From assembly GCA_037721775.1 (NCBI GenBank), contig JBBJOG010000012.1, positions 1,635 through 65,634 on the forward strand: a DNA stretch of 64,000 bases, given 5' to 3'. The position numbers were made by a program, and so were the translations under genes. Origin of the DNA: Sphingomicrobium sp. GTDB taxonomy: Bacteria > Pseudomonadota > Alphaproteobacteria > Sphingomonadales > Sphingomonadaceae. Under the pieces are notes generated by a model. That model had not been told where the DNA came from, made no database searches, and saw nothing but the letters and a program-made list of their open reading frames with translations. Shown piece after piece: positions 1 to 64,000 of the stretch. How positions within the stretch are numbered: the first letter of the stretch is position 1; each line of letters starts with the position of its first letter.

Positions 1-225
1 GAAGTCCTCGGACTCGACCATATTGTCCTGCTTGTCGCCGCGCAGCCCATGCTGCGGCCCGAAGGCGGCGGTCAGGTTGATTCCGACGCGGGCAAACGCG
101 TCGAGGCTGTGCGTCAAATCGGCGGTCACCGAAGCGGGATGGGCGAGCAGCGCGACCCGCTTGCCTTCGAGCGGACGGCGAAGGCCGGGCTCGGCGAGCA
201 GCCGGTCGATTCCGAACAGGGTCAT
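1..225 (-). CDS. DUF1343 / NamZ-like (exo-beta-N-acetylmuramidase family) protein, 5' part only (runs off window edge)
   Basis: Not in ORF track. Manual translation from ATG at 225: MTLFGIDRLL...RVALLAHPASV...FGPQHGLRGDKQDNMVESEDF, matching the DUF1343 N-terminal signature. Confidence 0.85.
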   Translation of the reverse strand, partial: MTLFGIDRLLAEPGLRRPLEGKRVALLAHPASVTADLTHSLDAFARVGINLTAAFGPQHGLRGDKQDNMVESEDF

Positions 226-235
226 GCTTTGCTGT

Positions 236-772
236 CTAGGCAAGCCGCGCGGCGAAGCAATCGGGCGCGTGGAAATCGGGCTTGTCGCCCGGCGGATGAG
301 CCAGAGCCCAGTACGACTTGATCCCGTCCTGCTCCTCGAGGACCGCGGACAGGCCGAGCTGCCACGGCCCGGCGTCGACGGCCAAAGTGACTCCAACCTG
401 CCACCAGGTGAGATTGTCCTGCACCACGATGTCCGGCGCGAAGCCGACGTCGGCGTTGGCCCGCTGCTCCCGGTAGCCGGGGAAGTCATAAGCCGCCCAC
501 TGCCCCGACGGCGCGAAATTCCACTCGCGATAGGCTTCCTCGCCGACCCACCGCAAAAACATCTCGAAGCAGGTGGTTTGCCACAGCCGGTCGGCGCGCG
601 ACGGCTCCGCGGGCTCGGCGACAGCGAAACGCTGGATCGGCGCGCTTACGCAAAACCAGATCTTGGTCGAGGCGGTGGTGCCGAGGATGTGCGCATGCTC
701 GACGTCGGCCCAGACTTTGAGATCAGGATCGGACGACGGGGATGCCGGGTGCGGGACGAGATTGTACTGCAT
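236..772 (-). CDS. DOMON-like domain protein
   Basis: RADRLWQTTCFEMF, EWNFAPSGQWAAYDF and YWALAHPPGDKPDFH motifs; start moved to internal ATG 772. Confidence 0.75.
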   Translation of the reverse strand: MQYNLVPHPASPSSDPDLKVWADVEHAHILGTTASTKIWFCVSAPIQRFAVAEPAEPSRADRLWQTTCFEMFLRWVGEEAYREWNFAPSGQWAAYDFPGYREQRANADVGFAPDIVVQDNLTWWQVGVTLAVDAGPWQLGLSAVLEEQDGIKSYWALAHPPGDKPDFHAPDCFAARLA

Positions 773-820
773 CGAGCTAACTATCGCCATTCCGGCGAGT
801 TGGCTAAGCGGCAATCAATG

Positions 821-2029
821 ATGACCTACCGCTCCTCCCTGCTCAAGCTGCTCGACGAGCGCGGCTACATTCACCAGCTGACCGATGCCGCCGGGCTCGA
901 CGCGCTTGCCCAGAAGGAAATCGTCACCGCTTACGTCGGCTTCGACGCGACCGCGCCGTCGCTGCATGTCGGTAGCCTGGTACAGATCATGCTCCTGCGG
1001 CGGCTTCAGCAGGCCGGGCACCGGCCGATCGTGCTGATGGGCGGCGGCACGACCAAGGTCGGCGATCCGTCGGGCAAGGACGAGGCGCGCAAGCTGCTCA
1101 CCGACGACGACATTGCCGCCAACATCGCCGGGATCCGCACCGTGTTCGAGCGCTTCCTGTCGTTCGGCGACGGGCCGACCGACGCGGTCCTGGTCAACAA
1201 TGACGACTGGCTGGGCAAGCTCGACTATGTCCCTTTCCTGCGCGAGGTCGGCCGCCACTTCACCATCAACCGAATGCTGACTTTCGACAGCGTCCGGCTG
1301 CGCCTCGACCGCGAGCAGCCGCTGACCTTCCTCGAATTCAACTATATGATCCTGCAGGCCTACGATTTCCTCGAGCTGTCGCGGCGGCTGGGGTGCCGGG
1401 CCCAGCTCGGTGGGTCCGACCAGTGGGGCAACATCGTCAACGGCATCGAGCTTGCCCGCCGAATCGAGGGGACGGAGACGTTCGGGGTCACCACCCCGCT
1501 GATCACCAACCCCGACGGGTCGAAGATGGGCAAGACCGCCCAGGGCGCGGTATGGCTCAACGAGGATTTGCTCAGCGCGTACGATTATTGGCAATTCTGG
1601 AGGAACACCGCCGATTCCAGCGTCGGCCTCTTCCTCCGCCGCTTCACCGACATCCCGCTGGACGAAGTTACCCGTCTGGAAGCGCTGCAAGGCGCCGAGA
1701 TCAACGACGCCAAGGTCGCGCTGGCCAACGCCGCGACGGCAATGCTCCACGGCGAGGAAGCGGCGCGGACCGCGGCGGAAACGGCTCAAATGACGTTCGC
1801 GAAACGCGGCGTCGGCGACGATTTGCCGACTTTGTCGGTCGGCGACGGACTCAACATCGCCCATGCGCTCACGGCACTCGGATTCACGCAGTCCAACAAG
1901 GAAGCCAAGCGCAAGATCGCCGAGGGCGCCGTGCGGCTGAATGACGAGCCGGTTACGGACCCCGGCCTGGTCGTCACCGAAGGAAAGCTCAGCCTCGGCC
2001 GCAAGAAGCACGGGCTGCTGGTCCGCTAG
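821..2029 (+). CDS. tyrS: Tyrosine--tRNA ligase
   Basis: YVGFDATAPSLHVG (HIGH), QLGGSDQWGNI, KMGKT (KMSKS) and C-terminal S4 domain. True start at ATG 818 or 821, not 23. Confidence 0.98.
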   Translation: MTYRSSLLKLLDERGYIHQLTDAAGLDALAQKEIVTAYVGFDATAPSLHVGSLVQIMLLRRLQQAGHRPIVLMGGGTTKVGDPSGKDEARKLLTDDDIAANIAGIRTVFERFLSFGDGPTDAVLVNNDDWLGKLDYVPFLREVGRHFTINRMLTFDSVRLRLDREQPLTFLEFNYMILQAYDFLELSRRLGCRAQLGGSDQWGNIVNGIELARRIEGTETFGVTTPLITNPDGSKMGKTAQGAVWLNEDLLSAYDYWQFWRNTADSSVGLFLRRFTDIPLDEVTRLEALQGAEINDAKVALANAATAMLHGEEAARTAAETAQMTFAKRGVGDDLPTLSVGDGLNIAHALTALGFTQSNKEAKRKIAEGAVRLNDEPVTDPGLVVTEGKLSLGRKKHGLLVR

Positions 2030-2041
2030 CTTTCGTTTAGG

Positions 2042-4102
2042 TCACCCCGACCTGATCAGCCCCACCGCCTGGTCGCGCTCGAACAGATAGAGGCAGGTTC
2101 GCGCAGCTTGCCCGCGCGGCCCCGACAGGCCGCCGTCGCGCTCGAGCAACAGCCGGGCGTCACTCTGGGCTACGGGCGCCAGCGCTTCGACGTCCTCGGG
2201 CCTGGCAACCCGAAAAGCGACATCGCCCGACTGGCGTAGCCCAAGAATTTCACCCGGCCCGCGAAGGCGCAGATCCTCCTCGGCGATCTTGAAACCGTCA
2301 TTGCTCTCGCGCATCAGCGCAAGCCGCGCCCGTGCGCTCTCGGTCAAAGTGCCGCCCCGGATCAGCAGGCAAATGCTCTTGCCCGTCCCGCGTCCGACCC
2401 GGCCGCGCAATTGGTGAAGCTGGGCGAGGCCGAACCGCTCGGCCCCTTCGACCACCATCAGCGTTGAATTGGGCACGTCGACCCCGACCTCGATGACGGT
2501 GGTGGCGACCAGCACGGCGATGTCGCCGCCGGCGAACGCGGCCATGACTCTGTCCTTGTCCGGCCCCTTCATCCGGCCGTGGACCAGCCCGACCTTGTCC
2601 TCGCCGAAGCGGCTCTTGAGGACCCGCGCGCGCTCTTCGGCAGCGGCGGCGTCGCTGGTCTCGTTCTCCTCGACCAACGGGCACACCCAATAAGCCTGGC
2701 CGCCGTCGCCGATGTGGCGGCCCAATGCGCTGATGACCTCGGACAATTTCTCGTCGCTGATTACCCGCGTCTCGACCGGGGTTCGGCCAGGCGGCATCTC
2801 GTCGATGAAGCTGACGTCCATCTCGCCATAATGGGTGAGCGTCAGCGTGCGCGGGATCGGGGTCGCGGTCATCACCAGCAGATGCGGCGGCCGCTCGGCC
2901 TTTTGCGACAGCAGCAGCCGTTGCGACACTCCGAAGCGGTGCTGCTCGTCGATCACCGCCAGGCCAAGGCTCTTGTACGCGACCTTCTCCTGAAAGATGG
3001 CGTGGGTGCCGACGAGGATATCGATCGCGCCGGCGGCGAGGCCCATCAATATGCTCTCGCGCGCCTTGCCCTTCTCCCGCCCGGTCAGCACCGCCACATG
3101 CACGCCGAGCGAAGTCAGCTGCTTCGAGAGCGTGTCGAAATGCTGGCGGGCGAGGATTTCGGTGGGCGCGAGGAGCGCGGCCTGGGCGCCCGCTTCGACC
3201 GCGGTCAGCATCGCCTCCAGAGCAACGAGAGTCTTGCCCGAGCCGACGTCGCCCTGGAGCAGCCGGAGCATCGGCACATTTTGCTCCATGTCGCCGCGAA
3301 TCTCGCCGATCACCCGCCGCTGCGCGCCGGTCAGCTGGTAGGGCAGCTTGAGCGCTTGGGTCAGCCGGCCGTCCCCGGCCAGCGGCACCCCGCGCTTGCG
3401 CCGCGATGACTGGCGAAGGAGCAGCAGCGCCAGCTGGTTGGCGAACACTTCGTCGTAGGCGAGCCGGCGACGCGCTTCGGTGGCGGCGGGATCGGCGTGA
3501 CTCTGCGCAAAAGCGGCACGCCACGACCGCCACGCCTCTTTTTCCAGTAAGCTCGGCTCGATCCATTCGGCCAGCTCCGGCGAGCGCTCCAGCGCATGGA
3601 CCGCAAGCTCGCGCATGCGCTTGTTGGCGACGCCCTCGGTCAGCGGATAGACCGGCTCGCGCACCGCGATATCGGTCTCGGCCCCCGGCTCGATCACGTC
3701 GGGATGAATGATCTGCCACTCGTCGCCATAGGCTTCGAGCTTGCCCGAGACGGTGCGCATCTCGCCCAGCGGCAGGCTCTTCTTCGCCCATCCGGGATTG
3801 TTGAAATATACCAGCGCAATCGTGTTGCCGTCGCTGTCGGACGCGAACACCCGCGTCGGCCCGCGCCCGGACCGCGGGCTGCGCGTTTCGAACGGCGTCA
3901 GCTCCAGGATGACGGTTCGGCCAAGCAGAGCCTGGGTCGCCGCGGTCACGCGGATCCGCTCGATGACTCCGGTCGGCAGATGATAAAGCATGTCAACGGC
4001 GCGGGTGATGCCGATCCGCTTGAGCGCCTTGGCGATCTGCGGCCCCACGCCAGGCAGCGTCTCGACCTCGGCGAACAAGGGGTTGAGGATGTCCGGGCGC
4101 AT
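2042..4102 (-). CDS. recG: ATP-dependent DNA helicase RecG
   Basis: [40 protein letters not shown]; start MRPDILNPLF at 4102. Confidence 0.98.
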   Translation of the reverse strand: MRPDILNPLFAEVETLPGVGPQIAKALKRIGITRAVDMLYHLPTGVIERIRVTAATQALLGRTVILELTPFETRSPRSGRGPTRVFASDSDGNTIALVYFNNPGWAKKSLPLGEMRTVSGKLEAYGDEWQIIHPDVIEPGAETDIAVREPVYPLTEGVANKRMRELAVHALERSPELAEWIEPSLLEKEAWRSWRAAFAQSHADPAATEARRRLAYDEVFANQLALLLLRQSSRRKRGVPLAGDGRLTQALKLPYQLTGAQRRVIGEIRGDMEQNVPMLRLLQGDVGSGKTLVALEAMLTAVEAGAQAALLAPTEILARQHFDTLSKQLTSLGVHVAVLTGREKGKARESILMGLAAGAIDILVGTHAIFQEKVAYKSLGLAVIDEQHRFGVSQRLLLSQKAERPPHLLVMTATPIPRTLTLTHYGEMDVSFIDEMPPGRTPVETRVISDEKLSEVISALGRHIGDGGQAYWVCPLVEENETSDAAAAEERARVLKSRFGEDKVGLVHGRMKGPDKDRVMAAFAGGDIAVLVATTVIEVGVDVPNSTLMVVEGAERFGLAQLHQLRGRVGRGTGKSICLLIRGGTLTESARARLALMRESNDGFKIAEEDLRLRGPGEILGLRQSGDVAFRVARPEDVEALAPVAQSDARLLLERDGGLSGPRGQAARTCLYLFERDQAVGLIRSG

Positions 4103-4107
4103 CGAAC

Positions 4108-4177
4108 CGTCATTGCGTGGAGCGAAGCGACGAAGCAATCCACCTCGCTGGATTGCTTCGCTCCGCTCGCAATGACG
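4108..4177. repeat. 70-bp palindromic (REP/RPE-like) element
   Basis: CGTCATTGCG...CGCAATGACG outer arms and CGAAGCAATCCA/TGGATTGCTTCG inner stem; fills most of the recG-sdhE intergenic gap. Confidence 0.85.
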
Positions 4178-4201
4178 AAAGACCTGCCCTATCTGCCGCT
4201 A

Positions 4202-4468
4202 ATGCATCCCGACGAAGACCTGAAGCGCCTTGAGTGGCGGGCGCACCATCGCGGCACGCGCGAGGGGAACATCCTCGTCGGCGGGTTCTTCGATGCTCAC
4301 CACGGGCAATGGGGTTCGCCGGAACGAGCGTTGTTCGCCGAGATGCTCGAGGAGCAGGACGCCGACATTATTGCCTGGGCGATCGGAACCGCCGAGGCTC
4401 CGAAATGCTTCCAGGGGCCAATGCTCGAAGCCCTCCGCAAGCTCGATTATATTCCGATCTCGCGATGA
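4202..4468 (+). CDS. sdhE: Succinate dehydrogenase assembly factor 2 (FAD assembly factor)
   Basis: KRLEWRAHHRGTREGNILVGGF (RGxxE motif); stop overlaps mfd ATG; alternative in-frame ATG at 4172. Confidence 0.9.
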   Translation: MHPDEDLKRLEWRAHHRGTREGNILVGGFFDAHHGQWGSPERALFAEMLEEQDADIIAWAIGTAEAPKCFQGPMLEALRKLDYIPISR

Positions 4469-7400
4469 GCGAACCGCTTCCGCGCATCCTTGAAGCGCGC
4501 GAGCCGCTGACGCTTGCCGGCGTCCCGGCGGGCTTCCTGCCGTGGCTCGCCGCCGATTTGGCGCGGGCCGCGCACGGGCAGCCCAGGCCGGCGCGAGCGG
4601 TGGTGGTGGCGGCCGACGAAGCGGCGATGCGTGCGCTTGCCGACACCGTGCCCCTGTTCGCGCCCGAGGTGCAGGTGCTCGCGCTGCCCGCGTGGGACTG
4701 CCTGCCTTACGACCGCTCGTCGCCCGCTCTTCGAGTCATGGCCGAACGACTGGCGACGCTGCACGCGCTGCAGCAGCCGCTGACCACACCGCAGCTGCTG
4801 GTCGCCACCGCCAACGGCGCCACCCAGCGTGCGCTGAGCCCGTTCCGCATCCGCCAGCTGACGCGCTCCATTGCCCAGGGCGAACGAATCGACCGCGACC
4901 TGCTGATCAAACAGCTGACCGCGCTTGGCTACCAGCGCAGCGATTCGGTCGCCGAACATGGCGAATATGCGGTCCGCGGCTCGCTGGTCGACCTGTTCCC
5001 CTCGGGCGAGGCGAACGCGCTGCGGCTCGACTTTTTCGGCGACGAGATCGAGAGCCTGCGCCGCTTCGACCCCGCCGACCAGCGCTCGACCGGGACCGCC
5101 GAGGGCTTCCTGCTGATGCCCGCGTCGGAAGCTTTGCTCGACGAGGACAACATCAAGCGCTTCCGCGAGCGTTACCGGGAGACGTTCGGAGCGACCGCGA
5201 CCGGCGACCCGCTTTACCAGGCGGTGTCGGACGGGCGGCGGCTGGCAGGGATGGAGCATTGGCTGCCTTTGTTCGAAGAGCGGCTGGCGACGATGTTCGA
5301 CTATCTCGCCGACGATGACCTCGTGGTGCGCGACGCCGGCGTCGACGGCTCGCTCGATGCTCGCTGGGAAAGCGTCGAGGATTATTTCCAGAACCGCACC
5401 CGTGCGATGCAGTCGGAGCCGGGGAGTTATCGGCCGCTGCCGCCCGCCGCGCTGTACCTGGCCTGCGACGAATGGGGTGAAGCGCTAGCCGCCCGGCCGA
5501 TCCACCGAACCTCGGGATTCCGCGAGGCGGAAGGCAAGAGCACCATCGATTTCGGTGTCGATCCGGCGCGCGACTTCGGGCCCGAGCGGGCGCGCAACGC
5601 CAACGTCTACGAAGCGGTCGCCGACCATATTGCAGCGCTTCGCAAGAGCGGCCGCAAGGTTGTCCTCGCAAGCTACAGCAATGGCGCCCGCGAGCGGCTC
5701 GGCGGGCTGCTCGAGGATCATGGGGTCAAGGCCGCCAGGCCAGTCGACAGCTGGCAGCAAGCGTTCGCGGCCTCTTCACCTTCGCTGTTGGTGCTACCCC
5801 TCGACCACGGTTTCACCGGCGATGAGGTGGCGGTGATCACCGAGCAGGACATGCTCGGCGACCGGCTGGTGCGCCGCCGCAAGCGCCGCAAGAGCGCCGA
5901 CGCCTTCCTGTCGGAGCTGGCTGCACTCACCCCGGGCGACCTCGTCGTCCACGCCGAGCATGGCATCGGCCGCTATGAGGGGCTGACCTCGATCAAGGTC
6001 GGCAAGAGCCCGCACGATTGCGTCGCAATTTCGTACAACGGCGGCGACAAGCTCTATCTGCCGGTCGAGAATATCGAATTACTGTCGCGCTACGGCAGCG
6101 AGAATGAGGCCGTGAGCCTCGACCGGCTCGGCGGCGAAGCGTGGCAGCGGCGCAAGTCGCGGATGAAGGACCGGATCCGCCAGATCGCCGGCGAGCTGAT
6201 CAAGGTCGCGGCCCTTCGCGCGACCCGCCCGGCTCCGATTGCTCAGGCCGATTCGGCCTTCCCGCAATTCGTCGACCGATTCCCCTACGAGGAGACCGAC
6301 GACCAGGACCGGGCGATCGAGGACGTGCTCGGCGACCTCGAGGCCGGCAGGCCGATGGACCGGCTGGTGTGCGGCGACGTCGGCTTCGGCAAGACCGAGG
6401 TCGCGCTCCGAGCCGCCTTCGTCACCGCCATGGCGGGCATGCAGGTCGCGCTGATCTGCCCGACGACCTTGCTCGCCCGGCAGCATTATTCCAACTTCCT
6501 CGATCGCCTGCACGGCTTTCCGATCGAGCTCGGCCGGCTGTCGCGGCTGGTGCCGGCAGCCGAGACCAAAAAGACCAAGGAGGGCCTGGAAAAAGGCCTC
6601 GTCGACATCGTCATCGGCACCCACGCTCTTTTGGCAAAAGGTTTGAAATTCAAGAAGCTGGGACTCGTCATTGTTGACGAGGAGCAGCATTTCGGAGTGA
6701 CTCACAAGGAGCGGCTGAAAGCGCTCAAGGCCGACGTTCATGTGCTGACCCTGACCGCCACCCCGATCCCGCGCACGCTGCAGATGGCGATGAGCGGGCT
6801 TCGCGATCTCAGCGTGATCCAGACGCCGCCGGTCGACCGGCTCGCGGTGCGCACCTACGTCACGCCGTGGGACGCGATCGTCGTCCGCGAGGCTTTGCTT
6901 CGCGAGCATTACCGCGGGGGCCAGACCTTCTTCGTCGTGCCGCGCATCTCCGACCTTCCCGACATCGAGCAATGGTTGCGCGAGCAAGTGCCCGAGGTGA
7001 CGTTCGTCACCGCTCACGGCCAGATGAGCGCGACCCAGGTCGAAGAAAGGATGAGCGCTTTTTACGACCGCAAGTATGACGTACTGCTGTCAACCACCAT
7101 CGTCGAAAGCGGCCTCGACATCCCCAGCGCCAATACGCTCATCGTCCACCGCTCCGACAGCTTCGGGCTTGCCCAGCTCTACCAGCTTCGCGGCCGTGTC
7201 GGGCGGGCCAAGATCCGCGCCTACGCGTATCTGACGACCCCGGCGAACCGGCAGATCACGGCAACCGCCGAGAAACGGCTACAGGTGCTGGCCAACCTCG
7301 ACAGCCTCGGCGCCGGCTTCCAGCTCGCCAGCCATGATCTCGACATCCGCGGCGCCGGCAATCTGCTCGGCGACGAGCAGTCGGGACACATCAAGGAAGT

Positions 7401-7950
7401 CGGCTTCGAATTGTACCAGTCGATGCTGGAGGAGGCGATCATCGAGGACAAGGCCGGCGGCATGCCGCGCCCGGACGAATTCTCGCCGCAGATCAGCGTC
7501 GACGCGCCGATCCTCATTCCCGAGCATTACGTGCCCGACCTCGACTTGCGGATGGGCCTGTACCGGCGCCTCGGCGACCTGGAAGACAAGCGCGCGATCG
7601 ATGAATATGCGGCCGAGCTGATCGACCGCTTCGGTTCGCTTCCGACCGAGACCTCGAACCTGCTCAAGATCGTCGAGGTCAAGCTCAACTGCAAGAAAGC
7701 GATGATCGCCAAGCTCGACATCGGGCCCAAGGGCGCGCTCGTCACCTTCGCGCCGAGCGGCTTTCCAGATCTGCAGGCGCTGCTTGGCTACATCGAACGG
7801 CTCAAGGGCTCGGCCAAGCTTCGCCCCGACAGCAAGCTGGCGGTGTCGCGCAACTGGCCGCGGCCCGAGGACGGGCTCAACGGCGCGCTTCAGGTCTCGC
7901 TCGGCCTCGCTCGCGTGGCCATGGCCAGCGTCGCCTCGGTGGCGGCCTAG
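4465..7950 (+). CDS. mfd: Transcription-repair coupling factor
   Basis: UvrB-like N-terminus, RID ([14 protein letters not shown]), [24 protein letters not shown]-terminus; start ATG 4465. Confidence 0.98.
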
Positions 7951-8070
7951 CGTCGCCGACGCCTCGCGGGAAGCGATTCAGAGCCGATACGCTAAGTAGC
8001 AGACCTGCACCTTTCTGATTGGTCGCATTTACTATAATAGTGAGGGTTTGCGCAGGTCCATGGAGCGGAG

Positions 8071-9126
8071 ATGTCTGACAAGGCGCCGAAGGATCAAGAG
8101 CAGAAGAAAGCCGAGGCCGAGGTCGCGGAGTTCAAGCACGATCTTGGCCCGTTCGTCATTGCCGCCGAAACCACCCGCATGGCGATGGTGTTCACCGACG
8201 CCTGCGAGCCCGACAATCCGATCATCTTCGTCAACGACGCCTTCCTGAAGCTGACCGGTTACGAGCGCGACGAAGTGCTGGCGCAGAGCTTCAACTTCCT
8301 GCTCGCCTCGGGCACCGACCAGGAGGCGATGGAGCAGATCAAGACCGCGTTCGCGCGCCACACCGACGATTCGCCCGAAATCCATTATCGCCGCAAGGAC
8401 GGCAGCGAATTCTGGGCGTCGCTGTTCGTCAACGCGGTCAAGGACGATGATGGCGCGGTCGTGCAGCACTTCATCTCGCTGGCCGAAACCACCCGCACCA
8501 AGCTAGCGCAGCAAAATGCGGCGATGCTGATCGATGAGCTCAACCATCGCGTCAAAAACACGCTCGCGACCGTGCAGTCGATCGTCGCCCAGGCGGTGCG
8601 CAATAATAGCGATCCAATGATCGTGCGCGAATCGATCGAAACTCGAATCGCCGCTCTGTCGCGCTCGCACGACCTGCTCGCCCGCGACAAATGGGTCGGC
8701 GCCGGCCTGCACGATCTGGTCGATCAGGCGCTCGAGCCGTTCAGCGTGACCGAGGGCCGCGCCGAACGCTTCACGGTCGAAGGTGACAATGTCCGGTTGT
8801 CGCCCAAGGCGACGCTGGCTTTGGGCATCGCGTTCCACGAGCTGGCGACCAACGCCGTCAAATATGGCGCCTTTTCGAACGAGGCGGGGACGATCTCGAT
8901 CCGCTGGACTATCGAATCGAAGGACGGTGGCCGGTGGCTGTGCCTTCGTTGGCGCGAGAGCGACGGTCCTCCGGTCAAGGCTCCGTCGCGCAAGGGGTTT
9001 GGGTCGCGTGTCATCGAACAGGGCCTGGCGCACGAACTGAACGGCAAGGTCGATGTCGATTACGCGCCCAGCGGAATGGTTTGCACGCTCAAGATTCCGG
9101 TGCCACTAGCTGTGCTGGATGGCTGA
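8071..9126 (+). CDS. PAS (degenerate LOV-like) HWE-family sensor histidine kinase
   Basis: ELNHRVKNTLA H-box, HELATNAVKYGA, WRESDGPPV (HWE); N-terminal PAS DNPIIFVNDAFLKLTGY...RKDGSEFW. Confidence 0.92.
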   Translation: MSDKAPKDQEQKKAEAEVAEFKHDLGPFVIAAETTRMAMVFTDACEPDNPIIFVNDAFLKLTGYERDEVLAQSFNFLLASGTDQEAMEQIKTAFARHTDDSPEIHYRRKDGSEFWASLFVNAVKDDDGAVVQHFISLAETTRTKLAQQNAAMLIDELNHRVKNTLATVQSIVAQAVRNNSDPMIVRESIETRIAALSRSHDLLARDKWVGAGLHDLVDQALEPFSVTEGRAERFTVEGDNVRLSPKATLALGIAFHELATNAVKYGAFSNEAGTISIRWTIESKDGGRWLCLRWRESDGPPVKAPSRKGFGSRVIEQGLAHELNGKVDVDYAPSGMVCTLKIPVPLAVLDG

Positions 9127-9517
9127 TCAGCTCCTCTCGGACACGCGAGTCCTCATCGTTGAGGACGAAATGCTCATCATGATGCAAATCGAGGACATGC
9201 TCGCCGACCTCGGATGCACGCAAATCACGCGGGCATCCAACGTCGATCAGGCGCTGTCCGCGATCGGCAATCAATTCTTCGATCTTGCAACGCTCGACCT
9301 CAATCTCGGCGGGACCCGAAGCGATAAAGTCGCCGATGCGCTAACCGACCATCTTGTTCCGTTCGCTTATTCTACGGGCTATGGCGCAAATGCCATCGAT
9401 GACGGCCATTGCCGGCATCCCCTGCTCAACAAGCCGTTCAGTTCCGCAAACTTCTCCGAGGTGATGACAAAATTGCTCACACCGACCGCGAACAAGCCAG
9501 CCTTGAGCGCCTCTTAA
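9119..9517 (+). CDS. Single-domain response regulator
   Basis: VLIVEDE, LDLNL (phospho-Asp), STGYG, LLNKPF; overlaps kinase stop. Confidence 0.9.
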   Translation: MADQLLSDTRVLIVEDEMLIMMQIEDMLADLGCTQITRASNVDQALSAIGNQFFDLATLDLNLGGTRSDKVADALTDHLVPFAYSTGYGANAIDDGHCRHPLLNKPFSSANFSEVMTKLLTPTANKPALSAS

Positions 9518-9686
9518 GCCTCAGCCGCTTTGGCTTCGCAGACGGCGACGAATCGGGCGAGCTAGGCCTCATCGATCGGCGCTTGGTTCCCCGCAGCGGG
9601 AGGATCGCTTATGCTGCGGCCACCGACATTTATTCTGAGGTAGCCGATTGAGCCCCAACGATGGATCGAGACCGGCGGCAGGCGAG

Positions 9687-10460
9687 GTGGCGACGCTCAG
9701 CCTCGGGCTGGTCTCCTCGCACACGCCGGTAGCCAAGGCGGCCGAGCAGATGCTCCGCTCGCGCTATGACTGGGCGGACTCGGACACTGCCGAGACACTG
9801 GTCGCGCTGGGCGGCGATGGGTTCATGCTGCAGACTCTTCACGACATGCTGACAAGCGGCCACTCGCGCCCGGTGTTCGGGATGAACCGCGGCACCGTAG
9901 GCTTTCTGATGAACGAGTGGCGGATCGATCTGCTCGCCGAGCGGATCGCCGGCGCCAAGGCGATCCGGGTGACTCCGCTGGAGATGACGGCGCGGACGGT
10001 TTCCGGCGATATCGCCCGCCATGCCGCGATCAACGAAGTGTCGCTGCTCCGCGAAACCCGCCAGACCGCAAAGATCGAAGTCTCGGTCAACGGCCGCGTC
10101 GTCATCCCCGAATTGGTGTGCGACGGCGTGCTGGTGGCGACCCCGGCGGGATCGACCGCCTACAATTTGTCCGCCCACGGCCCGATCCTGCCGCTTGCGG
10201 CGAAGCTTCTGGCGCTGACCCCGATCAGCCCGTTCCGCCCGCGCCGCTGGTCGGGCGCGATCCTGCAGGACGACGCCTGCATTGGCTTCAAGGTGCTCGA
10301 GCCCGAAAACCGTCCGGTGTCGGCGGTCGCCGACCAGTTCGAGGTGCGCGACGTCGCCCAGATCGACATCAAGCTCGATCGGGAGCGCTCGCTGACCCTG
10401 CTGTTCGACCCTGAGCATGCGCTCGACGAGCGCATAGCGATGGAGCAGTTCGCGACCTGA
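9687..10460 (+). CDS. nadK: NAD kinase
   Basis: LGGDGFML, INEV, DG..VATPAGSTAYNLSAHGPIL; start uncertain (GTG 9687 or TTG 9648). Confidence 0.95.
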   Translation: MATLSLGLVSSHTPVAKAAEQMLRSRYDWADSDTAETLVALGGDGFMLQTLHDMLTSGHSRPVFGMNRGTVGFLMNEWRIDLLAERIAGAKAIRVTPLEMTARTVSGDIARHAAINEVSLLRETRQTAKIEVSVNGRVVIPELVCDGVLVATPAGSTAYNLSAHGPILPLAAKLLALTPISPFRPRRWSGAILQDDACIGFKVLEPENRPVSAVADQFEVRDVAQIDIKLDRERSLTLLFDPEHALDERIAMEQFAT

Positions 10461-10463
10461 AGT

Positions 10464-11210
10464 TCAGACGGCGGCCCGGAACGGCGTGAAGTCGGTATGC
10501 TCGTCGAACACGTCGACCCCTTCGCGCCGCTTCAAGAAACCGATCACCGCATAAGTGACAGGCGTCAGCAGCGCTTCCCAGGCGACCTTTAGCACCCATT
10601 GGGTGACCATCACGGTCAGCACCAGCTGATGGCTCCATCCGGGCGCGCCCAAAAATGCCAGCGGATAGAAGATCAGGCTGTCGATCCCCTGCCCGACGAC
10701 GGTGCTGCCGATGGTCCGGGTCCACAAATGCCGGCCGCGGCTCCATATCTTCATCTTGGCCATGATGAAGCTGTTGGCGAACTCGCCCGCCCAGAAAGCC
10801 ACGATCGAGGCGAAGACAATGCGCGGCACCTGGCCGAACACCTGCTCGTAAGCCGCCTGCCCGCCCCAATCGCGGGCCGGCGGCAGAGCGACGACGACGG
10901 TGGCCATGAACGCCATGAACAGCATCGCCACGGTCCCCGCCCAGATGCACCGCCGGGCGCGGGCGTAGCCGTAGACTTCGGTCAGCACGTCGCCGAGCAC
11001 ATAGGCCAGCGGGAAGAACAGGATCCCGGCGCCGAACGGCCACTCGCCGACCAGCGGCAGCTGGATCACCGCGACCTTGCCGGCGCCGAGCACGTTGGAC
11101 AGCAAAAGGATCGTGACGAACGCCGCCATGGTGAAGTCGAACCAGCGCAGCGGCCGCGCGTGCAGCGCCTGGGCGTCCACCTTCACCGGGTTCTGATCGA
11201 TCTCCCCCAT
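10464..11210 (-). CDS. Queuosine precursor transporter (YhhQ/VUT family)
   Basis: LLSNVLGAGK, FPLAYVLGDVLTEVYG, ASIVAFWAGEFANS, multiple TM segments. Confidence 0.88.
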   Translation of the reverse strand: MGEIDQNPVKVDAQALHARPLRWFDFTMAAFVTILLLSNVLGAGKVAVIQLPLVGEWPFGAGILFFPLAYVLGDVLTEVYGYARARRCIWAGTVAMLFMAFMATVVVALPPARDWGGQAAYEQVFGQVPRIVFASIVAFWAGEFANSFIMAKMKIWSRGRHLWTRTIGSTVVGQGIDSLIFYPLAFLGAPGWSHQLVLTVMVTQWVLKVAWEALLTPVTYAVIGFLKRREGVDVFDEHTDFTPFRAAV

Positions 11211-11251
11211 AAGCGGCCGTGTATCGCGGCTTCAGCGGCGGCGGAAGAGCG

Positions 11252-11272
11252 CCCTTCGACGCCGCTCAGGAC
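11252..11272. repeat. Partial REP-like copy (CCCTTCGACnnCGCTCAGGAC family)
   Basis: CCCTTCGACGCCGCTCAGGAC resembles one arm of the element at 60938-61014. Confidence 0.55.
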
Positions 11273-11317
11273 ATGCGTTGACGCTGCTGGGGCGACCACC
11301 TACTTCGGCGCCGCCAC

Positions 11318-11391
11318 GCGGGTATGATGTAGTGGTAGCCTGTCAGCTTCCCATGCTGATCGTGCGGGTTCGATTCCCGCTACCCGCTCCA
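11318..11391 (+). tRNA. tRNA-Gly(CCC)
   Basis: GCGGGTA acceptor stem / TACCCGC-TCCA; anticodon arm TCAGC-TTCCCAT-GCTGA; T-loop GGTTCGATTCC. Confidence 0.96.
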
Positions 11392-11448
11392 CGCACAGGC
11401 TGTCCGGGGGACAGCCGAGCATGGAGCGCACGCGAGCGGGGCGACAAA

Positions 11449-12198
11449 TTAGCGCGGCTCGAACCCCGCCTTGCGCAAGCGCTCCGCCAACGCTTCCGCG
11501 CACGCATCGACCAGCGCCTCGTCCTCCGAGCGCACGACGAAATCAGCGCCAAACCGGCCATCGCGGTAGAACGGATAGCTGCCGATCGCCACGCCCGGAT
11601 GCTCGTCCTGCACCCGGCCCAGAAGCTCGGCGACCTCGCTTTCCGGCGCGTTGGCGCTGACCGTGGCCGACACCATCGGCTTGCCCCCTTCCAGCTTGCC
11701 GGTCACCGCTTCGAGCATCCGGGCGGCGATGTGCGGCACGCCGGCGAGGATGAAGACGTTGCCAATCTGAACGCCCGGAGCCCCCGAGGTCGGGTTGGGG
11801 ATGAGCTCGGCGCCCTCGGGCACCCGCGCCATCCGCAGCCGCGCGTCGGTGACCCCGCCCCGCTCGGCATAGTAATCCTCGAGGATCGCCCGCGCCTCGG
11901 CATGGACGGTCACCGGCACCTCGAATGCGGCGGCGATGGCGTCGACGGTGATGTCGTCGTGGGTCGGGCCGATGCCGCCGGTGGTGAACACATAGTCGTG
12001 TGCCGGGCGAAGCGCGTTGACCGCGGCAACGATCCGCTCCTGCACATCCGGAACCACGCGCACCTCAGCCAGACGGATGCCCTCGCCGTTCAGCCAGCGA
12101 GCGACCAAAGCGACATTCTTGTCCTCGGTGCGCCCCGACAATATCTCGTCGCCGATGACGACCAGCGCGGCGGTCCACACCCTCGATCGCTCAGTCAC
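11449..12198 (-). CDS. CinA-like molybdopterin-binding domain protein (COG1058-type)
   Basis: VIGDEILSGRTEDKN, TTGGIGPTHDDIT motifs. Confidence 0.9.
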   Translation of the reverse strand: MTERSRVWTAALVVIGDEILSGRTEDKNVALVARWLNGEGIRLAEVRVVPDVQERIVAAVNALRPAHDYVFTTGGIGPTHDDITVDAIAAAFEVPVTVHAEARAILEDYYAERGGVTDARLRMARVPEGAELIPNPTSGAPGVQIGNVFILAGVPHIAARMLEAVTGKLEGGKPMVSATVSANAPESEVAELLGRVQDEHPGVAIGSYPFYRDGRFGADFVVRSEDEALVDACAEALAERLRKAGFEPR

Positions 12199-12246
12199 TT
12201 GCCTGTTTCCGGTGACTCACGCCGCCCGAATGCCTATGTAACCGCC

Positions 12247-13077
12247 ATGACTCAATACATTACGGTTGCCGACGACGATCGGGTCGAAGCGCGCAACGGC
12301 GTCATCAAGCTGCACGGCGCCGAAGGATTCGCCGGAATGCGCGCCGCCGGTCGCCTGGCCGCGCAAATCCTCGACGCGCTGGTCGCTCATGTCGTCCCCG
12401 GCGTCACCACCGACGAAATCGACGCGATCATCTACGAGATGGCGCTAGACGCCGGCGGCGTTCCGGCGACGCTTGGCTATCGCGGCTACACCCGCAGCTG
12501 CTGCACCTCGATCAACCATGTCGTGTGCCACGGAATTCCGGGCGAGAAGATCCTCAAGGACGGCGATATCGTCAACGTCGACGTCACCCCGATGCTCGAT
12601 GGCTGGCACGGCGACACCAGCCGCATGTATCTGGTCGGCGACGTGCCGCTGAAGGCGCGGCGGCTGGTCGAAATCACCTACGAATGTTTGATGCTCGGGC
12701 TCGAGCAAGCCAGGCCCGGCAACCGCCTGGGCGACATTTCCAATGCGATCCAGAGCCATGCGGAAAAGCACCGTTACAGCGTCGTCCGCGATTTCTGCGG
12801 CCACGGCGTGGGGCGATTGTTCCACGATTCGCCCGAAGTGGTCCACGCCGGCCGCCCCGGGACCGGCCCGGAGCTTCGCCCCGGCATGTTCTTCACCGTC
12901 GAGCCGATGATCAACATCGGCCGCGCCGACGTCAAGTTGCTCGAGGACGGCTGGACCGCGGTCACCCGCGACCGCTCGCTGTCCGCCCAGTTCGAGCATT
13001 CCATCGGCATCACCGAAACCGGCTGCGAGATTTTCACCAAGAGCCCCAAGGGCTTGGACGCGCCGCCCTACGTTTAG
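12247..13077 (+). CDS. map: Type I methionine aminopeptidase
   Basis: CTSINHVVCHGIP, DGWHGDTSR, FCGHGVG, FTVEPMIN, SAQFEHS; start ATG 12247. Confidence 0.97.
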   Translation: MTQYITVADDDRVEARNGVIKLHGAEGFAGMRAAGRLAAQILDALVAHVVPGVTTDEIDAIIYEMALDAGGVPATLGYRGYTRSCCTSINHVVCHGIPGEKILKDGDIVNVDVTPMLDGWHGDTSRMYLVGDVPLKARRLVEITYECLMLGLEQARPGNRLGDISNAIQSHAEKHRYSVVRDFCGHGVGRLFHDSPEVVHAGRPGTGPELRPGMFFTVEPMINIGRADVKLLEDGWTAVTRDRSLSAQFEHSIGITETGCEIFTKSPKGLDAPPYV

Positions 13078-13088
13078 CTGGGCAGAGC

Positions 13089-13115
13089 GTCCGCTTTCGA
13101 CCCATTGCGGACATT
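13089..13115 (+). repeat. Hairpin repeat copy 1 (GTCCGC-N12-GCGGACATT)
   Basis: GTCCGC TTTCGACCCATT GCGGACATT. Confidence 0.8.
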
Positions 13116-13192
13116 CCGCCGCGAGAACCCTTTTCGGCCTTGAGCCAAGGACAGGCTAGAGTTTAGGGAAATGGGGTCGAAAGGACACTGCG

Positions 13193-13669
13193 ATGCTAGG
13201 TATAGGTCTCTGGGTTATGCTTGTGGCTGCACAGGCTGATGTGGTGATGACACCTGCTAACCGGGCCGCCGCGGCAGCCCTGAAGCACCCGCGTGTCGCT
13301 GCTGCGTTCCAGGCACGAATGAAGGTGCAGACGGCTCTTATCGAGGGGGCCAGCACCGCCTTTGGGAATGGCTTTACTCCGGACGCCGTGGTGAACAGTC
13401 CGCTCAACAATGTGACCACGCCGGCTGAGGCAGTGCGGCGATCCGCCGCTGGTGCGCTCAACTACAAGTATCTTCATACATCGATCGAATATGCCGCTCC
13501 GCGTCGGGAAGATGAGGTCATCTTCATGGGCGAGGAGACCTATGAGCCTGCGGCCGGAGCAGCGCATGCAGGTAAGACCGTTCGCCGGCGCTTCACTGAC
13601 CTCTACCGCAAGCACAAAGGTAGGTGGCTGCTTAGCCTCCGACAGGCCACCATAATCTCTGTGCAGTAA
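13193..13669 (+). CDS. DUF4440 / NTF2-like exported protein
   Basis: Signal-peptide-like N-terminus; VRRRFTDLYRKHKGRWLLSLRQAT C-terminal strand typical of DUF4440; many A/T-ending codons. Confidence 0.75.
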   Translation: MLGIGLWVMLVAAQADVVMTPANRAAAAALKHPRVAAAFQARMKVQTALIEGASTAFGNGFTPDAVVNSPLNNVTTPAEAVRRSAAGALNYKYLHTSIEYAAPRREDEVIFMGEETYEPAAGAAHAGKTVRRRFTDLYRKHKGRWLLSLRQATIISVQ

Positions 13670-13715
13670 AGGATCAGACCGCTCCTGGGTCGCACATGCC
13701 AGACGCGGCAGCATT

Positions 13716-13742
13716 GTCCGCCTTCCACCCAAAGCGGACATT
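13716..13742 (+). repeat. Hairpin repeat copy 2 (GTCCGC-N12-GCGGACATT)
   Basis: GTCCGC CTTCCACCCAAA GCGGACATT, same orientation as copy 1. Confidence 0.8.
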
Positions 13743-13745
13743 CTG

Positions 13746-14492
13746 CTAAGCGGCGGCTGGCTTCTTTGCCGCGTCCCAGCTCCGGGCCAGCGCCTGGGCG
13801 CCTTCGACGTCCTCGGGGAAATCGACCTCGCCCCATTGCTCACCGCTGATGTCGAGCGTCCATACGTCGCTCGTCTCGGCGATGTGATGGATGACCCGCA
13901 AATACCAGATTGTCGTGCCCTCGGGCGTCCGGATGGCGCGGTCGATGGCCTTGGCGAATTGCTCGGCGCCGCCGGATCGGAAGGCGAGCAAGCCGATCGA
14001 TTCGGCATTGACGCCATCGCTGATCCGCTTGCCGATCGCTTTCAGCCGCCCGCCGTCCTCGACCACCTTCATGTCGTCGTCGTCGTAAGGTTCCTTGCGG
14101 TCGATGGTGACGCAGATGCCGGAGCGGGTGTTGGCGACGACCCTGGCCATCAGCGGGTTCGAGACCAGCGTATCGCCATTCCACACCAGACAATCCCCGA
14201 AGAGATGCTGCCGCGCCATATATAGCGAGCCGGTGTTATCGGCGACCTTGTAGAAGGGGTTGAAGACGGTGGTGACATCCGGCCCGCCGCTCCGCGCCGC
14301 GATCGCGGCATCGACCAGATCGTCGTGAAAGCCGGTGACGACGACAGCCTCGCCGACACCATTGGCCTCCAGCGTGTCGAGCTGACGGTCGAGCAGCGTG
14401 CGGCCGTTGAACTCGATCAGGCACTTGGGCCGATCATCGGTCATGTGGCCGAGGCGCGAGCCCTGCCCCGCCGATAGGATGATCGCTTTCAT
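13746..14492 (-). CDS. Phosphocholine cytidylyltransferase-family nucleotidyltransferase
   Basis: MKAIILSAGQGSRLG..T..RPKCL, NGD, WGEVDFPED. Confidence 0.85.
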   Translation of the reverse strand: MKAIILSAGQGSRLGHMTDDRPKCLIEFNGRTLLDRQLDTLEANGVGEAVVVTGFHDDLVDAAIAARSGGPDVTTVFNPFYKVADNTGSLYMARQHLFGDCLVWNGDTLVSNPLMARVVANTRSGICVTIDRKEPYDDDDMKVVEDGGRLKAIGKRISDGVNAESIGLLAFRSGGAEQFAKAIDRAIRTPEGTTIWYLRVIHHIAETSDVWTLDISGEQWGEVDFPEDVEGAQALARSWDAAKKPAAA

Positions 14493-14547
14493 TTACGAGC
14501 GCGCCCTGCCTTTCAAATGCGGCGCCGATTGGGCATTAGGCCACTAG

Positions 14548-14913
<366 letters not shown>

Positions 14914-14920
14914 CGCCTGA

Positions 14921-15145
14921 ATGGACGACCCGCGCCCAAATCCCGAACTACTCGCCTCGATGGCGCCCGACGAGTTGAAATCGGCGATGCGCACGCTTGG
15001 CTATCGAACCCAGAACGACCTGGCCCGGGCGATCGGGGTCAGCCGCTCGGCAGTGAGCCTGTGGCTTGAAGGCAAGGTCGGCGTCCCAAGGCCGGTCGCG
15101 ATGCTGCTCAGGATGCTGGTCGCGGCGCAGCGGCGCGCTTATTGA
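14921..15145 (+). CDS. Small XRE/Cro-like HTH protein
   Basis: TQNDLARAIGVSRSAVSLWLEGKVGVP helix-turn-helix; 7 bp after glnB. Confidence 0.8.
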   Translation: MDDPRPNPELLASMAPDELKSAMRTLGYRTQNDLARAIGVSRSAVSLWLEGKVGVPRPVAMLLRMLVAAQRRAY

Positions 15146-15154
15146 TGCCACGAA

Positions 15155-15183
15155 AAAGGGCGCCTGCAGCGCAGACGCCCTTT
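15155..15183. terminator. Probable bidirectional intrinsic terminator
   Basis: AAAGGGCG...CGCCCTTT stem between convergent genes. Confidence 0.7.
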
Positions 15184-15209
15184 CAAGTTCACGCGTGCTC
15201 TTGCGTGAT

Positions 15210-15455
15210 TTAGTTCATGTTGCCGTCCTCGACTGCGTCGGCAGTGTTATCGCCTTCGGCGCGGACTTCCTCGGCCCGGTTCTCGGCATTCATCTCCATG
15301 TTTTCGGTCATCATGTCGGCATTCTCTTCGATCATGTCGGCGGTGTTCTCGGCACTGGCCTCGATGTTGTCGGCCTGCTCTTCCTGCGGGCTCGAGTTGC
15401 AGGCGGCAAGCGCCGAAACGCCAAGAGCGACGGCGATGGCTACGGTGTAACGCAT
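15210..15455 (-). CDS. Small acidic lipoprotein
   Basis: Lipobox LAAC after hydrophobic stretch; E/N/A-rich mature part. Confidence 0.8.
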   Translation of the reverse strand: MRYTVAIAVALGVSALAACNSSPQEEQADNIEASAENTADMIEENADMMTENMEMNAENRAEEVRAEGDNTADAVEDGNMN

Positions 15456-15596
15456 GATATTCCCCTATTGGTTCGGTCAACAGTAGCGCATGAGTGGCGC
15501 ATCGGTTCCGCATGCGCAACAGTCGCGTGTCAAAATGGAGACGGGCAGCCGGGTGCTGCTTGGCCCAAAAAAATAGCTTCACGGCTAGTTCGGCGG

Positions 15597-15634
15597 AAAA
15601 GGCCGGTTCGTTCGTCGCTCCGGCCTTTTTCTTG
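15597..15634 (+). terminator. Terminator-like hairpin upstream of glnA
   Basis: AAAAGGCCGG...CCGGCCTTTT followed by T-rich tract. Confidence 0.6.
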
Positions 15635-15808
15635 TGTCGGACGCGCCCGGTGAAAAGTTCACGGACGGCTGGATTCGTCCCGCCTCCTCCCCGAAAACGT
15701 CGTCCTAAGCTTCGGATTCGCTGATGCAGCCTGCGCGCCACCTTGGTTTCGCAGGCGCGGCGGCGTTCGTCCGGGGCAGCGAAATCGAGACACCAGGGAG
15801 CGGTGCAA

Positions 15809-17221
15809 ATGGCGGCGAATTCGGGCGATATCCTCAAGCGGGTCAAGGATGACGAGATCGAGTGGATCGACCTCCGCTTCACCGATCCCAAGGGCAAGTG
15901 GCAGCATCTCACGATGGCTTCGGGCCTGGTCGATGAGGACCAATTGTCCGACGGCTTCATGTTCGACGGAAGCTCGATCGCCGGCTGGAAGGCGATCAAC
16001 GAGAGCGACATGATCTTGAAGCCCGACCTCGACGCGGCTTACTTCGACCCGTTCAGCGCGACCCCGATGCTGGTTCTGTTCTGCAACGTCGTCGAGCCGT
16101 CGACCGGCGAGCTTTACGGCCGCGACCCGCGCTCGACCGCGACCCGCGCCGAAGCCTATCTCGGCCAGACCGGCATCGGCGACACGGTGTTCGTCGGGCC
16201 CGAAGCCGAATTCTTCATGTTCGACGACGTCCGCTTCGAAGACACCTACAACTCCTCCTCCTTCCGGATCGACGACATTGAACTGCCGACCAACACCGGC
16301 CGCGACTATGCCGGCGGCAACATGGGCCACCGGCCCCGCGCCAAGGGCGGCTATTTCCCGGTCGCGCCGGTCGATTCTGCGATGGACATCCGCGGCGAGA
16401 TGGTCTCGACGATGATCGAGATGGGGCTGCCGATGGACAAGCACCATCACGAGGTTGCCGCGTCGCAGCACGAGCTCGGGCTGACCTACGGAAGCCTGGT
16501 CCAGACCGCCGACCGCATGCAAATCTACAAATATGTCGTCCACATGGTCGCCCATGCCTACGGCAAGACCGCGACCTTCATGCCCAAGCCGATCGCTCAG
16601 GATAACGGGTCAGGCATGCACACCCACTTTTCGGTGTGGAAGGGCGCAAAGCCGTTGTTCGCCGGAAACGGCTATGCCGGCCTGTCCGAGATGGCGCTCT
16701 ATTTCATCGGCGGGGTGATCAAGCACGCCCGGGCGCTCAACGCCTTCACCAACCCGACGACCAACAGCTACAAGCGCCTGGTGCCGGGCTTTGAAGCGCC
16801 GGTGCTGCTGGCTTATTCGAGCCGCAACCGCTCGGCGAGCTGCCGAATCCCCTACGGCGCCGGCGAGAAGTCGAAACGGGTTGAGTTCCGCTTCCCCGAC
16901 GCGATGGCCAACCCCTATTTGGCATATTCGGCGATCCTGATGGCCGGGCTGGATGGCATCCAGAACCGCATCCACCCGGGCGACCCGATGGACAAGAACC
17001 TCTACGATTTGCCGCCGCAGGAGCTGGTCAACGTGCCGACCGTGTGCGGGAGCCTGCGCGAAGCTTTGGTGTCGCTGGCCGCCGACCGCGGCTTTTTGAC
17101 CAAGGGCGACGTGTTCAGCGACGACCAGATCGACAGCTACATCGAATTGAAGTGGGACGAAGTGATGCGCTGGGAGACGACGCCCAGCCCAGTCGAGTTC
17201 GACATGTATTATTCGAGCTAA
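15809..17221 (+). CDS. glnA: Glutamine synthetase type I
   Basis: [47 protein letters not shown] (adenylylation site); start ATG 15809. Confidence 0.99.
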
Positions 17222-18519
17222 TCTTCCTCGATCAGACTGGTGGTCTTGGTCTCGCGCATGGTGATGTAGGCAATAAGCGAGAGGGCCGCGAGCCCGGAGA
17301 TATACAGATAGAACCAGCGCTCGTGGCCGGCCGACTTGAGCCACAAGGCGACATATTCGGCGGTGCCGCCGAAGATGGTGTTGGCAAGCGCGAACGGCAG
17401 CGCCACGCCGAGCGCCCGGATGTGCGCCGGGAACAGCTCCGCCTTCACCACCGCGTTGATCGACGTATAGCCGGTGACGATGACCAGGCTCGTCATCACC
17501 AGAGCGAACGCAATGACTGGGTCGCGCACCTTCTCCAGCGCGGTGAACAACGGGTAAGTGAACAAAGTCGCGCAGACGCCGAAGAAGATCATCATCGGCT
17601 TGCGACCCACCCGGTCGGACAAGGCGCCGGCAAGCGGCTGGATCACCATCATTATCGCAAGGCCGAGCGTCATGATCCGCGACGCGGTTTCGCGGTCGAA
17701 GCCGCTCGTGTTGACCAGGAATTTCTGCAGATAGATGGTGTAAGCGTAGAATGACGCGGTGCCGCCCGCGGTCAGCGCCATCACCAGCAAAGCCTCGCAC
17801 GAATGGTCCCTGAACAGGTTGCGACCGGTCGATTTCGGGCGGTCCGAGCGCGCCGCGACATTCTTGAAGCTCAATGTCTCGTCGAGGCGCCGGCGGATGA
17901 CGAAGACCACAACCGCGAGCAAGCCGCCGGCGGCGAAGGCGATTCGCCAACCCCACGCGTCAAGCTCGGCAGGCGTGAGGATCAATTGCAGAAACAGGAG
18001 AAACGCGAGCGCGCTTAGCTGTCCGCCGATGATCGTGACATATTGAAAGCTCGACCAGAAGCCGCGGCGCTTCTTGCCGGCCATTTCCGACAAATAGGTC
18101 GCGCTGGAGCCATATTCCCCGCCCAGGCTCAACCCCTGGATCATCCGCGCGACGACCAGGATCGCGGGAGCCCACAGCCCCGCCTGCGCGTGGGTCGGCG
18201 CGACCGCGATCAGCAGCGATCCGGTGCACATCAGGGTGACCGACAAGGTCAGCCCCGCCTTGCGGCCCTTGCGGTCGGCGTAAATGCCCATCAGCCAGGC
18301 GCCGATCGGCCGCATGACGAAGCCGACCGCGAACACCGCCGCCGCCTGAAGCAGCTCCGCCGTCGGGTCTTCGGACGGAAAGAAGCTGTGGGCGAAATAG
18401 ATGGCGAAGGCTGCGTAGACGTACCAGTCGAACCATTCGACGAGGTTGCCCGCCGACCCGCCGACGATGTTCCTGAGGCGGCGCGCGGAGGTCGAGCTTT
18501 CGCTCGCCGCCTTAGCCAA
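17218..18519 (-). CDS. MFS transporter, MHS family (alpha-ketoglutarate permease-like)
   Basis: [27 protein letters not shown]; probable TTG start 18519. Confidence 0.9.
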
Positions 18520-20008
18520 CCCGCGCCGCCCGTAGTTCGGCCTCGCTCTCCTCGAACGTGCGGAGCACGCTCTGTGGCGGGCGCGGCCCGACGAGACTGA
18601 CCAGAATCGCGGCGAGGCCGCTGAGGGCAAAGCCCGGGACGATTTCGTAGATGAGCGAGCTCAAGGCGGCTCCTTCCGCGAGCACCGGCGCGTATATCCA
18701 GAACAGGACGGTCGCCGCGCCGACGAGGATGCCGGCGAGTGCGCCGTTGCGGGTCAGCCGTTGCCACGTCAGAGACAGGATCACCACCGGGCCGAAGGCG
18801 GCGCCGAAGCCGGCCCAGGCGTTGGCGACGAGGCCGAGGATGGTGTTGTCCGGGTCGTAGGCGAGCCAGATGGCGACGAGCGCCACCAGCAGCACGCAGA
18901 TGCGGCCGACCGTCACCAGCTCCCTCTGGCACGCCTCGCGGCGCAGATAAATGCGGTACATATCCTCGGTCAGCGAGCTGGACGAGACCAGCAGTTGCGA
19001 GGAGATAGTGCTCATTATAGCGGCGAGCAGCGCCGCGAGCAGGAAGCCGGTGACCAGCGGGTCGAACAGCACGTCGGCGAGCAGGATGAAGATCGTCTCG
19101 GGATCGTCCAGCGGCGTGCCGGTGCGGGCCACGTAGGCCGCGCCGATCAGGCCGGTGGCGACCGCGCCGATCAACGCGACTCCCATCCAGGTCATGCCGA
19201 TGTTGCGCATCGCCGGAACGTCGCGGACCGAGCGCACCGCCATGAAGCGAACGATGATGTGCGGCTGCCCGAAATAGCCAAGCCCCCAGGCGAGGGAGGA
19301 GATAATTGCGAGCCCGGTCATGCCGGACATGATGTCGAACGCGCCGGGCTTGGCCGCCTCGAGCGCGCCGGTAAACTCCCCGCCGAGCTCAAAGAAAGCG
19401 ACGACGGGAAGCAGCACCAGGGCGACGAACATGATGCATCCCTGGACGAAATCGGTGAGGCTGACCGCGAGGAAGCCGCCGAACATCGTGTAGGCAACCA
19501 CCACTCCGGCAGTGAGCCACAGTCCCAATGCATAGTCCGCGCCGAACGCGCTCTCGAACAGCTTGCCGCCCGCGACCATTCCGGCGGAAGTATAGAGGGT
19601 GAAGAAGAGGATGATCACGACCGAGGCGATGACCCGAAGCGAATGGCTACGATCCTCGAAGCGTTTCTCGAAGAATTCCGGAATGGTGATGGAGTTGCCA
19701 GTGCGCTCGGTATGAACGCGCAGCCGCGGGGCGACGATGATGTAGTTGAGCAGTGCGCCGACTAAGAGGCCGATGGCGATCCAGCTGGCGCTCAGTCCCG
19801 CCACATAAGCGGCACCGGGAAGGCCTAGCAGCAGCCAGCCCGACATGTCCGAAGCGCCGGCCGACAACGCCGCCACCGCCGGGCTAAGCTGGCGTCCGCC
19901 AAGCAAATAGCCGTCGATGTCGTCGGTCGATTTCCTCCACGCCCAAAGCCCGATGCCGAGCATTGCTAGGAAGTAGATCGCGAGCGAAACGATAACGCCG
20001 GTATCCAT
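18512..20008 (-). CDS. putP: Sodium/proline symporter
   Basis: SAGASDMSGWLLLGLPG, WGLGYFGQPHIIVRFM, AAIMSTISSQLLV. Confidence 0.95.
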   Translation of the reverse strand: MDTGVIVSLAIYFLAMLGIGLWAWRKSTDDIDGYLLGGRQLSPAVAALSAGASDMSGWLLLGLPGAAYVAGLSASWIAIGLLVGALLNYIIVAPRLRVHTERTGNSITIPEFFEKRFEDRSHSLRVIASVVIILFFTLYTSAGMVAGGKLFESAFGADYALGLWLTAGVVVAYTMFGGFLAVSLTDFVQGCIMFVALVLLPVVAFFELGGEFTGALEAAKPGAFDIMSGMTGLAIISSLAWGLGYFGQPHIIVRFMAVRSVRDVPAMRNIGMTWMGVALIGAVATGLIGAAYVARTGTPLDDPETIFILLADVLFDPLVTGFLLAALLAAIMSTISSQLLVSSSSLTEDMYRIYLRREACQRELVTVGRICVLLVALVAIWLAYDPDNTILGLVANAWAGFGAAFGPVVILSLTWQRLTRNGALAGILVGAATVLFWIYAPVLAEGAALSSLIYEIVPGFALSGLAAILVSLVGPRPPQSVLRTFEESEAELRAARVG

Positions 20009-20053
20009 GAACTCCCTTTCGTACGCGCAAGTGGAAGAAAATAGGCGCGCCCG

Positions 20054-23000
20054 TCAATAATCCTTCGACACGCGCACGTTGGCCGAGGTCCGCCCGATGG
20101 TCGAGATCGACGACAGCAACGAGAGCCAGCGGGTGACCTGATATTCGATCCGGGTTGCCGAATAATCCTGCCCGTCGGTGATCACTTCGACGTAGAGCTT
20201 GCGGCCGATATATTTGCCGGCGGCAACCGCGGTCTTCTGGCCGGTGGCGATATCTGCCGGGACGATCCGCAACCGGTCGAGCCCGACGGCTCGGCGAACC
20301 GCGTTGATCGGGTCGAGATTGCCCGAGCCCGAATTGAGCGCCGCCACCGCCGATGCGAGCTGGATCGCCTCGGGCGCCGACAAATTGGTGATCGAGGTCC
20401 CGAACAGGATCCGCGACAGCAATTCGTCCTGCGGCAGCGCCGGGACGCTGGCGAACTGGATGTCGGGCTTAAGGCCGGTGCCCTGCACCAGGACGCTGGC
20501 GTTGAGCCCCTGCACGTCGGCGACGGCGCGGATGTCGAGCAACGGATTGGCCGGGCTTTCGCCACGAAAGCTGATCACCCCGCGGTCGAGCCGGAAGCTG
20601 CGGCCGGCGAATTCGTAATAGCCTCGCACGAGGTCGACACGCCCGCTGAAGCGCGGCTCGTCGGCATAGCCGCCGATGGCGAGGTCGGTGCTCCAGCTGC
20701 TGTTGATGCCGAGGCCGCGCACCCGCAAATTGCGGCCGGCAAGCTTCATGTCGAGCCGCCACGGGCGCAGCTCGCGCGCGTCGATCACTTGGTCATCGTC
20801 GCGGCCGCGATGCTGGACTGCGAGCTGCGGAATGGCCGCGGCCTTGCTTGCGCGTCCCAAGGTGAAGCTGCCGTTGTTGAGCCGGAAGTTGCCGGAGATG
20901 GCGCCGCCGTTGCCGCCCGAGACGATCTTAAGCGGCCCGGTGACCGTCGCGGCCACGTCGTCGCGGTTCAAAAGCCGAGCATTGGCGGCGTTGAACGCAA
21001 GGTCGAGCGCGGTCCGACCGCCGCTGAAATTGACCGTTCCCGAACCTGACAGCGAGCCGCCGGCTCCGGCCCGGCCGGAAATCCGGCTGAACACCAGCCG
21101 TGGACCGTCGAACCGGCCCTCGGTGGCGAGCTGGTCGATTACCGTCCCGGTCACCGCGCTTTCGAGCCGCGCGTTCCGGGTCCGAAGTGAGCCGCGAATG
21201 ACGGGATCGACCAGCCGGCCGCTGATGTCGGCGCCGATCGCCGCCGGGCCGGTGAGGTCGATGATCTCCACCCCCGACAGCCGCCACAAGGTATCGGCCG
21301 GGCCGTCGTAGCGAAGCTGGGCGAGCAAAGGCGCGTTCATCAGCGCGGCGACCACCGATCCGCCCGCGAGCGGCGCGAAGCGGGCCTGGGCGCGGCCGAT
21401 GGTCTTGCCGCCGCTGTTGGCGACCGCGCGCATCCCGGCTTTGTCGCCGGTCAGAACCGCGGCAAGGCCGACGTCGATCGGCTGCGAGGCGAGGAGGAGG
21501 CCGGCGCGGCTCAAGCCCCGGATGGTGAGGTTGGCGCGGCCCGATCGGCCACCCTTCCACGCATAATCGAGCTGCCCGCTGGCGCGCCCGCTAAGGTCGA
21601 GGTTGGGCCAGCCGATGTCGAGCACCTCCATCGGCATCGAGGCGAGCTGCGCGTGAACCGCGGGGCGCGAGCCGCTGTTGCCGGACACGGTCGCCCGTCC
21701 GCCGCCGAACGTCAGCCGCGTCGGCGCCAGAGCCCAGCCGTCGCCGGCGCGGGTCAGCACGGCCGCTTGCTCGAGCACCAGCGGCCGCCGTTCGATATTG
21801 CCGCGCCCGGTCAGGCTGATCCGGTCGGGCGTCACATCGGCCAAAGTGACGAAGTCGAAGGCGGCGCCGCGGCGGCCGGCGAAAGCGGCGCGGACTTGGC
21901 CGGACCCGTTGACGAGGCTGGCGTTGGCGGTGACCCGGGCGAGTGTCAGGCCGCTCAGCTCGAGCCCGCGCGCGTCGAGGACTCCGTTGAGCGTCGTTCG
22001 CCCGTCGGCAAGCAGGATGGTGCCATCGAGGCGGCCGCTGCGCACCGCAAGCGCGCCCGGGAAGCGCGCCGACGAAGCCGCGAGATGCGCTTCGATCTTC
22101 TGCGCTCCGCCGGCCGGCGCGAAAGCCAGCGTCCCGTCGAGCCCGCCGCCGGCCAGCGCCAGCGTGCCGGTGAAGCCGCCGGGGTCGGAGCGGAGGTTGC
22201 CGCTGGCCGTCGTGCCGCCGACGTTGAGCGCGGCGATAGCGATGGTGGTTCGCCCGCCGCGCGGCAGCAGGATCCGGCCGTTGCTGGTGAAGGCGCCGAG
22301 CCGCGACCCGCCCGCGGCGCGATAATCGAAGCCGGCTGCAATTGGGCTGAGCAGCAGCCGAACGTCCTTGAGGCCCATGCTGTCGTTGGGCCGGTCGAGC
22401 AGCAGCTCGACCCTCGGCCGTGCGATATTGCCGTCAAGCGTCATCCGCAGCGGGCCGTATTTGGCCTGGCGCCCGGACGCGACGATGTGGAAGGTGCCAT
22501 CGCGGTTGCGCCTGCCCTCCCCCGACAGCCGAAGCTTGGGCGAGAACAACTGCAAATTGTGGAGGCGCAGGATGCCGTCGGGGCCGCGGGTGAGGCCGGT
22601 TTCGATGCGCGGGAGACCGCCGGTCAAATCGGCGAAGAAACTGTTATCGAGCCGCCGGACCCAGGCCTTGGCGCTGCCGGTAACCAGCGAGCCCTTGCCG
22701 CCCGGGCCGGGGACGACGCGCAATTCGGTCAGAACGTCGACGAGGCCCAGGCCCTCGATGAAATAGCGCTTGAGGCCGCCCAACAGCAGTATTTCGAACC
22801 GTCCCGTGGCGAGGTCGATCAGAAGCGAGACCTTGCCCGACAGCTTGTCGCTGCGCAGCTGCAGCCCTTCGCCGCGGACTAGCTTGGGCGTGATCGTCAG
22901 CATCCCGTCGAGGCTGGCGTTACGAAGGATATCGCTGGCGGTGTCGCCGACTCCGGTAATGGCGCGGGCTTTCAAATGCAGCGGCACCCGCATCGGCCAG

Positions 23001-24229
23001 CCGGTCAGCCGCCCCTTCCCTTCGGCGCGCACGTCGATGAAGCCGGTCGCATCGAAGACGAGGTTGGGCGCGGTCAGCCGATAAGCGTAATTGGCGCTTC
23101 TAAACGGGCCGTCCAGGGTCCACGTCATGCGCACGTTGCGCCCCCGCATGTTGGGGAGCAACGCCTCCGGGCGAAGCAAATCGACGCCGGCGCTGACGCC
23201 GCGGTAACGGCCCCGTCCAAGGTCGATCGCGCCGCTGGCGACGGCGCGGAGCGCGGTCGAGCCGAGCGCGATTCGCCCGTCGAGAATTCGGTCCTCCAGC
23301 GTCGCGTTGCCGCGCACCCGGACGACCGGCGCGGTCAGGCGGAGCAGCCGGCCCTTGAGGAATTGCGACGGGCTAAGCGTTCCGGCCAGGCCGAAGCGGC
23401 CGTTCTCGGTGCTCAGCGCGAGGCGGCCCGCGGCGCGCCCGGCAAGGTTGAGCGAGCCGTTTCCGCGCCAGCGGGTCCACGTTCCGTCGCCGCTGATCGC
23501 CAGGTCGATCGATCGCTTGATCCCGACCATCGCGGGAAGCACGCCGTCGGCCGGCGAGCTGGCCCGCGCCTCGATGTCGAAGCGGTCGCCGTCGGGTTCG
23601 GCGTCGAGCTTGAGCGCTAACCGATCGGCACCGTCGACGATGGCATTGAGCTCGACCAACGCCCGGCCCGAGCGGATGTCGGCGGTCCCGCTCAGCCGCC
23701 CGGCCCGGGGCGTTCCGGCTACCCCGCGCTGAATCTCCAGCCGGTCGATCGACAATTTGCCAATTGAGATATCGAAGCCGGGCAGCATCGGGCCGGTTCG
23801 CCCGGTCGGCTTGAGCCGGGGCAGCCGGATCAGCGTGGCCCGGTCCGCGTGGACGCTTTCGATCGTCAGCTTGTTGTAGAGCCAGGCGGCAGGGGTCCAG
23901 TCGAGCTCGATCTCGGGCGAGGTGAAGAACACCCCGCTTCCATCCATCACCGCGACGTTCCTCAGCCGCGATTGGCCGAAGATCGAGCCTTCGATCCGGC
24001 CGATGCGGAACTTGAGGCCGGTCGCGGTCTGGATCTGGCCGATGCGGTCGACGATGAAGCGGTGACCGGGCGCGGTGTCGAGCAGTACCAGGCCGACGAC
24101 CAGGAGCAGCGCCAGCCCGACCAGCAGGGCCACCAACTCCTGCATCAGGCGTCTGGCCCAATTGCGCTTCAATCGATAGCGAGAGGGCTCCGTCGGCGCC
24201 TCGTCGAGCGTCGCGACTTCGTCCGTCAA
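20054..24229 (-). CDS. tamB: Translocation and assembly module TamB
   Basis: N-terminal TM anchor, long beta-rich body, DUF490-like C-terminus (GKYIGRKLYVE...EYQVT); TTG start overlaps tamA stop. Confidence 0.9.
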   Translation of the reverse strand: MTDEVATLDEAPTEPSRYRLKRNWARRLMQELVALLVGLALLLVVGLVLLDTAPGHRFIVDRIGQIQTATGLKFRIGRIEGSIFGQSRLRNVAVMDGSGVFFTSPEIELDWTPAAWLYNKLTIESVHADRATLIRLPRLKPTGRTGPMLPGFDISIGKLSIDRLEIQRGVAGTPRAGRLSGTADIRSGRALVELNAIVDGADRLALKLDAEPDGDRFDIEARASSPADGVLPAMVGIKRSIDLAISGDGTWTRWRGNGSLNLAGRAAGRLALSTENGRFGLAGTLSPSQFLKGRLLRLTAPVVRVRGNATLEDRILDGRIALGSTALRAVASGAIDLGRGRYRGVSAGVDLLRPEALLPNMRGRNVRMTWTLDGPFRSANYAYRLTAPNLVFDATGFIDVRAEGKGRLTGWPMRVPLHLKARAITGVGDTASDILRNASLDGMLTITPKLVRGEGLQLRSDKLSGKVSLLIDLATGRFEILLLGGLKRYFIEGLGLVDVLTELRVVPGPGGKGSLVTGSAKAWVRRLDNSFFADLTGGLPRIETGLTRGPDGILRLHNLQLFSPKLRLSGEGRRNRDGTFHIVASGRQAKYGPLRMTLDGNIARPRVELLLDRPNDSMGLKDVRLLLSPIAAGFDYRAAGGSRLGAFTSNGRILLPRGGRTTIAIAALNVGGTTASGNLRSDPGGFTGTLALAGGGLDGTLAFAPAGGAQKIEAHLAASSARFPGALAVRSGRLDGTILLADGRTTLNGVLDARGLELSGLTLARVTANASLVNGSGQVRAAFAGRRGAAFDFVTLADVTPDRISLTGRGNIERRPLVLEQAAVLTRAGDGWALAPTRLTFGGGRATVSGNSGSRPAVHAQLASMPMEVLDIGWPNLDLSGRASGQLDYAWKGGRSGRANLTIRGLSRAGLLLASQPIDVGLAAVLTGDKAGMRAVANSGGKTIGRAQARFAPLAGGSVVAALMNAPLLAQLRYDGPADTLWRLSGVEIIDLTGPAAIGADISGRLVDPVIRGSLRTRNARLESAVTGTVIDQLATEGRFDGPRLVFSRISGRAGAGGSLSGSGTVNFSGGRTALDLAFNAANARLLNRDDVAATVTGPLKIVSGGNGGAISGNFRLNNGSFTLGRASKAAAIPQLAVQHRGRDDDQVIDARELRPWRLDMKLAGRNLRVRGLGINSSWSTDLAIGGYADEPRFSGRVDLVRGYYEFAGRSFRLDRGVISFRGESPANPLLDIRAVADVQGLNASVLVQGTGLKPDIQFASVPALPQDELLSRILFGTSITNLSAPEAIQLASAVAALNSGSGNLDPINAVRRAVGLDRLRIVPADIATGQKTAVAAGKYIGRKLYVEVITDGQDYSATRIEYQVTRWLSLLSSISTIGRTSANVRVSKDY

Positions 24230-26229
24230 AACGCCTGTCCCAGCGAAACCGCGACGGCGATCCGGCTGTCGCCCTGGCGCGGGTTGAGCGGGGTGCCGAC
24301 GTCGACCCGGATCGGGCCGAACGCCGAATAATAACGCAGACCGAGCCCCGCGCCGAATTGCCACCCGTTCAAGTCGGGCGTGATCCTGTTGGCAAGCGTG
24401 CCGCCATCGAGGAAGGGGACGATCCCGAAACTGCCGAAGCGCACCCGCGCCTCGAGCGAGAATTCGGCCAGCGCCCGCCCACCGATCGGATCGCCCTGGA
24501 AATCGCGCGGCCCCAGCCGCTGGTAGCCGTAGCCGCGGACCGACCCACCGCCGCCCGAATAGAAACGGCGCGACGGCGCGATCGACGGAGCGTCGGCACC
24601 GACGATCGAACCCAGCCGCACTCGCCCGGCGATCACCGTGTTCGACGCCAGAGGTAGGTAAGCGGAGCCGTCGATCTGCGCCCGGGCGTAAGTGAACGAG
24701 CCGCCCTGCGCCGAAATCTCCGGGCTCAACCGGCCGCCGAGGCGGAAGCCCCGCGTCGGGTTGAGCAGATCGTCGCTGCCATCATAGTAAAGCGTAGCCG
24801 GAAGCGCGGCGATGAGGAAGGTGCGGGTCTCCTCGGCCGCCGGGTCGCTGAAAATCCCGCGCTCGTCGGTGGCGAGCAGCTCGGTGCCGATGCTCCACGT
24901 CCATTTCTTGCGCCAGATGATGTTGCTCTGCCGCTCGATGTTCGCCGCAAGCATGATGGTTTTGGCATCGTAAGCGGCAAATTCGGTGTTGCTTGCGACC
25001 AGCTGCGCGTTGAGCGCCCGGTCCCGGCCGCCAAAGTTGTTGCGGCGGAAACTGATGCCGGCCAGCTGCTCGCGGGTGCCGGCGACCCCGCGCACGGTAA
25101 TCGCGCCCTCGGGCGGCAAGAAATTGCGGTGCTGCCAGCTGGCTTCGGCGCGGAAGCCCTCGCCGGTGCCATAGCCGAGCTGCCCGGCGACGGTGCGCAT
25201 CGGCGCCGGCTGCATGTTGACGGTCAAGTCGACCCGGTTGCCGGCCGCCGGCACCACCTGCACTTCGGCGATGGAGACGAGGCCGGTGGCGATCAGTGCG
25301 CGGCGCAGATCGTCGACCTTCGCGCCCTCGAACCGGTCGCCCGGGTCGAAGCGGGCGATCCGGGCGACATGCTGCGCGTCAAACGGCGGATTGCCGCCAA
25401 CCCGAATCGCGCCGAACGCTGCCAGCGGCCCTGGGTCAACGGGGAGCACCAGGGTCGCCAAGCGAGTGCTGTGGTCGATGATGATTTCCTGCTGGCCGAC
25501 CGTTGCCAGCGCGAACCCCTGCTCGCCCAGCGCGACTTTCAAATTGACGTTGGCGGCGATGACGTCCTCGGCAACGACCGAGTCGCCGGCCTTGACGCCA
25601 AACGCCTCGCGCAGCCTGGCCGCTTCCGCGCCCGCGGCATCGAGCCCGGCCAACTCGACCGACTGGAATCGGTATTGCTCGCCGGGGTCGGCGTCGAGGG
25701 TAACCAGCAGCGCTTGCCCCCGCAGCTCGATCCGCGGCGCGACCTCGGCATCGTAAAAGCCCTGCGACCGGAGCAGCTCGGCGAGCAGCTCGGAATCGGC
25801 TTCCGAGCGACGCTGGATCTGCGCGGCGTTGGTGTCCTGCTTGCGCCCTTCGTACAGCGCCGATTGCTTTTCGAACGATTCCACCAGCGCCGGCGCGTTG
25901 CCGAGCCGGTCGAGGCCTTCGATGGCAACCGCATATTGCCGCTCGGCATTGGCATCGAGGATCGTCGCATCGGCGGGAAGCGGCGGGGCATCGGCAAGCG
26001 GCGCGCTTTCGGTAAGGGGAGCTAGCGGCTCCGTGGCAAGGTCGGGCCAGTCCACCCCGATGTCCGGCATCGGGTCGAGCGGCGCGGACGGATCGAGGGG
26101 CGGCGCTGGCTGAGCTTGCTGGGCGGATCCAGGCGATGCGCATAGGGCAATTGTCGCGGCCGCGCACAACAGCCACGCGGCTGCCCGCGCTTTGCCCCGA
26201 TCCCTCATCGAAATCAGCCTAGTGGGCAC
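24226..26229 (-). CDS. tamA: Omp85-family autotransporter assembly factor TamA
   Basis: POTRA-like region, RFYSGGGGSVRGY, C-terminal AVSLGQAF; start position uncertain. Confidence 0.9.
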   Translation of the reverse strand: MPTRLISMRDRGKARAAAWLLCAAATIALCASPGSAQQAQPAPPLDPSAPLDPMPDIGVDWPDLATEPLAPLTESAPLADAPPLPADATILDANAERQYAVAIEGLDRLGNAPALVESFEKQSALYEGRKQDTNAAQIQRRSEADSELLAELLRSQGFYDAEVAPRIELRGQALLVTLDADPGEQYRFQSVELAGLDAAGAEAARLREAFGVKAGDSVVAEDVIAANVNLKVALGEQGFALATVGQQEIIIDHSTRLATLVLPVDPGPLAAFGAIRVGGNPPFDAQHVARIARFDPGDRFEGAKVDDLRRALIATGLVSIAEVQVVPAAGNRVDLTVNMQPAPMRTVAGQLGYGTGEGFRAEASWQHRNFLPPEGAITVRGVAGTREQLAGISFRRNNFGGRDRALNAQLVASNTEFAAYDAKTIMLAANIERQSNIIWRKKWTWSIGTELLATDERGIFSDPAAEETRTFLIAALPATLYYDGSDDLLNPTRGFRLGGRLSPEISAQGGSFTYARAQIDGSAYLPLASNTVIAGRVRLGSIVGADAPSIAPSRRFYSGGGGSVRGYGYQRLGPRDFQGDPIGGRALAEFSLEARVRFGSFGIVPFLDGGTLANRITPDLNGWQFGAGLGLRYYSAFGPIRVDVGTPLNPRQGDSRIAVAVSLGQAF

Positions 26230-26260
26230 ACCTGAACGGCGCTAGTCCGCCGGAGGAGTA

Positions 26261-26470
26261 TTAGTGGACGGTTCCGCGCACCTGGTCGCTGGCGAGGGTG
26301 GCGATCACCCGCTCGATCTGCCGCCAGTGGCAAAAGCCGACGACATTGTCGTTGTCGCGGCTCCGCTCGGCGCGGGCGGCGGCCTCGAAGCCGGCATCGT
26401 CGCCGAACCGCTCGATCAGATCGGCGGCGTCGTTAAGGGCCGGACGGCCGGTGATGAACGGGGACTCCAT
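26261..26470 (-). CDS. Hypothetical protein (69 aa)
   Basis: Host-like codon usage; fits gap upstream of tamA. Confidence 0.7.
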   Translation of the reverse strand: MESPFITGRPALNDAADLIERFGDDAGFEAAARAERSRDNDNVVGFCHWRQIERVIATLASDQVRGTVH

Positions 26471-26536
26471 GGGCCAACTGTTAACCCGCGACCGGTTTCG
26501 CGACTGCCGACAAGTGTCGTCAATAGTACGTTGACC

Positions 26537-26734
26537 ATGTCGGACGGCGCTCCCAAGAAGCGGGTGATGAAGAAAACTCCACTTGCCGGCGGATTTTTCC
26601 TGGTGGCGCCGATCGTGATCGGCTTCGCGGCCGGCCTCGCCACCGGCGACGCGATGCGCGGGGTGATCATCGGCACCGCGATCGGCATCGCTTTTGCCGT
26701 CGCTTTGTGGCTGGTCGACCGCCGCCGCGCCTGA
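26537..26734 (+). CDS. Small two-TM membrane protein
   Basis: MSDGAPKK... with two hydrophobic helices and RRR tail; ATG 26537. Confidence 0.65.
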   Translation: MSDGAPKKRVMKKTPLAGGFFLVAPIVIGFAAGLATGDAMRGVIIGTAIGIAFAVALWLVDRRRA

Positions 26735-26738
26735 CGGC

Positions 26739-27386
26739 CTAGCCGATCTTGCGGCCGGCCCAGATCACCCGGCCGATGCACTGAACGTCGTCGATGTCGC
26801 AATCGGGCCAGTCGGGATAAGCCGGATTGTCCGACTGGATCGTCACCCGGCGGCCGGCGGGGTGGAGCGCGAGCCGCTTGACCACTAGCACATCGTCGGC
26901 GCGAAGCACGTAAATCCCGTCGCGCAGGCGCTCCATGCAATCGCCGAGGTCGACCAGGATATCGTCGCCGGCACTGAGCGTCGGCGCCATTGAATCGCCA
27001 TCGACCCGGATGATCGACAGCTTGCCCGACGACGTGCCGGTCAGCGACCTCAGCCACCTTTGGTCGAACGCGAAATAGGGGCGCCCCGCTTCCTCGGCAG
27101 GATAAGCGCCCGGTCCCGCCGATGCCTGCACCAGGGTGCGCGTGACCGGGACCAGGCCGGCCGGCCCATGGTCGCCGCTGTCCGGCCCGCCGAGCATCGA
27201 TTCGGGAATCGAGAAGTAACGGGCAAGCTTGCGCCGTTCCGCTTCCTTCAGCTTCTTGGGGACGCCGCGGCGGACGAACTGCTGAATGTAGGCCGGGTTG
27301 CGGCCCAGCATTCGCGACAGGCCGGCAAAATCTTCACCGCGCTCCGAGCAGAGGCGTTCAAGAACGGCGCGGGCATCGGCTGACAT
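26739..27386 (-). CDS. LexA/CI-like repressor with S24 peptidase domain
   Basis: N-terminal HTH (LSRMLGRNPAYIQQFV), RVDGDSMAPTL (Ser), VVKRL (Lys); start ATG 27386. Confidence 0.9.
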   Translation of the reverse strand: MSADARAVLERLCSERGEDFAGLSRMLGRNPAYIQQFVRRGVPKKLKEAERRKLARYFSIPESMLGGPDSGDHGPAGLVPVTRTLVQASAGPGAYPAEEAGRPYFAFDQRWLRSLTGTSSGKLSIIRVDGDSMAPTLSAGDDILVDLGDCMERLRDGIYVLRADDVLVVKRLALHPAGRRVTIQSDNPAYPDWPDCDIDDVQCIGRVIWAGRKIG

Positions 27387-27478
27387 GGTTCGAATGCATT
27401 TAACCATAGGTAATAGCCTAGACAAGTAGGAAAAGCATTGGGAAAGGATGTGCAGCCGAGTCGAGCAAAGGGTGAGGG

Positions 27479-27658
27479 ATGAAGAGTGTATTTGCTCCGA
27501 GAAGTCGAGAAATTTTGAACGCGCGACGAGTCGCGCCCGCTCGGTTCGGCCGTGACGTAGTCGGCGATCCACGGTTCGTCTTCGATCTGCCCAACGGAAG
27601 AGAGCCACGGCCTCAAACGGTTGCGCGAGTCCGGGCCTATCTGGAGGCCGCGCGATGA
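27479..27658 (+). pseudogene. Cro-like small DNA-binding protein, apparently frameshifted near 27513
   Basis: GTG 27486 gives VYLLREVEKF-stop; one extra T gives ...KFLNARRVAPARFGRDVVGDPRFVFDL...RAYLEAAR. ATG 27479 gives an uninterrupted 59-aa alternative. Not in ORF track. Confidence 0.6.
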
Positions 27659-27990
27659 TGCGGATCGCGTTGTCGCCGGCCGCCGCTGGGCTGCTCCGTT
27701 CGCTGCTTGCGAGGACGGGTGTGGATCGAAGTAGGATTTTGCTTACCGAGTTCCGTTCAATCGATTGGCAATCGCTTACTTTCATCGGTGAGCGCCATGA
27801 GCTCAGGCTGCGCGTGCCGGGTCCCGATTCGGGCGAGATCCTGTCGCGCTTGCTGACCGGGCTCGACGACGCGGAGTTCGCCATTCCCGGCCATCTGGTC
27901 GCCGACATTGGCGTGGTCGACCAACCCCGCCGCGAAGCGGACGGATCGATGACGGTCGCGTTGGAGGCGTTGACGGTTGCCGAAGACTAG
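27655..27990 (+). CDS. Hypothetical protein (111 aa)
   Basis: ATGA overlap with upstream Cro-like ORF; host-like codon usage. Confidence 0.75.
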   Translation: MMRIALSPAAAGLLRSLLARTGVDRSRILLTEFRSIDWQSLTFIGERHELRLRVPGPDSGEILSRLLTGLDDAEFAIPGHLVADIGVVDQPRREADGSMTVALEALTVAED

Positions 27991-28008
27991 CGAGCCGGTT
28001 GCCGAGGA

Positions 28009-28424
28009 CTAACGGACGGCGCGGCGCAGCTGGTCAAGAGCCTCGCGCAGCTGTTCGGTCGCGTCGGGCAGCGCTTCGTTGGTGCCGGGCATGTCGCCGG
28101 CGGGCAGCGCCGCGCGAAACCGACGAACCACCGGCGACGGGAGTGAACCGGCGGCGACCGGCTGATCGAGCAGCAGATCGCCGCGCTCGCCGAGCGTCAG
28201 CATGGCGCCGGTGAATTCGAGCGGCGCCGGAACGAAGCCGGGGAAAACTGGCGGCGACGCCGGCAGCCGCACCAGGCTGGTGAAGACCCGCACGAAGACC
28301 AGCCCGCCAATGCTGCCCGCGACAAGCAGCGGCAATGGAAGATACTGGCGACCGCAAAGCATACGGCAGCGCCGAGAATGAGGGCGGCGGCGGCGTCGAT
28401 TGCTGAGCGGAAAGGGTGAGCCAT
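28009..28424 (-). pseudogene. Membrane protein split by an apparent 1-nt frameshift near 28340
   Basis: Hydrophobic N-terminus MAHPFRSAIDAAAALILGAAVCFAVASI continues naturally as LPLPLLVAGSIGGLVFVRVF in another frame. Confidence 0.5.
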
Positions 28425-28531
28425 GGGGCCGTGACTATCGCCCAATCCTTGCCATCCGGTTTCGACCCGCGAGGAACCGGCCCGCCCGCCGCTCGCTTAA
28501 GCGGGCTCATGCAACAGCAACCCCACAGTTG

Positions 28532-29581
28532 ATGCTCCGCCACGCCAGCGACGGCGAGCCCGGCTACTCGCGCAAGCAGATGGGCCGATACTGGGCCTAT
28601 TTCGACGATGATGGCGAGCGGGTCACCGGCCGCGAGACGATCGACCGGCTCAACTCGGTCGCGCTTCCCCCCGCCTACGACAATGCCTGGTTTTGCAAGG
28701 ACACCAACGGTCACCTGCAGGCGACCGGAGTCGATGCCCGGGGCCGCAAGCAATATCGATACCACGCCGACTATCGCGCCCGCCGCGACAAGAAGAAATA
28801 TAGCGGCACTCGGGAGTTCGGGGCGGCCCTGCCCAAGCTGAGGCGGCGGGTCGCGGCCGACCTCAAGAAGCGCAAGCTCAGCCGCGATGCGGTGCTCGCC
28901 GCGATCGTGCGATTGCTCGACACCCAATATTTGCGCGTCGGCAATGAACAATATGCCAAGGACAACAACAGCTACGGGGCGACCACGCTCCGTTCGCGCC
29001 ACGTCAAGCGCAGCGGCATCAAGCTGATGATGCGCTTCAAGGGCAAGCACGGAATCGTCCGCGAGGTCCCGATCACCGACTCCAATTTGAAGCGCATCGT
29101 GTCCAAGTGCGACGAGCTGCCGGGTCAGCATCTCTTCCAGTATCTGGCCGAGGACAACGAGCCCTGCCCGATCACCTCGGCGGACGTGAACGATTACATC
29201 CGTGAGGCGACCGGCGGCGACTTCACCGCCAAGAACTTCCGCACCTGGGGCGCGAGCGTGATCGCCTTCGAGGCGATGCTCGAATCGCAGCTGCTGGATA
29301 AGGCCAAGGTTTCCTTGAAGACGGTGCTGGAGCCGGTCGCCGAAGCGCTTGGCAACACCCCCGCGATCAGCCGCAAGTCCTATGTTCATCCCCGGCTGAT
29401 CGAGGCGACGCGCGACCGCCCGCGCGATCCGCTGGGACGCATGGACGTGCCGCGGGCGCGCAAATGGCTGTCGTCGGGTGAGGTCGGGCTGCTCGCTTTC
29501 CTGTCGGCAAGGAAACTGCCCGGGCAATCCGGTTCGAAGCAGGCCGGGCGCACCGCCGGGGCGTCGCAAGCCGACGCTTGA
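28532..29581 (+). CDS. Bacterial DNA topoisomerase IB
   Basis: LPPAY, GHLQATGVDARGRKQYRY, LRVGNE, FTAKNFRTW, LGNTPAISRKSYVHP (catalytic Tyr); start ATG 28532. Confidence 0.95.
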   Translation: MLRHASDGEPGYSRKQMGRYWAYFDDDGERVTGRETIDRLNSVALPPAYDNAWFCKDTNGHLQATGVDARGRKQYRYHADYRARRDKKKYSGTREFGAALPKLRRRVAADLKKRKLSRDAVLAAIVRLLDTQYLRVGNEQYAKDNNSYGATTLRSRHVKRSGIKLMMRFKGKHGIVREVPITDSNLKRIVSKCDELPGQHLFQYLAEDNEPCPITSADVNDYIREATGGDFTAKNFRTWGASVIAFEAMLESQLLDKAKVSLKTVLEPVAEALGNTPAISRKSYVHPRLIEATRDRPRDPLGRMDVPRARKWLSSGEVGLLAFLSARKLPGQSGSKQAGRTAGASQADA

Positions 29582-29601
29582 TAGCAAGCGAGGCTGCCGC
29601 C

Positions 29602-30720
29602 ATGAGCAACACAATGGAGGCGCCTTCACAACGCTGGGACCAGCTGGCCGACTGGTTCGAAGCCAATGACCAGGCGTTGCTGATTGGCGGCCTTGTTGCC
29701 GCCGGGCTGGTCGCGGCGATGCTCGTGCTTCGCTCGATCGGTCACCGGATTCTCGCCGCCGACCCCGAATGCCGGACATGGAAAGCGGTCATTGCGCGGG
29801 TGCTGGCCAAGACTAGCCTCGCCTTCATGGTCATCGCCGCGCTCGACGCGGTGACGGCTTATGTCGAGCCGCCACGCCGCCTCGCGCGTCCGATCGATGT
29901 CCTGTTCATCATCGCCTTTGCTTTGCAGGGCGCGGTGTGGGCGCGCGAGCTGATCCTCGGCGTGATCGGCCGCCGGGTCGGCGATGATCCGAACGACACC
30001 ACGCTCGGCAATGCCCGCGCCGTCATCCGGGTGCTGGTCAGCGTGCTGCTGTTCGCGGTCGCCTTCATCGTCATCCTCGACAATCTCGGCGTCAACGTCA
30101 CCGCTTTGGTCGCCGGCCTAGGCATCGGCGGAATCGCCATCGGCCTGGCCGCGCAGGGCATTTTTTCCGATTTGTTCGCGGCGCTCGCGATCCTGTTCGA
30201 CAAGCCGTTCCGCCGCGGCGACGTAATCAGCTACGGGACCAGCATCGGCACGGTCGAGCGGATCGGGCTCAAGACCACGCGGATGCGGGCGCTGAGCGGC
30301 GAGCAATTGGTGATGGCCAACACCAAGCTGCTCGAACAGGAAATCCGCAACCTCGCCGACGGGCTGGTCCGCCGCACCACGCTCAACTTCGGCGTGGTCT
30401 ACCAGACCGGCCCCGACATGCTGAAGCGGATCCAGGAGATTACCCACGAGGCGGTCAACGCGCAGCGCGGCTGCGGCTTCGTGCGCTGCTCGATGACCGC
30501 GTTCGGCCCCTCCAGCCTCGACCATGAAGTGGTGTACGACACCGCCAGCGTCGACCCCAACGTCATCGCCGCGGACCGCTCGGCGATCATGATGCGGCTG
30601 ATCGAAGCCTTCGCCGCCGAGAAGGTCGAATTCGCTTACCCGACCCAGACCACATTCACCGCCGCGCCCGACGGCACCTACGTCATGCCCTACGCGCCGC
30701 CCAAGCCGGACCAGGGCTAG
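29602..30720 (+). CDS. MscS-family mechanosensitive channel
   Basis: LVAGLGIGGIAIGLAAQ, FDKPFRRGD, GTVERIGLKTT, FAYPTQT. Confidence 0.93.
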   Translation: MSNTMEAPSQRWDQLADWFEANDQALLIGGLVAAGLVAAMLVLRSIGHRILAADPECRTWKAVIARVLAKTSLAFMVIAALDAVTAYVEPPRRLARPIDVLFIIAFALQGAVWARELILGVIGRRVGDDPNDTTLGNARAVIRVLVSVLLFAVAFIVILDNLGVNVTALVAGLGIGGIAIGLAAQGIFSDLFAALAILFDKPFRRGDVISYGTSIGTVERIGLKTTRMRALSGEQLVMANTKLLEQEIRNLADGLVRRTTLNFGVVYQTGPDMLKRIQEITHEAVNAQRGCGFVRCSMTAFGPSSLDHEVVYDTASVDPNVIAADRSAIMMRLIEAFAAEKVEFAYPTQTTFTAAPDGTYVMPYAPPKPDQG

Positions 30721-30725
30721 CGCGC

Positions 30726-31181
30726 ATGCCGATTGTCCCGCTCGACGAGATCCGTGCCCGAGTCGGCGAGGAGATCGGGACGTCGGACTGGATCATTGTC
30801 GACCAGGCGCGGATCGAGGCGTTCGCCGACGCCACCGAGGATCGCCAGTTCATCCACGTTGACCCGGTTATGGCGGCGCAAACCCCGTTTGGTGGGACCA
30901 TCGCTCACGGTTTCCTGTCGCTGTCGCTGCTGTCGCGGATGGCGGCGGAGGCGATGCTGGTCCCCGACAGCGTCACGATGGCGGTCAATTACGGCTTTGA
31001 GCGCGTGCGCTTCCTGGCGCCGGTGCGATCGGGAAAGCGCATCCGCGGCCGCTTCACGCTCCAAAGCGTCGAGCAGAAAGCGCCGGGACAGATTCTCCTG
31101 CGCCACCTCGTCACCGTCGACATAGACGATGAAGACAAGCCGGCGCTTTCCGCCCAATGGCTCACCTTGTTGTTCGCTTAA
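30726..31181 (+). CDS. MaoC-family dehydratase
   Basis: FADATEDRQFIHVDP, TIAHGFLSLSLL, VNYGFERVRF. Confidence 0.92.
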   Translation: MPIVPLDEIRARVGEEIGTSDWIIVDQARIEAFADATEDRQFIHVDPVMAAQTPFGGTIAHGFLSLSLLSRMAAEAMLVPDSVTMAVNYGFERVRFLAPVRSGKRIRGRFTLQSVEQKAPGQILLRHLVTVDIDDEDKPALSAQWLTLLFA

Positions 31182-31191
31182 GGAGACTTGA

Positions 31192-32370
31192 ATGCCCCGC
31201 GACGCAGTGATCGTTTCGACCGCCCGCACCCCGATTGGACGGGCCTATCGCGGCGCGTTCAACGCCACTCCGTCGCCGACCCTCGCCGCTTATCCGATTC
31301 GAGCCGCCATCGAGCGCGCCAAGCTCGACCCGGCCGAGGTCGACGACGTGATCATGGGCGCCGCGCTTCAACAAGGCGTGCAGACCACCATCGGCCGCAC
31401 CGCCGCGTTGCGCGCAGGGCTTCCGGTCAGCGTCGCGGGCATGTCGATCGACCGCCAGTGCGCATCGGGGCTGATGGCGATCGCCACCGCCGCCAAGCAG
31501 GTGATCGTCGACCGGATGGACGTGATCGTCGCCGGCGGAGTCGAATCCATCAGCCTCGTGCAGACCGGCGAGCTTCGGGTCGGCCCCGACCCCGAGCTGC
31601 TGTCGATGCACAACGGCGTCTACATGCCGATGATCGACACCGCCGAAGTCGTCGGCAACCGCTACTCCATCTCGCGCGAGCGTTGCGACGACTATGCGCT
31701 CCGCTCGCAGCAGCGCACCGCCGCTGCCCAAACCGAGGGCCGCTTCGCCGACGAAATCATAGCCGTTACCGCGACGATGGGCGTCAAGGACAAGGAAACC
31801 GGCGCGGTGTCGATGCGCGAAGTCACCCTCGACAAGGACGAGGGCAACCGGCCGGAGACGACGCTGGAGGGCCTGGCCAAGCTGGAGCCGGTGCGCGGGC
31901 CGGACAAACTGATCACCGCCGGCAATGCCAGCCAGCTCAGCGACGGCGCGTCGGCCTGCGTGGTGATGGAAGCCGCGCTTGCCGAGCAGCGCGGGCTCGA
32001 TCCGCTCGGCCGCTACGTCGGCATGGCGGTTGCCGGCACCGAGCCCGAGGAAATGGGCATCGGGCCGGTGTTCGCCGTGCCTAAATTGCTCGAGCGCTTC
32101 GGCCTGAGCGTCGACGACATCGGCCTGTGGGAGCTCAACGAAGCGTTCGCGGTGCAGGTGCTCTACTGCCAGGACAAGCTCGGCATCCCCGACGACAAGC
32201 TCAACGTCGACGGCGGCGCGATCTCGATCGGCCACCCATACGGAATGTCCGGGGCCCGGCTGGTCGGCCACGCGCTGATCGAAGCCAAGCGCCGCGGCGA
32301 GCGCTACGTCGTCGTCACCATGTGCGTCGGCGGCGGAATGGGCGCGGCCGGCCTGTTCGAGGTGCTCTAG
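31192..32370 (+). CDS. Acetyl-CoA C-acyltransferase (thiolase)
   Basis: [31 protein letters not shown]. Confidence 0.95.
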
Positions 32371-32639
32371 GCGCCGAAGCCATAGCCATGCAGAGCGATC
32401 AGCTCCCCGTCCCGCTCGCCGACCAGGTCGCGCAGCGCAGCGCCATAAAATCCCAGGTCGGTGCCGCTTATCGCCGCTAGCTGCGGGCCAGGGAGGTTGA
32501 GGCCGCGGCCGGTGTATGATCGGGGCAGAGCGCGAACGAGCAGCTCGAGACGCTCACCGCTCGTGCCCAGGTTCAGCCGCACGCAGCCGCCCACGAGCGA
32601 GCGTTTGTCGAGGACAGGTTGGCCGGCGATGTCGAACAT
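32367..32639 (-). CDS. Hypothetical protein (90 aa)
   Basis: Fills gap, divergent from DUF4126; no recognised motif. Confidence 0.45.
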
Positions 32640-32707
32640 CGGCTGAGTTTACCGAGGACGACACCTTTTGGCGAGACATTGCATGGCGTTTGGCTAAGCT
32701 TGCAGCG

Positions 32708-33307
32708 ATGGACGCCGTCGAACTCATCGCCCTCGCCTCCTCGGTCAGCTTGCTTGCCGGCTGGCGCTTGTATCTGGTCACTTTCGCGACGGGGCTGGCA
32801 ATGAAGTGGGGCTGGATCGACCTGCCGGATCAGCTTCAGGCGCTCGACGTCATCGCCAACAATTGGGTGATCGGCATCGCCGGGGCCGGTGCGCTCGCCG
32901 AATTCTTCGCCGACAAGATCGCCTGGGTCGACAGCGCTTGGGACGCCGTCCACGGCTTCATCCGTCCGCTCGGCGGGGCGCTGCTGTCGCTGGCGGTGAT
33001 CGATGCCGGCGACCCGACGTGGCAGGTGGCGAGCTTCCTGCTCGGCGGCGGAGCGGCCTTTCTCGCCCATGCCGGCAAGGCCGGGGCGCGGACGATAGTC
33101 AACGCCAGCCCCGAGCCCTTTTCCAACGTCGTCGTGTCGAGCGCCGAGGATGTCGCCACCGGCGGCCTGTTCGCGCTGGCCGTCGCCTACCCGATCGCCG
33201 CAGCGCTGATCGCCGCGACGCTGGTCGGCCTGTCGTTGTGGCTGGTGTTCAAGGCGCGGCGCTTCCTAAAGCGGTTGCTTCCGCCGCCGCGGCCAAAAGC
33301 GAATTGA
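32708..33307 (+). CDS. DUF4126 membrane protein
   Basis: AGWRLY, EFFADKIAWVDSAWD, SPEPFSNVVVSSAED; ATG 32708. Confidence 0.88.
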   Translation: MDAVELIALASSVSLLAGWRLYLVTFATGLAMKWGWIDLPDQLQALDVIANNWVIGIAGAGALAEFFADKIAWVDSAWDAVHGFIRPLGGALLSLAVIDAGDPTWQVASFLLGGGAAFLAHAGKAGARTIVNASPEPFSNVVVSSAEDVATGGLFALAVAYPIAAALIAATLVGLSLWLVFKARRFLKRLLPPPRPKAN

Positions 33308-33354
33308 ACCGCACGCGCCGGCGGGTTCTCGAAAACAGAAAAAGGGAGAGGCGA

Positions 33355-33612
33355 ATGCCGGTTTCAGAAAAGCCGTTGGTCGAACGGGTTGCGCGGGTGC
33401 TTGCCGGCGCGGCGCACAGCAGCAACGCCGAAGGCAGCGACCCGTCGGCCGGGGACAAGGTGGACCTGGTCTGGCGCGAGCATGTCAACCAGGCGCTAGC
33501 GGTGCTCCACACCATGCGTGAGCCGGACGAGGAGATGGCGAGCGCCGGCGATGCCGAAAGCTGGTCGACGATGGTGGAAACGGCGATCTCCAGCTGGGAG
33601 CGGCGCGACTGA
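33355..33612 (+). CDS. Hypothetical protein (85 aa)
   Basis: SD GGGAGAG before ATG 33355; followed by hairpin. Confidence 0.7.
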   Translation: MPVSEKPLVERVARVLAGAAHSSNAEGSDPSAGDKVDLVWREHVNQALAVLHTMREPDEEMASAGDAESWSTMVETAISSWERRD

Positions 33613-33626
33613 CCGCACAAGAATGC

Positions 33627-33659
33627 GAAAGGCCGCCCGGTCGCTCGGACGGCCTTTCC
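33627..33659. terminator. Bidirectional hairpin terminator
   Basis: GAAAGGCCG...CGGCCTTTC. Confidence 0.7.
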
Positions 33660-33783
33660 ATTGTCGAGCCTGAAGCGGCCTGACGTCATTAAGCGCAAAC
33701 TCCAACGGAGGCTGCGCTCACCAGACGGACCGCGAACGGCAATTGACAATGAGACATCAGACCACCTCCTTTCAGCTGTTGAA
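33627..33783 (-). ncRNA. Candidate structured RNA / micro-ORF element copy A (ORF 33689-33757, MSHCQLPFAVRLVSAASVGVCA)
   Basis: TTCAACAGCTGAAAGGAGGTGGTCTG-ATGTCTCAT; AGCGCA...TGCGCT hairpin; terminator; paralog at 37781-37940. Confidence 0.55.
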
Positions 33784-33901
33784 CAGTGGAGCGAAGGTCC
33801 GGCGAAGCCCTGGCTGAGCATGTCGGCCGCAGCCTCGATGGCTGCATCGAGCTGGAGGTAAAACGGCCGCTTGAGCGAATCTACGCCCGTTGGCGCCGGG
33901 A

Positions 33902-35155
33902 TTAAGCTGGCTTTCGGGGCGGCGCGCCGTCGTTGGCGGTGATCCAGGCATCGACCACCGGCGCGATCTTCTCGCGCCACTTGCGGCCGTTGAAGATGCC
34001 GTAATGGCCGACGTCCTTGGCCATGAAATAGCTTTTCTTGCGCGGCGGCAATTTGGGCGCGAGGCCGAGCGCCGCCTTGGTCTGGCCAAGCCCGGAAATA
34101 TCGTCGCGCTCGCCCTCGATCGCCAGCAGCGCGGTGTCGCGGATCGCGCCCGGATCGACCTTGCGGCCGCGGTGGCTGAGCTTGCCCTTGGGCAGCAGGT
34201 GCCGCTTGAACACCGCATCGACGGTCTGCAAATAGAATTCGGCGGTCATGTCGGCGACCGAGCGATATTCGTCGTAAAAGCTTTTGGTCGAATCCGCGCT
34301 TTCCTCGTCGCCTTCGACCAGATGTCTGAACATCTCCCAGTGGCTGACCAGATGGCCGCCGAGGTTCATGGTCATGAATCCGGCAAGCTGCAGGAAGCCC
34401 GGGTAAACCTTGCGGCCGCTGCCCGGGTAATAAGCGGGCACGGTGGCGACGACATTATTCTCGAACCAGCCGAGCGGGCGTTCGGTAGCCAGCGTGTTGA
34501 CGGCGGTCGGCGCTTGGCGCGTATCGACCGGGCCGCCCATCATCGTCAGCGACTTGGGCCGCCACTTGTTTTGATCGGCGTTCATTAGCGCGGTCGCGGC
34601 CAGCGCCGGGACCGACGGCTGGCACACCGCCAGCAGATGCGGCCGCTCGCCGGTCTCCTCGCCGATCAGCTCCATGAACTCGATCAGATAATCGATGTAA
34701 TCGTCGAGATCGAAGCTGCCCTCACTGGTCGGCACCAGCTTGGCGTCGCGCCAGTCGGTGATGTAGACTTCGTGGCGCGGCAGCATCCGCTCGACGGTGC
34801 CGCGCAGGAGGGTCGCGAAGTGGCCCGACATCGGCGCGACGATCAGCAGCCGTGGCCCCTTGTCGACGCCTTCACGAACGAAGCGCTTCAACTGCCCGAA
34901 CGGCTTGCGAAGGACGATTTCCTCGCGGACCGCGACTGACTTCCCCGCCACTTTTGTCGAGGCAATGCCGAATTCCGGCTTGCCGCGCGGCGACGCTGCA
35001 TGTGCGAAGACGTTGAGGCTGGCGGCGATCAGCGGGCTCGACGAAGCATAAGCAAAGGGATTGGTCGGATTGTTGAGCCACCCGGCGCTAAAGCCCGCGA
35101 GCTTGCTCGCCCCGGCCAGGAATGAGCGTTGGACTTCATAGGCGTCGTAGAGCAT
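33902..35155 (-). CDS. phaZ: Intracellular polyhydroxyalkanoate depolymerase
   Basis: VAPMSGHFATLLR, YITDW, LAVCQP, EGERDDISG, VGHYGIFNG; start ATG 35155. Confidence 0.93.
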   Translation of the reverse strand: MLYDAYEVQRSFLAGASKLAGFSAGWLNNPTNPFAYASSSPLIAASLNVFAHAASPRGKPEFGIASTKVAGKSVAVREEIVLRKPFGQLKRFVREGVDKGPRLLIVAPMSGHFATLLRGTVERMLPRHEVYITDWRDAKLVPTSEGSFDLDDYIDYLIEFMELIGEETGERPHLLAVCQPSVPALAATALMNADQNKWRPKSLTMMGGPVDTRQAPTAVNTLATERPLGWFENNVVATVPAYYPGSGRKVYPGFLQLAGFMTMNLGGHLVSHWEMFRHLVEGDEESADSTKSFYDEYRSVADMTAEFYLQTVDAVFKRHLLPKGKLSHRGRKVDPGAIRDTALLAIEGERDDISGLGQTKAALGLAPKLPPRKKSYFMAKDVGHYGIFNGRKWREKIAPVVDAWITANDGAPPRKPA

Positions 35156-35294
35156 TCGACCTCGCTTCGTGGCTGTCAGTCGCTGTTCAAAACGGTTTGG
35201 GCGCCATTTGGTCCCCGCGCAAGGCTGATGCTGCACTGCAACAGGTGGCTTCCGGCGAATTGAGCGCAAGCTGCGGCGCTGCTAGGGCCGGGCC

Positions 35295-37073
35295 ATGGCG
35301 GGGATCCCGGACAAGGCGCGATCGAGCATCGGCAACCTCAAGCTCGTCTGGCGGGCGGCGGCAAGATATCCACAGCAAATCGCAGCCGCTTTGTTTTTCC
35401 TGTGCCTGTCGTCGGCGGCGACCCTGGCCATACCCTACGGCTTCAAGCGGGTGATCGACCGCGGCTTCGGCCAGGCCGGCGCCAGCGAAGCGGCCGTCGG
35501 CCACGCGTTCCAATATTTGCTAATGATCGTCGTCGTGCTGGCAGCCGCCACCGCGATGCGATTTTACTTCGTCTCGTGGCTGGGCGAGCGGACGGTTGCC
35601 GACCTTCGGGTTGCCGCGCAGAAAAATCTTCTCACTTTGCCGCCGCGCTTCTTCGAGGAGAACCGGCCGTCGGAAATCGCCTCGCGGCTGACCGCCGACA
35701 CCGCTATCCTCGAGCAAGTGATCGGGTCGAGCGTGTCGATCGCGCTTCGCAATCTCGCCACCGGCATCGGCGGGATCATTTACCTGTTCGCTTTGTCGCC
35801 CAAGCTCGCCGCGATGCTGGTCGTCGGAATCCCGTTCGTGTTCGGGCCGATCATCCTGTTCGGGCGGCGCATCAGAACGCTCAGCCGCTCGTCGCAGGAC
35901 CGAATCGCCGACGTCGGTTCGGCGGTGTCGGAGACGCTGGGCGCGATGAAGGTGGTGCAGGCGTTCGGGCAGGAGAGCCGCGAGCTCGGCCGCTTCGGCG
36001 CCGCGGTCGAGCGCGCCTTCGCCGTTGCCCGCCGCCGCTTCACCTTGCGCGCGGTCATGACCTTCATCGTCATCGCGTTGATCTTCAGCGCCATCGTCCT
36101 GATCCTGTGGGAAGGCGCCATCGACGTCGCGGCGGGGCGGATGACCGGCGGCGCGATCGCCGCTTTCGTCTTCACCGGGGTATTGGTCGGCGGAGCGTTC
36201 GGCGCGCTGACCGAAGTCTATGGCGATTTGCTGCGCGGCTCCGGCGCCGCCGGGCGGCTGTATGAGCTGATGGTTGCGCGTCCCGAGATCAAGGCGCCGG
36301 AAACCCCCGTCGCGCTGCCTTTGCCGGCGCGCGGCGCGCTGGCGTTCGAAGGCGTGACTTTCCTCTATCCGACGCGGCCCGACGAAATGGCGCTGCACGA
36401 ATTGTCGCTGACGATCGCGCCGGGCGAGACGGTCGCGGTGGTCGGCCCGTCGGGCGCCGGCAAGTCGACCCTGTTCCAGCTGGCGCTTCGCTTCTACGAC
36501 CCGCAGGAAGGCCGGGTGACTCTGGACGGCATTGACCTTCGCGACGCCGACCCCGCCGAGGTCCGCGAGCGAATCGCGGTCGTGCCGCAGGAAACGGTGA
36601 TCTTTGCCGCTTCGGCGCGCGACAATATCCGCTACGGGCGCTGGCAGGCGAGCGACGAGGAAATAGCCGACGCCGCACGGGCCGCCAACGCGCACAAGTT
36701 TTTGAGCCAGATGCCCGACGGCTACGACAGCTTCCTGGGCGAAGGCGGAGCCCGCCTGTCGGGCGGCCAGCGCCAGCGGATCGTCATCGCCCGGGCGCTG
36801 CTTCGCGACGCGCCGCTTTTATTGCTCGACGAGGCGACGTCGGCGCTCGACGCGCACAGCGAAAAACTGGTGCAGGAAGCGCTTGAGCGGCTGATCAAGA
36901 CGCGAACGACGATCGTCATCGCCCACCGGCTGGCAACCACCCGCGCGGCCGACCGGATCATCGTCATCGATAATGGGCGGATCGTCGAGCAAGGGACCCA
37001 CAAGTCCCTCAACGCCGCGGACGGGCTATACGCGAGCCTGGCGCGGCTTCAGTTCGCCGGCCAGGCTGCGTAA
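35295..37073 (+). CDS. ABC exporter, fused TMD-NBD (MsbA-like)
   Basis: 6-TM domain, GPSGAGKST, LSGGQRQR, LLLDEATSALD. Confidence 0.93.
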   Translation: MAGIPDKARSSIGNLKLVWRAAARYPQQIAAALFFLCLSSAATLAIPYGFKRVIDRGFGQAGASEAAVGHAFQYLLMIVVVLAAATAMRFYFVSWLGERTVADLRVAAQKNLLTLPPRFFEENRPSEIASRLTADTAILEQVIGSSVSIALRNLATGIGGIIYLFALSPKLAAMLVVGIPFVFGPIILFGRRIRTLSRSSQDRIADVGSAVSETLGAMKVVQAFGQESRELGRFGAAVERAFAVARRRFTLRAVMTFIVIALIFSAIVLILWEGAIDVAAGRMTGGAIAAFVFTGVLVGGAFGALTEVYGDLLRGSGAAGRLYELMVARPEIKAPETPVALPLPARGALAFEGVTFLYPTRPDEMALHELSLTIAPGETVAVVGPSGAGKSTLFQLALRFYDPQEGRVTLDGIDLRDADPAEVRERIAVVPQETVIFAASARDNIRYGRWQASDEEIADAARAANAHKFLSQMPDGYDSFLGEGGARLSGGQRQRIVIARALLRDAPLLLLDEATSALDAHSEKLVQEALERLIKTRTTIVIAHRLATTRAADRIIVIDNGRIVEQGTHKSLNAADGLYASLARLQFAGQAA

Positions 37074-37079
37074 AAAGGC

Positions 37080-37652
37080 TTAGCTCGGGATTGCGCCCGA
37101 GCCGCCGGAATCGCTCGAGCCGCCGCTGCGCGGGCGCGATGCCGTCGAGCGGCTGCGGGTCGATTTGCGAGCGGTGGTCTTGCGCTTGGTGGCGGTTTTC
37201 GCCGCGCCGCCGGTCTTGGCTGCGCTCGAACGCGATGTGGTGCTCTTGGCGCGGGCCGGCTTGGCCTTTGCGGTCGAGCGAGACGCTGTCGAGCGCGGCT
37301 TGGTTGCGCTGCTTCGCGATCCGCTGCTGGAGCTGTCGTCGTCCGACCATTTGCCGGACATCACGCGCTGCGCCGCATCGGCGACCGCTTCGGCGATCAG
37401 CGATCCCAGGCGCGTCGCGCTCGACATCATGCTGTTGGCCGCCGAGCTGGCGCTATCGGCAGCGTCCATTCCGGCGTCGCGGATTTTCTTGCGCGCGGAC
37501 GGGCTGGCGCTGATCGCCGCAGCCGCTGCCGCGAGGCCCGCTGCGAGCATTTCCTTGCTCATCGCCGCCTTGGCGATCTTGTCGACGGTGCTGTCGTTCG
37601 ATTTTGACTTCGATGCAGACTTCGATTTTGTTTTTCGACTGGATTTTGCCAT
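37080..37652 (-). CDS. Low-complexity basic (histone H1-like) protein
   Basis: K/S/R/T/A-rich termini, Ala-rich helical core; SD AGGGAGG before ATG 37652. Confidence 0.8.
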   Translation of the reverse strand: MAKSSRKTKSKSASKSKSNDSTVDKIAKAAMSKEMLAAGLAAAAAAISASPSARKKIRDAGMDAADSASSAANSMMSSATRLGSLIAEAVADAAQRVMSGKWSDDDSSSSGSRSSATKPRSTASRSTAKAKPARAKSTTSRSSAAKTGGAAKTATKRKTTARKSTRSRSTASRPRSGGSSDSGGSGAIPS

Positions 37653-37780
37653 GGCAAACCTCCCTGTTTCGGTCGCACCCATTAGACACACGAGCGCGGC
37701 AACAGTTCCGTTGCGGGCACGAAAAGGCCGCGGATTTGCGTCAGTTCGCCGGCTTGAAATTCAGTTGCGGGACAAGTCAA

Positions 37781-37809
37781 AGGGGATCGTCGCTTGGCGA
37801 CGATCCCCT
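37781..37809. terminator. Perfect 13-bp hairpin
   Basis: AGGGGATCGTCGC-TTG-GCGACGATCCCCT. Confidence 0.75.
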
Positions 37810-37940
37810 CGAACATGGTCAGCGGCCGGAAGGTGACCAGCCGTTCCGAAAAAGCGCTAGGCGCTCACCTCCCGAACGACATCCCCCGACCTCTGTGCTG
37901 AACCATGAGACATCGGATCACCTCCTTTCGCTGTGTTGAA
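37781..37940 (-). ncRNA. Candidate structured RNA / micro-ORF element copy B (ORF 37857-37913, MSHGSAQRSGDVVREVSA)
   Basis: TTCAACACAGCGAAAGGAGGTGATCCG-ATGTCTCAT; AGCGC-CTA-GCGCT hairpin; terminator. Confidence 0.55.
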
Positions 37941-38056
37941 GCTGGGGACGATCATGAATCGGGAACGGGTTTAGAACAAGACTTGTAATGCAAAAATCTT
38001 TGGGTAATTCTCGTTGACTTCGCGCGGCCGGCAAGCTTGCTACGGCGCCGGCCTTT

Positions 38057-38530
38057 TCAGCTCCTGCAATCCTCGATCACGCGGCTGGTTTCCGGCCAGG
38101 CGGGAACCGCGAGCAGCGGCGCGCCCACCGCCGATGTCGCGAACTTGCCGCGGCTCAGCGAGATTGCGTCTAGCAGCGGGTCAGTGATGGCGAGGTCGGC
38201 GGTCAGCACCCTCGTAACCTCGAACCGCGCGGGCACGCTGCGCGACAGCGAGCTGGTCCACACCGCCAACGTCGGGGTCGCCGCGGCAACGCCGGTGCGC
38301 ATGATCGAAACGGTGCGCGCGACGCGGTTGCAGCGGATCGAAAGCCGGGTGCCGCCGGCGTCGGCGAACGCCGCCTCGCTGCCGCCGGCATAGGACCGGT
38401 ACGACCAGTTGCCCGCCACTGCGGTCACGCTGTCGACGCTGAAGGCGGGAGCGGGCGCAATTTGCGCCGCCGACGCAATCGGGCAGCACAGCGCGGCAAG
38501 CGTCGCCAGGGCAATTGGAAAGCTGTTCAT
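38057..38530 (-). CDS. Exported hypothetical protein
   Basis: Signal peptide; overlaps phaR stop (coupled). Confidence 0.75.
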   Translation of the reverse strand: MNSFPIALATLAALCCPIASAAQIAPAPAFSVDSVTAVAGNWSYRSYAGGSEAAFADAGGTRLSIRCNRVARTVSIMRTGVAAATPTLAVWTSSLSRSVPARFEVTRVLTADLAITDPLLDAISLSRGKFATSAVGAPLLAVPAWPETSRVIEDCRS

Positions 38531-39051
38531 TTGTTTAAGCGATCAACCTTTGCCTGGAGCGCGGCAAGCTCCGCGCGCAATTGCTCGACCTCGTCCGGCG
38601 CCGGTGCTTCCGCCGGCCCCTTCGTCGCGCCAGGCGTAAACCCCCGGCTCGCATCCTCGAACGCCGCCATGTTGCGCTTGGCGATGTCGGCGAACGCATT
38701 GCCGCCGAACGCATCGCCGATCGCCTGCTGGTTGCGCTTGAACGCGTCCATCGCCGCCTCCAGATATTGCGGCACGACGCCCTGCATCGAATTGCCGTAC
38801 AGCCCGATCAGCTGCTTGAGGAAATTGACCGGCAGCATGGTCGATCCGCGCGCTTCCTCGTCGACGATGATCTGGGTCAGCACGTGGCGGGTGATGTCTT
38901 CGCCGCTCTTGGCGTCGACGACTTCGAACTCGCGCCCCTCGCGGACCAGCTCGGCAAGCCGGTCGAGGGTGATGTAAGAAGAGCTTTCGGTGTCATAAAG
39001 CCGCCGGTTGGCGTATTTCTTGATCGTCACCTTGCCCGAGGTTTTGGCCAT
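38527..39051 (-). CDS. phaR: PHA synthesis repressor PhaR
   Basis: IKKYANRRLYDTESSSYITL, GEDITRHVLTQII. Confidence 0.95.
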   Translation of the reverse strand: MAKTSGKVTIKKYANRRLYDTESSSYITLDRLAELVREGREFEVVDAKSGEDITRHVLTQIIVDEEARGSTMLPVNFLKQLIGLYGNSMQGVVPQYLEAAMDAFKRNQQAIGDAFGGNAFADIAKRNMAAFEDASRGFTPGATKGPAEAPAPDEVEQLRAELAALQAKVDRLNK

Positions 39052-39099
39052 GTTAGCTCCAGCGCCGTGAAGCGTAGCCTACCACCGGCCGATAGTGCG

Positions 39100-40125
39100 G
39101 TGCAACATAAGCACGCCCCGCGCCCGCTGCCCTTGTTCCTGCAGCTGGTGCGGATCGCGTCGGAAAGCGACCCCGGGCTTGGCGCGGCGGCGCTGCGCGG
39201 GCTGGCGCAATACGAGAAGGCGCGGCGGCCCAAGGTGCGCCCCGAACGGCCGGTGGTCGCCCAGGCAGGCGCTGCCAGCCTGCGCGATTGCGGCGGCAGC
39301 GGCGCGGCCGTCGTGCTGGTGCCGTCGCTGATCAACCCGCCCGACATCCTCGACCTCGACCAAAACGTATCGCTTGCCGCCGCGGTGGCGAAGACGGGGC
39401 GGCGGGCGCTGCTACTCGACTGGGGCGAGGCTGGCTGGCGCTCGTCGCTCGACCTGGGCGGGCACATCGAGCAATTGCTGGTGCCGCTGCTTGCGCAACT
39501 GGACGAGCCGCCGGCGCTGGTCGGCTATTGCCTGGGCGGGACGATGGCGCTGGCTGCCGCCAACCTCGTCCCCGTCGAGCGGGTGGCGACGATCGCCGCG
39601 CCGTGGCGCTTCGCCGGTTATCCCGATGACGCGAGGGCGGCGCTGGCGCGGCTGTGGACCGCCGCGCGCCCTGCAGCCGAGCGCATCGGCGCATTGCCGA
39701 TGGAAGTGCTGCAGGGCGCCTTCTGGTCGCTCGACCCGCAGCGCACGGTGGCCAAGTTCGCCCGTTTCGCGGAAGCTCCGCCTGACAGCGCGCGCGCCCG
39801 CCGCTTCGTAACGCTCGAGGATTGGGCGAACGAGGGCGAACCGCTCCCCTTCCCCACCGCGCGCGAGCTGATCGAGGATCTGTTCGGGCGCGACCTGCCC
39901 GGCTGCGGCGAGTGGCGGGTTGCCGGGCGCGACATAGCCGACAGGCCCGATTGCCCATTGCTCCACGTCACCGCGGCGAACGACCGAATCACGCCGGCCG
40001 CAAGCAGCCCGGCCGGCAAATCTGTGCAAATCGAGGCCGGCCATGTCGGCATGGTGGTCGGATCCGCGCGAACGAGGCTCCACCGAGTGTTGGCAGAGTT
40101 TCTACGCACGAAGCGCTCGTCCTGA
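39100..40125 (+). CDS. Alpha/beta hydrolase, PhaC-like (class III/IV size)
   Basis: VPSLIN, LDWG, GYCLGG Cys lipase box, D (NDRITP), GHVGM; GTG 39100. Confidence 0.8.
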
Positions 40126-40157
40126 GCGCAGACGCGCAGCGCCGAAGTCGAAGGGCG
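40114..40157. repeat. Degenerate REP-like copy
   Basis: CGCTCGTCCTGAGCG...AAGTCGAAGGGCG, same family as 60938-61014. Confidence 0.55.
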
Positions 40158-40220
40158 CAGAACGAACGGGTGCCTTGCCTCCTTGCCGCTGACGGCGCCC
40201 ATCGCTAAGTGCGCCCGCAC

Positions 40221-40297
40221 GCACCCATAGCTCAGCTGGATAGAGCGCTGCCCTCCGAAGGCAGAGGTCAGAGGTTCGAATCCTCTTGGGTGCGCCA
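40221..40297 (+). tRNA. tRNA-Arg(CCG)
   Basis: GCACCCA/TGGGTGC-GCCA; anticodon arm CTGCC-CTCCGAA-GGCAG; GGTTCGAATCC. Confidence 0.98.
40282..40297 (+). repeat. attL core (16 bp)
   Basis: CCTCTTGGGTGCGCCA, identical to 50670-50685. Confidence 0.92.
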
Positions 40298-40307
40298 CCT
40301 TCCGCAT

Positions 40308-41387
40308 TTATCCCTCCTCTTTCAGTGGTTTACGCGCGCCGATGGCTAACCGTTCGCGCAGGTTAGCCATTAGTTTCTCGCCAGCGGCGTCCGAAAGCAG
40401 CTCTTGATCGGCCGCTGCCGTGTATCGGGAAACCTCGGAATCCGTGGCGTGTCCCGTCCAGGCTTTGATGAATTGGTTGCTACAGCCTGCCTCAGCTAAT
40501 CTGCGTGCAGCAGCCTTCCTCAACCCGTGCGCCGAGCATTGGGGAAGCCCTGCTTCGTCGCACCATTGGCGCACCTTGTTGCCGAAGCCCTTGCGGCTGA
40601 ATGGCTTGCCGTGATCGCTCAACAGGAAAACCAATCCACCGGACGGTGCAGCCATGATCGACTCGGCAAGCGCCGGAAGGATTGGAAGCGATACGCTCGT
40701 GCCCGTCTTTTCCTGGGTGACGTGTAGCCGCTTGTTCCGAACATTCGGCGGTCCCATCAGCCTTGCATCGCCGCCCCGCTGCCCCGTCCACAGCATCAGG
40801 TCGAGCGCCAGCCGCGCCTTCGTTCCGACCGGGTGCCGCGCTTCATACCGGGCGATTTCTTCCTCGCTCCAGGTGTGGAAGCCGGTGCCCGCCACCTTGT
40901 AAGGCTTGGTCGCGATGACCGGGTTGCCGGTCGCCATCCCTTGCCGGATCGCAAACTGCATTAGCGCCCGCAGACGCTTGCGGAGCATATTCGCCGCCGT
41001 CCGGTGCGGGAGCATTTCGGACATCATATCCTCGACGTGGCGCGGCTCTAGATCGCGGATTAGTGCGTCTCCATATTTGACCCGCCACCGTTCAATGACG
41101 CCTCGATAAACGACTCGCGTGCGATCGCTAGGATCGAGGAAGTCGGGAGACCGATAGTAGCGCGTTATCAGGTCATGGAAGGTGCCAGGCCGGACGCGCT
41201 CGGCACCGGCCATGATCGGCTCCGCCGCAATGCCTTCGATGCACGCCCGATATTCGGCGCGGAAACCCTCGGTTCCGGGCGCGTGCTTGAATAGATATTG
41301 CGCGAAGCCCTTGCGACGGAAGCGATAGCGCGGCTTGCCGTGGCGGTCGCGGAACTCACTAACCCATCTCGGCAACCAGCGATTCAT
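40308..41387 (-). CDS. int: Tyrosine recombinase / phage integrase
   Basis: WTGQRGGD (Arg), AHGLRK (HxxR), GH...RY (Tyr); adjacent to attL. Confidence 0.96.
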   Translation of the reverse strand: MNRWLPRWVSEFRDRHGKPRYRFRRKGFAQYLFKHAPGTEGFRAEYRACIEGIAAEPIMAGAERVRPGTFHDLITRYYRSPDFLDPSDRTRVVYRGVIERWRVKYGDALIRDLEPRHVEDMMSEMLPHRTAANMLRKRLRALMQFAIRQGMATGNPVIATKPYKVAGTGFHTWSEEEIARYEARHPVGTKARLALDLMLWTGQRGGDARLMGPPNVRNKRLHVTQEKTGTSVSLPILPALAESIMAAPSGGLVFLLSDHGKPFSRKGFGNKVRQWCDEAGLPQCSAHGLRKAAARRLAEAGCSNQFIKAWTGHATDSEVSRYTAAADQELLSDAAGEKLMANLRERLAIGARKPLKEEG

Positions 41388-41569
41388 TGCACCGCCCTCA
41401 GCCGGTCGAAGCTATTGCTCGCAACAGCGGGACCGTCTCCGAACTGCATCTCTATGTCACCAGTCGCCGGATTGACCCGACAGCCGCGCGGCTCAAGCCC
41501 AGCCTTCCGCGCACCGCGAAGGGCACGGGTCAAGTCAGCTTGCTTAAAAGTGGCGCGGCGTGCGACCAT
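41384..41569 (-). CDS. Putative excisionase-like small protein
   Basis: 61 aa, ATFKQADLTRALRGARKAG, stop overlaps integrase start. Confidence 0.7.
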   Translation of the reverse strand: MVARRATFKQADLTRALRGARKAGLEPRGCRVNPATGDIEMQFGDGPAVASNSFDRLRAVQ

Positions 41570-42828
41570 TATGCCGCCGCCCTCCCAAGGAAGCGATAGA
41601 CCGCCTCAATGCGACCGTCTTTGTTGTGGACAGGGACGGTAAGCTCATGCGGAGGCAGCGAGGCGCGCTCCTCGCTTGGGGTGCCTCGCGGGTTCCAGCC
41701 TTCCACCTGCCGGATTTCGTCGGGATCGAGCACGCCGGTTTCGACCGCAATCTTGTGCGACTGCCAGCGGGTTTCCGGATCGGAGCGCAGCAGGCTCGAC
41801 ATGTCGAACTCAAGCTCGAAACGAGAGTCGGGGCCAAGCAATGCGCGGCTCAGCTCAGCCTCAAGCCGACGAACGCGCGGAGTGAGCGTGAATTGGCCAA
41901 ACCAGCGCGCTGCTTCCCGGCTGTTCGTGAAAGTGCCGTGCGACAGGTCGCCGACCAAGGGCGGGGGCACGCCATAAATGCGGGCGATTTCCTCCACAGC
42001 GAAGCGACGGCTCGCCAGCAATTCAGCGTCCTCTGGGCTTATTTGACTGGCCTGCCATTCAAGCCCGCCGTCTAAAATAAGGGTGCTGCCCGCCTTCGCG
42101 GCGCCCTGGTGGCGCTCAGCGAATGTCTCACGGAGAGTATGCCGCTGTTCCGCTGTCATTGCGCCAGGGTGTTTGATGATGCCGCTTGGCTGCGCACCCC
42201 GGTCGAGGAACGTGCGGGCAAATGTCTGTTGCGAGGTCGCGGTGCGGAGAACGTCGCGGGCGCGGCTGAGCCTGGAGCGCCCGATAAAGCCGTCGTCGCT
42301 GCGGTCTTTCAAGTGAACAGCGTCGTCAGCTAGCAGTCGCCGTTTTACCGTAGACGTTCCCGGTTGAGTCGGCTCGTAAACGTCGAAGGCCACGCGCCCG
42401 CTGGGCAGGAGCTGCATCTGGACCCATGCCCAGGGCAGGAAACGAAGCTCGGCAACGCTGCCGTCGCCGTTGCGGATAATCTCGATCAGCGCATTGCCCG
42501 CCAGCTCGACGCTGGCGATGGCCGATTCCAGCAGCGCACCCCAAACCTGATTAGGGTTAGGACCGTAGCGCACTAGGTCGAGCAGCCAATGCCCGCCAGC
42601 CTCGCGGCGGGTGAGGCCGTCCCGCTCATATACCAGCAGCGGGAAGCTCGCCATGTTGCTTGAGATGACGTTGATGCACGCCAGTGCGACCGCGAGGTTT
42701 TCCGCTTGCGCCGCGCTGAACTCGCACTCCCGCTCCATATAGGCGACGGTGACGGGATGCGCGGTCGCTGCCCATGCGTCCCGCTGTTCGGGCGCGAAGT
42801 AGGACCGAACGGTCTGGAGAAAGTTCAT
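41569..42828 (-). CDS. HK97-family portal protein
   Basis: AVALACINVISSNMASFPL, SRRFAVEEIARIYGVPP, DEIRQVEG. Confidence 0.95.
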   Translation of the reverse strand: MNFLQTVRSYFAPEQRDAWAATAHPVTVAYMERECEFSAAQAENLAVALACINVISSNMASFPLLVYERDGLTRREAGGHWLLDLVRYGPNPNQVWGALLESAIASVELAGNALIEIIRNGDGSVAELRFLPWAWVQMQLLPSGRVAFDVYEPTQPGTSTVKRRLLADDAVHLKDRSDDGFIGRSRLSRARDVLRTATSQQTFARTFLDRGAQPSGIIKHPGAMTAEQRHTLRETFAERHQGAAKAGSTLILDGGLEWQASQISPEDAELLASRRFAVEEIARIYGVPPPLVGDLSHGTFTNSREAARWFGQFTLTPRVRRLEAELSRALLGPDSRFELEFDMSSLLRSDPETRWQSHKIAVETGVLDPDEIRQVEGWNPRGTPSEERASLPPHELTVPVHNKDGRIEAVYRFLGRAAA

Positions 42829-43340
42829 CGGTAAGCCTCCAGTCTGAGGCGCATGAGATCCAGCGCGAAAGCAGCGTTGCGCGCCTCCACGGTCGTCGCG
42901 GTATAAGCCGGGAAAGATTGAACGACGCTGATTTCATGCAAGTGGATATTGCGAAGCGTTCGTGTTGTGCCCCGCCATTCATCGCCGCCCTTGGGGGTCG
43001 AGAAGCCGAAGCTCATTCCGCCAGCATCGCCGCGCTCGACCAGTGCGAGCACATCGCGGGCCGCGCTTGTCTCGGGCAGGTCGATTTCAAAGGCGAGGCC
43101 CCGGCTATCCTCGGACAGTCGAAGCGAGCCGCTTTTCGTTCGGCCCAGCAGCTTTCCTGCATCGTGATCGACAAGAGCGAGGATATCGCGCCCACCGCCA
43201 AGCGAAGCCGTGACGGCTCCAGGAGCAATGATTTCCCGGTGCCCATTGATACGCGCCTCGCTGCCATAAACGAGGGCATATCCGGAGAGGGTGCGGCCTT
43301 CCGACCGCACCTCCCCCTGGATGGATGCCCGCCGCTCCAT
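42825..43340 (-). CDS. HK97-family prohead protease
   Basis: LSGYALVY, HDAGKLLGRT, GMSFGF, LHEISVVQSFPAY. Confidence 0.95.
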   Translation of the reverse strand: MERRASIQGEVRSEGRTLSGYALVYGSEARINGHREIIAPGAVTASLGGGRDILALVDHDAGKLLGRTKSGSLRLSEDSRGLAFEIDLPETSAARDVLALVERGDAGGMSFGFSTPKGGDEWRGTTRTLRNIHLHEISVVQSFPAYTATTVEARNAAFALDLMRLRLEAYR

Positions 43341-43341
43341 C

Positions 43342-44655
43342 TTATGCCGCCCTCAAGCCAGTGATGCGGGCGATCGCCGCAGGCCGTGCAATGGCAACAT
43401 CGGCGCGAAGCCATCCGACGAAGCCGACCTGCCCAACCTCCGCGAAACGCTCCTGGAGCACCGTAATCTGGAGCTGAGTGCGAATGCCGACCAGAACCTG
43501 CGAAAAGTCGCCAATGAAAGCGGAACTGGCGTTCGTGCTCGTTCCTTGGGTTTCAGCGATCGGCAGCCCCGTCGTCGTCAACACCTTTAATTTCCGAAAG
43601 AGGGGCGGAGGCTCGATCGGCTGGCCGGTCGTATCGACTAGGCCCGCCAGCGTGCGTGCTGTCCGGGGCGCATAAACAAGCGCGGTGATGTCGCTTTCGT
43701 TCACGTTTTCGAGTGCCAAGATAGCATCGAGGAACGGCCCGTAATTGGCCAGCACCGCACCGTTACCGCCCGTGCTAATCGTCTGGATGCCGGGAGTGTT
43801 GGCAATGCCCAAGGGAGTGTTGGACGTTCCGGTGCCGTAAAAAATTGCGGTGTCGAGGCCACGAGCAAAGGCTTGCCCCATCACGGCGCGGAGCTGGCCA
43901 TCCAGATTAGGCGCGTCTTCCAGCAATTCGCGGGAAACGTTGAAGCGAACCGCAAGCGTCTTTGCATCCAGCGACAAGTCGCCGAAGACAGGCTCGCTCT
44001 CGGCGATATTCGCGTTTTCCGCTCTCCACTGCGGCACGGGATCAGAGATGACTTTCGCCATCCGCAGAGTCTTTGCCGTCATCGGAATCGTTCGAGCACC
44101 GGCCTGAAAAGCAACATTGCGCGTCCGGGCCGCGTCAATAACCTCGGTTGCGAGCGGCGTCGGAAGCAGCGCCCCACCTGAAGCCACAGCCCCTTCAGAA
44201 AGAGCACGCTTTTCGGTGTCAGTGCGGGGGCCGTTTACAAGCGCCCGCAACACGCCCTGCAAGCCGATTTCAGACGCCGCAGATTCCTCTGCCGGAAGAT
44301 ATTCCGAAATCCTTTGCTCAATGCCTAGGACCGGCACGCGATCGCCTTCAGGGGTGCGCCATGCTTCCGGGTCGGTTGCGGAAGTCGATTTTACATTGGC
44401 AAAAACGCGATATTCGACGCCGTTGCTGCCGGGGTTGCCATTCAAGGGCTTGCCCTTGGCGTCCGCATCTTCGCGCGCGATGCGCTCCAGGCGGGTTTCG
44501 TCGCCCAGGATGCGGTCGAGCTCGACAATCTTGCCGTCATAGTCGGTGCGCTGTTCGTCGCTAAGCAGGCCATCGGTGCCAGCGGGTGCGTCAATGATCG
44601 CCTTGGTAGCGGAGCGAAGCTCTGCCTTCCGCTGGCGCAAGGTGTGCAGGTTCAT
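43342..44655 (-). CDS. HK97-fold major capsid protein with delta domain
   Basis: N-terminal coiled coil, GGALLPTPLATEVI, VSRELLEDA, YGTGTSNTPLGI, FIGDFS. Confidence 0.95.
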   Translation of the reverse strand: MNLHTLRQRKAELRSATKAIIDAPAGTDGLLSDEQRTDYDGKIVELDRILGDETRLERIAREDADAKGKPLNGNPGSNGVEYRVFANVKSTSATDPEAWRTPEGDRVPVLGIEQRISEYLPAEESAASEIGLQGVLRALVNGPRTDTEKRALSEGAVASGGALLPTPLATEVIDAARTRNVAFQAGARTIPMTAKTLRMAKVISDPVPQWRAENANIAESEPVFGDLSLDAKTLAVRFNVSRELLEDAPNLDGQLRAVMGQAFARGLDTAIFYGTGTSNTPLGIANTPGIQTISTGGNGAVLANYGPFLDAILALENVNESDITALVYAPRTARTLAGLVDTTGQPIEPPPLFRKLKVLTTTGLPIAETQGTSTNASSAFIGDFSQVLVGIRTQLQITVLQERFAEVGQVGFVGWLRADVAIARPAAIARITGLRAA

Positions 44656-44867
44656 TTTACAAGTCCTTCAATCTGGCCGGGCAAATTCCGGAATTCGCGG
44701 AATTTGGACCCGGCACGGTGAAAGCCGACAGTCTCTCGACGTTGGCATGGTGAGCGGGTGAGGCCCGCAAGCTCGAATAGCTCGACCTGGTGCAAAGCGT
44801 CCCCTGCACCTTTCGGCAACGGCAGACGCGCCAGCCGACCCCTGGTCGAAGGGAGATTTTTGTTCAT
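44652..44867 (-). CDS. Hypothetical protein (71 aa)
   Basis: Start and stop both overlap neighbouring genes (coupling); no known motif. Confidence 0.45.
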   Translation of the reverse strand: MNKNLPSTRGRLARLPLPKGAGDALHQVELFELAGLTRSPCQRRETVGFHRAGSKFREFRNLPGQIEGLVK

Positions 44868-45337
44868 CAGTCGTCGGTTTCCGGGTCGCCAATTATCGAT
44901 CGCTCTTCCTCGGTGTAGTGCGCGACCAAATCGCGTTCCTTGCCGATGCGGAAGGTCGTGACGGCGCGAATGTCGGTGCCGCTAAAAAGCACGTCGTCCC
45001 AAGTCTCAGGTGCTGGAACGTCAGACGCGAGATGGGCGTGACCGCCCCGGAAATAGCTCTCGACATAGCTAACGGCGCGCGCCTCAGGGTGGAGTTTGGC
45101 AACCTCCCCGATCGCACAGGCGATCGTGCCCGCGCGCTCAACGGTGTAACCGTCGTCGAGCAAGCGTTTGAAGAGGAATAGCGTCAGCATGTCGTCCGGG
45201 TCGAAAAGGCGAGCGCGGCCGGGAACTGTCCTCGGTGCACAGCCATAATGGCCAGCGGCAACATACTCGTTGAAGCGATCCCGGTTGAGGCCCGCTATTC
45301 GGCAGGCGACGGGGGTGGTAACTTTCGGGACGGCCAC
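44867..45337 (-). CDS. Putative HTH (MerR/AlpA-like) DNA-binding protein
   Basis: ACRIAGLNRDRFNEYV...GRARLFDPDDM resembles winged HTH; SD GAGGAG before GTG. Confidence 0.65.
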   Translation of the reverse strand: MAVPKVTTPVACRIAGLNRDRFNEYVAAGHYGCAPRTVPGRARLFDPDDMLTLFLFKRLLDDGYTVERAGTIACAIGEVAKLHPEARAVSYVESYFRGGHAHLASDVPAPETWDDVLFSGTDIRAVTTFRIGKERDLVAHYTEEERSIIGDPETDD

Positions 45338-45417
45338 AGCTTAATCTCCTCTTGGGTCGATCCGATAGGTAGACTAGCTCTCGGCTCAAAGCAAGAGGTG
45401 TCCAACTCGGTTCGTCG

Positions 45418-45453
45418 CAAAAAGCTGCCCCCGGCCCGCTAATGCCGGGGCAG
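45418..45453 (-). terminator. Intrinsic terminator inside satellite
   Basis: Minus strand CTGCCCCGGC...GCCGGGGGCAG-CTTTTT. Confidence 0.7.
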
Positions 45454-45461
45454 TCACTGAG

Positions 45462-45749
45462 TTAGACGCCGTCGTCGTATCCTTCCGGGTCGTCGTCCAC
45501 GCCCCGGTCAGGGTCAGCAATCGGGCACCCAGGCCCCTCGCCGCCGTGCTGCATAAAGTCGTCCTCCGAAGCGTTTCCGTCCGCTTCGTCGCCGTTCAGC
45601 TCAACGTCGGTGTCGCCGTCCATTGCGTCGGCAAGGTCGATCGCAACGGCGATGAAGCCGCTAAGTTGTTTCCGGTCGAAGCGCGACAGGATCGCCATGA
45701 CGGCTGGCGCTGGCGGATATGCTGAGGGGAACTGTGCGACGTTACCCAT
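45462..45749 (-). CDS. Highly acidic small phage-type protein
   Basis: 21 D/E in last 58 residues. Confidence 0.7.
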   Translation of the reverse strand: MGNVAQFPSAYPPAPAVMAILSRFDRKQLSGFIAVAIDLADAMDGDTDVELNGDEADGNASEDDFMQHGGEGPGCPIADPDRGVDDDPEGYDDGV

Positions 45750-45933
45750 GACGCGCCTCCCGCTCGTGACGGAGAGAAATGACGCCGAAGTCGAACATTG
45801 CTTCCCAGGCGCGCAAATGCGCCTGGTTGCGAGGATCGAACGCCGGAACGTCAGCTCGCAGCGGACGCGGGCGGGGTGTGAACTTAACGAGATTGTCGGG
45901 GGCGGATTCCGCCCTATGGGTATTTGTAGCCAT
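45742..45933 (-). CDS. Hypothetical protein (63 aa)
   Basis: SD AGGAG before ATG; overlaps next gene. Confidence 0.7.
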   Translation of the reverse strand: MATNTHRAESAPDNLVKFTPRPRPLRADVPAFDPRNQAHLRAWEAMFDFGVISLRHEREARHG

Positions 45934-46003
45934 TGGTCGCTCCTAAATAGCGGTTGGTGGTTAGGCTCGGGTCGGGCGTTTCAGCACCCGGCTCGGGCCG
46001 TCT

Positions 46004-46050
46004 CGTTACCTAACGGACTTGCGTTAGTGACGTCAAGCCGTTAATAACGG
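46004..46050. promoter_or_regulatory. Divergent promoter/operator region
   Basis: Three CGTTA-N1-2-T(A/G)ACG palindromes; TTGCGT-N17-TAATAA (+) and TTGACG (-). Confidence 0.65.
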
Positions 46051-46053
46051 CGG

Positions 46054-46371
46054 ATGGCTTTATCCAATTCCGAACGACAGGCTCGCTACCGCCAGCGGCT
46101 CAAAGATGCCGCTCAGGGCGTAACGCCGGAAATGGTCGTCGCGGCGGCCCGAATCATTTTCGAAGTGGCAGCAGAAGAAAATCCATCGATTGGCAACTGG
46201 CAGGATTTTCTGATTAAATCGCGACAGAAAAGATACCGCACCAATTGGGAAGAGATGGTGCCGGACGATCCTAGGCCAAACGCTTACTGGTTTCTTGAAG
46301 GCGACGATCGCAGGCTAGTCGAAAGTGTTGCAGCCGTTATTAACGCTGCCACGGTTCCGCCGGCTGGCTAA
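46054..46371 (+). CDS. Putative satellite regulator (only plus-strand gene of the element)
   Basis: Basic N-terminal helix LSNSERQARYRQRLK; probably leaderless. Confidence 0.75.
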   Translation: MALSNSERQARYRQRLKDAAQGVTPEMVVAAARIIFEVAAEENPSIGNWQDFLIKSRQKRYRTNWEEMVPDDPRPNAYWFLEGDDRRLVESVAAVINAATVPPAG

Positions 46372-47981
46372 ACCCACATCGGCCCGGTGCCCTTGTAAAC
46401 CTCGGGACCAGTGTCCTTCGCCGCCAATCCGCAGGCCATCACTAGAGCCTGTAAGCCGTCAATGCGATCAATGGAGCGCGCCTTCGACAGCTTCCTCGCT
46501 CCGGCTGCATCAGTGTCGAACACGGCATTGCCAGCGTTCCATCGCAGGACCGGGTGCATCCCATGCCGCAGCTCGCCAGCAAGAAGGGCGCGCTCGAAAG
46601 CATCGACCGCAGGCCCCATGCTAACATAGCCCTGGCCCCACTCGACTAGCGGGAGCTGGACGCCCTCCCCGTCCAGGATAACTTGCAGGTCTTTGAATCC
46701 CCATCGATCATAAGCGACTCCCCGCAGGTCGAAGTCGGCAATAATCTTGGCAATGCGCCGCGAGATAAAGCGTTTGTCGATTGCCGCTCCCGGCGTTGTT
46801 TCCAGGTGCCCTTGCTTCGCCCAAGTCCGGTAAGGAACGCGGTCGGTTTCCTCTTTGACCGCGAGGTTAGTCTTCGGCGTCCAGAAGTAGGGCAGGACCG
46901 CGCCGCCATCCTCGGGAAAGTAGAGCACTAGAGCCGCTAGATCGCGCACTGAGCCAAGGTCGAGTGCCCCGTAGCATGGCCGACCGCGAAGGGCTTTAGC
47001 GTCCACCGGGTCGCCGCACGCGGCCCACTCAGCCGGATTGATGGCCTTAGGTTCCGCGTCCACCCGCATATTGCAATGCAGGTTCAAAAACGCCGGTTCG
47101 AATGTCGGGAGCCGCTTCGCCCGGTCCGCTTCGTCGGCAATTTGCTCAGCGGAAACGAACGTGCCCAACGCCGGGTTGGCGAGCACCCAATTCGCCGGAT
47201 CGAACGGGTCTGCATCCTCGGGAACGGCATAAACAACGCCGTGGAAACTGGCGTCCTCGACCTCCCCGCTGTTCACTCGACCGGCATAATCGACCAGCTC
47301 GCTCATCAGGTTCTCGGGGTGCGGCGATTGCGTGCCGATAACCAGCATCAGCGGCTCTTTGCGCTTCCCCATCGAGGTCCGCAGCACGTCGAACAGCTCC
47401 CGCTTTTTCCACTGTGCCAATTCGTCGGCGCAGATGAAGCTCGACGCGGTTCCATGAACGCTCCCGCCGTCACTGGCGAGCGCCCGATAGGTCGAGCCGG
47501 TTTCCAGGTCCTCGATCCGTTTGTGGAAGCGTTGCACGTTGAGTCGCGCGGCGAGCCACGGCACCGCGAATATCACGGCTTCCATCTCGGCAAAGATCAG
47601 CGCGGCCTGTTCCTTGGTCGCGCCCGCCGAATAGCATTCGCCGCGCTGTTCAGCCTCAGGCCCCGCAAGGTGACAAATGCAAAGCAGCGCGGCGAGCACA
47701 GTTTTTCCCTGGCCTCTTGCAACTGACATGAGGCCGGTGCGGACCCGTCGCTGCCCATTCTCGCCCTCGGCATAGATCGCCTCGATCCACTCCCGCTGAA
47801 ACGGGAGGAGCTTCACGTTCTCGCCAGCGCCAAAGCCCTTGGTTATCGGCATGGATTCGATGAACAGGATAACCCGCTCGGCACGGGTGAGGTTTGCAGC
47901 TTCCCAAGCGTGCGGCCCGCAATGCTCGGCTTCCTCAGCCGCCTTCCGCATCCGGCTCGCGCCTGGTCCCCTAGCGCCCAT
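46368..47981 (-). CDS. terL: Terminase large subunit
   Basis: Walker A ARGQGKT, Walker B ICADEL, nuclease GALDLG and RIDG. Confidence 0.95.
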   Translation of the reverse strand: MGARGPGASRMRKAAEEAEHCGPHAWEAANLTRAERVILFIESMPITKGFGAGENVKLLPFQREWIEAIYAEGENGQRRVRTGLMSVARGQGKTVLAALLCICHLAGPEAEQRGECYSAGATKEQAALIFAEMEAVIFAVPWLAARLNVQRFHKRIEDLETGSTYRALASDGGSVHGTASSFICADELAQWKKRELFDVLRTSMGKRKEPLMLVIGTQSPHPENLMSELVDYAGRVNSGEVEDASFHGVVYAVPEDADPFDPANWVLANPALGTFVSAEQIADEADRAKRLPTFEPAFLNLHCNMRVDAEPKAINPAEWAACGDPVDAKALRGRPCYGALDLGSVRDLAALVLYFPEDGGAVLPYFWTPKTNLAVKEETDRVPYRTWAKQGHLETTPGAAIDKRFISRRIAKIIADFDLRGVAYDRWGFKDLQVILDGEGVQLPLVEWGQGYVSMGPAVDAFERALLAGELRHGMHPVLRWNAGNAVFDTDAAGARKLSKARSIDRIDGLQALVMACGLAAKDTGPEVYKGTGPMWV

Positions 47982-48399
47982 GTCGGTTGCCCTTTGAAAC
48001 TAACTCTATATTTTGGTTCGGGCGCGGTCTTACCCCACCAGCCCTGAGCGATTTTGCTCGATCAATAGTGGGAAAACTGTTCCCACTATTCCACGGGTGC
48101 GCCGGGTCGAGCGGCGTGCCATCGGGGTTGCATCCCTTCCTTGGCTTCGTGCTCTTGATCGCCCCGGCTTCCCCCCCGCGTGCCGTCTTCGCGCTGTGAC
48201 AGCCCGGACAATATGAGGCGAGGCCATCATGCCCAGGGAAGGCAGGCCCGCCCTCGCTCATAGCGTGCCGGTGATCCACGGTGTTCGCCATGCGATAGGG
48301 CTTGCCCATCGCTGTGCATCCTTCGCAGAATGGGAAGCGGGCAAGGTGCGCGGCCCTGAGCTTACGCCATGCGCCGGTGTTGTAAGGCCAGTCAGCCAT
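47971..48399 (-). CDS. HNH endonuclease (terminase-associated type)
   Basis: PFCEGC...TVDHR...YCPGCHSAKT; GCNPDGTPLDPAHPW tail. Confidence 0.9.
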   Translation of the reverse strand: MADWPYNTGAWRKLRAAHLARFPFCEGCTAMGKPYRMANTVDHRHAMSEGGPAFPGHDGLASYCPGCHSAKTARGGEAGAIKSTKPRKGCNPDGTPLDPAHPWNSGNSFPTIDRAKSLRAGGVRPRPNQNIELVSKGNRHGR

Positions 48400-48604
48400 G
48401 CTCAGGCCCCATCATTGCGATTAGGTGCCAATCCTTGAGCACGCTCGCTAGGATCGTGGCACGCGATCGGGAGACGCGGCTGCCGCGCAGCACGCCCTCG
48501 ATCTCCCTTGCCGTCATCGGGCGGGATACCGCGTCGAGCACCAGGATGGCCGTCTGTTTCTGTTCCGGCGTCATGTCCTCGATCAGCTCGTGCAGGTCAG
48601 CCAT
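48392..48604 (-). CDS. Hypothetical protein (70 aa)
   Basis: Overlaps flanking ORFs. Confidence 0.65.
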   Translation of the reverse strand: MADLHELIEDMTPEQKQTAILVLDAVSRPMTAREIEGVLRGSRVSRSRATILASVLKDWHLIAMMGPEHG

Positions 48605-48758
48605 GCGCCAGCCCCCTCAGCTCGCGGGAGTATAGATGTGCCGCTGGCGGCACATTTGGAGGTGTCTGGTGGATGTAGCGTTCCGGGTTGCTCCAATCGG
48701 GCGATAGCCGTCCGATCTCGCGGGCAAGGTCGAGCATCTTGGTATCCGGGGCCATCAT
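48597..48758 (-). CDS. Hypothetical protein (53 aa)
   Basis: Not in ORF track; MMAPDTKMLDLAREIGRLSPDWSNPERY...; ATG overlaps helicase stop. Confidence 0.55.
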   Translation of the reverse strand: MMAPDTKMLDLAREIGRLSPDWSNPERYIHQTPPNVPPAAHLYSRELRGLAHG

Positions 48759-50137
48759 GCCTGCCCCCAATCAATGTCATCTTCATCGGGGGCAGGCGGC
48801 CCAAGGGCCTGCCCCTTATTATACGTAGTATATAGGGGGGTTGGCGCACGCACCTTGGCGCAAGTGTTTTCAATGACTTGGCTAGGGGCATGGCGCGGGT
48901 CAGCGCAGGGGGTTGGCGCAGGGGTTAGCGCGCACTTTTCAGCCGCTTTGATGCCGACCGCAAAGTGCCGGTTTGGCAGTTTCCAAAGCTCCTGATTGAG
49001 CTGGATTCTGCCCAGGTGCAGCAGTCGCTCGAACGCGGCTTCGTATGCCTTGCGCGAGAATTGCCTGCCCTCGGTCATCTTCGCAAAGACGGTCGGGGCA
49101 TAGTTGACGCCGGGGTTATGAGAGACGGCGCGGTTGCTTTCCGTCGCCGCCGCCAAGCATCGCATGAAGGCTTCGTTTTCAGCCGACGCTTGAATGGTCA
49201 GCGCAATGTCCCTCGCTGCATCAGCGGGCAAGTCGGACTCGCGAACATAGGCCATCCGGTGCCAGCGGAACGCGAGCGTTTCACCGTTGCGGGCATAGTT
49301 GGATTTCTGGCGCGACAGCACTCTAGCGTCGGGATCGAGCACCGACCCGTCACTGTCCTTTGGCGTCTCCATGAACAGCCGGGAGCGAACCTGATTCTCC
49401 CAGGCCGTCGAGCCGGAGAAGCTATCGCCAGCCTTGTTCGGATGGCCGATGAACAGCACCGACCCCTTTACGGTCATGGCGAGCTTGTTAAGCAGGTTCA
49501 CGAATTGAGCGACCTCGTGCCGGATATTCTCGTTTCCCGCAAACAGGTGCGCCACGTTGTCGATGCCAATGAAACGGGCACCGATCGCTTGCGCCATGCC
49601 ATTGAGCGCCTGCCAGCGCGGCGTCGTCTGCATTGACGGGCTTGTGTTGCCGAACTCGTCTTTCACTTGGGCATGGCCGAACGTCGCCAGCTCAGTGTCG
49701 GTATGCCCCGCGAGCGAAACAAGGTGCAGCTTGCCGTCAAGCGCGCTCAGCGGCACGCCCAGCGCATCGCAGATGGCCTTCTGACGTTGATGCAGGGCAA
49801 TCTCGTCGTCTTCGCAGGTGATGTAGAGCGCGACCGATTGCCGCGTCTCCACGCCCATGAACGGCAAGCCCAGCGCGATGGCGGTGCATAGCTGTTGCGT
49901 TAGTAACGACTTGCCCGATGCGCCCGGGCCGGTGAGGTAGGTTGCTTGCCGCGCCGGTATCCAGTCGGTGAGCGCCCATTCCCGCTCAGGCGTCGGTTGC
50001 CCCTGCCATGTTGCCGGATTGAGCAACGGCATAGTTTTGCGCCATTGATCCACCATTGAACTGTTGCCGAAAGCAATGCTTTCCGCGGCCTGTTCGAACG
50101 GTGCCCATGCGTCATCATTGTTAGTTGGCTGGAGCAT
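48755..50137 (-). CDS. RepA-like (AAA_25/SF4-type) helicase
   Basis: YLTGPGASGKSLL, YITCEDD, IGIDN, IGHPNK, FSGSTAWEN..R; start probably ATG 50137. Confidence 0.88.
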   Translation of the reverse strand: MLQPTNNDDAWAPFEQAAESIAFGNSSMVDQWRKTMPLLNPATWQGQPTPEREWALTDWIPARQATYLTGPGASGKSLLTQQLCTAIALGLPFMGVETRQSVALYITCEDDEIALHQRQKAICDALGVPLSALDGKLHLVSLAGHTDTELATFGHAQVKDEFGNTSPSMQTTPRWQALNGMAQAIGARFIGIDNVAHLFAGNENIRHEVAQFVNLLNKLAMTVKGSVLFIGHPNKAGDSFSGSTAWENQVRSRLFMETPKDSDGSVLDPDARVLSRQKSNYARNGETLAFRWHRMAYVRESDLPADAARDIALTIQASAENEAFMRCLAAATESNRAVSHNPGVNYAPTVFAKMTEGRQFSRKAYEAAFERLLHLGRIQLNQELWKLPNRHFAVGIKAAEKCALTPAPTPCADPRHAPSQVIENTCAKVRAPTPLYTTYNKGQALGPPAPDEDDIDWGQA

Positions 50138-50453
50138 CGAAGCCTCCCATCCGGTCGAGCGTCGAGGCCGTGCAAAGCAGCCGGAGACAGACGTTCGCAG
50201 CATCCTCCAGGTTGCCCAGGTCCTGAAACCTAAAGACATAGGCCGCCGACACATCGAGAATGACTTGATGCAGGCTAAGCGCCTGGTCGGTATGCCCGCT
50301 CGGGTTCGACAGTGCGGTTGTCGCGAGGTCTCGCGAAGTCATCAGCCGCTTGCGGAGCTTCCTGATATTCTCAGGCTCATTGATGGGCACCAGGGCCGAC
50401 AGCGCCGCGTCGTATCGGTCGGGAACGGTGATCGCGGGGAAGGGCATATTCAT
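50121..50453 (-). CDS. Hypothetical protein (110 aa)
   Basis: Overlaps helicase start; SD GGGAGGG upstream. Confidence 0.65.
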   Translation of the reverse strand: MNMPFPAITVPDRYDAALSALVPINEPENIRKLRKRLMTSRDLATTALSNPSGHTDQALSLHQVILDVSAAYVFRFQDLGNLEDAANVCLRLLCTASTLDRMGGFDAPAN

Positions 50454-50669
50454 TGCGCTGCCCTCCCGCTTGCGGTATCATTCGCTTGCCTGCCCGCTGC
50501 TATGGAAAGGCCCGCCCTCGCATCGGTTGCCGCCGACGCGGGGGCTTCTTTTTGCCCCGGCGGAGCGCCTGAGCGGTTAGCCATTGGGAAAAGGTCGCGA
50601 GAGCAATTCGTGATCGACAGCGTGCCGGTTAGCCTTTGCTTGTCACTGTTTTCGTTAGACTGTTGCACC

Positions 50670-50685
50670 CCTCTTGGGTGCGCCA
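50670..50685 (+). repeat. attR core (16 bp)
   Basis: CCTCTTGGGTGCGCCA duplicate of the tRNA-Arg 3' end. Confidence 0.92.
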
Positions 50686-50714
50686 ATCTTTTCACCTTCG
50701 GCTAGAGTACAAAG

Positions 50715-51773
50715 CTAGTCCTTGCCGTCGCCTGGCATCGGCGTGTCGGTGTGCAGCGTCTCGATCACGTACAGGCGCTTGACCAGCACGAGGGTGACGA
50801 CCGCCAGCGGCGCGGCGAGGATCACGCCCAAGGTCCCGAACAATGTGCCGAAACCGATCAGCGCGAACAACAGCACAACTCCGGGAAGGTCGACCGCATA
50901 TTGCTGAATCATCGGGGTCAGCAAAGTGCCTTCGATCTGCTGGACGCCGAGGTAAAGCAGGATAACCCACAAGGTCACCTCCGGCCCCATCGCAAGCGCC
51001 AGCAGCACCGCCGGCACCGCGGCAATGAACGGCCCGGCGAACGGGATGAACTCCAGCAGGCCGGCAAGCAGGCCGAGCGCAAGCGCCGACGGCATTCCGA
51101 GCAGCCACAAGCCAATTCCGATCGTCAAACCCACCACCACCATCGCGATCGCCTGGCCCATGAGCCACAGGCGCAGCGCGCGCTCCGATTCCAGCATAGC
51201 CTCGGCGGCGACCTTGCGCCTCTCTTGCGGAACCAGCTTGATCACGCCCGTGCGATAGAATTTGGGCTGGGTGGCAAGATAGATTCCGGCGAAGATCACC
51301 ACCACCAGATCGGCGATCCCGCTGCCGACCGACAGCAGGGTCCGGCCGAAGCCCGACAGGCTGCCGCCGCCCGGGGTGCTGATGCTTGCCGCCAATTGCT
51401 CGAGCTGGTTGCCGAGGCCGAAGTTGCCGATCCGCTTCTCGAACGCTTCCCACGCCGTCGGCAGTTTGTCCCAGAGCGACTGCATTTCCTGGCCGATATG
51501 CGATCCGAACACGGCGATCAGCGACACTAATCCGCCAAGCACCAGCAGGATCGCCAGCGCCGTCGACGCCCAACCGGGCAGCCGCGTGACCCGGAAAATG
51601 CCGTCGGCGACGGCGCGGAAAATGCTAGCGATGACAACCGCGCCGAACAGCATCAGCAGCAAAATGCGCAGTTTCCAGACGAGAAAGAACAGCGCCGCGA
51701 GACCGAGCGCGATCAGGACCCGGTGGACGAACACCTTGTCGCTAATTGCTTTGGGAGCCTGCCGATCCGCCAC
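50715..51773 (-). CDS. AI-2E family (PerM-like) transporter
   Basis: GLLEFIPFAGP, QQIEGTLLTP, GVILAAPL. Confidence 0.9.
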   Translation of the reverse strand: MADRQAPKAISDKVFVHRVLIALGLAALFFLVWKLRILLLMLFGAVVIASIFRAVADGIFRVTRLPGWASTALAILLVLGGLVSLIAVFGSHIGQEMQSLWDKLPTAWEAFEKRIGNFGLGNQLEQLAASISTPGGGSLSGFGRTLLSVGSGIADLVVVIFAGIYLATQPKFYRTGVIKLVPQERRKVAAEAMLESERALRLWLMGQAIAMVVVGLTIGIGLWLLGMPSALALGLLAGLLEFIPFAGPFIAAVPAVLLALAMGPEVTLWVILLYLGVQQIEGTLLTPMIQQYAVDLPGVVLLFALIGFGTLFGTLGVILAAPLAVVTLVLVKRLYVIETLHTDTPMPGDGKD

Positions 51774-51972
51774 TCTGCCTCCGACCTGATGCCGGAAGGT
51801 TCAAAGCACGGCGCCGTCACCTGTTCCGCGACAGCAACGAAACCCGGCTAGGCGAGTTCGCTTTGCCTGCTCTGCTTGGTAGTTTTCTGCCGTGCCGCTT
51901 CGGTCTTGAGCACGATCTTGGTGCAGCAACCTCCATCGATGGAGGGTCAACAGCGGCACTGGCCGCCGGTTC

Positions 51973-53157
51973 CTACGCTTCCTGCCAAGTCTCGATCAGT
52001 TCGACGAAACGGGTCAGCCACGCGTTGGTCTGGTGGCCGTCGACGACGCGGTGGTCGATGGTCAGGGTGACGTAGGCCATCGGCCGGATGACGATCGCGT
52101 CGTCGCCATCGACCTCGCGCACCACGACGCGCTTTTCCAGCTTGCCGATGCCGAGGATCGCGGCTTGCCCCTGGTGCAGGATGATCGGGGAGGCCAGCAG
52201 GGATCCCGACACGCCGTGGTTGGAAATAGTGAAGCTTCCGCCCGACACGTCGGCGCCGGTCAGCTTGCCGTCGCGGGCACGGCTGGTGAGGTCGTCGAGC
52301 TTTGCGCCGATCTGCTCGAGGCTGAGCGAGCCCGCATCCTTGACCACCGGGACAATCAGCCCCTTTTCGCCGAGCGCGGTGCCGACGCCGATGTCGATCG
52401 TCGGCGCGACGGCGATTCGGTCCTCTTCCCAGCGCCCGTTGATCGCCGGCGCGGCGGCCATCGCTTCGGCCGCCGCCTTGACGATGTAAGCGGTATAGCT
52501 AAGCTTGGTGCCGCGCTCCTCAAGCGCCGCTTTGTGCGCGGCGACCGCCGAGAAATCGGCTTCGAACAAAGCGGTGACGTGCGGCGCCTCGGCCACCGCT
52601 CGGACCATGTTCTCGGCGATCTTGAGCCGCATCCGGTCATGCGGGATATCGGACGACGCGAACTTGCGCGGTTGCGCTGTGGCCGGCTCGCCGACGGTGA
52701 CCACGGTGGCATCGGCCACGGCGCGATCGACGTCCTCGCGGGTGATCCGCCCGCCCCGTCCGCTGCCCTGGATGCGCGCGGGGTCGATCCCATGCTGCAG
52801 GCAGGCTCGGCGAACCGAGGGGGAGAGGCGGTTCTCCGCCCCTCCGTTCCCCGGCGCAAGCCGGGGCCCAGGAGCGCCGGATGGCGCTGCTTGCGCATCG
52901 CCTTGGGCCCCGGCCTGCGCCGGGGAACGTGCATCGATCCGCCCCAACACCGCCCCGGGCACCGCATCCGCATCCGTATCCAGAACGATCTCGGCAAGTA
53001 CGCCGGCCGCCGGCGCCGGCACCTCCTGGGTCACCTTGTCGGTCTCCAGCTCGACCAAAGGATCGTTGAGAGCGACAGTGTCGCCGACCTGCTTGAGCCA
53101 AGCGCGAACGACGGCTTTGGTGCCCTCCTGCTCGTCGGGAACGCGAACCTCGATCAA
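51973..53157 (-). CDS. 2-oxoacid dehydrogenase E2 (dihydrolipoamide acyltransferase)
   Basis: Lipoyl ETDKV, PSBD (GSGRGGRITREDV), DHRVVDG. Confidence 0.95.
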   Translation of the reverse strand: MIEVRVPDEQEGTKAVVRAWLKQVGDTVALNDPLVELETDKVTQEVPAPAAGVLAEIVLDTDADAVPGAVLGRIDARSPAQAGAQGDAQAAPSGAPGPRLAPGNGGAENRLSPSVRRACLQHGIDPARIQGSGRGGRITREDVDRAVADATVVTVGEPATAQPRKFASSDIPHDRMRLKIAENMVRAVAEAPHVTALFEADFSAVAAHKAALEERGTKLSYTAYIVKAAAEAMAAAPAINGRWEEDRIAVAPTIDIGVGTALGEKGLIVPVVKDAGSLSLEQIGAKLDDLTSRARDGKLTGADVSGGSFTISNHGVSGSLLASPIILHQGQAAILGIGKLEKRVVVREVDGDDAIVIRPMAYVTLTIDHRVVDGHQTNAWLTRFVELIETWQEA

Positions 53158-53160
53158 CGC

Positions 53161-55212
53161 CTAAAACCCCACCAGCCGGTCGATCTCGGCGCGGATTTTT
53201 GCGACCGACGGAAGCGCCCATTCGAGCAGCTTGGGGTGATGCGGGCTTGGGATGTCGGGCATCGTCACCCGCGCCACCGGAGCGTCGAGGTCGATGAAGG
53301 CTTCGTCGGCGACCACGGCGGCAATCTCGGCGCCGAAGCCGCCGGTGCGCAAATCCTCGTGGACAATGAGGCAGCGGCGGGTGCGGCGAACGCTGTCCAG
53401 CACCATGTCGCGGTCCCACGGCATAAGCGTGCGCAGGTCGATGACGTCGGCGCTTACGCCCTCGGCCGCCGCCTCGCAGCGCGGCACCATCGCTCCCCAA
53501 GTGACGATGGTGATCGAGTCGCCTTGCCTGGTCTTGTTGGCCAGACCAAACCGAAGCACACAATCCTCGCCGGGCCACGGCCGCCTCGCCCAGGCGTCGT
53601 CGAGCATCGCGCGATGCTCGAAGAAGATGACCGGATCGTTGCCGCGAAGCGCGGCCCGAAGCAGGCCGACCGCGTCCTCGGCGTTGGATGGGACAGCAAC
53701 CTTCCAGCCCGGGTTGTGAATGAACTCGACCTCGTTGGTCATGCTGTGCCACGGGTCGCCGCACTTGAAGAAGCCGCCCGGCACCCGAAGAACCATCGGC
53801 GCAGCGAAGCGGTTGTGGGTGCGCCAGCGCATCGTTCCGCAGTCGTGGATCTGCTCGGTCGCCGGCTCGGAATATTTGCGGAACTGGATTTCGGGCACCG
53901 GCATCAGCCCGGCGAGCGCCATTCCGACGGCGCGACCGACAATCCCTTCCTCGTTCAATGAGGTATCGAACACCCGGGCGCGGCCGAACTTGTCCTGAAG
54001 CCCGAGCGTAACCGCGTGGACCCCGCCCTTGGGCCCGACATCCTCGCCGAACACCAGCACGCGCGGGTTGGCCTCGAGCTCCTGCTCGAGTGTGCGGCGG
54101 ATCGCGGTGACCATGTTGATCCGCTGGCCCTCGCCGTTCGGCTCGCCAGTCGACGGTGGCGCCTGGTAGCCCGAGTTCCACAGGCCCCCGACCTGCTGCA
54201 GCTCGCCGTTCGAAAAGACATGCTCGGTAACCCGCTCGGGATCCGAAATTCCGCGCGACTCGGCTTGTGCCAGCGCCGCCGCGACTTCACGAGCGACCTC
54301 GCGCTCGACCTCCTCCCAGTCGCCGTCGGAAAGACCCGACTGCGCTTTCAGCCTGGGCAGCGGGTCGCGCGACCACTCGGCGGCGATCTCTTGCTCGCTC
54401 TTGTACGCCTGCGTGTCCTGGGCGCTGTGGCCCTCGAGCCTCGGCATCGTCAGCCGCAGGAGTGCAGGCGCGCGCTTTTCGCGTACATGCCGCGTGGCGT
54501 TCGCGATCAGCCGCGACGCCTCGACCGGGTCGGTGCCGTCGCCGCTGAAGATGGTCAGCCCGGCGAAGCCCGCGAGGTTGGCGGCGATGTCCTTGCCCGG
54601 CGTTTGATATTCGGACGGCACCGAGATGCCATAGCCATTGTCCTCAATATAAATTAACAGAGGCAATTGTTGCGTCGTAGCAATAGTTAGCGCTGACCAA
54701 AATCCACCGGTAGCGACGCTCGCGTCACCGCCCAGCACCAGCGCGATGGCGTCGTCCGGTCCCTCTTTCAGCACCTCGCTCTTGTAGACGATGGCCTGCG
54801 CCCAACCGGCCGCGGGCGTATATTGCGCGCCCACCCCGCCGCACATCGGCAGCGCGTGGGCGCCGCCCGGGTTCGGGTAATTGAACACGACGCCGATATC
54901 GCGGCCGTCCGAATAGCCGCCGGCCAGGCCCATGCCCGAGCCCAATGCATCGGCCAGCTGAACGCCAAGCGCCAGCAACAGCGGTCGCGATCGGTAATAG
55001 CCGCAGGCCGCATCGCCGTCCCTGAGCTGCATGCCCAGCATCACCTGCGCCATGTCGTGGCCGCGCGCGGAAAATTGGTAGAGCACCTTTTTCGCCGGGA
55101 CGAGCTCCTGCTCCTCCAGCCGGTCGAGCTCGCGGCTGGTCAGCACCAGCCGAACCACCTGCCGCCAGTCGAGATCGGCCTGCGCTACCCGGCCCGGATT
55201 CCGATCAGCCAT
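53161..55212 (-). CDS. 2-oxoacid dehydrogenase E1, fused alpha/beta
   Basis: TPP motif GGDASV...IEDNGYGIS; beta half VFGEDVG, DTSLNE; start ATG 55212 overlaps aminotransferase stop. Confidence 0.93.
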   Translation of the reverse strand: MADRNPGRVAQADLDWRQVVRLVLTSRELDRLEEQELVPAKKVLYQFSARGHDMAQVMLGMQLRDGDAACGYYRSRPLLLALGVQLADALGSGMGLAGGYSDGRDIGVVFNYPNPGGAHALPMCGGVGAQYTPAAGWAQAIVYKSEVLKEGPDDAIALVLGGDASVATGGFWSALTIATTQQLPLLIYIEDNGYGISVPSEYQTPGKDIAANLAGFAGLTIFSGDGTDPVEASRLIANATRHVREKRAPALLRLTMPRLEGHSAQDTQAYKSEQEIAAEWSRDPLPRLKAQSGLSDGDWEEVEREVAREVAAALAQAESRGISDPERVTEHVFSNGELQQVGGLWNSGYQAPPSTGEPNGEGQRINMVTAIRRTLEQELEANPRVLVFGEDVGPKGGVHAVTLGLQDKFGRARVFDTSLNEEGIVGRAVGMALAGLMPVPEIQFRKYSEPATEQIHDCGTMRWRTHNRFAAPMVLRVPGGFFKCGDPWHSMTNEVEFIHNPGWKVAVPSNAEDAVGLLRAALRGNDPVIFFEHRAMLDDAWARRPWPGEDCVLRFGLANKTRQGDSITIVTWGAMVPRCEAAAEGVSADVIDLRTLMPWDRDMVLDSVRRTRRCLIVHEDLRTGGFGAEIAAVVADEAFIDLDAPVARVTMPDIPSPHHPKLLEWALPSVAKIRAEIDRLVGF

Positions 55213-56422
55213 CCATCGCGTCCACGATCGCAGCGGTGAATCGGTCGACCGCCTCGTCGGACATGCCGACGACGTTGAACCGCCCGCTGTCGGCCATGTA
55301 GATGGCGTGGCTGTCACGAAGCTTGAACACCTGCTCCTTGGCCAGCGGCAGCATCGAGAACATGCCGAACTGGCGGCCGATGAAGCCAAGCCGCGGGTCG
55401 GCGGCGGCGACTCGCCGGCGAACCGCGTTGATCCGGTCGCGCATCGCGGCGAGCTCGACTAGCCAGTCGGCGCTTAGCTTCGGGTCGTCGAGGATGATCC
55501 GCACCGCGGCGGCGCCATGGTCGGGCGGCATCGACCACATCTCGCGCGCCCGCTGGGCGGCATGGGCCATCGCGGTCGCCGTCGATTGCGCGGAGCCGGT
55601 CTTCACGAACAGCGATCCGACGCGGTCGCGATAGACGCTGAAATTCTTGTCGCAGCTCTGCGCGATAACGACCTCGTCGCACGCCTCGAGCAGCATCCGA
55701 ACGCCGGCCGCGTCCTCGTCGATGCCGCGAGCGAACCCCTGATAGGCGATATCGATGAACGGGATCAGCCCGGTCTGCGACACCACGCTGGTCACTTCGC
55801 GCCACTGCTCCTCGCTCAAATCGGCGCCGGTCGGGTTGTGGCAGCAGCCATGCAGCAAGGCGACGTCGCCCCGCCTTGCCGAGCGCAACGTGGCGATCAT
55901 CTCATCGAAGCGGATCGCCGCCTGGCCGCGCTCGTAATAAGGAAAGTCGACCTGTTCGAGCCCGACCGCGCGGATGATCGGCGGATGGTTGGGCCAGGTC
56001 GGCGTCCCGACCAGCACCCGGGCCTGGCGGTTGGCGGTGGCGATCAGCTCGAAGCCGAGACGAAGCGCGCCGCAGCCGCCGGGCGTGTGCAACCCGGCGA
56101 TTCGATCGTCGTCGGCGTACGGCCCAAGCAGGATCGGGCGAAGCAAGTCGGTGAAACGCTTGTCGCCGCCGGTGCCGAGATAGGCCTTGGTCGACTGGGT
56201 CTCGAGCAAGCGCCGCTCAGCCTCCTTCACCACCTTGAGGATCGGCGTGTTGCCGGCGCCGTCGCGGAATACGCCGACCCCGACGTCGATCTTGTCGGGC
56301 CGCGGGTCGGCGCCGCACAGCGCGATCAGCTGCAGCAGCGAATCGCTGACGACCGGCGGTAGATCGGCAAGCCCCCCGGTTCTTGACGAGTTTTGGGCGT
56401 GCACCTCGGTTTCACTCTGCAT
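55205..56422 (-). CDS. tyrB: Aromatic/aspartate aminotransferase (AspC/TyrB type)
   Basis: KIDVGVGVF, HGCCHNPTG, DIAYQGF, SCDKNFSVYRDRVG, SGRFN. Confidence 0.9.
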   Translation of the reverse strand: MQSETEVHAQNSSRTGGLADLPPVVSDSLLQLIALCGADPRPDKIDVGVGVFRDGAGNTPILKVVKEAERRLLETQSTKAYLGTGGDKRFTDLLRPILLGPYADDDRIAGLHTPGGCGALRLGFELIATANRQARVLVGTPTWPNHPPIIRAVGLEQVDFPYYERGQAAIRFDEMIATLRSARRGDVALLHGCCHNPTGADLSEEQWREVTSVVSQTGLIPFIDIAYQGFARGIDEDAAGVRMLLEACDEVVIAQSCDKNFSVYRDRVGSLFVKTGSAQSTATAMAHAAQRAREMWSMPPDHGAAAVRIILDDPKLSADWLVELAAMRDRINAVRRRVAAADPRLGFIGRQFGMFSMLPLAKEQVFKLRDSHAIYMADSGRFNVVGMSDEAVDRFTAAIVDAMDG

Positions 56423-56441
56423 GGACGTGCGATTAGCGAAC

Positions 56442-57515
56442 TCAGGCGTCGTAATCCACCGCCACCCCGTCGCCCGCGGGTACCGACTGGCAGGTCAGCA
56501 CGTACCCCGCCTCGACCTCCTCGTCGGTGAGCCCGTAGCGGGCCGCCATCTCGACCTTTCCGCCGGTCACCTTGGCGCGGCAGGTGGCGCACACCCCCGC
56601 CTTGCAGGCGAACGGCGCCGGCAGCCCCGCCTCGCGCGCGCTGTCGAGGATATTGGCTTGGGTGAACTCGACCCGGCGGGTACGGCCGTCGAGCGTAACC
56701 GACATCATGATCCCGGCCGCCTTGCTTTGCAGCTCGGCCATTTCCCGCACCAAAGATTCGGGCGGCCGGTCGGCGGTGAACCGCTCGATATGGATTCGCT
56801 CGCGCTCGACTCCGCGATCGGTGAGCGCGGCTTCGGCAGCGTCCATCATCGGCCCGGGCCCGCAGATGAACCAGCCGTCGACCTCGCCTGGATCGCCGAT
56901 CAGATGCTCGAGCGCTTGCGTGCAGCGCGTTCGGTCGAGCATGCCGTTGAACAGGTCGACGTCGCCTTCTTCCTCGGCGAGGAAATGGTAAAGCTCCAGC
57001 CGCCCCATGTGGCGGTCCTTGAGCATCGCCAGCTCTTCCAGAAAGATGATCGAGCCGCTGTCGCGATTGCCGTAAAGCAAGGTGAAGCGGCTCTCCGGCT
57101 CCTGTTTCAAGGTGGTCCGAAGCAACGACATGACGGGCGTGATCCCGGAGCCGCCTGCAATGCCGACCAGATGGCGGCGCGCGCCCGGCTCGAACGTCGT
57201 CGTGAAGCTACCGTGCGGCGGCAACACCTCGACCGTATTGCCGGCCTTGAGATTGTCGCCGACCCAGTTGGAAAATACGCCGCCGGCGATGCGTTTGACC
57301 GTCACCATCCAGTCCTGCTCGTCGGGCGCCGTGCACAGTGAGTAATTGCGGCGAACCTCCTCGCCGTCGATCTCGGCCTTGAGCGTCAGGTGCTGGCCCG
57401 CGCGAAACGCGAAACTGTCGCGAAGCACTTCGGGCATTTCGAAGCGGATCGAATTTGCTTCGGCGGTCTCCGGCACGATCTCAGCCACCCGCAGCGGGTA
57501 GAATCGAGCGCTCAC
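56442..57515 (-). CDS. paaE: Phenylacetyl-CoA epoxidase reductase subunit
   Basis: RAGQHLT, RRNYSLC, AGGSGITP, 2Fe-2S CKAGVCATC...LTCQ. Confidence 0.95.
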   Translation of the reverse strand: MSARFYPLRVAEIVPETAEANSIRFEMPEVLRDSFAFRAGQHLTLKAEIDGEEVRRNYSLCTAPDEQDWMVTVKRIAGGVFSNWVGDNLKAGNTVEVLPPHGSFTTTFEPGARRHLVGIAGGSGITPVMSLLRTTLKQEPESRFTLLYGNRDSGSIIFLEELAMLKDRHMGRLELYHFLAEEEGDVDLFNGMLDRTRCTQALEHLIGDPGEVDGWFICGPGPMMDAAEAALTDRGVERERIHIERFTADRPPESLVREMAELQSKAAGIMMSVTLDGRTRRVEFTQANILDSAREAGLPAPFACKAGVCATCRAKVTGGKVEMAARYGLTDEEVEAGYVLTCQSVPAGDGVAVDYDA

Positions 57516-58357
57516 CAGACCGCGTCGGGATAGGTGCGGGGCAGATATTGCATCGGCGCTAGGATATGGCCGAGATGCTCGCTGTGATGTCCGCGCCGGC
57601 CGCCGAGAATCGGCCGCTGGTCGGCCGGCGCGTCCAGCTTCGCATCCCGGAGCACGGCGGCAAGCGCGGAGCGATAGTCGTCTTCGAAGGCGCGCGGATC
57701 GGGCGCGGCGCCGCGCTCGATCAGCCCTTCTAAAACGTCATCAACCTCGAACAATTCGGGGATGAAGCGCCAGCACCAGTCTAGCCCGTCGGCCATCCGC
57801 CGCGCGCTCTCCTCGCTGCCGTCGCCGAGGCGGACCGTCCATTCCGACGCGAGATCGCGGTGGTAGGCGACTTCCTTGACTGCCTTGGCCGCGAACTCGC
57901 TCAGGAAGCGGTCGGTCGATGCGGTCAACCGCTGCAGCAACAGGTGCTGCCAGGTCGAATAGAGCAATTGCCGCGCGATCGTCCGGGCAAAGTCGCCATT
58001 GGGCTGCTCGACCAGCAGGCAATTGCGGAAATCGAGCACGTCGCGGCGGAAAGCAAGCGCGTCGCCGTCGCGTCCCTCGCCTTCGCACGCCCCCGCCTCA
58101 TTGAGCGCGTGGGTCGCCTGGCCGATCAGGTCGAGCGCGAAATTGGCGAGGCTGAGGTCGACCTCGAGCGCCGGTGCGTGCCCGCACCATTCGCTCAAGC
58201 GCTGGCCAAGGATCAGAGCGTCGTCGCCAAGCCGCAGAAGATAGTCGAAGCGCGCCCCATCGTGGAGTGAGTCGGCAGGCGCGTCGAACGCGCCGTGAGG
58301 CCGCGTGCGTGCAGCGATCGCCTCGTCTTCGGGCCGGATCGGCGGCAGCGACGGCAT
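57512..58357 (-). CDS. paaC: Phenylacetyl-CoA epoxidase subunit C
   Basis: LGDDALILGQRLSEWCGHAP, EQPNGDFA, KEVAYH, GRRGHHSEHLG. Confidence 0.96.
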   Translation of the reverse strand: MPSLPPIRPEDEAIAARTRPHGAFDAPADSLHDGARFDYLLRLGDDALILGQRLSEWCGHAPALEVDLSLANFALDLIGQATHALNEAGACEGEGRDGDALAFRRDVLDFRNCLLVEQPNGDFARTIARQLLYSTWQHLLLQRLTASTDRFLSEFAAKAVKEVAYHRDLASEWTVRLGDGSEESARRMADGLDWCWRFIPELFEVDDVLEGLIERGAAPDPRAFEDDYRSALAAVLRDAKLDAPADQRPILGGRRGHHSEHLGHILAPMQYLPRTYPDAVW

Positions 58358-58641
58358 CAGATGTGCTTCACCTCGTCCGGAATGTCGTAGAATGTCGGGT
58401 GGCGGTAGATCTTGTCGGCCGCCGGCTCGAACAGTTCGCCGGCTTCATCGGGGTCCGAAGCGGTGATCTCAGCCGAGCGCACCACCCACAGGCTCACCCC
58501 TTCCTGCCGCCGCGTATACGTGTCGCGCGCGTGCCGGATCGCGAGCTCTTCGTCAGGAGCATGAACGCTGCCAACGTGGCGATGCGAAAGACCGCCTTTG
58601 GTACGAATGAAAACTTCCCAGAGCGGCCAGTCACCGGTCAA
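58357..58641 (-). CDS. paaB: Phenylacetyl-CoA epoxidase subunit B
   Basis: [33 protein letters not shown]. Confidence 0.97.
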
Positions 58642-59618
58642 GCCGCCGCCCTTTCGCGACGCTTTGCCTCATGCGCGGCCGCCGCCTCGCGCACCCAGGC
58701 GCCGTCATCCCACGCGTTGCGACGCGCTTCCATCCGCTCCTTCGCGACAGGGCCCTCGCCCTTCACCACCGCGTAGAATTCGTCCCAGTCGACCGCGCCG
58801 AAATCGTAACCGCCTTTGCCCTCATTCCACTCGAGGTCCGCGTCGGGGACGGTGAGGTTCAGGAACTCCGCTTGCGGCACTGTGATGTCGACGAACTTCT
58901 GGCGAAGCTCGTCATTGGTCTCGCGCTTGATCCGCCAGCGCATCGATTGGGCGGTGTTGGGGCTGTCCTCGTCGGGCGGGCCGAACATCATCAGCGATGG
59001 CCACCACCAGCGGTTGAGCGCATCCTGCGCCATCCGCTTCTGCTCAGCCGTGCCATTGGCGAGCGCGATCATGATCTCATAGCCCTGGCGCTGGTGGAAG
59101 CTTTCTTCCTTGCACACGCGGACCATCGCTCGGGCATAGGGGCCGTAGCTGGTGCGCTGCAGCGGCACCTGGTTCATTATCGCGGCGCCGTCGACCAGCC
59201 AGCCGATCGCGCCGATGTCGGCCCAGGTCAGCGTCGGATAATTGAAGATGGTGCTGTACTTCGCCTTGCCGCTCAAGAGCGCCTCGGTCAGCTCGTCGCG
59301 GCCCACGCCCAGCGTCTCCGCCGCGCAATACAAATAGAGGCCGTGGCCGGCCTCGTCCTGTACCTTGGCCAGCAAGATCGCCTTGCGGCGAAGCGACGGC
59401 GCGCGGCCGATCCAGTTTCCCTCGGGCAGCATACCGACGATCTCGCTGTGCGCATGCTGGCTGATCTGCCGCATTAGGGTGCGGCGATAGGCCTCGGGCA
59501 TCCAGTCCTTGGGCTCGATGAACTCGTCGGCGGCAACCCGCGCCTCGAACGCCTCGAGAAGCTCGGGGTCCTCGAGGTTCTCGATCCTGGCAGTCTTCTG
59601 CAATTCGGTCGTGTACAT
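58638..59618 (-). CDS. paaA: Phenylacetyl-CoA epoxidase subunit A
   Basis: [28 protein letters not shown]; start 59618 or 59627. Confidence 0.98.
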
Positions 59619-59695
59619 AAGCCTCATGTAGCGATTGCCGCTTCCCGCTTCAAATGGCGGTGCAGCTAAGATTTTTCACGCGGAGGCGCGAACCA

Positions 59696-60118
59696 TTACA
59701 GAATCACCGCTCCGCCGATGGTGCGCGAGTAGCCGGTGAACTCGGCGATCGTCCGTCCGTCGTCGGTTCGAACCGCAACGCGCGTGACTCCGCTTCTTCC
59801 CTCCGCCGCCACTTCTTCGGCTTCCGCGACCAGCGTCTCGCCCGCTTCGGCGCTGCCGAGAAACACGATGGACGCCTGGGCGGCGACGGCGCGCTCGTTT
59901 CGGCCGTTGCAGACGTAAGCGAAAGCGGTGTCGGCGAGCGCGAAGACCATCCCGCCATGGGCGATGCGGTGACCGTTGAGCATGTCGTCGCGAAGCCGGA
60001 TCGAAATGCGAGCATAGCCGGCGCGCGCCTCGTCGATGCTTATCCCCCAAGCGGGCCCGGTGCCCTCGGCGGCGAGCATCTCGTGGGCAACCTTCGCCGC
60101 AAGTTCGTTTGCGTCCAC
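59696..60118 (-). CDS. paaI: Hydroxyphenylacetyl-CoA thioesterase
   Basis: MLNGHRIAHGGMVFALADTAFAYVCN; GTG 60118. Confidence 0.92.
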   Translation of the reverse strand: MDANELAAKVAHEMLAAEGTGPAWGISIDEARAGYARISIRLRDDMLNGHRIAHGGMVFALADTAFAYVCNGRNERAVAAQASIVFLGSAEAGETLVAEAEEVAAEGRSGVTRVAVRTDDGRTIAEFTGYSRTIGGAVIL

Positions 60119-60143
60119 GCCCTCTCCTTGGCAAAGCGAAGGC

Positions 60144-60929
60144 ATGGCTCACGAGACAATCGACTGCAAGGTTGAGGACGGCGTCGCCCGGATCACGCTC
60201 AACCGGCCGGACAACCTCAACAGCTTCAAGTCGGCGATGCACCAGGAGCTTCGTGACGCGCTGCGGTCCGTCGAGCAAAGCGCGCGGGTGATAGTCCTCA
60301 CCGGCGCCGGCCGAGGCTTTTGCGCGGGCCAGGATCTGGGCGAGCGCACAGTGTCCTCCGGCGGGGAGCCGGTCGATCTCGGAGCCACCGTCGAAGCCAC
60401 CTGGAACCCGCTGATCCGCGCGCTGGTGTCGATGCCGCAACCGGTGATCGCCCGGGTCAACGGCGTGGCGGCCGGGGCCGGCGTCAGCATCGCGCTGGCC
60501 TGCGACATCGCCATCGCCGCAAAGTCGGCGAAATTCGTCCAGAGCTTTTCGGCGATCGGCCTGATCCCCGACAGCGGCGGCAGCTGGGTGCTGCCGCGCC
60601 TCGTCGGCCAAGCCCGTGCGCTCGGTCTGGCGCTGACTGGCGAACCGTTGACGGCCGAAAAAGCCGCCGAATGGGGCCTGATCTGGAAATGCGTCGACGA
60701 CGACCAGCTCGACGTGGAAGTGGACGCGCTTGCCGCCAAACTGACGTCGCTGCCGCCGCTTGGGCTGGCCGCAATCAAGTCGATCATCCGCTCGACGTGG
60801 GGCCGGACGCTCTACCAGGAGCTCGACCTCCAGCGCGACGAGATGCGCCGATTGGGCTTCACCGACGACTATCGCGAAGGCGTCGCCGCTTTCCTGGAGA
60901 AGCGGCAAGCGAAGTTTACGGGCAAGTGA
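60144..60929 (+). CDS. paaG: 1,2-epoxyphenylacetyl-CoA isomerase
   Basis: Crotonase fold, GFCAGQDL, GLIPDSGG; ATG 60144. Confidence 0.93.
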   Translation: MAHETIDCKVEDGVARITLNRPDNLNSFKSAMHQELRDALRSVEQSARVIVLTGAGRGFCAGQDLGERTVSSGGEPVDLGATVEATWNPLIRALVSMPQPVIARVNGVAAGAGVSIALACDIAIAAKSAKFVQSFSAIGLIPDSGGSWVLPRLVGQARALGLALTGEPLTAEKAAEWGLIWKCVDDDQLDVEVDALAAKLTSLPPLGLAAIKSIIRSTWGRTLYQELDLQRDEMRRLGFTDDYREGVAAFLEKRQAKFTGK

Positions 60930-60937
60930 CACCCTTG

Positions 60938-61014
60938 CGTTCGTCCTGAGCGAAGTCGAAGGGCGCTCGTGAGACGGTCGTGCCAACGTGCTTCGACTTC
61001 GCTCAGCACGAACG
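60938..61014. repeat. REP-like inverted repeat pair
   Basis: CGTTCGTCCTGAGCGAAGTCGAAG ... CTTCGACTTCGCTCAGCACGAACG. Confidence 0.85.
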
Positions 61015-61038
61015 GATGTTGGTAAGGACCAAGGCGAC

Positions 61039-63060
61039 GTGAAAACACCCCAGCTGCTCAATTATGCGCAGGACCGCTGGCTCCCCGGGGAGAGCGGGCT
61101 GTCAGAGATCGCCAGCGCGATCGACGGGGCACCGGTGGCGGTCACCGGCTCCGGCGGCATGGATTTCGCCGCCATGCTGCGCCACGCCCGCGAGGTCGGC
61201 GGCCCGGCGCTGCGCAAGATGACCTTCCACGAGCGCGCGCGGCTGTTGAAGGCGCTCGGCCAGGCGATCATGGCGCGCAAGGAGGAGCTGTACGAGCTCA
61301 ACTATCAGACCGGAGCGACCCGCAAGGACGGCTGGATCGACATCGAAGGCGGCGCCGGCACCCTCTTCTCTTTCTCCTCCAAGGGCCGCCGCGAGCTTCC
61401 CGACGCGCACGTCCTGCTCGACGGCGCGCTGGAGCCGCTGTCGAAAAGCGGCGCGTTCGTCGGCCAGCACATCTACACCCCGCTGCAGGGCGCCGCGCTG
61501 CACATCAACGCGTTCAACTTCCCGGTCTGGGGCATGCTCGAAAAGCTCGCCCCGGCGCTACTCGCGGGCGTTCCGGCGATCGTCAAGCCGGCGTCGGCGA
61601 CCGCCTATTTGGCCGAAGCGGCGTTCCGGGTGATGATCGAAAGCGGCGTGGTCCCCGACGGCGCGATCCAGCTGATCGTCGGCGGGGTCGGCGATGTGTT
61701 CGACCATCTGACCGGCCAGGACGTGGTCGGTTTCACCGGCTCGGCCTCGACCGCGCTCAAGCTTCGCTCCCACCCGACGGTGCTGCGCGAAAGCGTCAGG
61801 TTCGTCGCCGAGCAGGACAGCCTCAATGCGTCGGTGCTCGGACCCGACGCCGCGCCGGGGACGCCCGAGTTCGACCTGTTCGTGCGCGAAGTGGCGATCG
61901 AGATGACGGTCAAGGCGGGCCAGAAATGCACCGCGATCCGGCGAGCGCTCGCCCCGGCAGATTACATGGACGCACTCGAACAGGCGCTGCGCGAGCGGCT
62001 GGCCAAGACCAAGGTCGGCGACCCGCGCTCCGAAGACACACGCATGGGCGCTCTCGTCAGCACTGCGCAACGCGACGATGTCCGCGCGAAGATCGCCGAG
62101 CTGGAAGCGGCGGGAGCGCGCATCGTCGCCGGCGATCCCGACGCCGAGCCGCCGGTCAGGGGCGGCGCGTTCCTGTCGCCCGTGCTGCTGCGCACCGACC
62201 AGCCGTGGGTATGCGCGGCGCCGCACGACGTCGAACCGTTCGGCCCGGTGTCGACGATCATGCCCTATGCCGACCTCGGCGACGCCATCGCGCTGGCCAA
62301 CCGCGGGCGGGGCAGCCTGGTGCTGTCGATGTTCACCCATTCGCCCGAGGCAGCGCGCGACTTCGTGCTCGGCGCCGGCTCGTTCCACGGGCGGATGCTG
62401 GTGGTCGACCGCGACAATCACAAGGATTCCACCGGCCACGGCTCGCCGCTGCCGGTCCTCGTCCACGGCGGCCCCGGCCGCGCCGGCGGGAGCGAGGAGA
62501 TGGGCGGCGTGCGCGGCGTCAAGCATTACATGCAGCGAACCGCGATCCAGTCGTCGCCGGCGATGATCGCCGCAATCTCCAGCCAATATATGCCCGGCGC
62601 GCCCAAGCGCATGGTCGGCGTCCATCCGTTCCGCGGCAAGATGAGCGAGCTTGCCATCGGCGACACGTGGAAGACCGGCAGCCGAACCGTCAGCATCGCC
62701 GACATCGAGCAATTCGCCGACTTCACCGGCGACAAATTCTACGCCCACATGGACGAGGAAGCGGCCAGGGCCTCGCCGATCTTCGAGGGGCGGGTCGCCC
62801 ACGGCTATCTGGTGCTGTCGTTCGCCGCCGGGCTGTTCGTCGACCCCGATCCCGGCCCGGTGCTGGCCAACACGGGCCTCGAGAATTTGCGCTTCCTCAC
62901 CCCGCTCTACCCGGGCGATTCGATGCGCGTCGAGCTTTCCGTCCGCGCCAAATCGGTGAAGTCGGAGGACACCGGGCAGGTGCGCTGGGCCGTGGAAGTG
63001 TTCAATCAGGACGACGAGCTGGTCGCCACTTACGACCTCCTGACCGAGAACGTGCCTTAA
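61039..63060 (+). CDS. paaZ: Oxepin-CoA hydrolase / 3-oxo-5,6-dehydrosuberyl-CoA semialdehyde dehydrogenase
   Basis: ALDH domain ([14 protein letters not shown]) fused to MaoC domain ([13 protein letters not shown]); GTG 61039. Confidence 0.97.
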
Positions 63061-63127
63061 GCCGCAACGCCCGGCACCGCCGTTCGTTCTTCGCTTTGAC
63101 TCAACACATTTGCAGGGAGAGCGAGCG

Positions 63128-63559
63128 ATGAAGATCAGGGACGTGATGACCCGCGAGGTCCAGACCATAAGGCCCGACCAGACGGCGCAGGAGGCGGCTT
63201 CCTTCATGCTTCGCGAAGATGCCGGATCGATGCCGGTCAGCGACGGCGACAAGCTCATCGGCATGATCACCGACCGCGACATCGCGATCCGCGGAGTGGC
63301 CAAGGGCTACGGGCCGGAAACCCTGGTCCGCGAGCTGATGACCGACGATGTGGTGTGCGCGCGGATCGACGACGATGTCGAGGAAGTCGCGATACAGATG
63401 AGCGAAGCGCAGGTCCGGCGGCTCCCGGTGCTCGACGAGAATGAGAAGCTATGCGGGATCGTCAGCCTCGGCGACCTCAGCCGCAAGACCGAAGGCGAGG
63501 CAGCGCATCACGCGCTCGAAGGCGTCAGCGCCGACGGCGAGCAACACAGCCAGGGCTAA
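63128..63559 (+). CDS. CBS-domain protein
   Basis: Tandem CBS (GMITDRDI, VRRLPV, GIVSLGDL); ATG 63128. Confidence 0.92.
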   Translation: MKIRDVMTREVQTIRPDQTAQEAASFMLREDAGSMPVSDGDKLIGMITDRDIAIRGVAKGYGPETLVRELMTDDVVCARIDDDVEEVAIQMSEAQVRRLPVLDENEKLCGIVSLGDLSRKTEGEAAHHALEGVSADGEQHSQG

Positions 63560-63561
63560 GC

Positions 63562-64000
63562 CTAGCGGGTGTTCCCGAGATCGCCGATCGCCGAATCGAC
63601 CAGCGCCGCATCGGCCTTGGCGTCGAGCCGCTCGGCGATCAGCCGGGCGGCCGCTCGGCTTGCCGTGTCAGCGGCGGCGGCACGAAGCTGCTGGATTGCG
63701 GCAAGCTCTTCGGCGGCGATTTTCTCCTCGGCCATCCGGGTGCGGCGCTCGACCAAAGCCTCGGCGTCGTCGCGGGCCTTGGCGAGCAACGCGTCGGCTT
63801 CGTGGCGTGCCCGCTCGACCATCGCCGCGGCGTCGGCCTCGGCTGCGGCCGCTTTGGCTTCATATTCGCCTTTCAATGCCTCGGCTTCCTTGCGCAGCGC
63901 CTCGGCCTCGGCCAGCTGCTCGCGGATCCCGCCGATCTTGTGATCCAGCGCCTTGCCGATCGCGGCCGGCACCTTTTTCCACGCCATCATCGCCAGGACG
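63562..64000 (-). CDS. atpF: F0F1 ATP synthase subunit b (5' end outside window)
   Basis: WKKVP..I.KALD..I..IR.QL.EA..LR.EA coiled coil. Confidence 0.88.
   Translation of the reverse strand, partial: VLAMMAWKKVPAAIGKALDHKIGGIREQLAEAEALRKEAEALKGEYEAKAAAAEADAAAMVERARHEADALLAKARDDAEALVERRTRMAEEKIAAEELAAIQQLRAAAADTASRAAARLIAERLDAKADAALVDSAIGDLGNTR

Follow-up and report, generated by a model that had tools for sequence, protein, structure and literature searches.

A paa-linked fused E1 and E2 as a candidate phenylpyruvate dehydrogenase complex feeding phenylacetyl-CoA catabolism in Sphingomicrobium sp.

This work examines a paa locus of Sphingomicrobium sp. within a window of 64,000 nucleotides, which is the whole stretch of DNA that was analyzed (contig JBBJOG010000012.1). 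The genes paaI, paaA, paaB, paaC, and paaE, an aminotransferase gene, a fused E1 gene, and an E2 gene form a single tight block on the minus strand, all codirectional. The features of the locus are as follows:

59696..60145, minus strand: paaI, hydroxyphenylacetyl-CoA thioesterase (TIGR02286, 130 bits versus a cutoff of 119)
58638..59627, minus strand: paaA, phenylacetyl-CoA 1,2-epoxidase catalytic subunit (TIGR02156, 524 bits versus 280)
58357..58641, minus strand: paaB (TIGR02157, 147 bits versus 85)
57512..58357, minus strand: paaC (TIGR02158, 262 bits versus 133)
56442..57515, minus strand: paaE, FAD/NAD/2Fe-2S reductase (TIGR02160, 410 bits, slightly below the cutoff of 421; Pfam domains)
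55205..56422, minus strand: TyrB/AspC-type aromatic amino acid aminotransferase (NF006719, 463 bits versus 377)
53161..55212, minus strand: fused E1 alpha/beta, 683 amino acids, candidate phenylpyruvate dehydrogenase E1 (PF00676, PF02779, and PF02780)
51973..53157, minus strand: E2 dihydrolipoyl acyltransferase, 394 amino acids, candidate phenylacetyl-transferring enzyme (PF00364, PF02817, and PF00198)
51930..51967, minus strand: two short GC-rich hairpins directly 3' of the E2 stop (read from the sequence)
60144..60929, plus strand: paaG, epoxyphenylacetyl-CoA isomerase, divergent from paaI (TIGR02280, 369 bits versus 345)
60988..63060, plus strand: paaZ, oxepin-CoA hydrolase/semialdehyde dehydrogenase (TIGR02278, 985 bits versus 563)

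An earlier note on this DNA described paaABCE, the aminotransferase, E1, and E2 as co-oriented with gaps of about 20 bp or less, and the junctions bear this out: overlaps of 1 to 4 nt occur at paaA/B, paaB/C, and paaC/E, paaE and the aminotransferase gene are spaced by 19 nt, the aminotransferase stop shares an 8-nt overlap with the E1 ATG (ATGGCTGA), and E2 starts with TTG 3 nt past the E1 stop. The paaI, paaG, and paaZ genes had been described as adjacent. Of these, paaG and paaZ are divergent on the plus strand, and paaI probably opens the paaABCE-aminotransferase-E1-E2 operon as its first cistron. We infer that the block from paaI through E2 is cotranscribed. The ATG codons of paaI and paaG overlap back to back (60143-60146), and an internal Met near 60079 may be the true paaI start. 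The hairpins beyond E2, which lack a T-run and raised no flag in a terminator scan, are a possible end of the operon as judged from their sequence. No paaD lies in the paaC-paaE interval. This gene, omitted from the paa set as first read, is not lost from the genome, as it sits with paaJ on a separate contig (C27).

The host genome, at 98% completeness, lacks recognizable PaaK in the window and genome-wide, the best match to TIGR02155 scoring 28.9 bits versus a cutoff of 646. The search for paaK that had been proposed bears out its absence from the window and extends it to the genome, and tblastn gave no genome match for PaaX, PaaY, or a PaaR-like TetR regulator. The genome does encode pyruvate dehydrogenase (PDH) and 2-oxoglutarate dehydrogenase (OGDH), with SucB, PDH E2, and PdhB each above cutoff, as well as a split E1a/E1b/E2 set resembling the branched-chain 2-oxoacid dehydrogenase complex (BCKDH) on contig C15. 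The paa-linked E1/E2 is therefore supernumerary, constituting a fourth set. Provision of E3 in trans, as previously suggested, agrees with the presence of two LpdA-type E3 genes. Since PhhA-like, PhhB, HppD, and HmgA proteins are also encoded, Phe can also be degraded by way of homogentisate and does not strictly depend on the paa route.

The E1 protein is a fused thiamine diphosphate (ThDP)-dependent 2-oxoacid decarboxylase/dehydrogenase with alpha and beta parts in one chain, in which the GGD(163)...EDN(192) ThDP motif, GHS(262), E421/E422, and WHS(489) are conserved. Fold comparison gave matches to both E1 alpha and E1 beta subunits; the best PDB matches were 1qs0, 1um9, and 1dtw, and the beta part shares ∼40% identity with BCKDH. 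No NCBIfam equivalog cutoff was reached by E1, and sequence and fold comparison did not separate BCKDH-like from PDH-like specificity. E2 has lipoyl, E3-binding, and catalytic domains, and its translation carries the ETDKV lipoyl-lysine motif and the DHRVVDG catalytic motif; it fell under all equivalog cutoffs. Phylogenetic analysis, one of the checks proposed earlier, placed the paa-associated E1s in one clade (support, 99/97) separate from BCKDH, with the host's own BCKDH-like E1 in another clade (support, 100/100).

TyrB-type aminotransferases accept Phe, Tyr, and Trp, and the enzyme encoded here would convert Phe to phenylpyruvate. In 72/72 loci its gene immediately precedes E1, and E2 follows E1 in 65/65. 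The aminotransferase is, however, the single tblastn match of its type genome-wide, and its family occurs in 126 of the 201 genomes of the family sample irrespective of E1. A general, single-copy enzyme that is widespread without regard to E1 lends weaker support to a dedicated route. The earlier proposal of such a route is supported by the extra E1/E2 set, with the qualification that the aminotransferase has no dedicated paralogue.

Linkage of these genes is not peculiar to one genome. It is conserved across 80 species-level loci and recurs in other classes, far beyond what chance would give. In 31 of 33 loci with sufficient flanking sequence, paa genes lie within 10 kb, and paaE, the aminotransferase, and E1 are directly joined in 45 loci. 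In some genomes, PaaK directly adjoins the aminotransferase-E1-E2 module (G101, G191, L073, and L080). Outside the family, paaZ lies 4 kb from E1-E2 with a different class I/II aminotransferase in between (G604 and G893), or E1-E2 and a TynA-like amine oxidase gene are in convergent orientation (G365). In a 47%-GC genome from another class, the order is an Lrp gene, E1-E2, paaX-paaY, and paaFGHIJK-ABC(D)E-Z. Divergent Lrp regulators are found in many loci. In genus g65, E1-E2 lacks paa linkage and neighbors Lrp regulators and a dehydrogenase nearer to leucine dehydrogenase (LeuDH; 382 bits) than to Rhodococcus phenylalanine dehydrogenase (PheDH; 219 bits). E1-E2 in G064 and G160 adjoins a LeuDH-like gene bearing TAEDVG, which we take to be a LeuDH-type motif.

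Within the family sample, 22 genomes carry E1 orthologues, 23 carry PaaA, and 21 carry both (Fisher P = 3.6e-25; at genus level, P = 2.6e-13). The co-occurrence check proposed earlier thus shows an association, which persists when the two genes are on different contigs or >200 kb apart: they are unlinked in at least 9 of the 21 shared genomes. Genera g84 and g21 agree in the presence or absence of E1 and PaaA. Among ∼800 sampled genomes from other families and classes, E1 was present in 5, all with PaaA. PaaA accompanies the E1 clade in 26 of 27 genomes, the single exception being an 86%-complete metagenome-assembled genome. PaaK is missing from 12 of the 23 PaaA-positive family genomes, all 12 of which have E1, and from all ten named isolates carrying the operon. 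No PaaA-positive genome lacked both PaaK and E1, a result that is not significant alone, as ∼1 would be expected by chance.

We consider it likely that E1/E2 is a lipoamide-dependent phenylpyruvate dehydrogenase complex and that the operon provides a ligase-independent entry into the paa pathway from Phe, yielding phenylacetyl-CoA. In this scheme, the TyrB-type aminotransferase would convert L-Phe to phenylpyruvate, which the fused E1 would decarboxylate with reductive phenylacetylation of the lipoyl-lysine of the adjacent E2. E2 would pass the phenylacetyl group to CoA, and one of the two LpdA-type E3s, docked via the E3-binding domain of E2, would reoxidize the lipoamide and form NADH. The resulting phenylacetyl-CoA would be broken down by PaaABC(D)E, PaaG, PaaZ, and PaaJ. 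If this is correct, entry from phenylpyruvate would gain NADH and spend no ATP, as expected from the general mechanism of such complexes. All in silico checks that were run agree with the phenylpyruvate dehydrogenase interpretation of the earlier note, which is supported at this level.

It is unlikely, by comparison, that E1/E2 is a broad or aliphatic 2-oxoacid dehydrogenase, that is, a second BCKDH-like complex for the keto acids of Leu, Ile, Val, and Met whose proximity to paa reflects shared amino-acid-responsive regulation rather than channeling. The JGI label for E1 relatives (“2-oxoisovalerate dehydrogenase E1”), the place of BCKDH E1 beta among the best structural and sequence matches, the LeuDH-like neighbor in G064 and G160, and the many divergent Lrp regulators favor such a role; Lrp-type control is also usual for bkd operons. 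However, the host already has a split BCKDH-like operon, the paa-linked E1 falls outside the 100/100 clade of that operon's E1, and an aliphatic role predicts no pattern like the near-constant presence of PaaA, even unlinked, in E1-clade genomes.

The co-occurring partner of E1 is the PaaABCE epoxidase, with phenylacetyl-CoA as its known substrate, which makes it improbable that E1/E2 is a general arylpyruvate dehydrogenase acting mainly on 4-hydroxyphenylpyruvate or indolepyruvate, with PaaI clearing arylacetyl-CoA unusable by PaaABCE. The breadth of the aminotransferase family (NF006719) and the position of paaI at the head of the operon are in keeping with that role. HppD and HmgA can be taken as a sign of active Tyr catabolism in the host, but they already constitute a dedicated 4-hydroxyphenylpyruvate route, and none of the examined loci has linked hydroxyphenylacetate or indoleacetate catabolic genes. 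We give very little weight to the view that phenylacetyl-CoA in PaaK-less strains comes from another enzyme (an unrecognized acyl-CoA ligase, a CoA-transferase, or a ferredoxin-dependent oxidoreductase), with E1/E2 unrelated or accessory. The host does have further adenylate-forming enzymes, including the weak PaaK-family match, and Ior/PPFOR-type enzymes were sought by a motif scan alone, which was negative but falls short of a rigorous exclusion. Such a source would nevertheless fail to explain why the E1 clade tracks PaaA almost perfectly across genomes, why E1 is translationally coupled into the paa operon, and why the E1-E2 pair heads a full set of clustered paa genes in a different class.

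The closest precedent for a phenylpyruvate dehydrogenase complex, itself proposed, is PglB/PglC of Streptomyces pristinaespiralis, for which a “pyruvate dehydrogenase-like complex” converting phenylpyruvate to phenylacetyl-CoA has been suggested but, as far as stated, not assayed (PMC7089894). The earlier statement that no characterized complex of this kind is known therefore stands insofar as we found no reported enzyme assay of a phenylpyruvate dehydrogenase route in the literature, although this proposed precedent exists. By description, PglB/PglC is likewise an E1-type complex with identical proposed chemistry and product. It differs in being biosynthetic (L-phenylglycine, within the pristinamycin cluster) rather than catabolic, in having split alpha and beta subunits in an operon without E2 rather than a fused E1 plus E2, and in having PglA/D/E and nonribosomal peptide synthetase genes as neighbors rather than paa genes.

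The BCKDH complexes (Pseudomonas putida bkd, Thermus thermophilus E1b, and human) share with the paa-linked enzyme a ThDP-dependent E1 alpha/beta, an E2 with lipoyl, peripheral subunit-binding, and catalytic domains, and a shared E3, and the Lrp-type regulators at many E1-E2 loci are a further likeness. In contrast, the alpha and beta parts are fused here in a 683-amino-acid chain, E1 belongs to a distinct, well-supported clade, its neighbors are paa genes and the gene for an aromatic aminotransferase, and its distribution across genomes tracks PaaA, not branched-chain catabolism. PaaK also feeds phenylacetyl-CoA to PaaABCDE but is an ATP-consuming, adenylate-forming ligase acting on free phenylacetate, whereas the proposed route begins at phenylpyruvate. 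Indolepyruvate/phenylpyruvate:ferredoxin oxidoreductases, named Ior1 in Phaeobacter and PPFOR in gut anaerobes, convert phenylpyruvate directly to phenylacetyl-CoA by oxidative decarboxylation. For Phaeobacter, a bypass of free phenylacetate has been reported (PMC7497051). Ior1 and PPFOR thus resemble the proposed complex in reaction, but they are unrelated iron-sulfur, ferredoxin-dependent enzymes without lipoamide, whereas the complex proposed here would be of the lipoamide/NAD+ type, fit for an aerobe.

The aminotransferase, fused E1, and E2 genes lie at the downstream end of a block of eight genes, all co-directional on the minus strand (51973-60145) and probably headed by paaI. The proposal under study is that Phe is converted through phenylpyruvate to phenylacetyl-CoA by this module, bypassing PaaK.

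Features of the operon and of the divergent paa genes in the window
PaaI, PaaA, PaaB, and PaaC, minus strand: each above its curated NCBIfam cutoff
PaaE, minus strand: 410 bits, cutoff 421
55205-56422, minus strand: TyrB/AspC-type "aromatic amino acid transaminase" (NF006719, 463 bits versus a cutoff of 377)
53161-55212, minus strand: E1, 683 aa, with E1 alpha domain PF00676 and E1 beta domains PF02779 and PF02780 in a single chain
51973-53157, minus strand: E2, 394 aa, with lipoyl (PF00364), E3-binding (PF02817), and catalytic (PF00198) domains
paaG and paaZ, plus strand, divergent from the operon: PaaG and PaaZ above cutoffs

The earlier note had described a tight paa-aminotransferase-E1-E2 block, and the gene calls bear this out: paa genes overlap by 1 to 4 nt, the gap between paaE and the aminotransferase gene is 19 nt, the stop codon of the latter overlaps the E1 ATG by 8 nt (ATGGCTGA), and only 3 nt separate the E1 stop codon from the E2 start. 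Given these co-directional genes, their junctions, and the divergent paaG and paaZ, the observation was correct. E1 and E2 both scored below the cutoffs of all equivalog models for PDH, OGDH, and the acetoin complex. At 60143-60146, the ATG codons of paaI (minus strand) and paaG (plus strand) stand back to back within a CATG, so that no room is left for a promoter between the two genes; the start of paaI is more likely an internal Met near 60079 than the annotated ATG. Neither the gap between paaI and paaA nor the paaI/paaG junction showed a PaaR-like palindrome, and promoter and terminator scans returned nothing beyond shuffled expectation. An island of phage head genes (portal, protease, capsid, terminase, HNH, and primase-like; 40282-50685) lies ∼1.3 kb away from the end of the operon's neighbor gene.

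The window is part of contig C3 of a 2.15-Mb assembly that is 98.4% complete and whose nearest named relatives are Sphingomicrobium and Sphingomonas. Both paaK and paaX, which the earlier note had reported as absent from the window, were not found in the rest of the genome either. In a profile search of the whole 98.4%-complete genome, the top TIGR02155 (PaaK) match reached 28.9 bits against a cutoff of 646.3, and a genome-wide tblastn search with a sphingomonad PaaK query gave no match at 1e-8; PaaX, PaaY, and a PaaR-like TetR were likewise not found in the genome. A scan of this genome for an Ior/PPFOR homologue, which would be an alternative source of phenylacetyl-CoA, was negative for the single N-terminal motif used. 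PaaD (157 versus a cutoff of 108) and the 3-oxoadipyl-CoA thiolase PaaJ/PcaF (700 versus 597) are encoded on contig C27, so paaD has not been lost but resides with paaJ elsewhere in the genome. PaaF and PaaH could be assigned to paralogues only tentatively. The C27 island (18557-23769; L101:8558-13769) places paaD and paaJ/pcaF beside hppD, phhB, a phhA-like gene (251 bits versus a cutoff of 265), and a flavin reductase gene; the epoxidase subunit PaaD is thus encoded apart from paaABCE and near genes of the homogentisate route. Since hppD, phhB, the phhA-like gene, and hmgA (on contig C19) are all in the genome, Phe and Tyr can also be routed through homogentisate, and use of Phe therefore does not depend on the paa route alone.

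Because the genome also holds SucB, PDH E2, and PdhB, each above its cutoff, and a separate split E1-alpha/E1-beta/E2 operon of the BCKDH type on contig C15, the window E1/E2 pair represents a fourth, supernumerary complex. Two LpdA-type E3 open reading frames with the CLNxGCIP(S/T)K redox motif are located on contigs C20 (after sucB) and C17, neither adjoining E1/E2. Together with the E3-binding domain in E2, these genes make the suggested supply of E3 in trans feasible. Across 22 sequences, the E1 ThDP/Mg motif (G161-G162-D163...E190-D191-N192), the alpha-loop G261-H262-S, and, in the beta part, E421/E422 and W488-H489-S vary little or not at all, and these motif residues align with the genome's own BCKDH-like beta subunit. 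Their roles were assigned by reference to His291-alpha and His146-beta' of human BCKDH. In the E2 translation, a lipoylation motif (ETDKV) and a catalytic motif (DHRVVDG) are both present. By domains and motifs, the candidate E1 and E2, with a trans-acting E3, would form a 2-oxoacid dehydrogenase complex of the heterotetramer type. An AlphaFold model of E1 (pLDDT 68, pTM 0.72, with low-scoring loops in the beta part) was matched by Foldseek to BCKDH and PDH E1 beta subunits (1qs0_B and 1w85_B) and to the Thermus E1 alpha subunit (1umb_C; TM 0.74). The predicted structure confirms the fold class, at a level at which Foldseek does not tell BCKDH-like from PDH-like specificity.

To survey relatives, one genome per GTDB species was scanned; 582 were returned, and the best 80 of these, at 74 to 87% identity, were examined. 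The earlier note had held that a linkage unique to this genome would count against its proposal, and the linkage is instead widely shared. Among these best 80 of 582, the aminotransferase gene lies immediately 5' of E1 in all 72 loci with enough flanking sequence, E2 lies immediately 3' of E1 in 65 of 65, and paaE, the aminotransferase gene, and E1 are joined as in the window in 45 loci. Within the same set, 31 of the 33 loci flanked by ≥8 kb on each side carry paa genes ≤10 kb away. In Allosphingosinicella-type loci, the triad forms a unit of its own, preceded by a divergently oriented Lrp regulator gene, and paaZ, paaG, or paaA is found some kilobases from it; the neighborhood is thus retained despite rearrangement. 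PaaK directly adjoins the module in two genomes (G101 and G191) and at two further loci (L073 and L080), where it can be regarded as a second "upper pathway" enzyme, an arrangement that we weighed in the interpretation.

For the phyletic pattern, E1, PaaA, and PaaK were each searched for in the same set of 201 genomes sampled from the GTDB family; E1 orthologues were counted if full length and ≥67% identical and PaaA if above its cutoff. The co-occurrence of E1 and PaaA is strong: E1 was found in 22 of the 201 genomes, PaaA in 23, and both together in 21, with none of the three proteins in 177. The one genome with E1 only is an 86%-complete MAG of 400 contigs. The association is significant by Fisher's test at the level of genomes (p = 3.6e-25) and of genera (p = 2.6e-13), and because E1 and PaaA are far apart or on separate contigs in at least nine genomes, it is not mere co-location. 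In each of two genera (g84 and g21), one member has both proteins and the other has neither. Among the 23 PaaA-positive family genomes, 9 carry both PaaK and E1, 2 carry PaaK only, 12 carry E1 only, and none lacks both; this zero count is suggestive yet falls short of significance when taken alone, because ∼1 such genome is expected by chance, and the statistical argument that PaaK and E1 are never both absent was dropped for that reason. The idea of a dedicated aminotransferase was rejected as well, the gene being the sole one of the TyrB type in the genome and its family being common without E1. The TyrB-type aminotransferase is present as a single copy in 126 of the 201 family genomes, with or without E1, and adjoins E1 in the genomes that carry it.

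Outside the family, the E1 clade is rare (3 of 400 genomes sampled from the phylum and 2 of 400 from the class), and all five of these genomes have PaaA and PaaK. A 47%-GC genome from another class shows the order Lrp, then E1 E2, then paaX paaY, then paaF G H I J K A B C (D) E Z. In genomes G604 and G893, E1-E2 lies 4 kb from paaZ, with a different class I/II aminotransferase gene, a cupin gene, and an Lrp gene in between. E1-E2 of G365 is convergent with a gene for a TynA-like copper primary-amine oxidase (L086:5496-7505; NF008559, 536 bits), the paa cluster being on another contig; this neighbor is another link of the module to phenylethylamine-type aromatic metabolism. In G297, E1-E2 has no linkage to paa.

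The limits of the E1 group were drawn from sequence databases and a maximum-likelihood tree. Only three full-length clusters above 45% identity were retrieved from 1.8 billion 50%-identity representatives. In the tree, all paa-associated E1s, including those of two other classes, are monophyletic (99/97), and the BCKDH-like E1 of this genome is placed on the other side of the tree, in a 100/100 clade; the phylogenetic check proposed earlier thus came out in favor of a separate group. The outgroups differ in context: P0121, P0124, and P0125 are solitary, without E2 or paa genes, and P0140 and P0148 are found among lipoyl-only proteins and ATP-grasp and racemase genes. Functional inference was therefore confined to the clade at ∼57% identity or more, and its extension to E1 relatives at 46 to 55% identity, which have neither paa linkage nor an adjoining E2, was rejected. 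P0140 and P0148 form the sister group of the E1 clade at 33 to 36% identity (L108:593-6865 and L111:411-6079). Their loci encode one or two 286-aa proteins with a lipoyl domain and no acyltransferase domain, in addition to RimK/ATP-grasp ligases, alanine and Asp/Glu racemases, a D-Ala-D-Ala ligase, and a cupin_8 protein, and constitute a different E1-based system. Among distant fused-E1 relatives (e.g., P0141, P0177, P0188, P0193, P0196, and P0234), many are 1030 to 1200 aa long and one is 1942 aa; the ∼400 to 500 additional residues, N- or C-terminal to the E1 part, possibly mark E1-E2 or other fusions.

With the supernumerary E1/E2, the absence of PaaK, the tracking of PaaA by the E1 clade in different families and classes, and the placement of PaaK beside the module, a phenylpyruvate dehydrogenase is the best explanation, and we consider it likely that E1/E2 forms such a complex and makes phenylacetyl-CoA. 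The paa pathway itself involves no 2-oxoacid intermediate, and phenylpyruvate is the only 2-oxoacid whose oxidative decarboxylation gives the PaaABCE substrate. Phe would be transaminated by the product of the gene translationally coupled to E1, and the resulting phenylpyruvate would be converted by the E1/E2 complex to phenylacetyl-CoA, feeding PaaABCE. Judging from the general mechanism of these complexes, ATP-dependent activation would be avoided relative to the sequence of decarboxylase, aldehyde dehydrogenase, and ligase. The route put forward in the earlier note is accordingly supported by strong comparative genomic evidence, and the E1 group is a distinct 2-oxoacid dehydrogenase clade for which both a new substrate and a new role in the pathway are predicted. 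With somewhat less confidence, we favor the broader view that the fused-E1/E2 clade serves specifically as a phenylpyruvate dehydrogenase dependent on lipoamide and NAD+ and has replaced PaaK in one lineage of small-genome sphingomonads, leaving a Phe-only paa pathway with no free phenylacetate and a saving of ATP.

An aliphatic or broad-specificity 2-oxoacid dehydrogenase, which we regard as unlikely, gains some weight from genus g65 (genomes G064, L090:8885-14770, and G160, L091), where E1-E2 is found apart from paa genes and has as neighbors three Lrp/AsnC regulator genes and a gene of the Leu/Phe dehydrogenase family. The product of that gene scores 382 bits to a leucine dehydrogenase in the PDB versus 219 bits to Rhodococcus PheDH and carries a TAEDVG motif, which we take to be of the LeuDH type; it may replace the aminotransferase or may point to a wider substrate range. 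Such a role, however, leaves the PaaA-bound distribution of E1 unexplained. A general role of E1/E2 on arylpyruvates seems less likely still, and a source of phenylacetyl-CoA unrelated to the module is the least probable reading.

The aerobic paa pathway is present in a sizeable share of bacteria, with phenylacetate and PaaK as the only textbook entry, and the described Phe routes run either through a decarboxylase followed by aldehyde dehydrogenase and ligase steps or through ferredoxin oxidoreductases, which are oxygen sensitive. A phenylpyruvate dehydrogenase, if true, would add a physiological class beside PDH, OGDH, BCKDH, the acetoin complex, and the 2-oxoadipate complex, provide an oxygen-compatible, ATP-free, and NADH-yielding entry to the paa pathway, and explain how this pathway is fed in PaaK-less genomes. 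It would also call for correction of the common "2-oxoisovalerate dehydrogenase" and "pyruvate dehydrogenase" annotations of these genes and offer an engineering part for phenylacetyl-CoA products (tropones, phenylglycine, and penicillin G side-chain supply). The hypothesis is directly testable because the PaaK-less operon is carried by ten named cultured isolates: S. agri, S. segetis, S. daechungensis, Sphingomonas sp. CPCC 101669, S. cremea, S. edaphi, S. alba, Sphingomicrobium nitratireducens, S. lutaoense, and S. astaxanthinifaciens.

Compared to BCKDH, the window E1 is not orthologous, falling in a separate clade with ∼40% identity in the beta part to the genome's own BCKDH-like E1. Moreover, the window E1/E2 is not the sole BCKDH-type set in the genome and is set among paa genes; the LeuDH-like neighbor in g65 is the only hint toward a branched-chain context. 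The enzyme of the Phaeobacter bypass is presumably the ferredoxin-dependent Ior. That bypass leads directly from Phe to phenylacetyl-CoA (PMC7497051). The earlier note knew of no characterized dedicated complex, and our full-text literature search likewise found no description of a lipoamide-dependent phenylpyruvate dehydrogenase feeding the paa pathway; the Phaeobacter bypass and PglB/PglC were the sole precedents that it turned up. As a caveat on novelty, the GapMind rules for phenylalanine reportedly list a two-subunit "phenylpyruvate decarboxylase (PPDC alpha/beta)." No such entry was found in the text of PMC9007349 or in the supplements searched. Of the known systems, PglB/PglC of S. pristinaespiralis comes closest: for this "pyruvate dehydrogenase-like complex," conversion of phenylpyruvate to phenylacetyl-CoA has been suggested as a step in L-phenylglycine biosynthesis (PMC7089894). 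By its literature description, the proposed conversion is the same as that of the window E1/E2; PglB/PglC, however, is encoded in a phenylglycine operon (pglA, pglD, pglE, and an NRPS), whereas the window E1/E2 is encoded among paa catabolic genes.
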